Part shown: piece by piece, positions 1 through 47,457 of the stretch | How the letters are laid out: each line of letters opens with the position of its first letter | Position numbering within the stretch: position 1 is the stretch's first letter | Source of the DNA: Nemertoderma westbladi | Lineage: Eukaryota > Animalia > Xenacoelomorpha | Reading direction: 5' to 3' | DNA length: 47,457 nt | NCBI GenBank assembly: GCA_032718475.1 | Contig: JAUCBJ010008931.1 | Location: 1-47,457 of the forward strand | The notes under the pieces: model-generated | What the model was told of the DNA's origin: nothing | What the model saw: the letters and a program-made list of their open reading frames with translations, nothing else | The model's database searches: none | Program-made: the position numbers and the translations under genes

Positions 1-438
1 GCCAAAATTTGCGGATGGACGTGTCTCTTTTTCCCGAGCGGTAAGGTCACTGTACTCGGTAAATCACCTAAAATAAAAAAAATTATTAAGTATATATATA
101 AGCATACTGATTATAAACTAACTTTTATTTCAATCAATAGCCAAACTTATATTATTAACAATCTAGACATAGACTATAGCAAATTAATGAAAACGGTTGG
201 GTTTCATTTTTTAGATAATTATTATAATGTGGAGGTGAAATATGAGCCGGAGATATTTAATAATATTCTTGTGCAGTTTTATCGTCGGGGTAAAACTAGT
301 TCTAATATCATAACATTTTGCGTTTTTTACACACGAAATGTTGTGTGTATGGCAAGACCCGAGATATTTCGAGTATTTTTTCCAAAGTTTTTGAATTTTA
401 TCGGTAATTTAGATAGTCATTTAGGTAGAAATATTTAA
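1..438 (+). CDS. TATA-binding-protein (TBP)-like protein, 5'-partial; frame 1 is open from base 1
   Basis: My translation of frame 1 gives TCLFFPSGKVTVLG...KYEPEIFNNILVQF...ITFCVFYTRNVVCMA. These match the TBP motifs TALIFSSGKMVCTG, YEPELFPGLIYR and IVLLIFVSGKVVLTG in order and approximate spacing. Confidence 0.75.
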   Translation, partial: AKICGWTCLFFPSGKVTVLGKSPKIKKIIKYIYKHTDYKLTFISINSQTYIINNLDIDYSKLMKTVGFHFLDNYYNVEVKYEPEIFNNILVQFYRRGKTSSNIITFCVFYTRNVVCMARPEIFRVFFPKFLNFIGNLDSHLGRNI

Positions 439-1170
439 TTTTTTCATTTTTTGGTGTCAGTTTTAGGTTTGTCCGGTGGGATCTCGTTAGGTTTTTAAAT
501 AAACGTGGATATTACCATTATTCACATTATATATATAACGTGTTTTATCGGTAGTCTTAGGTTGTCAAGGGTGCCGATTTCATTTCTGATGTCAGTTTTA
601 AATTTACATAAATCTAGTCTATCTGTCTTCGGTTTGTCAGTCTTTCTGTCAGTCAGCCAGTCTGTCAAAACTTAAAAAAGTTTGAATTTTATTAGTAATT
701 TGGGTAGTAATATTTAATTAGAAATTTCATAAAAATTTTTCGAAAAATTAAAATGTTCGTTTTTGAAAAATTTAAAAATTTTGAAAGTTTGCCCTTTAGG
801 ATCTCGTTTGGTTTTTAAATGCGGATATTATCATTGTTCCCTTGATATATATATATATATATAATGTGTTTTATTGATGGTCTTGGGTTTTAGGGGGTGC
901 CGATTTCATTTCTGATGTCAGTTTTTACATTTACATAAATCTAGTCTGTCTGTCTGTCGGTCTGTTAAAACTTAAAAAAGTTTGAATTTTATTAGTAATT
1001 TGGGTAGTAATATTTAATTAGAAATTTCATAAAATTTTTCGAAAAATTAAAAGTTTCATTTTTGAATAATTTCGAAATTTTGTAGGTTTGTCCTGTGGGA
1101 TCTCGTTTGGTTTTTTAAACGTGGATTTGCGTTCTTAATTATTGATGTTAGGTTTTAAAGAGTGCCGGTT
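385..1170. repeat. Imperfect tandem repeat, ~300-325 bp unit, about 2.5 copies, starting in the TBP-like ORF 3' end
   Basis: TTTGAATTTTAT..GTAATTT...ATATTTAATT near 390, 681 and 981; GATCTCGTT.GGTTTTT near 480, 800 and 1099; GTGCCGATTTCATTTCTGATGTCAG at 571 and 897. Confidence 0.85.
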
Positions 1171-1299
1171 TCTATAATTGCTCGGTTTTATCGCGTGAAA
1201 AACCCCACCCACGCATATAATCGATACTATTTATAACGGTGGTGGTGTTTTATTACTTACTATTATTGTTCTCGTTTATATAAGTTATTAATATATGTA

Positions 1300-1761
1300 A
1301 TGAAATCACTCAAAGCTTTAATTAAACAATTTGACGGGGATTTAAAGTTCTTATCTAACGCCTCCCCCAACCGTAGAAAAACCTTCTTACGTGTCGGCGG
1401 AACCGACGAACTTATAAGTTTTCTAATTAATATTATTCTAAATGTATTAAATGGTAACGTAAAAATTCCTGAGCAAACAATCGCGAGGTTAAAACGCCAT
1501 AAAAAAACAATACGCGAGATCGCTAAAAAACCAAAAGCCAAGTATCCCATTCGAATTTATCGTAAACGATTGGTGCAAAGGGGCGGATTTATAAATCTAC
1601 TAATCTCTGGTTTAATGAGTGGGCTTAACGCTTATCAGAAAATATCACCCATAATAACGGCTGTAAGAGGCAGAAAATTAGCCCAATCCCGCCGGGGGTA
1701 TAGACCTACTACCTCTGGCACACGCGTCAACCGTCAAGTTTCTAGGTTTCCCATCTACTGA
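1300..1761 (+). CDS. Conserved small basic Polinton virion protein with a QxGG/F adenain-type cleavage site
   Basis: LISFLINIILNVLNGNV...LKRHKKTIREIA...LVQRGGFINLLI pattern, typical of the Polinton ORF next to the ATPase. Confidence 0.7.
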   Translation: MKSLKALIKQFDGDLKFLSNASPNRRKTFLRVGGTDELISFLINIILNVLNGNVKIPEQTIARLKRHKKTIREIAKKPKAKYPIRIYRKRLVQRGGFINLLISGLMSGLNAYQKISPIITAVRGRKLAQSRRGYRPTTSGTRVNRQVSRFPIY

Positions 1762-1778
1762 GTGGCTACCTATCAACA

Positions 1779-2489
1779 ATGTCCCGAGAGCCGACGATAT
1801 CGCGGGAACCAATCACATCATACGACGCCTCTTTCAAGATGGGTTCGGCCATGATTATTGCGGGTCCAAGTTCTTCCGGAAAAACAGTGTTGGTATCAAA
1901 AATTGTAAAAAATAAAAATTTAGTTTTTGATATAACCCCGAAGCGTGTATTATTCTTTTACGGCGCCACCCCACCAGAATTCCCGGGTATAACACATCTA
2001 TTCAAAGGTTTACCGCAAAAAATTAATTCTATTTTCCGCGAAAACGATCTAATTATTATAGACGACTTGTTAAGCGAAAGTAAGAGTGATGAGAGTTTGA
2101 CAGAAAGCTTCACAAAAACCTGCCATCATACCTCCTGTTTCATTATCTATATAACACAAAATTTCTTCAGTAAAGGGGCGGAAACACGGACTAGAAGTCT
2201 AAATGCCCAATATTGTATTTTCACAAAAAATCCCCGCGACGCAAGTCAAATAAGCTATATAGCGCGGCAAGTGTACCCAAAAAATAGCAATTTTATTGTT
2301 CAAGCATATAGTGACGCCACACAAAAACCATTCACACACCTTCTCTTAGACTTTCATCAAAAAACGGATGATAGTATAAGAGTTAGGGGTGATATTTTCA
2401 ACCCATTAGGGCAAACTGTTTATCAACCCGCGAATATGAACTCTAACACACCTCACCAACGCCCCGAGGCCCAGTCTATACCGCAGTAG
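1779..2489 (+). CDS. DNA packaging ATPase (A32/FtsK-HerA-like)
   Basis: Walker A GPSSSGKT, Walker B LIIIDD, ITQN, RTRSLNAQY, KNPRD. Confidence 0.93.
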   Translation: MSREPTISREPITSYDASFKMGSAMIIAGPSSSGKTVLVSKIVKNKNLVFDITPKRVLFFYGATPPEFPGITHLFKGLPQKINSIFRENDLIIIDDLLSESKSDESLTESFTKTCHHTSCFIIYITQNFFSKGAETRTRSLNAQYCIFTKNPRDASQISYIARQVYPKNSNFIVQAYSDATQKPFTHLLLDFHQKTDDSIRVRGDIFNPLGQTVYQPANMNSNTPHQRPEAQSIPQ

Positions 2490-2609
2490 CGACGCCGTGC
2501 TAAAACCATTTTCACACATTTTTAGACTTTCACCGAAATTAGGTTATTATCGGTCCATGAACGTGAACTCTAGTATATAGTATTAATATATTAATAATGA
2601 TATATAACG

Positions 2610-3071
2610 ATGAAAAATAACGAGATTAGCCTCGGAAATTTTAAGAAGTTGTATCTAGTTTCTACTTTATTAACGGATACTTATAATAATAATAATAAGA
2701 AAAGCAATAATATAATACAACCGCTAGATGGTGTGACAATTTCATCCCAGAAAGCCAAACGATTGTTGAGTTATTTGATGCGATTCTCGCGAGACAGAGT
2801 GCGGTGGAACGATAATAATAAACTCTATATAGAAAATAAACTTATTCCCGGAGCAAATATTGATCATTTGATTGAATTGCTGACTACAAAAAAAAATAAG
2901 AAAAACACCGAAATAATTCCAGGACAAGCAACATTTTTGGGGTTATTAAAACGATTAAGGATACCAAAACGATTAATTGGTCGCGGTTGGTTGAAACGGC
3001 AAAGGGTCCGCGTGACCCCTTCCAACACAAAACGCGCCGACGCGTGGAAACAATACGTAGGACTACAATAA
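2610..3071 (+). CDS. Conserved Polinton hypothetical protein
   Basis: AKRLLSYL...RWND...IPGANIDHL...PGQATFL...IPKRLIG pattern, as seen in Polinton ORFs upstream of the integrase. Confidence 0.6.
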   Translation: MKNNEISLGNFKKLYLVSTLLTDTYNNNNKKSNNIIQPLDGVTISSQKAKRLLSYLMRFSRDRVRWNDNNKLYIENKLIPGANIDHLIELLTTKKNKKNTEIIPGQATFLGLLKRLRIPKRLIGRGWLKRQRVRVTPSNTKRADAWKQYVGLQ

Positions 3072-3195
3072 ATCGACGTGTGGAAACAAAGCGCAGGATA
3101 ACATTAAAATAGTAGTAGTAGTATGTTTTTTGAACGTTTCATATTAAGTATTAACTGTCATTGCAAGTGTTTTCTTCCACGACACGACACAACCG

Positions 3196-4281
3196 ATGGG
3201 GAGAATCGTAGAAAATCGAACAAACAAACGACTGGGAAGAATATATTACGATGTTTCAAATGCTGCCGGTTTCGCGAGCGTAACCAAACTAGCGAAAGCC
3301 GCTAAAGTTACGAGAAATCGCGCAAAAGAATGGTTGAGCTCCCAACGAACGTATTCCCTACACGCGCCGGCTAGGCGCCATTACCCGACATCAAAAATCT
3401 TCACGAGCGGTATTGGTGATCAATACCAAGCGGATTTGTGCGATATGCAACCTTTTAGGGGTGAGAATAATGGCTACGGTTACATACTTACTTGTATTGA
3501 CTGTTTTAGTCGGAAGGCGTGGGCGTTGGGTCTAAAACGTAAAACAGGGGTCGAAATTAAAAGGGCCCTAGCCGCGATATTTAAAGATAGAAAACCTAAA
3601 CGGCTAGCGGTTGATCAAGGAACTGAGTTTGTTAATAAATTGGTGAAAGATTTCTTACTGAACAATAATGTTCATTTTTATACTTTAGTTAGCCAATTTA
3701 AAGCTAGTATCTGTGAAAGGCTGAATCGCACCCTCAAATCTCGCATGTACAGAATTTTCACGAGGAAACAGAATAGAGAATGGATGGGTATATTGCCAAA
3801 AATATTGGTTGCATATAATAATTCAATACATAGAACCATTGGTATGGCGCCAAACTCTGTCAATAAAAAGAATGAAACTGACCTATTTTTAAAACTATAT
3901 GGGAGTGTGGGTCATCCCAATAAAAGAAAACGCCGTGCGCAGCGTCGAGTTCATTTCAAGGTTGGTGATAAGGTGCGGCTGAGTTTAGCTAGAAAGCCAT
4001 TTGACAAAGGTTATACACCTAATTATACTGTAGAAATTTTCAAAATCTACAGAATAAGATTGGATCGAGAGCCGTACCCTATGTACGAAGTTGCGGACTC
4101 GAATGGGCGCGTTATAAAGGGGACATTTTATCGGCATGAAATCCAAAAGGTAATAGAACCATTTCAATTCCTACCAATTGAAAAAATAATTAAAGAAAAA
4201 GTAAATAAAAGCGGCAAAAAGCAATATTTGGTTAAATTTGTTGGTTTTGCGGCACATCGGTGGGTTGATCACGTACAATAA
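3196..4281 (+). CDS. Retroviral-like (RVE) integrase with C-terminal chromodomain-like tail
   Basis: DDE triad in QADLCD, AVDQGTEF and ICERLNRTLK. YNNSIHRTIGMAP motif. Tail IEKIIKEK...QYLVKFVGF. Confidence 0.95.
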   Translation: MGRIVENRTNKRLGRIYYDVSNAAGFASVTKLAKAAKVTRNRAKEWLSSQRTYSLHAPARRHYPTSKIFTSGIGDQYQADLCDMQPFRGENNGYGYILTCIDCFSRKAWALGLKRKTGVEIKRALAAIFKDRKPKRLAVDQGTEFVNKLVKDFLLNNNVHFYTLVSQFKASICERLNRTLKSRMYRIFTRKQNREWMGILPKILVAYNNSIHRTIGMAPNSVNKKNETDLFLKLYGSVGHPNKRKRRAQRRVHFKVGDKVRLSLARKPFDKGYTPNYTVEIFKIYRIRLDREPYPMYEVADSNGRVIKGTFYRHEIQKVIEPFQFLPIEKIIKEKVNKSGKKQYLVKFVGFAAHRWVDHVQ

Positions 4282-4303
4282 TTAATTATATAATTATATT
4301 ATT

Positions 4304-5188
4304 ATGGATTACTTACATTTAACGTTGACTTCCAACGCCAGTCTAGATAAATATCCTGATAACACTCCCAGCGATTTCACGATTGAGTTGTCCAAACCTA
4401 TCCCCGTCAGCACAGATTGGGTCGTGGGTCTAAAGGAAATACAGTATGTGTCGACCTATAGAAATATTGAACAAAGATCTGGAATTAGAATTGGTGAATA
4501 TATGGTTGATGAGGATTTGGAATTTCATATAGCTCCATACAATCTTATAGAAATCGATTTTAATCTTGGTCTATATGCTTCTATTGAGTCAATTTTAAAC
4601 CATATTAGTGTTTATTTGAAAAATCCCACAATATCCCACCACGGTTTCAAAGATGTTAAGTTTAACTACCAAAAACATACATCAAAAATTCGTCTACATT
4701 GTGAGAAAGGCCGCTATTTCCAATTCTATGGAGATATAATAAATATTTTCGGGTTATCGAGTTTAAAAAATAATTTAATGGGCCTTGGGGCGCTTTGGGC
4801 AATACACTATAACAAAGATGATGATTTATTGAACTTAGGCTGTAAAGATACAAACAAAGCGGATGGAGTTGAATTCCCCGAACCTTGCGATATAACGAGG
4901 GATAGACACACAATGTTTATATATACTGATATGATTGAATCTTCTCACGTAGGACATTCGATGGCGCCTCTTTTGCGGATAATCCCTTTGAAATGGGAAC
5001 CATACTCATTCATCAACCTGGAATTCAAAAACACACATTACAAACAATTAAGAAATAAAAAAGTGCTCGACACAATTAGTATAACGCTTCGCGACCATAA
5101 AGGAAAGCATATAGTCTTTCATGGGGGTAAAACAATTTTAGTTCTAGAACTCAAAAAACAACAACGGCGACAAAAACTACAAGAATGA
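4304..5188 (+). CDS. Minor capsid (penton-like) protein, paralogue 1
   Basis: LTLTSNAS..YPDNT.SDF...WVVGLKEI and FIYTDMIE..VG...PLLRI...ISITLRD..G..I.F..G..ILVLE. Confidence 0.85.
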   Translation: MDYLHLTLTSNASLDKYPDNTPSDFTIELSKPIPVSTDWVVGLKEIQYVSTYRNIEQRSGIRIGEYMVDEDLEFHIAPYNLIEIDFNLGLYASIESILNHISVYLKNPTISHHGFKDVKFNYQKHTSKIRLHCEKGRYFQFYGDIINIFGLSSLKNNLMGLGALWAIHYNKDDDLLNLGCKDTNKADGVEFPEPCDITRDRHTMFIYTDMIESSHVGHSMAPLLRIIPLKWEPYSFINLEFKNTHYKQLRNKKVLDTISITLRDHKGKHIVFHGGKTILVLELKKQQRRQKLQE

Positions 5189-5988
5189 ACAGTTATTACG
5201 TTGTACTACCCTCAAACGCAAACCCCATAGAATTCCCGCGTAATAGCGCCGCCGATTTCCAAACAAATTTGCAAATTCCTTTACCTTTCGCTAAAGGGCA
5301 ATGGTTAATAGGTTTAACCGGTATAACGTACGTATCTAGTATCAGGTATGACAATAGCGACATTTATATAAAGGCCATAAAAAATAAAAAAATGTTTACA
5401 AGAGATGTTACTCTCCCCGAAGGATCTTTCCTATCATTGGAAAGGATCATTGAGTACTTCAACAAAAGCCTTATTAAAGGCCAAATTAATATAATTGATA
5501 ATACAGCACGCTCTGGTAATATAACCATACATTTTAAAGGTAAACAGTTGTCGATATTTGTCAGTAAACGTTTGGGTGGTTACCTAGGATTAACAGAACA
5601 CGAGGTTGATGGCAAAGGTTTTATGTGTGTGCAAAATGCTGCGGGGGATTATCACTTGCTAAGGATTGATTCGCGGAATAATAAGTACGACTGCCATAAG
5701 CATCCTAATGCTGTCGAAATACTGGAACCCAACATAAATATACATATCAATTGCGTCGAACCTCAATTTGTAGACAATAGCGAATACCCTCTGTTGCGTA
5801 GCATACCCATAGAAGGGGAATATGGGCAAATTATTAGTCGTGAAGTTGAGGAAGTCTACTATAAAAAAGTTAATTCAACATCTAATTTACGTTATATACG
5901 AGTTCGATTGATTGGAGATTCCGGAAATTTGTTGCGCTTTCATTATGGAAATTCAATATTGACGCTTCATTTTATACGAATTGATTGA
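5185..5988 (+). CDS. Minor capsid (penton-like) protein, paralogue 2
   Basis: YYVVLPSNA..FPRN.AADF...WLIGL and VEPQFV...PLLRSI...IRVRL..DSG..LRF.YG.SILTLHF. ATGA overlap with paralogue 1. Confidence 0.85.
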   Translation: MNSYYVVLPSNANPIEFPRNSAADFQTNLQIPLPFAKGQWLIGLTGITYVSSIRYDNSDIYIKAIKNKKMFTRDVTLPEGSFLSLERIIEYFNKSLIKGQINIIDNTARSGNITIHFKGKQLSIFVSKRLGGYLGLTEHEVDGKGFMCVQNAAGDYHLLRIDSRNNKYDCHKHPNAVEILEPNINIHINCVEPQFVDNSEYPLLRSIPIEGEYGQIISREVEEVYYKKVNSTSNLRYIRVRLIGDSGNLLRFHYGNSILTLHFIRID

Positions 5989-6062
5989 GATAGTCACAAT
6001 TTAATCGATGTAAATTATTTATTATTTATTATTATCTGATTATCTGAAGTTATAGCGACTAT

Positions 6063-6659
6063 ATGGATAAATTTCTAAGTCGCAGCCGTGGGCGTGATTA
6101 TTACCCGACGCTGGAAAACCCGGGAATAATAGTAGATTTCCAATATTATACGCATCTTCCGCAGATCGACCAACACCCCGTTGCAACCATTTATTTTAAA
6201 GAGTTTGCGGCTTATAATACTACCATCAAATCATTAGAAAACGTATGGTTTATTAATGGTCCACCTGCAAAAATTTTAAGTTTAAGCGAATACGACCGTC
6301 TCACACAACTCGCCAATATTACGCATCACATTAATTTTGACTACGGATTTATGGACCAAAGCGCATTTAAAATGTACATACAGGAATGGTTACAAGAAAA
6401 AAAACGGTTGGGGTTTCAAATATTAATACGCGGAATACCGAAATTATTTATTTTAAAAAATGAATTTAATGTGAATGGAACACTTCTAGAAACGTACGGC
6501 ATAAACGAAAAATATGTTGATTATGACACCAAATGCCTTTTTCACGATTTTTCGGCAATAACAAATTGTGCCTACCATTCTGATAATAGTGATTTTTGTT
6601 TTAATTATTGTTCTGCGAAACTCGCGGTTGGTTATGGGAAATGGTTGTCGTCGAATTAA
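6063..6659 (+). CDS. DEDD/DnaQ-fold (Maelstrom-like) putative nuclease
   Basis: IIVDFQ, YFKEFAA, GPP, THHINFDYG, IRGIPK, LETYG, and C-terminal CAYH...YCS giving an E-C-H-C-like zinc motif. Confidence 0.55.
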   Translation: MDKFLSRSRGRDYYPTLENPGIIVDFQYYTHLPQIDQHPVATIYFKEFAAYNTTIKSLENVWFINGPPAKILSLSEYDRLTQLANITHHINFDYGFMDQSAFKMYIQEWLQEKKRLGFQILIRGIPKLFILKNEFNVNGTLLETYGINEKYVDYDTKCLFHDFSAITNCAYHSDNSDFCFNYCSAKLAVGYGKWLSSN

Positions 6660-6919
6660 TGTATATATAATTAATTATTGCGTTATTATATGCTACTTAT
6701 ATTTGTAGATTACACATATATGTATGTAGTAAAGAATTATTATTATATGTTATAATAAATACTCCAGCGAAACTCGCGGTTGGTTATGGAAAATGGTTGT
6801 CGTCGAATTAATGTATATATAATTAATTATTGCGTTATTATATGCTACTTATATTTGTAGATTACACATATACGTATGTAGTAAAGAATTATTATTATTA
6901 TATGTTATAATAAATACTC
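6615..6919. repeat. Near-perfect ~152 bp tandem duplication
   Basis: 6615-6764 and 6767-6919 are almost identical and cover the ORF 3' end plus the AT-rich spacer. Confidence 0.95.
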
Positions 6920-6925
6920 ATAATA

Positions 6926-7453
6926 ATGTCAGATTCTGATTTGTTTAAATTATATAGCACCCCACAAATCCAACTGGGAAGCGGGAATTATAGCGATATA
7001 CCCGTTTTTAAGGGTGGAAGCATTCTCCCGGGGTTTGGCCCATCTACTGGTATATGGAATAATAAGAATAATAAATTCGGGCGGCGATACACCCAAAATC
7101 GCCAGCGCGGACGCGGAATATTAACAACTGGTCTGGGTATATTAGCCCGCAAGTTAGGGAGAAAGGTGCTAACTAAGGCACTCCCCAAAGCAGCGAAAGT
7201 AGCACGGAAATACATAATACCGGAAGGAAAACGTATTTTACGCAGTAAAGCAGATGATTTGATAAATAAAGTGGCCGAGCGGTTAGAACCTCATCCAAAG
7301 ACTCGCCAAATCGCCCAACGGGTATACAATGAATTTACAAACCCGAAAAGTAAAAAAAAGAGGAGCAGGAAACGACGACACCCAAGTGTGGGTATGAACG
7401 TTGGGCGCAAACGTAAAAAGCGAAATAATAAATGCCGCGATATTTTTATGTAA
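6926..7453 (+). CDS. Basic virion core protein (adenovirus pVII-like role) with adenain-type sites
   Basis: QLGSG, PVFKGG and QRGRGI motifs, K/R-rich tail, C-terminal DIF. Lies directly upstream of the major capsid gene. Confidence 0.75.
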   Translation: MSDSDLFKLYSTPQIQLGSGNYSDIPVFKGGSILPGFGPSTGIWNNKNNKFGRRYTQNRQRGRGILTTGLGILARKLGRKVLTKALPKAAKVARKYIIPEGKRILRSKADDLINKVAERLEPHPKTRQIAQRVYNEFTNPKSKKKRSRKRRHPSVGMNVGRKRKKRNNKCRDIFM

Positions 7454-7462
7454 CTTAACAAA

Positions 7463-8713
7463 ATGAGTAAATTAGAATTATCATTATTCTCAAGTAAAAC
7501 AAATCAGCGAGAATATACATCTTCACATTTTTCGGATATCTACCCGATTTCTACTCTTGACGCGAATGCCCGACAAATCGAGTTCTTTATACCCCAGTCA
7601 AATGTTCTATATACTGATTTAAAGAATTCGAAATTTCACATTAAATATAAAATTACATGGGATGGTAATAGGGCTAACGACGATACAACCCTCCACCATC
7701 TTAATTACCCGGGTGGGTCACTATTTGAAAATTGTTCGTTATATTTAAATGAAAAGCTAGTTGAAACCTCGAATGGGTTCTACGCCTATAAGTCTACGTT
7801 TCAGACATTACTGTTGACAGATGCTAACGAAAAACGCAGTATTTTAAGAGCTGGTGGGTATGAAGATACTGATAATAATCTAGGTGGGGTACCTGTCGCT
7901 ACTGAGAATGACGTTCGCGGGAATTATGTTAAATTCGTTGTGGCCCCAATTTTTTTAGACCTGGCAAGCCAGGACAAATTACTGCCGCCGGGAATTAACA
8001 TTCGACTTCGTATAGACCGAGTATCGAATAATTTTTTTTTGAAAGTTGAACCCCCCGCAGGATTGGTAAACCCAAGAGTTGAAATCATGAATATTAATTT
8101 AAAAATAAAACGCCACAAGATTGATGCCGAGGTTATGCGTGCGCATTTGTTGGGGTCACAAAAAAATGACTTTATTTATAACTTGTTAAAACAAGAAGTG
8201 AAAACCTTCACTATTGGTGGCGGGCAGTCCAGTTATACAGAATCGAACATAATCCAAGGAAAATTACCTAAGTATATTTTGGTTGGAATGCTTACCAACG
8301 CCAGCTTCAACGGGGAATTAAGCAGTAATCCGCTACATTTTAACCATTTCGGTTTAAATTATGCCGAACTAAACATCGACTCCCGTATTATACACGGATA
8401 TCCATATCGCCCTAATTTTCTGGAAAACAATTTTATGTTGGAATTCGAAAGTTTAATGAACGTGTTCAAGAGCTTGAGTGGCGTATTTTGCTCGCTAACA
8501 CCTGAACGGTTTCGTACCCAATTTCCTTTGATCGTATTCGATCTTACTGCGGGAGGCGACCAAAGCCATGAGATTCAACCTAGTATTCATACAAGCGGGC
8601 ATTTGATTCTGAAATTTAGTAATGCACTAGATAACACTATTAACGTTATATTAATGGCAAGCTATGACGCTCTTCTATCTATTTCGGAAGCCAAGGAAAT
8701 AATAACTGAATAA
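7463..8713 (+). CDS. Major capsid protein (double jelly-roll)
   Basis: KLELSLF, IEFFI, YTDL, SLFENCSLYLN, YAYK, LLPPGINIRLR, GKLPKYILVG, FNG...NPLHFNHF. Confidence 0.9.
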   Translation: MSKLELSLFSSKTNQREYTSSHFSDIYPISTLDANARQIEFFIPQSNVLYTDLKNSKFHIKYKITWDGNRANDDTTLHHLNYPGGSLFENCSLYLNEKLVETSNGFYAYKSTFQTLLLTDANEKRSILRAGGYEDTDNNLGGVPVATENDVRGNYVKFVVAPIFLDLASQDKLLPPGINIRLRIDRVSNNFFLKVEPPAGLVNPRVEIMNINLKIKRHKIDAEVMRAHLLGSQKNDFIYNLLKQEVKTFTIGGGQSSYTESNIIQGKLPKYILVGMLTNASFNGELSSNPLHFNHFGLNYAELNIDSRIIHGYPYRPNFLENNFMLEFESLMNVFKSLSGVFCSLTPERFRTQFPLIVFDLTAGGDQSHEIQPSIHTSGHLILKFSNALDNTINVILMASYDALLSISEAKEIITE

Positions 8714-8777
8714 ATAAAGATCTCGCATAGTACAAAGTAAGCGAAGCCGCGCCGCCTGTGGATACGTGCACGCTAAG

Positions 8778-9221
8778 ATGTTGGACTCTATACAATTAGC
8801 GAAATTCCCGGTGGGGCCCGAATACATTGGTGTTTACGCAATCGACCAATTACACCTAATACATGCAAAAAAAAAATATAAGCATAAACAAAATTATTCA
8901 TTTATTATTAATAATCAACGTATAGGCCTACCTGGGCAACACTGGTCTTGCATACGCGTGGTTAAGAGAATTGCTTATTATTTAGATTCGTTTGGTAAAG
9001 CTCCTCCGCCAAAAATATCATATTGGTTGCATAAATATACCCAAAGGCATACTTGGAATCGTAAAATGTTTCAAGCGCCGCAATCGACTCAGTGTGGTCT
9101 ATTTTGTCTGTATTATTTAACCGAGGTGCCGAAAAATCCTGGAGCAATGAATATATTCACCTCTAATTTGCGGTACAATGATTTATTGTTATTACTGTGG
9201 ACACTTTCATTAATAAAATAA
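8778..9221 (+). CDS. Adenain-like cysteine protease (capsid maturation)
   Basis: GVYAID, PGQHW (His), YLDSFG (Asp), QAPQSTQCGLFC (Gln/Cys). First ATG at 8778. Confidence 0.92.
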   Translation: MLDSIQLAKFPVGPEYIGVYAIDQLHLIHAKKKYKHKQNYSFIINNQRIGLPGQHWSCIRVVKRIAYYLDSFGKAPPPKISYWLHKYTQRHTWNRKMFQAPQSTQCGLFCLYYLTEVPKNPGAMNIFTSNLRYNDLLLLLWTLSLIK

Positions 9222-9755
9222 TTTATTTATTTCGGTTATGGGTATATTCAATTGTGGTGCGTGAACATATTATTAGCGCTAATATTAATTAATAATAAAT
9301 ATTTATTTCTTGGGTATATAGTAATAGCAATATTTTTAATGAATATATGGGACACGACAAGTGACGCAGGTTGGGGTCTTCACACCGTAATAATTGGTAT
9401 AGAGCACATTGGGACCCAACTCTTTCCGTTATATAACAAGCATCTGCCGTCCAACCTACGCAGTTAACACAAAGGCCAGAATCTCAATCCACGCTACGCA
9501 CATTAGACAATAATTAAACGCTCTAACGACAATCAAAGGTCTGGGTTCAATTTACTCGCATATGTGGCTGGTTTCACAAAAGAAATAAACCATATATAGA
9601 TACGAAGCTGAAGCGTAGATAATTAGCTAGTTCTGTTATAGTTTATTTACTATATTAACATCTGGAATAGCGATACCGAATTCACTTTATTATTAATTAC
9701 ATTATTAAATTATTATAAAGTTACATTATTAAATTATTATAAACAAAAACATATA

Positions 9756-10181
9756 ATGGCTACAGGCGGTGATAATAAATCAGTCTCGGAGGTTGCCACC
9801 GACAACAACCCCGTCCATCCAGCCGCCATCCAACAAATACCTGTTTCCGGTAGGGTGCCCCAAACTTACGGTGTGGGGAGTCGCGGGGGTACCATTGAAC
9901 CCCTTAGAAGGCCTAATACGCCGATGGCAGCGTTGTATAGGCCTATCAATTTTTATCCGGCGATTGGTAGGCCTCTTAGGCCTATTGCCATGGTATTTCC
10001 AAATAAGCGGCCCCGAGGGCGTGGTCGTGGCTTATCGCCGTGGTTCCCCCCGGATCCACCGCAAGAAGGGGTAGTCCCTGCAGAACCAGGTAGAATTGTT
10101 GGTGGGGTAGTCCGCCCAACTTGTGCCTGCCCCCCAAGAATGGTGGGGGAAACAAGGACGCCACCTACCACCCAACATTAA
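9756..10181 (+). CDS. Pro/Arg/Gly-rich hypothetical protein
   Basis: GC-rich ATG ORF in an AT-rich context, preceded by duplicated TTACATTATTAAATTATTATAAA. No recognisable domain. Confidence 0.45.
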   Translation: MATGGDNKSVSEVATDNNPVHPAAIQQIPVSGRVPQTYGVGSRGGTIEPLRRPNTPMAALYRPINFYPAIGRPLRPIAMVFPNKRPRGRGRGLSPWFPPDPPQEGVVPAEPGRIVGGVVRPTCACPPRMVGETRTPPTTQH

Positions 10182-10493
10182 TGTAAGTAATAATTTAATT
10201 TCAACAATTAATATAATAACAATAAATAATTACCAAAATTCAACAATAGTACCCGCACGCTAAAGGCTTTGCTCACTCCGCGCCGCGTAGGTACCCATAT
10301 TCTAAGGCTTCGTTCGATTCATGGCTCGACCTATTTTTTCATCAAATCACTGTATAACAGAATTATTGGCAATTAAAACTTATGTTGGCATCGGACGGCG
10401 ATAAGACAACTCACCGATAGCGCCTATATACCACCACCACCTACCGAAAATTAATGTAAGTAATAATTTCGAAAATTATTATAATAACAATAA

Positions 10494-10894
10494 TCACTTC
10501 ACGGCTCGCCCCACAACTAGTTGCTTAGCAATAACTATAGAATTGTAATATTGGTGGCTGTCATTAGTTGAATACAATAACCTTACTTCGATGCTATCAC
10601 TCACTTCATGGCTTGCCCCATAGGTAGAATAATCAAATTAAAATAATATTATAAATACTATAACCTTATACTCACTTCACGGCTCGCCCCATTTTTTCAA
10701 TGTTGGAAAGGAATGAAGGGGACGTCGGGTGATGGTGGTAGTGGTAATGATGTTGTGGGTGAGGAAGAACTCACTTCACGGCTCGCCCCCATAAGTCTGT
10801 GTTTATTTACCTTTTTTAGTTGTTGCGTCATAACCTTACTTCGGCGCTATCACTCACACTTCGGCGCTATCACTCACTTCATGGCTCGCCCCAT
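10494..10894 (+). repeat. Dispersed array of five copies of the (C)ACTCACTTCAYGGCTCGCCCCA motif
   Basis: Copies near 10494, 10598, 10670, 10769 and 10871, spaced ~70-105 bp apart. Confidence 0.85.
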
Positions 10895-10929
10895 AGGTAG
10901 AATAATCAAATCATGTTAAAGACTTTTAT

Positions 10930-11243
10930 AATAACAAACGTCTGCAACCCACTTACTATATTGGGTTTTACCTATTGCGGTTCAAGGTCAAACGCCGACC
11001 GGTAGACACGAATTAATTAAATTACTTCCGCCTGCAAACTGGTCTTATACCGCGTATGTCACATATATACGCAGCGGTGACATATGTTACATATGCACAA
11101 TGGTAACCATGGTAACCATAGTAAGTGGGTGGGGCAACAATAGTAATCATAGTAAGTAGGCGGGGCAAGAGCCGTTCGGCAAATTCTTTAACATGGTAGA
11201 CTATGGCAGACGCTGTCTCAATCACGTTGTTTAACGTACTACT
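10930..11243. repeat. Candidate right terminal inverted repeat region of the Polinton
   Basis: Short palindromes and repeats (GGTAACCATGGTAACC, CATATG, GGCGGGGC), ending in TACTACT, the complement of the AGTAGT start typical of Polintons. The partner TIR is not in the window. Confidence 0.45.
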
Positions 11244-11597
11244 GATATACTCCCACGCCACACACTCTGCACCCACTGTTCTCAAATCTATATAACGTTT
11301 CCCTTCCATGTGGTTCGCCCCATTGGTACAATTTTCTACATAACGCTTTCAGTCTCGGAATATATAAAGTTTCCTTTCAATGCGCCCACGGTACGCGGGT
11401 CAATTTCTGCTGTCTAAATGCTGCGACCCGCTGTGATGCATCGACACTTTCGGTTTGGACGGTAACAACTGCACGTGTAAGTAAGTTGGTACGTCATGTT
11501 AAGAAATCCCGCAATATAAGCAGCACCGGTTCGGTGTAGATCGTTGACACCCATAAGAGGTGTCGAGATGGGAGGCCATTTGGTATGAGACTAAAAG

Positions 11598-11751
11598 GTC
11601 GTTCACCGTGTAGTCGTTCACCGTGTAGTCGTTCACCGATGTAGTCGTTCACCGATGTAGCCGTTCACCGATGTAGTCGTTCACCGATGTAGTCGTTCAC
11701 CGATGTAGTCGTTCACCGATGTAGTCGTTCACCGATGTAGTCGTTCACCGA
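11598..11751. repeat. Tandem repeat GTCGTTCACCGATGTA, 15-16 bp x10
   Basis: Ten consecutive units read directly from the sequence. Confidence 0.97.
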
Positions 11752-12498
11752 ACTTTCTGGTGGGTGCCGTTAAGTTACCTGTAGGTACACTAAATAGAGG
11801 ATGATTTCTAACTTGCAGATAATGTTCTTTTAAGGGCGTTTCTGTTTCGGCAAATGATATAAATTCCTCATAGAACTTGTATCGACTATAAAGACAGCAA
11901 AGAAAACTCCAATATTTCGTCCACGTTTCGCTTTATAGACATTGCACTGATGCGGATGTTACCGGCATGTAGGCCTAAATGGTGACTATTAATTAATCCA
12001 CAAACTCACGATAATTATATAAATGTATATGAATGTTTATAGATTGTCATGGGAACGATATTTCATGACAAATAATTGGACGTTGTTATGTAATGTTAGC
12101 GGTATTTCCCGCCCATCTGTAAATGTGATATCCTACAACGCGCTCTCAATAATAAGTTCTGTTAATGCAGAAATATAATTCACATGTGGAATAAACACGA
12201 GTGAGGCGCCTTCGTGCAACAAAAGCAGCAAGACATCTTGCGAACAATACGGTGAAACTGTATAAGAAATTAAATTAGTAATTATACTAAATTCCTCATT
12301 AGCTTTTGGCATTTTTAAATAGCTGGACCTGCTACGTGGTATAATGGTGATGAGGATAGTATTGTGTGCCAAGTCTACATTACATTTTTTTCAAACTAAA
12401 TTGTATACCGGTATTGGTTTTTTTCTATGGTGACAATATTATATTGTTAGTAATCTAACAATTATATATTTATTTATTATATTATTGTTTTATTGCAG

Positions 12499-12718
12499 GC
12501 GGGATATTATTGTTCATATGGTTAACCAATCGGATACAGCAGTGGAGTCCTTCTCCATTGAAACAACCAATCCATCCATTGAATGTTCTTATACCGATTG
12601 TCAATCATCCGTTAAAATTCTACCTGGGGGATCTATTGATTTGTCAGTTTCCATAACAGCATGTGATATTGGATGGAGTCGTTCAGAGTTGGACGACCCA
12701 AAGAAGGTGTCGCTAAAG
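12499..12718 (+). CDS. TRAPPC9: TRAPPC9 (NIBP/Trs120) internal exon A
   Basis: TTGCAG| acceptor, |GTAAAG donor. RDIIVHMVNQSDTAVE...KILPGGSIDLSVSI resembles QQLIIKLENIG...PLQPGKVATFTINI. Phase-0 end joins exon B in frame. Confidence 0.65.
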
Positions 12719-13886
12719 GTAAAGTAACTTTCATAGTATAAATTAAAATATAGGAATTCACCACTCATCTGCTATAGTTTCACCCAAATAGTTAAGTTTT
12801 CTATAATCATGTAAAGCGATACATTACGTTACGTACCTAGGCTGACGTGTGACGGGAACCAACTGAGTTGGCAGTGTCGGATCCCGACCGGTGTGTGGAT
12901 TGTACGCGTCGCCACGTCCGTGAGCTGCTGAGCTGTCTACTGGATGTGTACTAGTAGGCCGAAGGCCGTTCGAAATAATCTGAGTTCTGTTATCAGTATT
13001 AATATTCACAGTAATCGATAATAGCACAGTCTGAATATAATAGCATACAATACAGCGGTTAGTGACGACGACGACGGTCAAAACTGTTCCGGTCTCACAA
13101 CTCAACTGTAAGGATACCAACAAACTGGTAATCAATAATCACAATGGTTATATCATTGACACATGTTAAATTACCCCTGCACTACAGGGTGGCATTAATA
13201 TCCAATAGATGCGCTCTAATCACCCCCAATGTGCTTTCCCGCCCACCATTGGCTTAACCTGATTAATTGTCACCTCGCCACTCCCTGTTGCCACTGTCCC
13301 TGTGTGCTAGCCTTACTAGCTTGTTTGTCCCTCTGAGGTGGTTTGACCTTTCAACTCTCTCTGTGGCTTGCGAAAATGCCACTATTCCCATTTTCGGTGG
13401 GTAATGACGCAAATAATATTATAAAGAAATGTTGATAACGTAACATCATGACCTACCGATAGGTATCTACAGTCAGTAGGTCAGATATTTTTACTCAAAT
13501 ATAATTGTAATTAAACATGTTAAGCACTAAAGCAATATGCAATAGGAGATATTGACTGCACTGTGTTGTGTAAATAAAAAGTTAAAAATAATTCACTACA
13601 ATTATATTTAAAGTTACTAAATTTAATAATAATTAAAAGCTATTAATAATAATAGCTATTAATAACCAGTAGGGCCTAGCTATATTATTATAACATGGCT
13701 CCAAACGCCACCATATATATAAGCTAACTTATTTATAACATAATTTATATAATTTTTACATTTATTTATACAGCAACTAATATAATTTGTGCAGTTTCTA
13801 TCACTTACAGTATAATGTATATATACAATCATTTCGTAATGTTAAAATTTTGGAATAAAACTACATACATACTTGTTGCAAAGTAT

Positions 13887-13977
13887 TTTACAGTGTTCTG
13901 ATCCTCGTGGCTTTATTTTCACTCACTCAATAACGTTCGTTCGTGTAACAAAGCCACTCGGATCATCACACTGTAAA
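13887..13977. repeat. Imperfect palindrome, probably a non-autonomous DNA element remnant
   Basis: TTTACAGTGT..GATCC..GTGGCTTT paired with AAAGCCAC..GGATC..ACACTGTAAA. Confidence 0.7.
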
Positions 13978-14326
13978 GTGCTACTTTACACACAATTATG
14001 TAAATAGTTATTACAACATTGTTAATAACAAAATGATATCCGAATTTGTCGCTTTTATTAGCGTCGCATAGCTGCTCTCGGCACCGTATCGAATTAGAAT
14101 CATGTAAATTGATATTTTCATTCTAGAATAATAAAGTAATACTTTCCGAACTAGAATCTTATAAAGTGATACTTTCCACATTATTATCGGATCATAAATT
14201 AAATAAATATTAAATAATTACGGTACCATAATTAAAAATTTAACCATAAGCGAACCTAATTAAAGTCAGAAGCAAACCTAATTGAATTGTAACCACAATC
14301 ATAAATAATAAGAGCAAAGTCAGGAT

Positions 14327-15724
14327 TTAAATTTCGCTCAAATTATCAGAATAAAGTTGAGATCCGTCGGCAGTTAATATCGGTCCGCGGTACGAAACTT
14401 CTTCTGGAATTCTCGTCGGTTCTGGCGTGGTCCCTTCTTCCAACATTGCGACCAAATGGTCCCTAACGACGGATAGTTGAGGGCGACTACTCGGGTCGAC
14501 CTGGAAACAACGCAAGGCAACCAATAGGAAGGAGTCACACGGGACCGGGTCCCATGCGGGGATCTTAGGATCGCGGTGCAGACGTGCGAGAATCTCGATG
14601 GGATTGAGTTTAACGTATCGATAGTAATCTATTAGCACGCGATCCGTTAGCAGGAATCCACTGGTTCCATCCCACATCTTCTTTCCGGTAAACATTACAA
14701 GTAGCACTGCTCCGAACGCATAAACATCCTTAAGATTTCCGTCGCAAATATGTCCCGGTCGCCGATTCTGTTTCCGACATTCCGGCGGCAAGTAATGCTC
14801 CGTCCCGGAACAAAAACTTCCACCTTCAGATAAATTATTTCCAAACTCTCCACCCAACCCGAAGTCTCCTAGTTTAGCGACGTAGTAACCTCTATCACGA
14901 CAATCACTCCCATTTTTAACTAACAGAATGTTTTGCGGTTTTATATCACCGTGAAACGCCTTCATGCTATTGGCCCCTTTTTCCCCGTGTAAGTATGCTA
15001 GACCTCTCGCTGCCCCGTGGGCTACAAACAATCGTTGTGGGCCGGTTAGTACAGGGTTACCTTGGGTTCCGTCCGCTTGTATCAAACCCTGCAACGTATT
15101 ATCCGCTAATTGCATAACCAACGCCGATTCACTTTTATACATACACTTACCGTGGAATGTAATGATGTTTTCGCAGGTGTATTTCTTCATTAATAGAGCT
15201 TCAATTAACGAGGGTTCGATTCCCGAACGCGTTTTTTTTATAACTTTTAGGGCAACGTGAGATTGTAAACGCCCTAAATACACTTTAAATACTCGGGAAA
15301 ATTTACCCCCACCTATAAAATCAGTGGTTTCGTTAATTTCTCCAAAATCGGAACTTTGAAATTCCATCATATCATGTATTTCTAATGGCGCCGTTTTAGC
15401 TGCACCGGAGTGATTTTGTACAGGAACTATAGATGTTGGAAGACATAAAGGATGCCATTGTGGGTCAACGTGCGGTTGAAGAAGTTTCGCCGCTTTGAAG
15501 ATACGTAGATTACAGAGCGCTATATACACGTCGCAGAGATGGCAACCCTTCAATCCGGCTATGTGGATTATGCGACTTGCCCTATTATCAGTGATTTCTA
15601 TAGGTGGGATTCCCAACTGCGCCCCTAAGGCAAGGTAAACCTCGGGATCCCCCAATGAATCAACTATTTTGTAAGTCTCAAAGAGCGGCCTAGTTAGCCG
15701 TACATCTTCGAGGAAGATAACCAT
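14327..15724 (-). CDS. Pelle/IRAK-family Ser/Thr kinase with N-terminal death domain; intronless, nested antisense in a TRAPPC9 intron
   Basis: IGGGKFSRVF, VALK, HGDIKPQNILL (non-RD, as in Pelle), KLGDFG, GTEHYLPPE, DVYAFG. N-terminus has a death-domain-like pattern YLALGAQLG...DVYIALCNL...AAKLLQPHV. Confidence 0.85.
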   Translation of the reverse strand: MVIFLEDVRLTRPLFETYKIVDSLGDPEVYLALGAQLGIPPIEITDNRASRIIHIAGLKGCHLCDVYIALCNLRIFKAAKLLQPHVDPQWHPLCLPTSIVPVQNHSGAAKTAPLEIHDMMEFQSSDFGEINETTDFIGGGKFSRVFKVYLGRLQSHVALKVIKKTRSGIEPSLIEALLMKKYTCENIITFHGKCMYKSESALVMQLADNTLQGLIQADGTQGNPVLTGPQRLFVAHGAARGLAYLHGEKGANSMKAFHGDIKPQNILLVKNGSDCRDRGYYVAKLGDFGLGGEFGNNLSEGGSFCSGTEHYLPPECRKQNRRPGHICDGNLKDVYAFGAVLLVMFTGKKMWDGTSGFLLTDRVLIDYYRYVKLNPIEILARLHRDPKIPAWDPVPCDSFLLVALRCFQVDPSSRPQLSVVRDHLVAMLEEGTTPEPTRIPEEVSYRGPILTADGSQLYSDNLSEI

Positions 15725-15862
15725 GATTACTACTACATTTAGAACATCACAATGAAAATGTACCGGTACGCAGTTTTAGCACTGGTGGTATGGCAGTCAG
15801 TAAACTGATGATGATGGCCATTTGCACTAAGGTACACAACCACTACACACACAATACATGTT

Positions 15863-16686
15863 TGTGGGGCCATCGCGCAGGACGAGGGTCAGTTATTAGA
15901 TACAGATTAAAATTGAGCAATTCTATCCCAAAATCGGTACTTAAGAAATTTAAATAAATAATTAAGAAAATTTAACCAAACTTTTAATTAAAAAAAAAAA
16001 CATTTCGCATGGGCAGCTTGGTATCGATGTCATAGAAGTCCACAGTCAAACTACTCAAAAAAATCAATGCATTCTTCAGTCCTCGGGTCTCGCTCATCGG
16101 TTAGTCCAGTTTGCCCGTAGCGCTAGCGCAGTAGAGATACCAAAAGTCGACAGGTCGAGGTCGCCAACGACACTGCGACAGACAGAGGCGGTGGCCGTGA
16201 TGGCGAGTTGTTTGAGTACCGGTACATGATATGGCTGAATAGTCGCGAATACACTGAATACTCTGAACTCTGCAATCTGGAAATGCTGGAAGGCTGAAGA
16301 AAGTTAAATAGGCTTACTACACTTTCCAAGGCAGCAAGGCCACATTATTAATTGCTGCATTGTACCGGTATTGCTGAATTTCAAACCCACATGATATATC
16401 CTGCAGTCTCCTAGCAACCAGCTGATGCCAAGCCTAATAATTTTTGGGTAAATAAATTTATTTACACAGATACTGCACGAAGACCCCACGCAAATTCAAC
16501 ATGGAAAATTTCTAAACTTTTGCCAGACTACATAATATGTACCAAGTTTGGATATATTTTATCGAGATTTGGCTGAGTTATTAACGTTTAAAATTGGACA
16601 CAACAGATCAACAGAGCAACAGACACACCGATTGTGTTAGTGGTACCCGTATGCTAAGCTCGCTTACTTTCGTCGCTCGCCCCACA
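15863..16686 (+). mobile_element. Non-autonomous Helentron/HINE-like element, copy A
   Basis: Left GTGGGGCCATCGCGCAG, inverted subterminal CTGCACGAAGACCCCAC (16471-16489), TGTACCAAGTTTGG...GAGTTATTAACGTT core, 3' end GCTCGCCCCACA. Confidence 0.65.
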
Positions 16687-17379
16687 CTATAAGTTCATAC
16701 CTTTGTGAGTAGGTGTTTGAGGAAAATCATTGGCTGTCGACCACGTCTATTCTCACCCCCAGTCTACCACAACACAAGGTTGAAACAGCCGGCGAAAACA
16801 TTGCCCAGCAAGCTTCATGGGCATGGGAGTCTCTGTAGTGAATAGTCTCTTGACAATAATGGGATGTTGCCATATATCACCTTTTGCTTTGTGTGCATCT
16901 AACTACCTATAATATACCGGTAGAATATTTGAATATTATATTTTTGAAAATACTAAAAGTACTGTAGTGCAGTATTTCACACTGGCTTTAAATTACCTTT
17001 TCATTACACAAACATTACAGAAACGAGTAACGCTTATGGGCACAATATTAAACATTACTCCTATTAAACTCTTACAATGAACTGTTAGCGAGGGAATACT
17101 TCATCTAAATGTTATGGCCGAAATATTATAGTCCTGGGCCAGTATTGAACTGAATATATTTCATTGTGGATATAATGTACTCAAGAAAATATAATATAAT
17201 GTTGTTGAAAAAGAAAACACATCTGAAGATCGCGAAGCCAATTTTCTGTGTTAGCTGTTGGAAGTAGCTACTGTTAAGTTTAACGTTTTTTTTTTTCAAT
17301 GTAACTTCGTTGATTGTTCATATTTTATTGTCGCTACAATACAGTGATAAACTAACCAATAATTTTAAATATTTTTTAG

Positions 17380-17538
17380 TCTTTGGGAGGATCCGTTAAG
17401 ATCATCTACAGTGGTGGAGGGGGTCGCGTTTCGGGTTATTACAGACTTCTAGAACTTGATATTGACGTCACGGTTTCGCCAAGTTTGATCTTAACGTCCT
17501 GGAGATTCAAACCTCCCAGAAGTCCTTCAGTTATAGAT
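17380..17538 (+). CDS. TRAPPC9: TRAPPC9 internal exon B
   Basis: ACTAAC branch site, TTTTAG| and |GTAAGT. SVKIIYSGGGGRVSGYYRLLELDIDVTVSPSL matches TRAPPC9 [31 protein letters not shown]. Confidence 0.85.
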
Positions 17539-17816
17539 GTAAGTTAATTTATAATCCTCCCAATCAGCTTCATTATAGGCTTAAATAATATTTTCAACTG
17601 TGTCCCACATTTTCTTCCAATTGCCTCTCGCTCTCATCTGACTTTTATGCAAAGCTTAATTTAAATTTATAATCTGTGAGGTGTCAATTCACCATATGTT
17701 TAACATACTTTAGCTTGTATGATAATGATTAATTATTTTAAATTAGTGTGGCATTTTTTCTTAAAATATGAAAAATAATTTCCAAATTTAGAATTAAAAT
17801 CACTTAATATCCTCAG

Positions 17817-17908
17817 GTTGAGTTGGATGTTGACAATGTATCGAAGGAAGACATTGAAGTACGTTCTAGCTACGGTTTAATTGATATACCAACCATCCAA
17901 TCACGAAG
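17817..17908 (+). CDS. TRAPPC9: TRAPPC9 internal exon C
   Basis: CTCAG| and |GTATGT. VELDVDNVSKEDIEV...QSR corresponds to LLLDVFNSTEHELTV...ECQR. Phases 0 and 2 fit the neighbouring exons. Confidence 0.75.
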
Positions 17909-18026
17909 GTATGTTTTGTTCGGGAATGTAAACCGGTTGGTATCTAATGGGCACTAGCACTTCACTCAACCTAACGCGTATATATACAATATTATATATA
18001 TATTGTTATTATTTATATATTGTATT

Positions 18027-18190
18027 AATGCTGTAAGTAAAATTATCACATTGGTTACATTTTAAGCTTGTTTTTGGTGTAGTTAGTTAGATTAACATGT
18101 GTCCTGCACGGGTTAGTGTAGCTGATGAGCCAAATCCCGGCGAAACCCATGCAAAAATGTAACCAATGTGATAATTTTACTTACAGTATT
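18027..18190. repeat. 37 bp inverted repeat enclosing the hammerhead ribozyme
   Basis: 18027-18063 is the reverse complement of 18154-18190 with one mismatch. Confidence 0.92.
18096..18151 (+). ncRNA. Type III hammerhead ribozyme
   Basis: CAUGU GUC^ CUGCAC GGGUUA GUGUAG CUGAUGA GCC AAAUCCC GGC GAAA CCCAUG. Full core, GUC site, stem I 6 bp (one G-U), stem II 3 bp, stem III 6 of 7 bp. Confidence 0.85.
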
Positions 18191-18445
18191 TAAACAGGGT
18201 TGCGCTTTGTGTCCCTGTTTAAATAAAATGATGACTACTTACGGTTGAACAGATAGGAACATGTTGTTTCTCTGTTTCCAAATATTTTTACTTGCTTGAT
18301 ATTGGTCTGTCAAAAACATTTAATTCGTTCAACTCAAAATTATATTTAAGAGACCGGATCATGCTGAACATGGTTGTTTAAAATGCATTCCTATTACTTT
18401 ATTTTGATTATATATTGTATTATATTCATTCACCCTATACTTACT

Positions 18446-19416
18446 TGTGGGGCGAGCGACGAAAGTAAGCGAGCTTAGCAAACAGGTACCACTAACTCAA
18501 TCGGTGTCTCTTGTTCTGTTGTGTTCAATTTTAAACGTTAATAACTCAGTCAAATATCGATGAAATCTATCCAAACTTGGTACACATGTAGTCTGGCAAA
18601 AGCTTAGAAATTTTCCATGTGGCCTTCGAGAAGCTAAGATAATAGCCGTTAATTAGTTAATTAATTTGATTAGGGTAAAAACAGCATTTTCTAGCCTTCT
18701 TTTAATGGAAATTAATTATTTTATAGTATAAGATATAAATAATTATACTTAAAAGTTATACAGCTGTAATCCCCATACCCCATTCTATTATAGTTTTTAA
18801 TTAGTTCAAGAGATTTGCTTTAAGAAATGTGTTTTTAATTGATCTAAACGTAATTAAGTTATCAAAATGCCCTCGTCACTCTATACCTCCATCATTCCTT
18901 GGCATACAAGCGATTGCCTATTAGTTGTAACCAGTCCCTAGTGTAAAGTGACTAATAAGCCAGCTTGCTTATTATTAATCTCGCAAAATAATTGCCTGGT
19001 GTATTTAATCATATTCTTTAGAATCATTAGCTAAATAATTTATTTGAGGTGTATAAATTAATATTATCATTATTATAAATTACTTATAAATTAATATTTC
19101 AGTATCAATACTATCGGCATAAGGTAAGTTTTAACAATTTTTACAAATTGGGTTGCCTCCGCACCTAAAAATATATTACTTTTAAAACACAAATTTCCTG
19201 TTAATACCTCAGCCTTTCATTAATCCTCTGTGCTCCTTTGGGTTGGGGTGGTGCAGATTAAGAGGACGGTTGAAGCGAGAGGGAGGGAACTTTCCTCTCT
19301 TCTTTGATTTATTCTTATTGGCAGTTTGGTTAAATTTCTTATTTATTTATTTAAATTTCTCAAGTACCGATTTTGGGATAGAATTGCTCAATTTTTAATC
19401 TGTATCTGATAACTGA
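18446..19416 (-). mobile_element. Non-autonomous Helentron/HINE-like element, copy B (inverted relative to A)
   Basis: 18446-18620 is the reverse complement of ~16500-16686, and 19323-19416 is the reverse complement of 15890-15982. Confidence 0.7.
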
Positions 19417-20610
19417 GCATAATCTGATACCGAATATAATTCGGTATTAAAGATATAGATTAAATTAACGGCTTGTGGCGGAGGTAATATTATACAACAC
19501 ATTATCTTTGAACAGCCATATACATTATATTATAATGAAAATAGCACAAATGTATGAACCCTTAATAATATGAAGCATTACGTTCCAGAAACTTTATACA
19601 TTATACCAATACCCTAGGCCTACTTTGGTGCAAACTATGGGAATTCTACTGCTACACCACCCCCACCAGCCGTACTAAATGTCATGACTTAACATGTCTT
19701 GATATAAAACAATTCAGTTCACTTCAATAAGATTATTTGCATCACTAACTCATCGTATTAATAAGTAATAACCAAATATATCAAACTAATATGATTCAAA
19801 TATTTGTGCACAATAAACAAAACAGTACACCATCAAAGGACAATAAATGGACAGACAGGCAGTATATATTTGTATTACATACCGATACTGTAATCGAATG
19901 GGAAAATATTACATACTGTAAACAATGAGAAATAATTACAGGACTTTAAATGTGGAGATCAGGTTGGCACTACGAGATTCATTCGTACATAATGCATAGC
20001 AAAGCAAACACAATTGTATAAAACAATATATAATGTAGTTGCTGCACAATCGTTATGTAGTTTAATTAACCATAAACAGCTTTGAGCAGCATGGAATTAC
20101 TAGCTAAGTTATCTGACTAGGGACTAGGCCTATATAACATACTCTAATTAATTACTGCCACTACTCACTGGTGGTGGAATAATAACACCTTAGTAGAATA
20201 AACTCAAGATATTATAAACCTCCGCACACATAACGCCAAACAGGTAAATAAAATACAACCTTGTAGGTATATACATACAACAGGCTAAATTATACAAAAC
20301 AAAATACCAAACAAACAATACTATATACATACAATCAGACGAAGACCGTATTGCACGTAAGTAACTTTAGCAAAGCAGAGCACCGATGTTTGGACTTGTA
20401 TTAAGTATTGGTAGTTGCAGTTCATCGTTTCTGTTAAAAATATTCAATTAATATGATTTTATAGTTAATTTTCTTCCATATAGGGTAACATATTACACTT
20501 TTAATACGCATTTTTTTTCAGTAGGCCTCTTCTTCTTCTATATACAGTCTCATTGATATTATATATTGGTACGTACCCAGTTAGTAATGTTCATATACTG
20601 GTAGATTTAA

Positions 20611-20994
20611 TTAATAGTAGCCGCCTCCTCCGTATCCCCCACCACCATACCCCCCACCTCCACCACCTCCTCCATACCCCCCACCACCTCCTCCATATCC
20701 CCCGTAGCCACCACCCCCATTGCTTCCACTTCCTCCTCGCCCCCAACCTCCCGCCGAACCCCCTTGCACAGTGGTCCCGTTAGGGCCGGTCACATTAATC
20801 GCCTTCTCCTTCCCACTCTTATCGTCTTGTGTTCGCACGAACTCGACGTGCTCCCCCTCCTCGAGGGACCGGTATCCCTGGCTGGTGATCTGGGTTTGGT
20901 GGACAAATAGATCGTTCCCACCGCTGTCCGGTGCGATGAAGCCAAATCCCTTCTCGCTGTTAAACCACTTACAAACTCCCCGTTCAATAGCCAT
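20611..20994 (-). CDS. Cold-shock-domain protein with Gly/Tyr-rich tail; intronless, nested antisense in a TRAPPC9 intron
   Basis: GVCKWFN, KGFGFI (RNP1), DLFVHQ (RNP2), [23 protein letters not shown] repeats. First ATG at 20994. Confidence 0.92.
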
Positions 20995-21920
20995 GCTGTA
21001 ATCTGGCAATTTCTTTAATATACAGACAGAAGTAGGTCAATCAGTACTGCAGTAAGCAATACAATAGATAAGCTACTGAGGTAGGTCAGTCAGTCAGTAC
21101 TACTACAGTGCAGTACAGCAGAGTGCATTAGCTAAAGGGCGTGGCGTAGATCAATAATTCTATCTGTAGGCCTACCTACTGAACTGATTAGCCTAAGCTG
21201 TGATGTTATATCACGGTTGTTTCCTGTACTATGGTGGCCCATTACTGCATTAAGGCCAAAGACAAATTTAATAAAACAACAACTAAATGCTGAAATATTT
21301 TATGTTAATTAAAAATTGATAAAAAAAATGTGGCCTCTTTGGGCCATAGCATGGCCCGGTGAGGCCAAAATAAAAATGTCATATTTTTTTTATTAAAATG
21401 TTTTTTCCACGTGGCCCATGAGTGCTGGAGTGCCATTCCCGTAGACAGGTAGATTCTGATGTTACCATCATGGCCTAGGACATGACTGCATCAGTCTGTC
21501 AGTACGGGTATCACAGTATCAGTGCATTAGGCCTATTATAGTAAAAAAAACTGTGACTAAGACTATTACATTGCACACGCGCCGCTGACATATGCTACCG
21601 TACACCGGAAGTGTTCAATTCTTGCTGTCTTTGCGAGGAGCCGTGACATGCTAACAATAGAATATCCTCGTTTGCTAGTTAATTAATCAATTAATTCAGA
21701 GTATTTATAGAGTTACAATAAAGTTAAGAGTGATTTCGAACAAGGCAAGGATGTAAGTGAAGGCAAGTAACCTGGTTGATATGTTTTTTTTTGAAAGTCA
21801 ATTACTACTATCCACCATACACTTTCATTATAATTCTATACCATTTTTAATGCATTGTCTTTATGAACAGCAAGTCTCCATCTCCATCCCATTTATGTTA
21901 CTTATAACATTGCTCAACAG

Positions 21921-22108
21921 GGTCTTGCACGAAATATCCCGCCTTAAGTATTCGGTTTGTCACTCGCTAAGTGACCTCAGAGACCATTTATCTCGGTCGA
22001 TTGCATTGCCATGGTGTGATCTGTCCCATAACAACCACGGTGTTGGCGTTTGGGGTGATTTGGGTCAGATTGAATCGTCAGCATTGGTTCAGGATCCCAT
22101 TTCCTGGG
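21921..22108 (+). CDS. TRAPPC9: TRAPPC9 internal exon D
   Basis: CAACAG| and |GTAAGA. HLSRSIALPW...HG...LVQDPISW corresponds to IHSKLGICW...SG...LQLAPLQW. Phases 2 and 1 fit. Confidence 0.75.
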
Positions 22109-22577
22109 GTAAGATATAGTGATAATTTATAAATTATTGATTACAATTAATTACAATTACTTAATAACTACAATATAATATATGAAAAATTATCTTGATT
22201 TCCGTTCGTAGCTGTGTATTTTTTCATACAAACATGATGAACTATGAATCAAAGAGCATTAGATTTGAAATAATTGTATAGTATATACAATTACATTAGT
22301 AATTACATTACATTAATTAATCATTACTAATTCATTACATTAATTAGTATATACATGTATAGTATATGATCTAATTTTATACTGTATATAATGGGGCTGG
22401 CTATTATACTGTAATTTTTTTTTTACTGTATGGTATGACGTATGTAGGACGTAGGTATGCCACAACGCAAGTAGCCTATTTACTCTTCAGTCTGCAGTAT
22501 ACACACATAGTAGGCATTGACCTAAATGAGACAACCTTTATATTTTATACCGTTTGTCCATGTCCCGTTGACCCTAA

Positions 22578-22938
22578 AGGCCTGTTTACACGTGGCAACT
22601 TTTAGAGCAACTTTCTCGGCAACTAGCAACTTTTTTTGGAGCAACTTAATTTAATGGCTGTTTACACGTGGCAACTTTACCAGCAACTTGGCCGGCAACT
22701 TTTAGAGCAACTTGGCTAGTTTGACTGTAAAATAGTGGGTCATTTTATCTACTAGCTAGTTTTTGATATTTAATTTGATTATTCGTCAACGCAAATTCCT
22801 TTAAGTTGCAGTAAAAGTTGAGCAACTTTTACAGCAACTTTTTTACGTGTTTACACGGAGCAACTTGATCGGCAACCTGGGTTGCTCTACAAGTTGCCGA
22901 GAAAGTTGCTCTAAAAGTTGCCACGTGTAAACAGGCCT
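22578..22938. mobile_element. PIF/Harbinger-type MITE
   Basis: ~47 bp TIR AGGCCTGTTTACACGTGGCAACTTTTAGAGCAACTTTCTCGGCAACT, flanked by TAA and TTA. Internal GCAACT repeats. Confidence 0.88.
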
Positions 22939-23015
22939 TTACACACAGACACATATCAGTATACCTAGGCCTACTTTTGTTTGTTTATGTTGTTTTTAAT
23001 CTGTATAATTTTTAG

Positions 23016-23380
23016 ATGTTACCATTAATGGTACTGTTGTGGCTGGCCCAGTAACCGTTCCTTTATGCGAACTGGTTGCTATGGATATCAGTATTTGCGG
23101 CGAACTTACCCAATCAGATTGTTGGCTTTCAGTACTTCCCTATCAAGACCGACTTGGGAGTGAACCTTTAAGTGACATTGATCAGAAACTGGCCATGGTT
23201 GGGATTGCAGCAACACCAATTCATCACGTAAGTGAATTGAATCCAACATTTTACTCTTACTTTGCAGTTAGTATTCAACAACGCGGTATAGAGATTGCTT
23301 TAAGTCATTCACGCACAACTAGGGGATTGTGGCATTATAAGGTAGAAGATAGAAACTTTAACTTCGTAAAACTCATTTAG
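23016..23380 (+). CDS. TRAPPC9: TRAPPC9 exon E, probably terminal (alternative donor after 23227)
   Basis: TTTTAG|. DVTING...LSVLPYQDRLG...LAMVG corresponds to DVLVDG...LTVVPFQDHQNG...VSFVG. Frame open to TAG at 23378-23380, with AATAAA signals near 23525-23545. Confidence 0.75.
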
Positions 23381-24193
23381 TTATTAATTGATTACAATTA
23401 ATTAGTATGTCCAGGATTATTGTAATAGAATTAGAAGGAACCTGGTTTGTTGTGTAATTGGAGTTGTTTGAGAGAGGAACAATTGTAGATGTGTTGAAAA
23501 AGTAAGTTTGGTTGAAAGGGTAGGAAATAAATATTGTATAATAAATAAATGTTATATTATTTATTTGAAACATCTGAATCAAGAACCGTATTTACAGTAA
23601 GGACAACGTCAAATCGACTCCTAAAAATAGATCTCTAAAATTATCATAACTATGTATAATAATATCCCACACATCAGTATTTACTTTTACTATATCCTGT
23701 ACGCTACTGTTGCGGTTGCAGTTAAACTACCGCACGTTTAATTTACTGATAACTCTAACATGCTTTATAAATCATCATTTATGCATAAGTCTTCACTAAT
23801 TAACTGCTCCAAACAGCAGCGGATTTACAAGTTAAATTACCATTACCTATAATTATAATACTATAATCGGCCTGTTGCATTGCAGCTGCACATTGCGATG
23901 CTATACCGGCTTAATAAAAAATATTGCGTCACCACCATGCAAGTCACATTTTGGCATGCTGTAATACATTTTACATTGAGAATGCTATGCCGGCTTATCG
24001 ACAAAATTGCGTTGTCACAACTCCCTATCCCCCCGTGACTTTTGCGAGATTATCCGCATCTTCAAGGCCAGTGTCCTTTAGGAGGCCTTCAAGAAAGTCA
24101 TGGGCTGCAATGTCCGGCGAATCGGAGGTGGCTCTGTTCAAGTCTCAAGATTGGGGGGACCAAGATCCACCTATATTATATGGGATTTGATGG

Positions 24194-25070
24194 AACATGG
24201 ACAATGGCCCCCCGAGGACAATTGCCCCGTGGACAATTGCCCACCGGACAATAGCCCACCGGACAATAGCCCCCCCGGGCAATTAATTGACCCCCGATAT
24301 TTTATTTAATTAATATATTTTAAATCTTGAAATTATTTGAATGTTTTCCTATGATTTTATGAAATTCAATTCAAGTAATATTAAGTAATTGACCTTGATC
24401 AACGCTTCTAAACTATACATTTTCAAGCGTTTTTCGAAAAATCTAATATTTTCTACAACAATTTGATTTGATCACCACTTCTAAACTTTTAATTTTTATG
24501 TCTTTTTCAAAATATAATAACATAAATAATAAATAAATAACATAAATTTTTTTTATCGAACAATATGATTGTCTTTATGCTAGCTATAGCTTTTTTATGA
24601 CGTAATTGAATGGCTTCAGCACGTTAACATTTTATTTTTCTTGTAATTAAATACTTCAGTTGGAAAATATTGGAATTATTGAGCACATAAATAAGCAAAC
24701 ATGGATGTTTTATTAAATATAAAACGGACTTACATAAAACGGACAGAGCTATATAAAATTATTGTTTAATGTTGTTACAAGTTAGGAAGACTAAATTGCT
24801 AGTTAAGAACGACCTTATTTATTTTGCAATTATTTTTGGGGCCAATTTATTGTTTGGTGGGTAAGTGTAATTGGGGGGAAATTGTCCGGGGGCAATAGAC
24901 CGGGGACAAGTTTCTGGGGGCAATAGTTCGGTGGGCAATTGTCCGAGGGGCAATTATTCTCGGGGGTAATTGTCCGGCAGGCAATAGTCCGGAGGGTAAT
25001 TGTCCGGGGACAATTGTCCGGGGGGCCATTTTCCGAGAGGCAGTTTTCCGGAGGGCAATTGTCCTGTCAG
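24194..25070. mobile_element. Foldback/Mutator-like non-autonomous element with modular TIRs
   Basis: Tandem GGACAATTGCCC(C) units at 24199-24295, their reverse complements at 24872-25065, AT-rich interior. Ends approximate. Confidence 0.75.
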
Positions 25071-25207
25071 GGATTGGAGATGTGTTCATTGTATTTGACA
25101 CGTTAACGTGGACACGTAGAGCCCAGCATGGACTCCCATAGAGGAGTACTGGAACTACTGCTGCTCTAAATTATCGAATGTTAATTAAGTTTCCGACGTA
25201 TTCTGTG

Positions 25208-25350
25208 TCACTTCCAAATCTTGGAAAGCCCATTCAAGGCTGCCCATGCCTTTCCCTTACGTATTCGAAGGTCATCGACTTCCGGATCCATGATCCTCCC
25301 AGGTAACCGAAGTCGTCCACATGCTCAAGCATACCATCCTTTGAGCTTAT
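25208..25350 (-). mobile_element. Degenerate non-LTR retrotransposon RT C-terminal fragment (RTE/Proto2-like)
   Basis: Minus-strand translation LEHVDDFGYLGGSWI, then after a frameshift DLRIRKGKAWAALNGLSKIWK. Confidence 0.75.
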
Positions 25351-26906
25351 GCTCATCCGATCTGGCATTTCCCGAGGACTATAAGAAAACCGAGAAGTAT
25401 CGATATCGACAAATAAGACAAATAATTAATATTATTTGTTTCGCACGGGAATTTCTGTAGCAGCACGTAAAACTCCACTGTCTCGCTTCCCGAATGTGTG
25501 TCATCCTTTGTATTCTTACTGCTCTGCTTCGGACAGCAATCTCCAACGTTATTCCAACCTGAAGGTCACCAGTTCGATCCCACCTGGTCGTTAATGCCGA
25601 CTTTACTAAGCTGTTTCCGTTAAAAATTTATTACAATAACTGCAAAAATGTTCGCCCGCACCCGGACTATTTACTAACAACCAGATTGTCATTAGCCAAC
25701 GATTGTTCGGCTGATTACCAGTGCCTTTATGCAATTTCCTTGTTTGACCTCTTGCGAAATCCTCCCGCTTTACCGATGAGAAGATTGATATCAGCTGACA
25801 CAGATTGCATGCAACGTCTAGGTCTCTACTCCATTTATGTTCAATTTCGAGTATATCGTTTTCGCTTTGCATAGACCCACCTATCCTTAAAGTTTATTAT
25901 TCTGGGGGGAATTCAACAATAATTACATACATCAACAAACTATTAGGTGTATTTTATTTGTATCAAGTTCAAACTGATTGAATTATTAATTTTATATATT
26001 TCCAGATGTTACCGGTTTCGCCGTTCGTACACCGATGTCACTTTCTCGTTCTCTCTCCCGGAGTTTATTATTTCCGCATCGCTGTCACCCCTAACAACGA
26101 ATACTCCGATTGTTCGGAAAACTCGAAAACTATATCAACTTTTAATCCCCCAATATCTATCACTACTACATCTAACACATGATAAAGGCAGTCTGTTTTT
26201 CCTTCGTTTACTTTTATTCCTAGAAATTTGGTGCCAAAAGTCAATTTTATTATATTATTACTGTAGATTAGATAATACAGGTTTAGATTTATTGTATTAG
26301 ACAATTAATGCAATACCAAACTTTTGTTTCTTTTAAATTTATTGCGCAGTGCGCAAAGGGAAGTCGTAAGTCCCATCTCGGCGTACTGCTCGCGCACGGC
26401 ATGTGGAAGTGGCCAGGGGAGTTGTACTCGTTTCGACGTGAATGCTTTAGGGACTATAACCAAGGCGAATACCGGTATCTGATGCTCAGCATCCTTAAAT
26501 GGTAGCTAAATAAAGTAAAGTAAAAATCCTCGCGTAGGCCAGTGCAGTTTTCGTTTCGGCTCGAATAATGCTTTGAAGGGACCAGCCAGTCTCTGCCTTG
26601 CATCCTAAGTGGTTTTAATATAACTAATATTAATAGCAGTTTGAAATAAAGTGACATAATGTTGCCAAAAACCTGTACATCATACTTACACAGTCACATA
26701 CACACAAGTTATGTGAACGCACCCCCACATACTCCCTGAAACTTGTCTTTTGAGTTAATCGTGTATTGTTGATAACAGTATAAAGGAGTTATTTGCAAAT
26801 TTCCAGTTGACCCAAGTTAAGACTACAGATAGTATTGTGAAACATCCTAACTTTTACTTAAGAAAGGAAGAGGAGGTCTACATACATACGCTCCACATAC
26901 ACGTTC

Positions 26907-28564
26907 GTGGGGCCTTCGCGCAGCACGAGGCCCAGTTATGAGATACAAATTAAAATTGTGCGACTGTATCACAAAATCAGGTTATGAGAGATTAACCCAC
27001 ACCACCAATTAATCAAAGAAAAGGGGACAGTACGTGTTCACCCCTTTTAATCTACACCCCCCCCCCCCCCCCTCCCCCCACCCACCAATACATAACCGCG
27101 ACATCTACCACCCACGGAAGGGTAGCACGAACTTATTTCCAAACGCACGTTCAATATGCAAAGCCAGGTGGTTTATAGGAATATAATCGATGCAGTACTC
27201 GTCTTCATTATAAGCCTCTTTGCGTTCGACCTGTTTTGTATTGAAATATATTTATTAAACACAGGCTGACGCTCTTTATAATAATAATACCTAGGGATGC
27301 CAGCTTCCAGACTTTCAATCTTTACTGCCGCGCAAACCCCGCAGAGGAAGTTTTGGGTTGAGAGATCAAGCCCATCGGCAATTGGTGTTTCAATTTCGGT
27401 CCAGGAACTCTGACAATAGGAGCATTAAATATTAGCTGTGGTCCATTCCCGTGGTTTCGGCTTCCTTTTCTTCGTCCCAATGACAGATTATTCTGAAGAC
27501 GTTCGATTCGCTTTCAGTTTATTGTTGGCGTTTGTGTTTTGAAGTTGTATTCGAGTGGACAGTCGCGCCGGTTTCGAGGTAACCATACCGACCTGTGATA
27601 AGCGTTGGTTTTGTTGAGTACCGGTATTCATCTTCTCTCACCTTTCAATGTCAGATGTTGCAAATACTGATAACACGAATAACGGTATATATTTCAATAC
27701 TTGTCAATAGTAATATATATAATTTAGATAACTATTTCATATCTGTAGGCCTACTGTTGAGCAAACTCTACATAAATTCCAACCTGTGTATCGCCGGTAG
27801 TGCTGCTGCTGTGCAAGTGCTGAAGTGCTAGTTGCCACCGGTCAGTCGGTACCGGTAGTAGGGTGGTACCTACGGTGCGCACTACAACGGCAGTACAGCA
27901 ATACGGTGTACCGTGCCAATGACTGAATGATTAGCGGTAACTATCTAAACTATTATATTATTATTACCGGTGCCGGTACTGGGCTAATTAGGCCTAAACT
28001 ATAATCTCCGCAAGGGTTGCCGGGGCCATGTTTAATTAGATTACATGATATGGCATGTCTGCAGTGTATGGTACCGGCTGACCAGTGTTGCAGTATTGAC
28101 TGATTGCAGGATTCTCGATTCAGGGATTGAGTACAGCCTGACAGTACCGGTACATGCAGATTGGCCGACAGCCCCAATGTATTGCAAAATTTGTCAGAAA
28201 CCCAGCTGATTTATCCTACAGTAATAATAATTTAACGCATTTTAATTTTGGATAAATAAATTTATTATAACTGCAATAACAGTTACACTGATGCTGCACG
28301 AAGGCCCCACGCAAATTCTACTTGGAAAATTTTCAAACTTTTGCCAAACAACATGTGTACCAAGTTTGGATAGATTTCATCAAGGATTGGCCGAGTTATT
28401 AACGTTTAAAATAAAATACTGAAAAAAAACGCGACAGAACGACAGGTTGATTAATGGTACCCCTACGCTAAGGCTCACTCACTTCGTGGCTCGCCCCACA
28501 GAACGACAGGTTGATTAATGGTACCCCTACGCTAAGGCTCACTCACTTCGTGGCTCGCCCCACA
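26907..28564 (+). mobile_element. Non-autonomous Helentron/HINE-like element, copy C, with tandemly duplicated 3' end
   Basis: Left GTGGGGCCTTCGCGCAGCA, inverted TGCTGCACGAAGGCCCCAC (28292-28310), same core as A and B. The 64 bp end unit is repeated at 28437-28500 and 28501-28564. Confidence 0.7.
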
Positions 28565-29046
28565 GTATCTGCGCCCCTGTTGAAAAATTTTATTTTCTGC
28601 GCCAAACCCTGCTCAGAATACACTTCAAATTGACATTGCTATGCTATGAGAGTGCATACATTTACTACTGTACAGTATGTACAGTATTTCCAGTATGTCA
28701 TCACGTCATTATTTAGTTGTTCTATAAAGCTATATAAAGTTATATAACTACAAATGCCTTAAGGTTAATCCGGCACTGAGTGCGGTGGTAGCGCTGCGAG
28801 GATGCGACGACAGCCCCGACAAAGTGTGTTCAAAATGCGATGCAAAACCAACAGGCTGTCGCTGTCAGTGCCGCCCGTGGTGGAACTTGGCATCGAGGAT
28901 GTCTTCATTTTTATTTTATAAAACTTGTTTTTCCCATTTTTTTCTCTCTTTAATGTAAATGTAACTTCTTTTGGTGGTGGACAGTATTTTGTTTAAATTT
29001 TTAAAATATCTAAGTTAATAAAATAATAATTATTGTAACTACTGTA

Positions 29047-29205
29047 CATATCAAGTGGAGAAAACATGACAAACGCCGAGCTTTATGGTACAATACCATC
29101 TGTATCAACCACTCTCCGTAAACGCAGGTTAAGATTCAGTGGGCACTGTTGGAGAAGTAAACATGAGGTCATACCAGATCTACTTTTCTGGCAACCACAG
29201 CACAA
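29047..29205 (+). mobile_element. Non-LTR retrotransposon ORF2 C-terminal fragment (RTE/Proto2-like)
   Basis: MTNAELYGTIPSVSTTLRKRRLRFSGHCWRS..E...LLFWQPQH. Confidence 0.8.
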
Positions 29206-29726
29206 GGCGTTCCTGTGGGCGACCAGATATAAGATGCTGTACATTATAACTTTTGTTGGGCACAGCTTTGCAAAGTTGGCAATGACGTCCAGGTGGGATC
29301 GATACCTCCGTGTTGGAAGTCTTTCGCTAACCATTCAGCTAGCGGCTTAGGTAAAAGGTAGATCTGGAAATACTATACCTGATACCTTGTAAATACTGTA
29401 TATAGACAAACTTGAAAGGGGTACTGAAGAAATTGCGACAACTATGGAGAATGGGAAAGCCTGGAAAAACCTTCTTTACACTACCGAGCTCGCTCGACCT
29501 AGTAGTACTGTAGTAGTACTGTACAATAATGGGGAGCATTATCTATTTCTATAATTATTCTCAGTCACAATTTTTTTTTGCAAAATTTTTATTTCAGTTT
29601 TGCGAAACTTATTGGAAAAAGTTTGTAAAATGTCCTATGTCGCATTAAAATTAAAATTGTTGCCAATTTGTCGAAAAACCCTACGAGAAGGCTATATTTC
29701 TGGTATCAGAAAACGATCGAATACCC

Positions 29727-29784
29727 CATGGAATACTAAATATAGAATATAAATAGGATATAAATCTATATTTAGTATTCCATG
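29727..29784. mobile_element. 58 bp micro-MITE with CATG termini (P-element-like)
   Basis: 20 bp TIR CATGGAATACTAAATATAGA, flanked by a 7 bp direct repeat AATACCC. Confidence 0.75.
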
Positions 29785-30090
29785 AATACCCCTTTGAAGT
29801 TAGAAAGATAAATAAAACAGATTAAATGTGCAATTTTGTTAAATTAGTAAACAAAAACGTGTTTTCTTAAAACTACTTTTTTAGAGTTAGTTTTACTTTT
29901 TTACCACCCTCCGCCCCACGACATGGTGTAGTATGTAACGACAGAACTCCAAAGCGACTCGATGTGTTGTATGTGAGTTCTACTGTATGTCTATTATGAC
30001 CTACTAAATATATCTTTAGTAGGTCATGTATGTACTGTAGCTACTTTCACATTATTTCATTTATTTGTATGGAATTAATTTCTGGACGCA

Positions 30091-30324
30091 GGAACTGGAC
30101 GCAATAAGGGGAATCTCCAGGGGAAATTCGACGCAAATAACAGCTGATTACTCTCAAAAATAAAACTGTAACCTATTGTTTATTGTATTTAGTTTATTGT
30201 TTTGGTTAAAATAACGTGCCACTGTAACCTGCTCCTTCCCCTAAATTGAGAATTTAACATTGAGGCGGGATATTAATTCGCCAAGATGGGATTTGCGTCC
30301 AGTCCCCCCCCCCCCCCCTGTCTC
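30091..30324. mobile_element. MITE, copy 1 (one end damaged)
   Basis: Reverse complement of 31951-32186. Internal TIR ACTGGACGCAA / TTGCGTCCAGT with a poly-C tract. Confidence 0.8.
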
Positions 30325-30675
30325 GATTACTGACACGCTGAGAACATTGATGAATGACGAGATTCTCCATAAGAACACTGGCTTTAGTGTTGTGTGGAGT
30401 TTTTGGCATGCCAACTGTGTTTACAGTTCAGCAATGTTACATTATGCATTACAGTGAACTATACCAGTATCCACTCTTAATACCGTAATATAAAGTACCG
30501 GTACTGCGGTACAGAGAACAGACTAATCAAACAGACAAACGACCATCTAATCGTTTATTAGCTATTAGTTCTAACCATTATTTCGTTTCTGTATTTGCTG
30601 GCTACCTCCATTCTGGTGACGCTTGACGCTGCAGTCAAACGCTAAAAGGCACTTTTGAGATTCACCCTTTGGACG

Positions 30676-31350
30676 ATGGTTGAACCCAACCCCACCGTGT
30701 CCATCAAACTCCCACCATTTTGGACGTCCCAACCTGAGGTTTGGTTCGTTCAAGCCGAGGCACAATTCGCAATCCATGGTGTCCTATCTGATGACATGAA
30801 GTACTACTTCTTACTGGGAGCCTTGGAGCAGGAGACCGCCAGACGAGTGCTCAAACTCATCCGGGACCCGCCCGTTGAAGAGAAATACAACAAGCTGAAG
30901 ACGCAACTCCTCAAGACGTACGGTCTCTCTCGACGTGAGCGGGCTGTCCGACTCTGGGACCTCAACGGCTCCTGTCGTCCGTCGCATCTCCTTACCGAGA
31001 TGCAGACCCTGCTGGGGGACGAGCAACCCGGCCTCCTCTTCGAGGAGGCCTTCCTCCGACGGATGCCCTCAGAAATCCGCCTCCAACTCGCTGACGAAGA
31101 CTTCCGTGATCTCGACAGACTCGCCGAACGTGCTGACGCACTGTGGGAAGTCTTACGACTGAACTCACCCATCTATCCTTACAGCGCCCTCATACAACGC
31201 CACTTACATATAATATTTATTGGAATTGTTATATTATCTTCCGGTTATTATTATTATTGTTATTATCCGGATTGGCAACGATTGCTTTTATTCACCGTAC
31301 TCCCATTGCTTTCTTTATGGTTTCTTTTTATATCAAAATTTTTAAAATGA
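30676..31350 (+). CDS. Ty3/Gypsy Gag capsid-like protein with a hydrophobic C-terminal extension
   Basis: VSIKLPPFW..QPEVWF.QAEAQF...KY...L...PP...Y..LK..LL...RPS.LL.EM..L...FL.RMP..IR..LA...LA.RAD. No zinc knuckle, pol or LTR visible. First ATG at 30676. Confidence 0.8.
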   Translation: MVEPNPTVSIKLPPFWTSQPEVWFVQAEAQFAIHGVLSDDMKYYFLLGALEQETARRVLKLIRDPPVEEKYNKLKTQLLKTYGLSRRERAVRLWDLNGSCRPSHLLTEMQTLLGDEQPGLLFEEAFLRRMPSEIRLQLADEDFRDLDRLAERADALWEVLRLNSPIYPYSALIQRHLHIIFIGIVILSSGYYYYCYYPDWQRLLLFTVLPLLSLWFLFISKFLK

Positions 31351-31950
31351 CAAACCTAATATTTTATTATATCGCATCACAGATCATATGATGTTATGTA
31401 TTATGACTTGACTATCTATATTTAACAATCATTAACTCAATCTATCTAACCTTGAAATATTTAATATTACAGTTTCATCATTTTGTTAATATTATTTTAA
31501 CCCACTCGAGTGATGAGCAACATATGGCGGTAGGGTATGCTCGTATGTAGTAACATAGGGTAGGGTAACTAGTTGTGACACACTGGCCTGTATTTGTATA
31601 CACTTAATTAGGAGGAAATTTCCCAACTAAAATACCGGTTGGCGGTTTCCACCCACACACATATTTTAGCATTTAATGTCTATCCGGTTATAAAACAGTT
31701 CAGAAATTAACAACCTCTTTTAAGTTTTATTACTGTTGTATTTTCTAAATCAAAGGAAATTTTTTTTGTTATTTATTATTGTTATATTATCTTATCTTAT
31801 ATTGTATTATTTATATATTGTTGTCACATCGAAACAAACCGAGGGATTAGAGTTGGAGGAAGAGGAATATTATTTTTCATTGATCATCATTGCATTGCTA
31901 ATATCTATCAAAAGTCCTAGATTATTGTTGAAATAAGCAATTGATTAAAG

Positions 31951-32186
31951 GAGGCAGGGGGGGGGGGGGGGGGGGGGGGACTGGACGCAAAACCCGCCTT
32001 GGCGAATTAATATCCCGCCTCAATGTTAAATTCTCTATTTAGGGAAAGGAGCAGGTTACAGTGGCACGTTATTTTAACCAAAACAATAAACTAAACACAA
32101 TATAACAGGATACAGTTTTAATTTTGAGAATAATCCTGGAGAGGGGTGAATTTTTATTGCGTCCAGTTCCCCCCCCCCCCTATCTG
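31951..32186. mobile_element. MITE, copy 2, complete, with 8 bp TSD
   Basis: GATTAAAG at 31943-31950 and 32187-32194. TIR of poly-G + ACTGGACGCAA and TTGCGTCCAGT + poly-C. Confidence 0.85.
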
Positions 32187-32514
32187 GATTAAAGACCATG
32201 ACAAATGTGTTGATATTTGTATACCGGGTACTATTTATTGATGTAGTTTTTCTTGGGGGTCGAAATTCAGTCAGGTTTATCCCTGGGTAGAATTCAGTTG
32301 ATAAATTCCTTCAAATTTCCAAAATTAACAAATTAAAAAATGTATTAACAATAACAAATCTTAGCCTATAGATCCTAGACTATAAAATAATAAAAAACAA
32401 TGCCTAACTAAATAAGTAAAAAGAGCGTGGACAATAGGAAATTATAAATTCAAATAAAGTAACAAAAAAAAACTAAAAACTAAATTAATAATATTTATTG
32501 CACTGTAGAGTGTA

Positions 32515-32717
32515 GGAACTGTTTATATACTCATCGAACAGTTTATAAATCTCCTCGGGAACAGTTTTTATACTCATCGAAAAGTTTATTTACCTCGGGG
32601 ACAGTTTATATACTCATCGAATAGTATATTTACCTCGGGGAACAGTTTATATACCCATCGAATAGTTTATATACCTCGGGAAAAGTTTATTAACCTCGCA
32701 AAATTTATTTACCTCGT
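32515..32717. repeat. Degenerate minisatellite (alternating ~20 bp units) downstream of the PWWP gene stop
   Basis: Repeated AGTTTATATACTCATCGAA and AGTTTATTTACCTCGGG. Confidence 0.8.
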
Positions 32718-32728
32718 GTTCACATCAT

Positions 32729-33811
32729 TTACATCGGGACAACCTGTTCGTATTCATTGGCTTTCTCTCCCTCACCTTCACCCTTCTTTGCCCCCTCACC
32801 TTCCTCCCGCTTGACCTCCTTATTGACCTCCTTCACCCCCTTACCGACCTTCGACTGTGGTCTCTTCGCCCCCCTGGGGCGGGGTGGAGGCGGCGGATTC
32901 AGATAGTAATAGCTCTTATAGTACTCATCGCGCAGCTTCTGGTAGACAAACCTCGCGCCCACGCGGATCTTACGGACCTGGTAATGCTGAACTTCTCGTA
33001 GGATCCTGAGGATCCGTGGATGCCTCCACATGATCCGGGGAGTGATGTCCATCTGGTTGAGGGAGTTGATGCAGCGTACGGCCTTGGCGATGTCCGTGTC
33101 CCCCTCGACGAGACTCAAGCGGAGCTCGGCGACCGTGACGGGGGCAGTGAACTCAGCCCGGAGTTCCGTCCAGGCGGTGTTCCGTACCGCACCAACGGTG
33201 CGCAGGTTGAAGGACTTGAACCAGGACCACATGATTTCCGGGATCATGACTGGGCACCTGCCGCCGTAGGGGGGGAAGTGGCGATTGTGGACGTATTGGA
33301 CGACGTTGTAGATGGGCCCGATGCAGATCCAGTTGGAGCGGTTGTGGAAGCAAACCAACTCAGCTGTTGGAAATGGACGGAAGTCGAACCTCCTTCCTTT
33401 CATTAGGCCCCAAGTGTACTCGAGATCGTAGTATTCATTGAGCGCTTTCCAAGTGACTGGCTTCCTTAGGTTGTAATAGAATACCACCGGTATCGGAGGT
33501 ACTCCATCGTCATCGCTGTCGGGAAACTCTTGGTGTTCGAGGTCCTCCTTGAACTGTTTTAGATCGTTTAGCGAGTAGTTAAACGCCTTGTTTCCTCTCC
33601 GGACGCCAAGGGTTCGCTTGTTCTTCTCGTAATCGCGAATCTTCGATGCGGGGACATCCCAGATCTCCTGCGCTCCGAAGAAGTAGACGGAGTATTTATC
33701 GCCCCGTTTCTGCGGTACAGAGACAATACGCGCGGGCCACGCCTGGAAGCCTTCCAGTTCAGCGAACACCAGTTGTACTGGCTGGAATCGAGCTCGCAGA
33801 TTTTTCGCCAT
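32729..33811 (-). CDS. LEDGF/HDGFL2-like protein: PWWP, central PUR-like segment and integrase-binding (IBD) domain; intronless
   Basis: FQPVQLVFAELEGFQAWPARI...KYSVYFFGAQE (HDGF-type PWWP). AELRLSL...DIAKAVRCINSL...HPRILRILREV...VYQKLR (IBD). Confidence 0.8.
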   Translation of the reverse strand: MAKNLRARFQPVQLVFAELEGFQAWPARIVSVPQKRGDKYSVYFFGAQEIWDVPASKIRDYEKNKRTLGVRRGNKAFNYSLNDLKQFKEDLEHQEFPDSDDDGVPPIPVVFYYNLRKPVTWKALNEYYDLEYTWGLMKGRRFDFRPFPTAELVCFHNRSNWICIGPIYNVVQYVHNRHFPPYGGRCPVMIPEIMWSWFKSFNLRTVGAVRNTAWTELRAEFTAPVTVAELRLSLVEGDTDIAKAVRCINSLNQMDITPRIMWRHPRILRILREVQHYQVRKIRVGARFVYQKLRDEYYKSYYYLNPPPPPRPRGAKRPQSKVGKGVKEVNKEVKREEGEGAKKGEGEGEKANEYEQVVPM

Positions 33812-34644
33812 AGCGGGAGCGGAACGTGGTTTTGTACTTCAGTACTTGTACAGTACCTACTGTATTAGTTGTCTGCAAACCTGTAGACTGGTAGAAGCAG
33901 GTAGCTACAGTGCTACAGATAAATTCAAATATTAGATCGGTAGCGTGAGCGTGGACTGTCTATTGTAGGCCTACACACAATTTATTGACAGTGCGATGGT
34001 ACATAATGCGAAACAGATTACCGCAGTCTATAGCAGTATAGGTCAACTGTATGTGGCACGGCGATTCTTTCAGTTTGTACAAGTTTTCAGACAGTACCGG
34101 TGAAGCTGTAATTGTTACAGTAGGCCAACAACTACAATTAATAATAGACAAGCACATTCAGATAACCAGAGTTAGGCTGGTAAGTAGATGTACATTATTT
34201 GCTGGTACGGTAATTGTTTCAGTTTGATTTCATCAAACCGATTGCGTTTGTCATGTGATGTCTACAGCTGATTTTAGTGCTTCCCTTAGTTTCGTCTTGT
34301 GAGTGTGAGTTGTTCATATTGGATGGTGGACCCATAACTAAACGGCCCATACTCCAGGTTGAAAGGCTGACACCCAAACTAACTACGGATTTATTACTAA
34401 TCATGATATGAAATCATGATATGAATTTTACTATTTAATTTGAAATTGATTAATTTCTGGCTGTTCAATTAATATTTATATCTCACAAACAGCACCATTC
34501 ATAAGCATTCACGGTTAGAGAATGCTATTGAAACGAAATAGAAGGGCCCTTAATGGTAGGCAAGGGATAGAAGAGGAGCAGAAGCCAAGTAATTATTTAG
34601 CTTGAAGGATTAAGCGTTACATTTACTATATGTCACCTCGACTC

Positions 34645-34853
34645 CCGACTCAGCTACCCAGACAGCCAGACTATCGACTCGGCTACTATGCAGATAGCCA
34701 GACTATCGACTCGGCTACCCAGACAGCCAGACTATCGACTCGGCTACTCAGATAGCCAGACTATCGACTCGGCTACCCAGACAGCCAGACTATCGACTCG
34801 GCTACCCAGACAGCCAGACTATCGACTCGGCTACTACTGTATACAGATAGCCA
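34645..34853. repeat. Minisatellite, 29 bp unit GACTATCGACTCGGCTACCCAGACAGCCA, about 7 copies
   Basis: Read directly from the sequence. Confidence 0.93.
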
Positions 34854-36394
34854 GGTTGAAGGTATCAACTCATCTTCACTAAAAGGGGGTGCTGGTGAGT
34901 TGATTATATTGGTTGTCTGGCTTGGCACGCTGCATATGGCTGTCATATTCACGAGTTTAGTGGTCACAACGCTACGAAAATGCCTTTTTGTGAAATAATT
35001 GTTGTCTACAGTAATTGAATTAGGCCTACCAATATATTTCCCAACTTTATATCACATTCCCACATTATTTTTTTCCAGTGTGACACTACATCACGCGTGT
35101 ACAATGTCAGTATGTCGTGGTTGTACCTAAATACAGAATAAGTCTTTTGGATAGTGTAATTTTAGGAAAAAATAAAATATGAAAAATGGATAGAAGGTCC
35201 GGAATTTAGGATTTAATGCAAAATATTCAAAAACAGATAACTTTACTGAACACAAATTATATGTATTTAATAAATTTCAACTAATAAATATTAAGAAATA
35301 TGGAAGTGTGATGCTTTAAACAACTACAATAATCAAACGAAGTAAATGTAATAAAAAGCGTAACAGTGATAAGCTGATTGGCAGTGACGTGATCCAGAGA
35401 TTTTAAAAGAGAATCAATCAGTTGAAGCATTGCTGGAATCAAAATGCAAATACTAAGTTCTTTTGGGGAATGTTTTGGGTTCCGGAACTTATAGATTCGT
35501 TGGTACCAAATGGATGGTCCCACGTGAAAGAGCATAACATTTTAAAATAAAACTAAATGTTTGCTGTCACTCATGAACTGAATTAATTGTGGAAAAAGCC
35601 TTTGAATGAGAATTCATAACCTTCCACAATCCACTTCTTACAACTCAGTACAACTGAAGATTATATGATGAACGGTATAGTTCAGTATAGATCAATGATC
35701 AATATGGTATTGTGACCCGAGTCAGGAAAATGGCTTATACACATTTCACATTGACCAGTAATTCCAAAAATAATCAATCATTAAACACATTAAACATTTT
35801 GTGCTCTAATCACATGGGACCATCCTTTGGTCACATACGACACTCAAAACCTTATAGAATATAACAATTACTGGTATTGAATTCCTAAAACCAATACATG
35901 TAACAACACTGGCAATGAAATATTATTAACTGCTGTATTATATAAATTATTAAGAAATAATGAAATGCATTATATAGGAAATATATTGGGAAATATATAT
36001 TGCGTTTATTGACATACTTTAATCAGTTTTTGTGTATTTACTGATTGGTGCAATTACCTAAATTCGTAAGTTTTAGTCAATTAAAGATATTAGGTCATTG
36101 GTCAGTAAGGATGGCTCATTTTTGCAAATTCACACTTTTGCTTATAATCCAGTTTATATCAACCGATTTTAATGGTTGATGGCTCGTTTTGAAGATTAGA
36201 GCGAGCTCTACAACATAGATAAAATCTGAGTTGCACACTAATATTGTATTTTCACTACAAGAAGTCAAGTCATAAAAATGTATACCTTGGTGTCTACCTT
36301 GGGCGTTGCAAAATATAGTCCCCATGAAATAAACTGCCATACTGAATAAGGAGATTCTCCAAATTCGAAAACTGTAAACTGTGTGCAAACTTAC

Positions 36395-36700
36395 CCCTAA
36401 TATGTTGTGTTAAACTACAGGTAAACAATACATGAGATTCATTTTGAATTGACACGTTATCACAACTACATACCCTCTGATCTCTAGGTGTCCTACTCCA
36501 TCGTCCTTTTTCTATTCTGAGGTTATGTGATTATGACAAGCCTAACCTGCTGTAGTAAAACTTTTTCTAAGGTAATCTGGAATGTAACTTTTTGACAAGT
36601 AAATAACGTGGGGTGTAAGTGTACTATTTATTTCGGATCTATAAAAGACAAACTTACTTGCTGTCTCGGGTTTATTTAAAACAACACCTTTACTTTTTTC
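36395..36700 (-). mobile_element. Degenerate non-LTR retrotransposon 3' end (C-terminal Cys/His domain)
   Basis: SKFVFY...YIPDYLRKSF, then after a frameshift and stop SHNLRIEKGRWSRTPRDQRVCSC...QNESHVLFTC. Confidence 0.8.
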
Positions 36701-37254
36701 AAAACTATTACATATAGGCAATTGCCGTCCTTCCAGCCGCCGATCACCCAGTTGAAAGTCCAGCTGCATTGGGAGGGGGTGGTGATCCCGACTGGCATGT
36801 TGGTGTAGTTAACCACCACCCCTTCGCGGCTGAACTATTTCTTCCCAACCCAACCACGACCACCCCTTCGTGGCCGAACCATTCCAACCCACCCCACCAC
36901 CGAACCAAATGCCATACGCGGTGATGACAGGCTAATTCAAGAGCTTTAGTTTTAGATACTTTTGATTTGATTATTATAATGATAAATTCAAAGTGCAAAA
37001 CACTGATACAGGTATATTTTCGACCAATTTACCTATATGGTACTGTGTACTGTGGTACTCAATGCAACAAAAATAATACAATAATTACCGGTACTAAATT
37101 AAGTTTTTTATAGTTAAAATCTCCCCCCCTCCCCTTGGATACTCCCATGCTGTAAAACATTATTACATTAAATTTTTCGAACCTTTCTCATTTGTAAGTA
37201 AACACCATAGAATAATATTGATACTGATTCCCTATGAAAAACCAAGACAATAGA

Positions 37255-37390
37255 TTAGCCGTAACGCGACAATTAGCCGTAACGCGACTTTTTGAGTAGC
37301 CGTACCGCGACTTTCAAAGTCGCGTTACGGCTACTCAGAAAATTAGCCGTAACGCGACTTTCCGTAACGCGACATTAGCCGTACCGCCAC
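37255..37390. repeat. Cluster of direct and inverted TAGCCGTAACGCGAC units, probable modular transposon end
   Basis: About six direct copies and one inverted copy forming a hairpin at ~37292-37337. Confidence 0.75.
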
Positions 37391-37904
37391 TGCGCCTTTT
37401 AATCCGGACAAACTTCCTCAAAGAGCCACGAAAAACAGGCTGTCGAAAATTGCTACAGTCCCAACATCTAATCCGCGAGAGGCATGCTTACATAGCATTT
37501 CAAAGGAACTAGCTTAGCAGACCCCCTACTCCCACCCCACCACCATGTACACATAGAGGCGATGAAACCCGCAAACTAGTCGAACAGATTTTCTGGGGCT
37601 TCAGTTAACTATTCTGATAAGTTAATGAACATATTGAATTTGTTTATTTGTAATGATTTGTCGTGTTTATAGCAAATGATGTCGTACACAACACATACAA
37701 AAAACAGACATGTAAATTACTATCAATTATTCAGTTACAGTGCATCTGTCTCCCGAAACTTTAACTATTACATATAGGCTTACTCTGAATATTGAACTGA
37801 ATATACTGACCCCAGATATTATAGCCTACCTTATTTACTTGTTTTCAAAATCACTAATATCGTAACCCTTGATACACAAATCTCATGCCTTAAAGATTGA
37901 ACCC

Positions 37905-38148
37905 ATGTTTACCTTGTTACACCAAACGAAGAATACCTTGCTACACAACACGTATACCTTGGTACACTACTTTGCTACACAACACCTATACCTTGGTACA
38001 CTACCTTGCTACACAACACGTATACCTTGGCACACTACCTTGCTACACAACACGTATACCTTGGTACACAAAACGTATACCTTGAAAATTTAACCAATGT
38101 ATACCTTGGTACACAAAAATGTATACCTTGAACCCATGTATACCTTGG
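37905..38148. repeat. Minisatellite, ~34-35 bp unit TACACAACACGTATACCTTGGTACACTACCTTGC
   Basis: About four full and several partial copies. Confidence 0.88.
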
Positions 38149-38810
38149 ATGTCTACATTGGATAGCATTTAGCGTTACTTCGCCTATAAAACTTTTAGAC
38201 TCGAGTATATTTATATATTTTGACCAGATCTGGAAAGAGCTCAAAAAGACGATTCCAATGGTATATAATATATTGGGGTTCGGCAAGAAATAAAATAAAA
38301 TATTTTGCAACGCTTTGAGCCACGTTTATTGACCAATGACCATTATTATTATTATGTATTATATGAAACTACTATTAGATAACAAGTATGTCACTCTTAA
38401 TAAGAAAACAATTATTTGACATTCCATAACGACACAAAAAGCACATCTAATAATAATAAATGAGAAATGGTATATTGAGTAATTTAATTACATAATGGGA
38501 CAATTTACAATATCTTATTCTAGTATTTAATCCATCAACATGGTCAGTTAAATATATGTCAGGTATTGTCTAAAATGAAACAACAAATAGCATATTTAAG
38601 TTTATCCAGAAGCATGTTTACATGAAACAAAACCTTCACCAAAATGTAAAACTGGATAAACATTAAATTGCTCAAACTTACTCACACCCAGTGATATAGT
38701 GCTCTCTATTGTCTTACATAACATGATTCAATTTTAAAATTAAGTCAAATTCACACACTAAGCGACTCAGCTCAAGCTATCAACCCTCCAATGTCGTTCT
38801 ACTGATTCCA

Positions 38811-40232
38811 CTACTTCAGAGCTGCAACTTCCATAAAGTATGCTGCCATAACCTTCATTCCTTCAACATAATTACGTCGATCAAGTTTCTCATTCTGAGA
38901 ATGGGCACCATCATCAGCCGCACCCACAGGAAGAAGCATGACATTCTTCCCTGTTGCTTCTTGGAATGTCAGAGTAACTGGAATGGATCCACCTTCTCTC
39001 GTAAGATCTGGCTCTGTACCAAAAACACTCTTCATCGCCTTTCGACCAGCCAAGAAGTGAGGATGTTGGGGATCAGCAACCCATGGTTTACCCCCATGCC
39101 CCATTATGACCTTCACCTGATTGGGACTTCCACGTTCTTTATGAAGTTTCTCTATATAAGAAGTAACAACAGCTTCTACAGCACTTGGTGTCATATTTGG
39201 AACTAATCTAACAGAGAATTTCCCTGTGACTTTCATAGGAATCACAGTTTTAGAGCCTTCACCATCAAATGCTCCTTGAACACCATGAACTGATAATGAG
39301 GGGTATCTCCATCTTCGCATTAACACATCCTTCTTGCTTGTTTCAGTAAGCCTAGCATGGCCAATATCTGCTCTAAATTCTTCCAAATCAAAATCAATTG
39401 GAATGTAGCTGTCCTCCTCAGATCTACTCACTCCCGCCACCATTTCATTAATACCAGGAATAAGAATATTACCTTTCACATCTGTAAGTTGACCCATTAG
39501 ATAACACAAGTCAATCATAGCTTCATGTACAGAGCCTCCATACACACCAGAGTGAAGATCTTTGTGAGCACATTGAACTTCTAGAAAAAAATAACAGATA
39601 CCACGAAGACCATATGTGAGACATGGTTTGTTCTTACCAAGCCAATAATTATCTGAGATACATACATAATCAACATCACTGAAGAATGTATTCTTTCTTT
39701 CCATAATAACATCATCTAATCCTTCACTTCCACTTTCCTCCATTCCTTCGAAACAAAATTTTAGGTTTACAGGAATAGGAATATCCAAAGCTTGATAAGC
39801 TTCAATAACATTAAGCCAACACAGAACTGGACCTTTATCATCAGAAGAACCCCGACCAAACATCTTCCCATCTATTTCAGTGAGAACAAAAGGTTCAGTA
39901 TTCCACCCATCACTTTTATGTGCAGGTTGAACATCTAGATGCCCATATACCAATACAGTCTTTTTAGTTGGATCTTTTCCAAGATGTCCAAGTATAATAG
40001 GAGGTAACTGAAGCTTTGTCCCATCAGGCAATATTTGCTCACCAGGGTTAACTAGTTCTGTAGTTACTCCAAGTTTAACCAATTTAGCATCCGTGTAACT
40101 GACCATTTGGTTGACATCCTTTCGGTGATCTGGCCAGCCTGATACACTCTTTATAGCAACAACTTCGGCTAAACGTTTCACATATTCATCCTGGTTTTGG
40201 TCTATGTATTTGAAAAGCTTCTCTTGGGCCAT
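38811..40232 (-). CDS. CNDP2: Cytosolic non-specific dipeptidase (M20A), intact active site, intronless CDS
   Basis: [54 protein letters not shown]. Confidence 0.95.
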
Positions 40233-40800
40233 CTTTGTTAGTTAGTTCAATTATGTAAATATATACATATATGTGTGTGTGTATCCAAAAGTTAAGTCTG
40301 TAGTGTTTTCTTGCTTGGTATAATTACTATTTTGTTAATTATTATGGTATATGATGGAATTGCTCTAAATTATTATGAAAGAACTGCCTGCACTATACAA
40401 CAATAATTATTTTAAATTACATTAAGAAACGATGAATTGAATGCTCTCAAATGAATAAATATATTGTAAATTGTAATATGGATATAATAATACATTTATA
40501 CTTATTCAAATAATACTGATAAAATGATGAATCATAGCAATTAAAATTATTCTTCTACCAACAACTAGATATAATGTATACAATGTAAGGGATAAAGGTA
40601 TGGATGTGGGTGTACATAACATAACTGTACAGTTCTCTCCCATACTCTATAGCTTATATCACAGTATATTCCAGAGTCCAGTATGGACAGATAATTATCT
40701 GAATACATAGTCCACATTATTTCCACTCAGGAAAAGATAATAATATATATATCTACTGTGATTAATTATCATTGAGTTTCAAATGTTAATGAGAACACAC

Positions 40801-41445
40801 TAGTGTTGCAATGGGATCCTGATCCCGAAAATCGGATCTCGATGGAAAAATATCTTGATTTTTCGGCAATTGCTATATCTGAATTTATATGCCCTGCTGC
40901 TTAAAATTAGTAAAGATTTTTAAAAAAGTACAATTTTTGCAAATAACAAAAACTGAATACTAAAATGAATAATAAATTAAAAGAATAGGTAGCGGTTTTG
41001 CTTTTACAACTACCTGCAGTTCTCAGTAGCTTACCTAGTATGTGCATACCGTACCCTTCATCATACATATGTGTAAAATAAAAAAAACTATAGAAAAATA
41101 TTATTTCAGTCTTTTGTTCTTAAAAATGTTGCAGAAATTATATTAAAAACGTATATGGAATGAAATACATACATGGGAAATAAACTACGTCTGTGAACCA
41201 TTTGAAAAAAAAGGCAGTGGAAATTTTTACCTATCTACATTTAGACATTTTTTAGTACATGAGAATTCTTGAAATATATTTTTTAACTCCTATAAAGAGG
41301 GCAGGCCAGATAGCTATTTTAAGTTTTAGATGAATGTATGGCCGCAAAAAAATTAAAAATCCCGATCCTGATCCCGAAAATCGGGATCCCGACAGTTGCA
41401 ATCCAGAATCCCGAAATTGTGGATCCCGATCCCGTTGCAAAACTA
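40801..41445. mobile_element. hAT-type MITE
   Basis: TIR TAGTGTTGCAA / TTGCAAAACTA. 8 bp TSD GAACACAC at 40793-40800 and 41446-41453. Subterminal GATCCCGA repeats. Confidence 0.9.
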
Positions 41446-42165
41446 GAACACACCCTCCCTATACGGGCCATTCATCTGTTAATCAGACCTCTTGGATGAA
41501 TTGTTTCCTGTGTAACAATAAAATGTGAGGTATATAATTAATGTCCATATAACTAACTGCTACAACTTTTATTTAATCTGGCAGTAACAGTACTCCTGCT
41601 ACTGTCACAGTGTAAACTTTTCAAGAATTTATATTGTAATATAGTTGTCATGTGTGGACGTAGTCATCATGGGAGTCTTCGAAATAAAATAACATGATTA
41701 GCTTGAACAGAATGAACACAATTACATACATGTACTGTACGTACACTACATACTACTTACAACGGCACTCTACCAATCATAAGCACAATGCTTTTTTAAT
41801 ACTGCTGAGCTCTAAGATATTTATACATTTAAAAATGAAACAAAAATTAAATACGGTTTTTAAAATGAATTAAACGATTTATGATTTAAATTGAATTTTA
41901 TACTAATAATAGTAACAAGCAATATATATATATACACAATTCACCATCTTTATGAATTTAACTAGCACATTAATAAGGCAGTTAGGGTTTAAAACAATTA
42001 ACAGTAAGACATTTTATACCACCACCACGCTGTTGGAAGACCGTTAGAAAGCCAAAGCACCACTATATAATTTTTACTAACAACAACCCATAAATTTATA
42101 AGAAAAACTGCAATTCCCTAAAAAAATATACTGCTACTTATAAACAACCATGTTTATGGGCAGAG

Positions 42166-43575
42166 CTACTCAAGAGCAGCAACCTCGATAAGGAAAGCTG
42201 CCAACACCTTCATTCCTTCAACATAATTATGTCGAGTGAGTTTCTCATTTTCAGAATTGGGTCCAGCATCACCTGCACCAACAGGAAGAAGTATAACATT
42301 CTTTCCTGTTGTTTCTAGGAATGTCTGAGTAACTGGAATGGATCCACCTTCTTTCTTAAGATCTGGCTCTGTACCAAAAACACCCTTCATCGCTTTTCTA
42401 CCTGCCAAGAAGTGACGATGCTGGGGATTGGCAACCCACGGTTTAGCACCATGCTCCAGTATGACCTTCACCTGATTGGGACTTCCACGTTCTCTCTGAA
42501 GTTTCTCTATATAAGAAGTAACAGCATATTCTACAGCACTTGGTGTCATATTAGGAACCAAACTTATTGAAAATTCACCTCTGACTCTCATTGGAATTAG
42601 AGTTTTACAACCATCACCATTAATTGACCCATCAATCCCATGAATTGATAGTGAAGGATATTGCCACTGATGTATCAACACTCTCTGCTCCATTGCCTCT
42701 GTAAGATTCATAAGACGTAGGTTCTGTTGAAACTTGTCTACGTCAAAATTATCTGCATCATAATAGTCTTTCTCCAATTCATTCAGACTAGCCATCTTTT
42801 CTTTTATACCTGGAATAAGTATATTTCCCTCAACATCAGTTAGTTGGCCCATCAGGTAGCAAATATCTGGAAAGGCCTCACAAATAACACCCCTGGTTTC
42901 AGAGTCAACATCTTTTTGTGCACACTGTACTTCCAGAACAAAGTTACAGGTGCCACATTGGCCATAATTACGACATGGTTTCTTGTCACCAAGCCAATTA
43001 CTACAAACGTAGTCAATGTCACTCAAAAATGAAAATTTGTTTGTTGCTAGTATATTATGTAAACCATGGCTTCCACTTCCCCCCATTCCCTCCAAACAAA
43101 ATTTAATGTTTATAGGCAGGGGAATTCCTAGTGCTTGGTAGGATTCTATAACATTAAGCCAACATAGGACAGGCCCTTTACCATCAGAAGTACCACGACC
43201 AAACATCTTCCCATCTATTTCAGTGAGAACAAAAGGTTCAGTATTCCACCCATCACTTTTATGTGCAGGTTGAACATCGAGATGCCCATATATTAGCACA
43301 GTCTTTTTAGATGGATCTGATCCCAAATGTGCAAGGATAACTGGTGGAAGAGGTATACATGACCCTTCTTGAATTATTTGCATTCCAGGATTTACAAGCT
43401 CAGTTGAAGCACACAGTTTGAGTAAAGTACAATTTATGTAATTGATAGCCTTTGCAACATCAACACGATGGTCTGGCCAAGCTGACACACTTTCAAAGGA
43501 AACAACTTCGGCTAAATGTTTTATATACAGTTCCTGATGATCCTCTATATATTGAAATAGTTTTTCCAGGGCCAT
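42166..43575 (-). CDS. CNDP2 tandem paralogue, predicted catalytically inactive
   Basis: Full-length open frame, but EGMEES>EGMGGS, ISDNYW>SNW, DLHSG>DVDSE, GAHSQNE>GPNSENE and SDDKG>SDGKG. Confidence 0.88.
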   Translation of the reverse strand: MALEKLFQYIEDHQELYIKHLAEVVSFESVSAWPDHRVDVAKAINYINCTLLKLCASTELVNPGMQIIQEGSCIPLPPVILAHLGSDPSKKTVLIYGHLDVQPAHKSDGWNTEPFVLTEIDGKMFGRGTSDGKGPVLCWLNVIESYQALGIPLPINIKFCLEGMGGSGSHGLHNILATNKFSFLSDIDYVCSNWLGDKKPCRNYGQCGTCNFVLEVQCAQKDVDSETRGVICEAFPDICYLMGQLTDVEGNILIPGIKEKMASLNELEKDYYDADNFDVDKFQQNLRLMNLTEAMEQRVLIHQWQYPSLSIHGIDGSINGDGCKTLIPMRVRGEFSISLVPNMTPSAVEYAVTSYIEKLQRERGSPNQVKVILEHGAKPWVANPQHRHFLAGRKAMKGVFGTEPDLKKEGGSIPVTQTFLETTGKNVILLPVGAGDAGPNSENEKLTRHNYVEGMKVLAAFLIEVAALE

Positions 43576-44994
43576 TATTACCGGTATTCAAAATCAACAA
43601 AATGATGATAATAAAAATATAGTAAGTAGGCTAATTTCAAATCAGTCAATAAAGACTGAAAATATAAAAATAGGTTGGGACACTACACTTCGACAGAGAA
43701 CGTGCCTAGACTGCTGCACTGATAAACTCAAACCCCATCAACTAAAAGCGAAAATAATAAGAATCAGAAGAATAGGCCTACCGGTAATGATCTTGACAGC
43801 TTGATCTTACTGTGAATTGTACCGTACCTTAGGCCCCTATAACTGTACAAGGATGTGCCTATAAGGTCATTATTACTGTCTGACTGTACTACAGTCAGAC
43901 AATACAGCAATAGCCCAATGCAACAGCTGAACAGGCCTACTGTCAGTGTCAGACTGTGTATGCCTAGGCATATATATTTAAAAAAATCACTACCAAAACG
44001 AGTTTGGAGTTACCGGTCAGACTCTAGGCTACCGGCAGACCATTAAGTGTTTTTGACAAACCTGTCCTAAAACCTGAAAACAGTGAATAACAGTTTTCGG
44101 TACCGGTGCCATCAACCCTGAATGAATGAATAATTCGTTTAATTTCCTGTACATAATGGAGGAATGTAAATAGGAAAATTACCGTTAATCACAAACACAG
44201 ATTACATAAAACTTTATAATTACAGAAACAATACGTTAAAATTACTTTAAAAAGTATGATAAAATCCCCCCCCCCCTGCCCCCCCGGTAGCTAAAAATTG
44301 AATAATTCCAGTAAAAATAAATAAAACTTTAAACCGTATATGTCACTTGTTAGCTGAGATTAGCAACTTAATAAGTAAAATAATAAATAAATAAATAAAA
44401 ATTGAAAATACGTCAGTACGTTGACAATTGAACGATGGACAATTGAACGATGGACGATTGACAGTGGCCTCTTTAACTTCTTTTTGAGATTCTTTGGAAT
44501 GAGGGGGACCCACGCAACCGCACAGTACATATATTGTGGTACAATGTAAGTTTCAAAGAGAAATATTTTTGTATCTTTATTTGCAAACCGGATGAAAAAA
44601 CTGAATTGGCGAACTATGTAATTTACCCTTTTTATATAAGTTTAAATACCGGTACCGGTATATGAGTTTTCCATGATAGATTATTTGCAATCCATATTCC
44701 AAGATGTTTCACTTCGGACGGACGCGGAACCTCGTCACCATCTATGTGGATTATTTCTTCTGCGATATCTAGAACATTCTGATCTTTAAAGTAATTGGAT
44801 TTTAATTGCAACTACTTCAGCAAGTCAGATGGCAACTGGTAATTGGTAGTCTTTTGACTTGTGCTTAGATGTTGAATCTGTAACTCAGAAATCAGCCACT
44901 CACTGACAGACTGACTCAGGTAATACTGTAGGCCTAATACTGTAATAGAAATAACCTCATTAAATATTAGCCAATAGATGTCCACCTTTACCTT

Positions 44995-45667
44995 CCCAGC
45001 AAAGTCACATCCTTCGAAATTGCTACTAATATGCTGCTAATTTGATCGAAATAAATTTTCTTCGAAATTATCAGCATTTTCGCCGTCTAAATTGTCTGAT
45101 AATTCAGTCTACAATTCGTAGTATAAATTATCCTTCTAAACGAAGGATAAATTCGAAGACTATTCGAAGATTCTGAAGATTTAGCTAGTTTTTAGCCGGC
45201 AAATAGAAGGATAAATATGCCTACTATTCGCCGGATAAATTATCCTTCTAAACGAAGGATAAATTTGTAGACTTTTCGAAGGGTGGATGAATTGATAATT
45301 TTTATCCTTCGTTTAGAAGGATAATTTATGCTGCTATTCGAAGGATAAATTATCCTTCTAAATGAAGGCTAAATTTGTAGACTTTTCGAAGGGTGGATGA
45401 ATTTATAGTTTTTATCCTGCGTTTAGATTAGAATGATAATTTATGCTACTATTCGAAGGATAAATTACCTTATATTCGAAGGATAAATTACCTTCTAAAC
45501 GAAGGATAAATTTGTAGACTTTTCGAAGGTTGGATCATTTAGCTTAGTTTTGTTTAGTTATGCATAGTTACTGTATGTTATGTTTTATCCGGCAAATTCT
45601 GAGAGTAAAATAATAATTATATACTGTAGTTATGCCTACTAATAATCCGAATATTTTTTTATCTGGG
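44995..45667. mobile_element. Non-autonomous DNA element with CCCAG...CTGGG ends and internal palindromic repeats (EnSpm/CMC-like)
   Basis: Many direct and inverted GGATAAATTATCCTTCTAAACGAAGGATAAA units. TSD not evident. Confidence 0.55.
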
Positions 45668-46955
45668 GACCATATTTAGCAGTAAATTTAGTACAAAGTT
45701 ATCAGTTCTTTAGAATTGTCGATTATATAATAATATATAATCTGAAGCAAAGAAAATTGATCTATATTATGTCCAGTGCCATTCATATTGTTTTATGAAA
45801 TAAATCCATTAATTACTGTGCTGTAATGCTGTGTCTGTCCTTAAAGATGCGGAAATCCATGTATCCAGAGTCTGCAGGTCTGAGTGTATGGCAGAGCTAG
45901 AGGTAAAGGCGATGTCCATAATGCCCTACAGTATGTTACTGTCAGAATGTCAGACACCTGTAAAAACGAGACTACAGTATCTGACTACAGTATGTCTTTC
46001 AGGCAGTCAGGGAAATCCTGGGCCGCACATATTTTTTCAGTATTAATACGTGTGCTATATCCGAAACTGAAAGTTTTAAAAAATATACCTTTTATACTAC
46101 AGTATAACGATACAGAAACTATTTAGTCTACTGCTCTATACTGTATAAAATTTATTCTTAATTAATAATTATTTTTTAATCTTTTTTTTAATATACAAGT
46201 TTTAATACAGTATTTAACATTTTAATATTCAGATATTTTCTTGCTATCATGCACCCCGGTCAGCCTGTACAATCAGCACGTCGCACATCAGCACATGTAC
46301 ACATGTAATTAACAGTACAACATATCGCAGCGCAGTTGGAAGTTCCGTACCTGCTGACCCGTACCGTATTTTTTCGTTGGAATACATAATACTGCAGCAC
46401 ACTGTCAGATCTCAGACTGAACACTGAACCCACGACCTCCAAGAGATGTGAATTCAATGCAACCACTACACCAAGGTCTCTTTGATTAAGAAAATGAATT
46501 AAATAATTATTGAATGCTTTTAAATTTAATGTTGTAATTTAGTGTCGTAATTCAAAAACATGACACCCCCTCCCCTTCCTCAACTTTTATACAAATTTTA
46601 ATGAATAGCATGATATGAAACAGAGTTACAGTAGTTTCACCTCCCTCATCCGTAGTAACTGAGACAGAATTTGTATTTTTGCTTTTTATTCTTTAGCAAC
46701 AAGCGTTTGAAAAAAGTGTCACCGGCGGCGATATCATCACCAGTCCCATCTCAGTTATTCAACCTTATATTAATTTGTTGGTTCTGATGGAAAGCTGACC
46801 ATGCAACGATTCCAAATATGTAAAAAATTTAAATTTAGGAAATACAGTTGCTGAGATATGGGCTTTCGAAAGTTGAATGTTTTTTTCACGGCGCAAGGCT
46901 ATTTTTATATTTAATAAATAAACCATGTTCTAGAACATGATGTAAAAACGTAACT

Positions 46956-47457
46956 AGGGGGTGTTCGATAAAGTATGTCACGCACTGGGGGGGGGGGGGG
47001 GGGGGGTCGAGCTTGCGTGACATTTTGTGACAGGGGGGGGGGGGGGGGGGGGGTGTCGACTTTTGTGACGGTTACGGCGATGTTCTAGGCTTTAATGTTA
47101 GCTTGACTTTGACTTAAAACATATGTGTAGATGAGTGGGTAACTTTAAGGACAACAATACACTCAATAATATTGAGTATAATCGATAAATTGAGGAGGAC
47201 ATAGAAACCTATAGATGGCCACTTGACTTGTCAGTGGGGAAGGGAAATGTAGATATAGTGCTTGAATTTATATTGTATTTTGTTATAACAAACATTGTGT
47301 ATTATTGATATAAAATATTTCTTGTTTGGGAGACGGGGGACGGGGTATTGTTTGGGGGTATTACAAATTTACCAATGAGACAGAGGGGCGAGAGGTGGGA
47401 CTCGAGCTTGCGTGACATTTTGAAACAGAGCGGGGTGGGGAGGGGGGGGGGGGTGTG
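46956..47457. mobile_element. Probable MITE with poly-G tracts, running off the window end
   Basis: GGGGGTGTTCGATAAAGTATGTCACGC start. TCGAGCTTGCGTGACATTTTG is repeated near 47007 and 47402. Confidence 0.5.

What the first reader, a model, noticed from the sequence alone, without database searches (positions are those of the whole stretch)
1..438. Polinton-encoded TATA-binding-protein-like gene, hidden by the ORF track
Seen: frame 1 has no stop from base 1 to 438. It encodes the end of one TBP-like repeat (TCLFFPSGKVTVLG) and a full second repeat (YEPEIF...ITFCVFYTRNVVCMA). Known: TBP homologues occur in giant DNA viruses but are not part of the canonical Polinton gene set. Inference: this endogenous virus carries its own highly diverged general transcription factor, either to redirect host Pol II to viral promoters or to act as a decoy.
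Basis: partly seen in the sequence, partly recalled or inferred. Interest (0 to 1): 0.85.

Follow-up and report, generated by a model that had tools for sequence, protein, structure and literature searches.

The report
Maverick element carries its own TBP
A multi-copy, virus-like Maverick transposon, probably in an animal genome, carries a heavily diverged relative of the cell's TATA-binding protein that keeps its key DNA-bending residues and the acidic loop used to grip the partner factor TFIIB, so it likely steers the host's RNA polymerase to the element's own genes.

Summary
Frame 1 is open over 1-438 (145 aa, start cut off by the window; 0 of 20,000 shuffles are as open). TBP homology is weak but consistent: Pfam TBP E=0.001, below its cut-off; a 120-TBP profile scores 22.9 bits against at most 8.3 for 2,000 shuffles; hhalign 94%; three colinear motifs. 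A model guided by a TBP alignment matches TBP, but that test is circular, and the single-sequence model failed.

The ORF lies in a Maverick: ATPase, integrase, putative capsids and protease follow, the right end is at 11243, and read depth is tens of times host level. The left end and PolB were not seen.

All 3 visible intercalating phenylalanines and both TFIIB-contact glutamates are kept, unlike most viral TBPs; other DNA-facing residues have changed. Best reading: a promoter factor using host TFIIB and Pol II (0.55). No shared promoter box was found upstream of 11 ORFs, no close relative was found, and expression was not shown.

A 'TBP' label already appears in a 2021 MELD-virus figure legend. 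This scan noted Maverick TBPs earlier in at least 5 other genomes.

The parts
1..438 (+). TBP-like ORF, 5' end outside the window. End of the N-lobe (residues 1-35), linker and uncertain first strand of the C-lobe, rest of the C-lobe (56-142).
16..60 (+). N-lobe strands S3-S5 (residues 6-20), with the intercalating Phe F11 and the S-G-K turn
   Evidence: Best ungapped offset for the repeat-1 block (33.1, next 18.1 which is the C-lobe copy); Pfam match on residues 7-33
241..258 (+). Second stirrup YEPEIF (residues 81-86): E82 and E84 at the TFIIB-contact positions, F86 an intercalating Phe. The following Pro-Gly is replaced by Asn-Asn.
   Evidence: role of the two glutamates from PMC7221094; their mapping to this loop is my inference
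310..354 (+). C-lobe strands S3'-S5' (residues 104-118), with the intercalating Phe F109. The conserved Gly, Lys and Thr are replaced.
384..1130 (.). About 300-nt imperfect tandem repeat, about 2.5 units, beginning inside the last 18 or so codons of the ORF
1300..1761 (+). Basic 153-aa ORF, likely a virion core protein (label inferred from recalled Maverick layout)
   Evidence: no Pfam hit
1779..2489 (+). A32/FtsK-like packaging ATPase
   Evidence: Pfam AAA_14 E=8e-4 and Pox_A32 E=0.009, both below cut-off
2610..3071 (+). 153-aa ORF of no known family
3196..4281 (+). rve integrase with a weak C-terminal chromodomain
   Evidence: Pfam rve E=1e-10, Chromo E=0.002
4304..5988 (+). Two paralogous ORFs (4304-5188, 5185-5988), putative minor capsid proteins (label recalled, not tested)
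   Evidence: 25% identical over 284 columns, E=9e-16
6063..6659 (+). 198-aa ORF with faint nuclease-like hits only
   Evidence: Maelstrom E=0.06, dnaq E=0.11
6926..7453 (+). Basic 175-aa ORF, likely a core protein (inferred)
7463..8713 (+). Putative double-jelly-roll major capsid protein, 416 aa (from size, position and recall; no library hit)
   Evidence: no hit
8778..9221 (+). Adenain-like cysteine protease
   Evidence: Josephin E=3e-4, Peptidase_C5 E=0.1
10200..11243 (.). Right terminal region, ending in ACTACT at 11243. The next six bases (11244-11249) are a candidate target-site duplication. The inner boundary is approximate.
   Evidence: Sequence. An X1 contig spans 11214-11653 at single-copy depth; an X2 contig joins 11244 to 1002 nt of other sequence.

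Best explanation
The ORF at 1-438 is a strongly diverged TATA-binding-protein homologue inside a multi-copy Maverick/Polinton, and it likely acts as the element's own promoter factor, predicted to bend AT-rich viral promoter DNA and to recruit host TFIIB and thereby RNA polymerase II. Shown: the open frame, TBP homology, position inside the element, and the kept residues (F11, F86, F109; E82, E84). Inferred: a two-lobed saddle once the missing start is added; altered DNA preference, because both base-contacting Thr and the stirrup Pro are replaced; escape from some host regulators, because the basic N-lobe helix is about 6 residues shorter; and use of host TFIIB, because no TFIIB-like or polymerase gene is seen among the 11 other element ORFs. 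Which genes it switches on is untested.
For: Homology: Pfam TBP E=0.001; 22.9 bits vs at most 8.3 for 2,000 shuffles; hhalign 88.7% against 4 viral-contig TBPs and 93.7% against 102 TBPs; the ten best ESM-Atlas hits with a family share the TBP family or clan, at 0.89, which is a lead only. The alignment-guided model has mean pLDDT 76; its top 4 of 48,161 chains are TBP-containing (Z 8.7-9.9; 2.4 A over 78 residues to 1mp9), and the best non-TBP is Z 6.5. In the element: the X1 contig over 28-359 has depth 3345, against 2454-2767 for other element contigs and 33-44 for host flanks. No terminal repeat separates it from the ATPase-integrase block. Only one variant at 5% share or more is listed in 1-438, and it is synonymous. 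The most conserved stretch is the TFIIB stirrup, whereas viral TBPs keep the first of these glutamates only about 40% of the time and usually bring their own TFIIB (PMC7221094).
Against: No shared promoter word upstream of 11 element ORFs: 0 of 9 word settings beat dinucleotide shuffles (best 19 of 150). Of 6 named motifs only TATTAW reached p=0.04, and it was chosen after looking. The single-sequence model failed (pLDDT 36) and matched no TBP among the 50 rows shown. The guided model is circular, its whole-chain fit is poor (Foldseek best E=1.2e-3, TM about 0.4, rmsd 7-10 A), and residues 44-54 are unresolved. The 120-TBP set was gathered with a profile that included this ORF, so it is enriched for the same stirrup word. 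No close relative was found to show conservation. Near-identity of copies may reflect recent spread rather than selection. The unseen left part of the element could encode its own TFIIB-like partner.
Confidence: 0.55

Rival explanations
1. The protein is a decoy or dominant-negative TBP that soaks up host TFIIB or blocks host promoters, damping host transcription or defence rather than driving viral genes.
For: The TFIIB loop is intact while the DNA-facing residues have drifted, and no dedicated promoter box was found.
Against: All three visible DNA-intercalating Phe are kept, which a soluble TFIIB sponge would not need. The tested viral TBP mimic, KSHV ORF24, activates viral late genes and needs these Phe (10.1101/2025.08.25.672222).
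Confidence: 0.15
2. The TBP fold has been repurposed as a non-transcriptional minor-groove binder, for example on the terminal repeats or internal tandem repeats during replication, integration or packaging.
For: Extreme divergence (terminal branch 7.9 changes per column), changed DNA-facing residues, AT-rich repeats next to the gene. TBP-lobe folds serve other nucleic-acid jobs in bacteria (PMC7221094).
Against: The best-kept stretch is the protein-contact stirrup with both glutamates, whose known role is binding TFIIB, TFB or Brf.
Confidence: 0.14
3. It is a TBP-derived passenger (a captured host TBP/TRF copy) that no longer matters to the element and survives because the family spread recently.
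For: Copies are near-identical across the element. A tandem repeat overlaps the 3' end of the gene. GC at codon positions 1 and 3 is lower than in the core genes (0.32 and 0.28 vs 0.40-0.46 and 0.33-0.39).
Against: Only 15-29% identity to cellular TBPs yet a stop-free AT-rich frame with the functional motifs selectively kept. That pattern needs long purifying selection after divergence.
Confidence: 0.09
4. The ORF is a real element gene, but the TBP likeness is chance or only a shared alpha/beta fold.
For: Pfam score below cut-off and on 27 residues only; Atlas score under 0.9 and recognition 1830, under the 2300 mark; no TBP hit by single-sequence search of PDB.
Against: Three separate motif blocks in the right order and spacing, an internal two-lobe repeat, and shuffle controls far below the real score.
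Confidence: 0.07

Closest known systems
Cellular TBP (Pfam PF00352; PDB 1ytb, 1cdw, 1mp9, 7o4i_O)
   Same: Two-lobe motif order, intercalating Phe at 3 of 3 visible positions, the Y-E-P-E stirrup, basic charge (pI 9.6 for the visible part, like the eukaryotic examples).
   Different: 15-29% identity, N-lobe helix about 6 residues shorter, insertions in the C-lobe, stirrup Pro-Gly and both base-contacting Thr replaced, no intron in the visible part, multi-copy and mobile.
TBP-like proteins of Nucleocytoviricota and poxviruses (Ravarani et al. 2020, PMC7221094)
   Same: Virus-borne, highly diverged, L5.1 Phe kept in both lobes. The top BFVD hits of the guided model are such proteins.
   Different: Those viruses mostly lose the TFIIB glutamates and encode their own TFIIB, and many encode their own RNA polymerase (recalled). 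Here both glutamates are kept and no TFIIB or polymerase is seen in the visible 11 kb. The paper's main text does not mention Polintons or Mavericks.
Beta/gamma-herpesvirus TBP mimic (KSHV ORF24; 10.1101/2025.08.25.672222)
   Same: A virus that depends on host Pol II and carries a TBP-fold factor with conserved Phe and an altered DNA face.
   Different: ORF24 is a multidomain protein in a six-protein complex, binds Pol II directly, lacks the TFIIB acidic residues and reads TATTWAA. This ORF ends right after the C-lobe, keeps the acidic residues, and TATTWAA occurs upstream of only 1 of 11 ORFs.
'TBP' gene labelled in MELD viruses with adintovirus-like PolB (Starrett et al. 2021, PMC8502044, Fig. 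5 legend)
   Same: A TBP-like gene in a Polinton-grade element.
   Different: Only a legend abbreviation. I could not see the figure, so I do not know which element or host it refers to. No analysis in the passages and section read, and no text hit in the supplement. Relationship to this ORF is untested.
Maverick/Polinton (adintovirus) elements of animals
   Same: rve integrase, packaging ATPase, protease, putative capsids, terminus reading AGTAGT on the minus strand, multi-copy insertion.
   Different: Extra TBP-like gene and duplicated putative minor capsid gene; PolB and the left end are not in the window.

Membership tests
TBP family (PF00352) | Profile score at or above the curated cut-off | tested here: not met
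   19.3 bits vs 22.9, on a 5'-truncated sequence
TBP family (PF00352) | Significant homology by profile methods | tested here: met
   with shuffle controls
TBP family (PF00352) | Two pseudo-symmetric lobes in one chain | tested here: inconclusive
   End of lobe 1 and most of lobe 2 are present. The start of lobe 1 is outside the window, and the inter-lobe geometry of the model is wrong (rmsd 7 A over 128 residues).
TBP family (PF00352) | Four intercalating Phe | tested here: inconclusive
   3 of 3 visible positions are Phe (F11, F86, F109); the fourth would lie just upstream of base 1
TBP family (PF00352) | Two acidic TFIIB-contact residues in the C-lobe stirrup | tested here: met
   E82 and E84 align to columns that are Glu in 116 and 117 of 120 TBPs
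TBP family (PF00352) | Central Asn pair, base-contacting Thr pair, stirrup Pro | tested here: not met
   Thr (99 and 106 of 120) replaced by L19 and M117; Pro (116 of 120) by N87; the C-lobe Asn may be N46 or N54, register unsure. The roles of Thr and Asn are partly recalled.
TBP family (PF00352) | Binds and bends TATA-like DNA and nucleates a pre-initiation complex | not testable with these tools
   Needs biochemistry
Maverick/Polinton | rve integrase | tested here: met
   E=1e-10
Maverick/Polinton | Packaging ATPase and adenain-like protease | tested here: met
   Weak Pfam hits below cut-off plus P-loop and Cys-protease motifs in the translations
Maverick/Polinton | Double-jelly-roll major and single-jelly-roll minor capsid proteins | tested here: inconclusive
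   No informative hit in Pfam or PHROGs, and none for the major capsid candidate in NCBIfam; not folded
Maverick/Polinton | Protein-primed PolB | not testable with these tools
   Not in the window; no genome is held
Maverick/Polinton | Long terminal inverted repeats and 6-bp target-site duplication | tested here: inconclusive
   The right terminus at 11243 is supported by sequence and two junction contigs; the left end and second target-site copy were not seen
Host TBP/TRF gene | Single-copy, spliced, highly conserved locus | tested here: not met
   Depth is tens of times host flanks; no joint from the ORF to host exons is listed; 15-29% identity to cellular TBPs

The most novel reading that the evidence does not exclude
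A lineage of animal Mavericks runs the smallest viral transcription switch yet: one stand-alone TBP with a rewired DNA face that plugs straight into host TFIIB and Pol II, with no viral TFIIB, polymerase or activator complex. It would be an orthogonal promoter-recognition module, and a sign that these elements have a regulated, virus-like gene programme.
Probability: 0.35. Interest if true: 0.8.

Novelty: new variant of a known kind. Interest (0 to 1): 0.52.

Why it matters
How Mavericks time their genes, and whether they still behave as viruses in animals, is open. A dedicated general transcription factor gives a direct handle on that. Known viral TBPs either pair with a viral TFIIB (giant viruses) or bypass TFIIB inside a multi-protein complex (herpesviruses). 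A TBP that keeps the host TFIIB socket but changes its DNA face would be a third design, easy to test in vitro and of interest for orthogonal promoters. The score is held down because viral TBPs are well known, a TBP label already exists for a Polinton-grade virus, and here the gene is truncated, has no retrievable relatives and has no demonstrated target motif.

Tried and rejected
Extending the gene leftwards failed. No genome is held. No locus came from viral, metagenome or prokaryote contigs. A 20-nt probe gave 2 metagenome loci that match only the probe. The 41 viral loci with a degenerate N-lobe motif encode no TBP.

No close relatives were found: 0 of 32 and 0 of 260 candidates; the 2 hits among 1.84 billion representatives are repeat proteins matching short stretches and were rejected; none in phages; 0 of 10 window proteins are in the collection exactly. 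The putative capsid and the ATPase found no viral-contig locus.

The single-sequence fold was uninformative. The tree of 50 rows gave a terminal branch of 7.9 and weak support, so the origin (host or giant virus) cannot be placed.

A shared promoter box was not found. Splicing inside the ORF: donor-like words occur at 41, 59, 290 and 404, but the frame and the alignment run through them and no joint is listed within 1-438.

Expression: no RNA holder was listed. Run X4 shows GT..AG joints in a host gene, so it is probably RNA. It covers 1-65 and 1135-3848 but not most of 66-550. Its depth on the element relative to X1 (about 0.025) is within the range seen on high-copy host repeats, and a hole in contigs proves nothing, so this is no evidence either way.

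No complex prediction was run: only an archaeal stand-in for TFIIB was available, and DNA cannot be included.

Full report
Observation. Frame 1 is open from base 1 to the stop at 436-438 and gives 145 residues with the quoted motifs. It has no start codon before base 187, which explains why an ORF track would miss or shorten it. With 70% A+T, none of 20,000 base shuffles has any fully open frame, and the other five frames of 1-600 reach at most 65 codons. It is a real coding frame cut by the window edge.

Is it a TBP? Single-sequence searches find nothing close. Profile methods agree on TBP. Pfam PF00352 is the only family listed, E=0.001 on residues 7-33, below the curated cut-off. The nearest ESM-Atlas clusters are archaeal and giant-virus TBPs at 0.89, which that tool calls a lead only. 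I fetched TBPs from viral contigs and 120 from the protein database (204 passed, 120 were listed). The 4 viral-contig TBPs give hhalign 88.7%, and 102 of the 120 give 93.7%. A profile of all 120 scores the ORF at 22.9 bits, against at most 8.3 for 2,000 shuffles and 5.3 for 178 other window peptides. That set was gathered with a profile containing this ORF, so it is biased towards the same stirrup word; the Pfam result is not. Three blocks fall in the right order and spacing: repeat-1 strands at residues 6-20, the stirrup at 79-93 and repeat-2 strands at 104-118.

Structure. The single-sequence model failed (pLDDT 36; no TBP among the rows shown). With 102 TBPs as alignment the model reaches pLDDT 76, with 80-88 over residues 61-140 and under 50 at 44-54. 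Its four best matches among 48,161 chains contain TBP (Z 8.7-9.9; 2.4 A over 78 residues to 1mp9), and the best unrelated fold is Z 6.5. Whole-chain Foldseek fits are poor (best E=1.2e-3, TM about 0.4), as expected with the first strand of lobe 1 missing. This shows compatibility, not independent proof. I put TBP homology at about 0.93.

What is kept and lost (columns of 120 TBPs). Kept: L9, F11, the S-G-K turn and G20 in lobe 1; Y81-F86 with E82 and E84; F109 and V115. So 3 of 3 visible intercalating Phe are present; the fourth would lie just before base 1. Changed: both conserved Thr (now L19, M117), the stirrup Pro-Gly (now Asn-Asn), and Gly-Lys of the lobe-2 turn. The basic helix of lobe 1 is about 6 residues shorter but still Lys-rich. 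The central Asn of lobe 2 may be N46 or N54. Ravarani et al. (PMC7221094; passages and section 3 parts 2-3 read, supplements not seen) identify two C-lobe glutamates as the TFIIB/TFB/Brf contacts. They report about 40% conservation of the first in viral TBPs and find a viral TFIIB in almost all viruses that have TBP. Mapping their positions to E82 and E84 is my inference. KSHV ORF24 lacks these acidic residues (10.1101/2025.08.25.672222; passages and section 15). This ORF therefore looks host-compatible on the TFIIB side and rewired on the DNA side.

Context. Downstream on the same strand lie a packaging ATPase, an rve integrase with chromodomain, two paralogous putative minor capsid genes, a putative major capsid gene and an adenain-like protease. 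The capsid labels rest on size, position and recall. The element ends at 11243 in ACTACT. An X1 contig spans 11214-11653 at host depth, and an X2 contig joins 11244 to 1002 nt of other sequence, which fits an empty site and thus a polymorphic, recent insertion. No matching left repeat is in the window, so the element continues beyond base 1 and PolB is unseen. Single-contig depth over the ORF in X1 is 3345, against 2454-2767 for other element genes and 33-44 for host flanks; X2 gives 16,155 against 11,166-14,015 and 80-140. Depth is not a copy count, but the gene clearly travels with the element at tens of copies or more; free viral DNA could also contribute. Only one variant at 5% share or more is listed in the ORF, at base 360, and it is synonymous; the adjoining tandem repeats show many. 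The host is probably an animal, inferred from neighbouring genes and GT-AG introns.

Mechanism. The most likely role is a promoter factor for element genes that recruits host TFIIB and Pol II (0.55). None of the 11 other element ORFs hits a TFIIB or polymerase family, though the left part is unseen. Against it, I found no shared promoter word in the 100 nt upstream of these 11 ORFs: 0 of 9 settings beat shuffles; TATAWAW 3 of 11, TATTWAA 1 of 11, and TATTAW 7 of 11 at p=0.04 chosen after looking. Earlier notes of this scan report such boxes in other genomes; I could not reproduce one here, although start codons are a poor proxy for transcription starts. Rivals are a decoy (0.15), a non-transcriptional DNA binder (0.14), a passenger (0.09) and a false TBP call (0.07). 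Origin cannot be placed: the terminal branch is 7.9 changes per column (50 chosen rows, the other fetched TBPs left out). Expression was not shown.

Prior knowledge. TBPs are known in giant viruses, poxviruses and herpesviruses. They are also mentioned for mirusviruses (search listing only) and mirusvirus-like algal elements (PMC10675990, passages). [quoted passage not shown] (PMC8502044 passages and section 10; preprint passages). The figure was not visible, and the supplement gave no text hit, so image-only supplements could hold more. Searches listed no paper analysing a Maverick TBP; the library lacks most subscription journals. This scan holds 38 notes with these words in at least 5 genomes, none with sequence like this one. 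These are unchecked and are not counted as support.

Verdict. A real, element-borne, highly diverged TBP homologue; a new variant of a known kind; function inferred; interest 0.52.

Noticed in passing
window 11214-11653: The insertion looks polymorphic: run X1 has a junction contig across the element end, while an X2 contig joins base 11244 to other sequence. This suggests recent mobility.
   Followed up: partly
window 384-1130: An imperfect 300-nt tandem repeat starts inside the last codons of the TBP-like ORF. Its sub-motif near 901-965 has roughly 20-fold higher depth than the element in X1, so it occurs in a larger repeat family.
   Followed up: partly
window 4304-5988: Two tandem paralogous putative minor capsid genes, 25% identical.
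   Followed up: partly
window 6063-6659: A 198-aa element ORF with faint Maelstrom (E=0.06) and DnaQ (E=0.11) hits, possibly an RNase H-fold nuclease relevant to piRNA evasion. Untested.
   Followed up: no
window 12717-17377: An intron of a host gene (GT..AG joint in run X4) contains an intronless protein kinase ORF on the opposite strand (14327-15724; Pfam Pkinase E=1e-29). X4, listed as 'DNA?', is probably an RNA run.
   Followed up: partly
window 38811-40232 and 42166-43575: Two intronless paralogous ORFs that look like M20/CNDP dipeptidases (recalled, not tested); the second appears to differ in several otherwise shared motifs.
   Followed up: no
window 32729-33811: An intronless PWWP plus LEDGF-domain ORF in a GC-rich patch; it could be a retrocopy or belong to another mobile element.
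   Followed up: no
window 11608-11751: A 16-nt tandem array of about 9 copies in the host flank just right of the element.
   Followed up: no

What the first reader, a model, noticed from the sequence alone, without database searches (positions are those of the whole stretch)
18027..18190. Type III hammerhead ribozyme with kissing loops, sense-oriented in a TRAPPC9 intron and enclosed in a long hairpin
Seen: complete core (CUGAUGA, GAAA, GUC with predicted cleavage after 18103) and all three stems. Loops GGGUUA and AAAUCCC are complementary, allowing a loop-loop pseudoknot. The motif sits between the arms of a 37 bp inverted repeat, ~190 nt after exon C, and a second hairpin (AAACAGGG/CCCTGTTT) follows. 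Known: loop I-II contacts make natural hammerheads fast, and most animal genomic hammerheads are type I. Inference: a retrozyme-like or novel small mobile RNA that would cut TRAPPC9 pre-mRNA co-transcriptionally.
Basis: partly seen in the sequence, partly recalled or inferred. Interest (0 to 1): 0.8.

Follow-up and report, generated by a model that had tools for sequence, protein, structure and literature searches.

The report
Self-locking hammerhead repeat in animal intron
A complete plant-type (type III) hammerhead motif sits in one copy of an abundant small non-coding repeat of an animal genome; the repeat likely jumps through a self-cut, possibly circular RNA, and an adjacent antisense arm plus a point change are predicted to keep this copy from cutting the gene in whose intron it landed.

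Summary
The type III hammerhead is there as described, in a spliced + strand intron, 17909-21920. It is not a host-gene feature. It belongs to an insertion, 18028-18413, flanked by a 9-15-bp direct repeat, from a family whose contig depth is hundreds of times single-copy depth; the unit is likely about 365 nt. The 37-bp enclosing hairpin is specific to this copy: its left arm has single-copy depth and fits a Penelope-type head-to-head inversion. The family has A at 18147, giving a perfect stem III; this copy has a mismatch. A family-wide antisense arm (18066-18102; 29 pairs, 8 G-U; 0 of 2000 shuffles as stable) is predicted to block the ribozyme by about 16 kcal/mol in the pre-mRNA. It puts the cut site at its tip, so cut ends would be held together for ligation. 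Another copy ends exactly at 18104, a hint of past cleavage. The loop kiss is 3 G-C pairs and unproven. TRAPPC9 was not confirmed by any tool. The scan reported type III, antisense-locked repeats elsewhere in this genome (e1-10613132, e1-10610887); same family not shown. Verdict: new variant of animal retrozymes; cutting of the host pre-mRNA is unlikely.

The parts
18013..18027 (+). Left copy of the target-site duplication (15 nt exact; the first 6 nt also match the element's 3' end, so 9-15 bp) in TA-rich intron DNA
   Evidence: D6; 2 of 2000 local shuffles reach 15 nt
18028..18063 (-). Inverted, locus-specific copy of element bases 18154-18189 (head-to-head); it makes the 'long hairpin'
   Evidence: depth 0-80 here against thousands from 18062-18075 on
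18065..18413 (+). Forward body of a high-copy non-coding repeat, 349 nt, 34% GC; likely about 16 nt short of one full unit of about 365 nt
   Evidence: depth and loose ends; a loose end upstream of 18065 matches 18400-18413 at 13 of 14
18066..18102 (+). Antisense arm predicted to pair with 18106-18141 (29 pairs: 12 A-U, 9 G-C, 8 G-U); the cut site lies in the 3-nt tip loop 18103-18105
18096..18151 (+). Type III hammerhead motif, predicted cut between 18103 and 18104; C at 18147 breaks a stem III pair, the family has A
18187..18225 (+). 13-bp hairpin; perfect in this copy, but the family majority has C at 18218 (an A.C mismatch)
   Evidence: I12; table 3
18382..18413 (+). Variable AT-rich 3' end where laid contigs stop (18405-18412); duplicated in one other copy
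   Evidence: tables 2, 5c, 7, 8
18408..18422 (+). Right copy of the target-site duplication
   Evidence: D6
17817..17908 (+). Host exon upstream of the insertion ('exon C'), spliced from 17538 and on to 21921; gene name TRAPPC9 unconfirmed
   Evidence: joint 17538>17817 GT..AG; loose ends match 12687-12716 and 21922-21947

Best explanation
This is one copy of an abundant non-coding repeat with a complete type III hammerhead motif; the family is likely a retrozyme of about 365 nt whose RNA would cut itself into units, likely close into circles and be pasted back by a Penelope-type reverse transcriptase, while this intronic copy is predicted to be blocked and would rarely cut the host pre-mRNA. 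Shown: the motif, high copy depth, the duplication at the target, a locus-specific head-to-head inversion, a junction from the 3' end back to the arm in another copy, and a copy ending at 18104. Predicted by folding: the antisense arm blocks the core; in a cut-to-cut monomer the same helix holds the 5' end (18104) next to the 3' end (18103). Inferred: a minority of tandem transcripts with the intact 7-bp stem III escape the block and cleave; a host ligase joins the ends; the circle is then protected from re-cutting; a Penelope-like enzyme copies circles or uncut RNA (this copy crosses the cut site) and cut linear RNA (the copy that stops at 18104).
For: Depth over 18076-18383 is 4,800-18,400 (X1) and 17,500-95,000 (X2), against 33 and 80 in the flank. 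The 15-nt direct repeat sits at both junctions, reached by 2 of 2000 shuffles. The left arm has single-copy depth. Other head-to-head joints are 18104/18276 (X1, X3) and 18227/18327 (X2, X4). Penelope insertions carry an adjacent inverted, 5'-truncated copy and 8-10-bp duplications (PMC8557442 and PMC3846280 passages). A loose end upstream of 18065 matches the 3' end at 13 of 14, with 0.18 matches expected per window. A at 18147 holds 99.3-99.8% of depth in three DNA runs. Only 1 of the 23 listed substitution places lies in 18064-18200, and it is this copy's own change. The arm folds at -30.0 on + against -12.4 kcal/mol on -, with 8 G-U pairs and no A.C, and 0 of 2000 shuffles match it. End juxtaposition has P=1.0. 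A blocked type III hammerhead is described for plant retrozymes (PMC4918200 passages).
Against: No cleavage, expression or circle was shown. Even with the family base the hammerhead fold stays 6.7-12.6 kcal/mol above the ensemble with the arm present, and 5.1 without it (no pseudoknot term), so how the family cleaves is unexplained. A cut upstream unit eases the block only from 12.0 to 8.9. The tandem junction rests on loose ends of a few contigs (3 in X3, median 15 letters; 1 in X2), and its diagnostic half likely on one contig. The 18104 joint is probably one locus. The 349-nt piece as a circle is only 55% paired, z -2.0, below the roughly 70% cited for retrozymes. No Penelope partner could be searched, because no genome was held. 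Depth is not a copy count. C18147 could be an assembly error.
Confidence: 0.6

Rival explanations
1. The repeat is the pseudo-LTR (terminal repeat) of an autonomous Penelope-like element, and this is a truncated stub of it; no free circular RNA stage is needed.
For: Head-to-head inversion, shared 3' end with a variable stretch of about 30 nt, partial-tandem junction and TA-rich target all match Penelope insertions. Animal retrozymes are reported as related to pLTRs (bioRxiv 10.64898/2026.07.22.740005, Results part 1 of 2).
Against: The PLE hammerheads described in the passages read are type I or minimal (PMC4209133). Upstream loose ends run into the unit's own 3' end or into varied flanks, with no common upstream body (136 loose ends were not shown). 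The arm with the cut site at its tip suits a re-ligated unit.
Confidence: 0.17
2. It is a SINE-like repeat moved by a LINE enzyme (twin priming); the hammerhead is a largely inactive passenger held shut by the arm in all copies.
For: A duplication of up to 15 bp and a shared 3' end. The other inversion joints can be read as twin priming (recalled L1 model). The block is predicted even with the family base. Most depth extends upstream across the cut site.
Against: The core and stems are intact in the family majority, with few variants there. One copy ends exactly at 18104. In this copy the inverted part lies wholly inside the forward part, which simple twin priming does not give.
Confidence: 0.15
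3. One reading: this copy is an active, fast, pseudoknotted ribozyme that cuts the host pre-mRNA during transcription and affects the gene.
For: Sense orientation in a spliced intron; complete core. The left edge of the insertion is present in two samples, X1 and X2. The folding model ignores the loop kiss. Conserved intronic hammerheads exist in amniotes (PMC3088659 and PMC6155905 passages).
Against: Blocked by 16.2 kcal/mol in context, and the arm is made first. It is a young copy of a mobile family with about 4-5 differences from the majority. A spliced contig joins the exons across this intron at depth 1049.
Confidence: 0.08

Closest known systems
Metazoan non-LTR retrozymes (Cervera and de la Pena 2020, PMC7229834: abstract, passages, section 13; Li, Clavereau and Pollet, bioRxiv 10.64898/2026.07.22.740005: abstract, Results part 1 of 2)
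   Same: Non-coding, hammerhead-bearing, 150-450 nt, GC below 50%, many copies, target duplication longer than 4 bp, sometimes intronic, linked to Penelope-like elements.
   Different: Those carry type I hammerheads; this is type III with a full 7-bp stem III in the family. Tandem arrays and circular RNA are shown there and only hinted here.
Plant LTR retrozymes (Cervera et al. 2016, PMC4918200: passages)
   Same: Type III hammerhead predicted to be blocked in a long hairpin by a complementary sequence.
   Different: Here the unit is about 365 nt rather than 600-1000, GC is 34%, and the duplication is 9-15 bp rather than 4. The copy is not LTR-bounded and has a head-to-head inversion.
Type III pseudoknotted hammerheads of HDV-like circular RNAs and of termite and dipteran genomes, including Drosophila pseudoobscura (PMC7936874, PMC3088659: passages)
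   Same: Genomic type III hammerhead in an animal with possible Watson-Crick pairing between loops I and II.
   Different: Those have long helices I and II, an internal-loop GCCR/YGGC contact, and are described as isolated motifs. This one is compact (6-bp stem I, 3-bp stem II) and sits in a high-copy repeat.
Penelope-like element insertions and pLTR hammerheads (PMC8557442, PMC3846280, PMC11167929, PMC4209133: passages)
   Same: Adjacent inverted 5'-truncated copy, short target duplication, AT-rich target, variable 3' tail-like stretch, sense hammerhead.
   Different: No reading frame in this copy; the hammerhead is type III, not type I or minimal.

Membership tests
Type III hammerhead ribozyme | Conserved core (CUGANGA, GAAA, NUH) with closed stems I and II and open stem III | tested here: met
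   family base gives 7 of 7 stem III pairs
Type III hammerhead ribozyme | Rfam Hammerhead_3 model score | tested here: not met
   no hammerhead hit at gathering or at E<=10
Type III hammerhead ribozyme | Loop I-II tertiary contact | tested here: inconclusive
   Loop I starts with G, whereas 44 of 48 phage motifs of the same spacing start with U. A run of 3 or more complementary bases occurs in 12 of those 48 (rows not independent). No variants in the loops to test covariation.
Type III hammerhead ribozyme | Self-cleavage at the NUH site | not testable with these tools
   indirect only: a copy ends at 18104; fold predicted blocked
Metazoan non-LTR retrozyme | Non-coding unit of 150-450 nt, GC below 50%, many genomic copies | tested here: met
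   no ORF of 70 aa or more; GC 0.34; depth; unit length inferred
Metazoan non-LTR retrozyme | Tandem (head-to-tail) copies | tested here: inconclusive
   one loose-end consensus joins the 3' end to the arm; this copy is under one unit; no genome held
Metazoan non-LTR retrozyme | Type I hammerhead | tested here: not met
   type III, so a variant and not a standard member
Metazoan non-LTR retrozyme | Target-site duplication longer than 4 bp | tested here: met
   9-15 bp; empty site not seen
Metazoan non-LTR retrozyme | Expressed as linear and circular unit RNA | not testable with these tools
   only assembled contigs were available
Plant LTR retrozyme | Two LTRs with 4-bp duplication, 600-1000-nt unit, GC above 55% | tested here: not met
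   PBS and PPT were not searched
Penelope-like element (autonomous) | RT plus GIY-YIG reading frame attached to the repeat | tested here: inconclusive
   none in this copy; other copies could not be examined

The most novel reading that the evidence does not exclude
An animal carries hundreds of copies of an endogenous viroid-like RNA circle of about 365 nt built on a plant-type (type III) hammerhead. One antisense arm does three jobs: it holds the cut ends together for ligation, shields the circle from re-cutting, and acts as a safety catch that lets copies sit in sense orientation in host introns. A Penelope enzyme copies both the circle and the cut linear form.
Probability: 0.3. Interest if true: 0.68.

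Novelty: new variant of a known kind. Interest (0 to 1): 0.45.

Why it matters
The papers read describe animal retrozymes with type I hammerheads and plant retrozymes with blocked type III hammerheads. Five literature searches (listings, open-access library only) listed no paper on a high-copy type III retrozyme in an animal, although isolated genomic type III motifs in insects are published. If confirmed, the family links animal Penelope-borne retrozymes to plant and viroid-style circles. It also offers a simple test of how a self-cleaving element is tolerated inside host introns. For the host gene itself this copy is probably neutral.

Tried and rejected
No whole genome was held, so there was no copy count or empty-site search. 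Rfam gave no hammerhead hit; two microRNA models matched only the long hairpin, below their gathering scores. Exact-sequence scans found 0 matches in viral contigs and 3 in metagenome contigs, all three unrelated on reading. ARAGORN found no tRNA in the window, so a tRNA head like those noted for other families in this genome is not supported. Attempts to confirm TRAPPC9 all failed: Pfam on five exons, solved structures, protein searches with two exons, HMMER representatives (6 hits, none TRAPPC9) and the Atlas. Short exon queries make these blanks weak; by-eye similarity to TRAPPC9 is recalled and comes from no call. No RNA holder was listed. X4, labelled DNA, shows a spliced joint and element contigs over 18173-18412 but none over the ribozyme; X5 has one contig starting at 18109. 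None of these is used as evidence on expression. No clean depth step at 18104 can be read. A viroid-like second hammerhead on the minus strand of the arm was rejected by eye: the core letters are absent. The look-up of earlier findings by sequence gave no look-alike. Supplements were not read; the bioRxiv supplements are closed and may list type III families.

Full report
Observation. The motif is at the stated place: GUC ends at 18103; stem I has 6 bp (2 G-U) and a 6-nt loop; CUGAUGA is at 18122-18128; stem II has 3 bp and a 7-nt loop; GAAAC is at 18142-18146; stem III has 6 of 7 pairs with U18100.C18147 mismatched. The 37-bp inverted repeat and the 13-bp second hairpin are real. Rfam does not score the motif. 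The loops offer three G-C pairs, then U.U, U-A and A.A. Among 69 phage matches with the same spacing, 48 have a full stem I. Of these 48, 46 have a stem II of 4 bp or more, 44 begin loop I with U, and 12 show a complementary run of 3 or more between the loop windows (counted by hand, duplicates included). So this motif lacks the usual U-started loop and may use G-C pairing instead, but a 3-base run is not rare and no covariation is available.

Host gene. The genome looks animal: a neighbouring dipeptidase has best hits of 61-70% in tunicates, amphioxus, molluscs, cnidarians and vertebrates. One contig of run X4 joins 17538 to 17817 (GT..AG). Its loose ends match the exon ending at 12718 and the exon starting at 21921 (compared by eye). 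The ribozyme is therefore in sense orientation in a 4-kb intron, 17909-21920, 188 nt after the donor. The name TRAPPC9 is plausible by recalled similarity only; no tool confirmed it.

It is a repeat copy. No genome was held, so I laid contigs of 5 of the 7 listed runs: X1, X2, X4 and X5, and X1-X4. Flank depth is 33 (X1) and 80 (X2). Over 18076-18383 it is 4,800-18,400 and 17,500-95,000, with X3 similar to X2. Summed depth is not a copy number, but it implies hundreds of copies, and 44, 52 and 69 contigs fit only in part, which points to many flanks. Depth rises at 18062-18075 and fades at 18384-18412. The left arm of the long hairpin has depth 0-80, so it belongs to this locus. An exact 15-nt direct repeat lies at 18013-18027 and 18408-18422 (2 of 2000 local shuffles); 6 of its bases also match the element end, so the duplication is 9-15 bp. 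The insertion reads: duplication, inverted 18189-18154, forward 18065-18413, duplication. Penelope-like insertions have this head-to-head layout, 8-10-bp duplications and a 30-40-nt tail, with TA-repeat targets for some clades (PMC8557442, PMC3846280 and PMC11167929, passages). Other copies show inversion joints 18104/18276 (X1, X3) and 18227/18327 (X2, X4). A further joint, 18062 to 18337 in X1, is either another such copy or an allele of this locus lacking the ribozyme; I cannot tell which. The first joint ends exactly on the first base of the predicted 3' cleavage product. With about eight junction ends over 350 bases this has a rough, after-the-fact chance of 2% (hand estimate), and it is probably one locus. 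A loose end upstream of 18065 in X3 begins with 14 letters matching 18400-18413 at 13 of 14 (2 matches in the window, 0.18 expected), followed by 16 TG-rich letters; X2 agrees over the last 19. This suggests a head-to-tail unit of about 365 nt, of which this copy holds 349.

Family versus copy. At 18147, 99.3-99.8% of depth in X1-X3 reads A, which completes a 7-bp stem III; a subfamily has two extra letters after 18148 and keeps 6 bp. The copy also differs from the majority at 18218, 18229 and 18285, so it is young; whether C18147 is real or an assembly error is not shown. Of 23 places listed with substitutions, 1 lies in 18064-18200 (this copy's own change) and 22 in 18201-18412. A hand-picked 1 versus 13 polymorphic places gives Fisher p=0.011. 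Several places come from one contig and the 1% threshold depends on depth, so this is only a hint of constraint on the ribozyme and arm.

The antisense arm. The best fold is not the hammerhead. Bases 18066-18102 pair with 18106-18141 in 29 pairs, including 8 G-U and no A.C. The stretch folds at -30.0 kcal/mol on + and -12.4 on -. Shuffling only the arm, 0 of 2000 dinucleotide and 0 of 2000 mononucleotide shuffles reach the observed energy (z -6.5 and -4.8). This strand asymmetry suggests selection on the + RNA. Whether the two are one family is not shown: the lengths differ and the sequence look-up was empty. The hammerhead fold lies 16.2 kcal/mol above the ensemble in the intron context (11.6 with the family base) and 5.1 above it in the minimal piece; the pseudoknot is not modelled. 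In equilibrium snapshots of a growing chain the arm is closed by 18118-18122, before stem I can finish, unless the RNA starts at about 18092 or later. The cut site is in the 3-nt tip loop. In a cut-to-cut monomer the same helix forms with P=1.0 and holds 18104 beside 18103, as a ligase substrate would need (inference). Plant retrozymes are likewise predicted to hold their type III hammerhead blocked, yet cleave to about 60% during transcription (PMC4918200 passages), so a predicted block does not prove inactivity. Against my reading: tandem context lowers the penalty only to 7.7-8.9 kcal/mol in most models and 12.3 in one, and the piece as a circle is 55% paired, z -2.0, with 2 of 100 shuffles as stable.

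Mechanism. Most likely (0.6): tandem or read-through transcripts of intact copies cleave in part; the unit's ends zip up in the arm helix and are ligated; the circle is shielded from re-cutting; and a Penelope-type enzyme copies circles or uncut RNA (this copy spans the cut site) and cut linear RNA (the 18104 copy) into AT-rich targets. This copy, blocked and mismatched, is predicted to leave the pre-mRNA mostly intact. Rivals: a pLTR stub of an autonomous Penelope element (0.17), a LINE-moved repeat with an inactive ribozyme (0.15), and an active intronic cutter (0.08).

Comparison and novelty. Size, GC, duplication and Penelope link fit animal non-LTR retrozymes (PMC7229834 abstract, passages and section 13; bioRxiv 10.64898/2026.07.22.740005 abstract and Results part 1 of 2, which finds about 43% of Xenopus copies in introns). 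The defining type I topology is not met. Topology and blocking fit plant retrozymes, but LTR structure does not (also PMC7761336, PMC11722881 and PMC6155905, passages). Pseudoknotted type III motifs in insect genomes are published (PMC7936874 and PMC3088659, passages) but differ in architecture. Five searches listed no paper on a high-copy type III animal retrozyme; the library is partial and no supplements were read. Verdict: a new variant of a known kind, of a type already met by this scan on other DNA of the same genome; interest 0.45.

Noticed in passing
window 1237-9221: Polinton/Maverick-like gene block: ATPase (1746-2489), rve integrase with chromodomain (3148-4281), and further ORFs resembling capsid and protease genes (the last two labels are recalled, not from a call).
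   Followed up: partly
window 14327-15775 (-) and 20611-21036 (-): An intronless protein kinase ORF and a cold-shock-domain, Gly-rich ORF lie antisense inside two introns of the host gene.
   Followed up: partly
window 18446-18620; related copies 16462-16686 and 28283-28419: A separate, very abundant repeat (depth 240,000-580,000 in X1 and X2) starts 24 bases after the insertion's right duplication.
   Followed up: no
window 30181-32102: 138-bp inverted repeats (96%) enclose a DUF7041 ORF (30646-31350).
   Followed up: no
window 22575-22941: MITE-like element with perfect 50-bp terminal inverted repeats.
   Followed up: no
window 38811-40241 and 42166-43587 (-): Two tandem intronless copies of cytosolic non-specific dipeptidase; the second is diverged.
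   Followed up: partly
window 32729-33838 (-): Intronless ORF with PWWP and weak LEDGF domains.
   Followed up: no
window 17965-18009 and 18063-18336: X2 lacks 45 bases of the TA-rich flank; X1 has a joint from 18062 to 18337 that may be an allele without the ribozyme.
   Followed up: partly
L004-L072: 48 of 69 phage-contig matches have the type III core and a full 6-bp stem I, most with stems II and III as well.
   Followed up: partly
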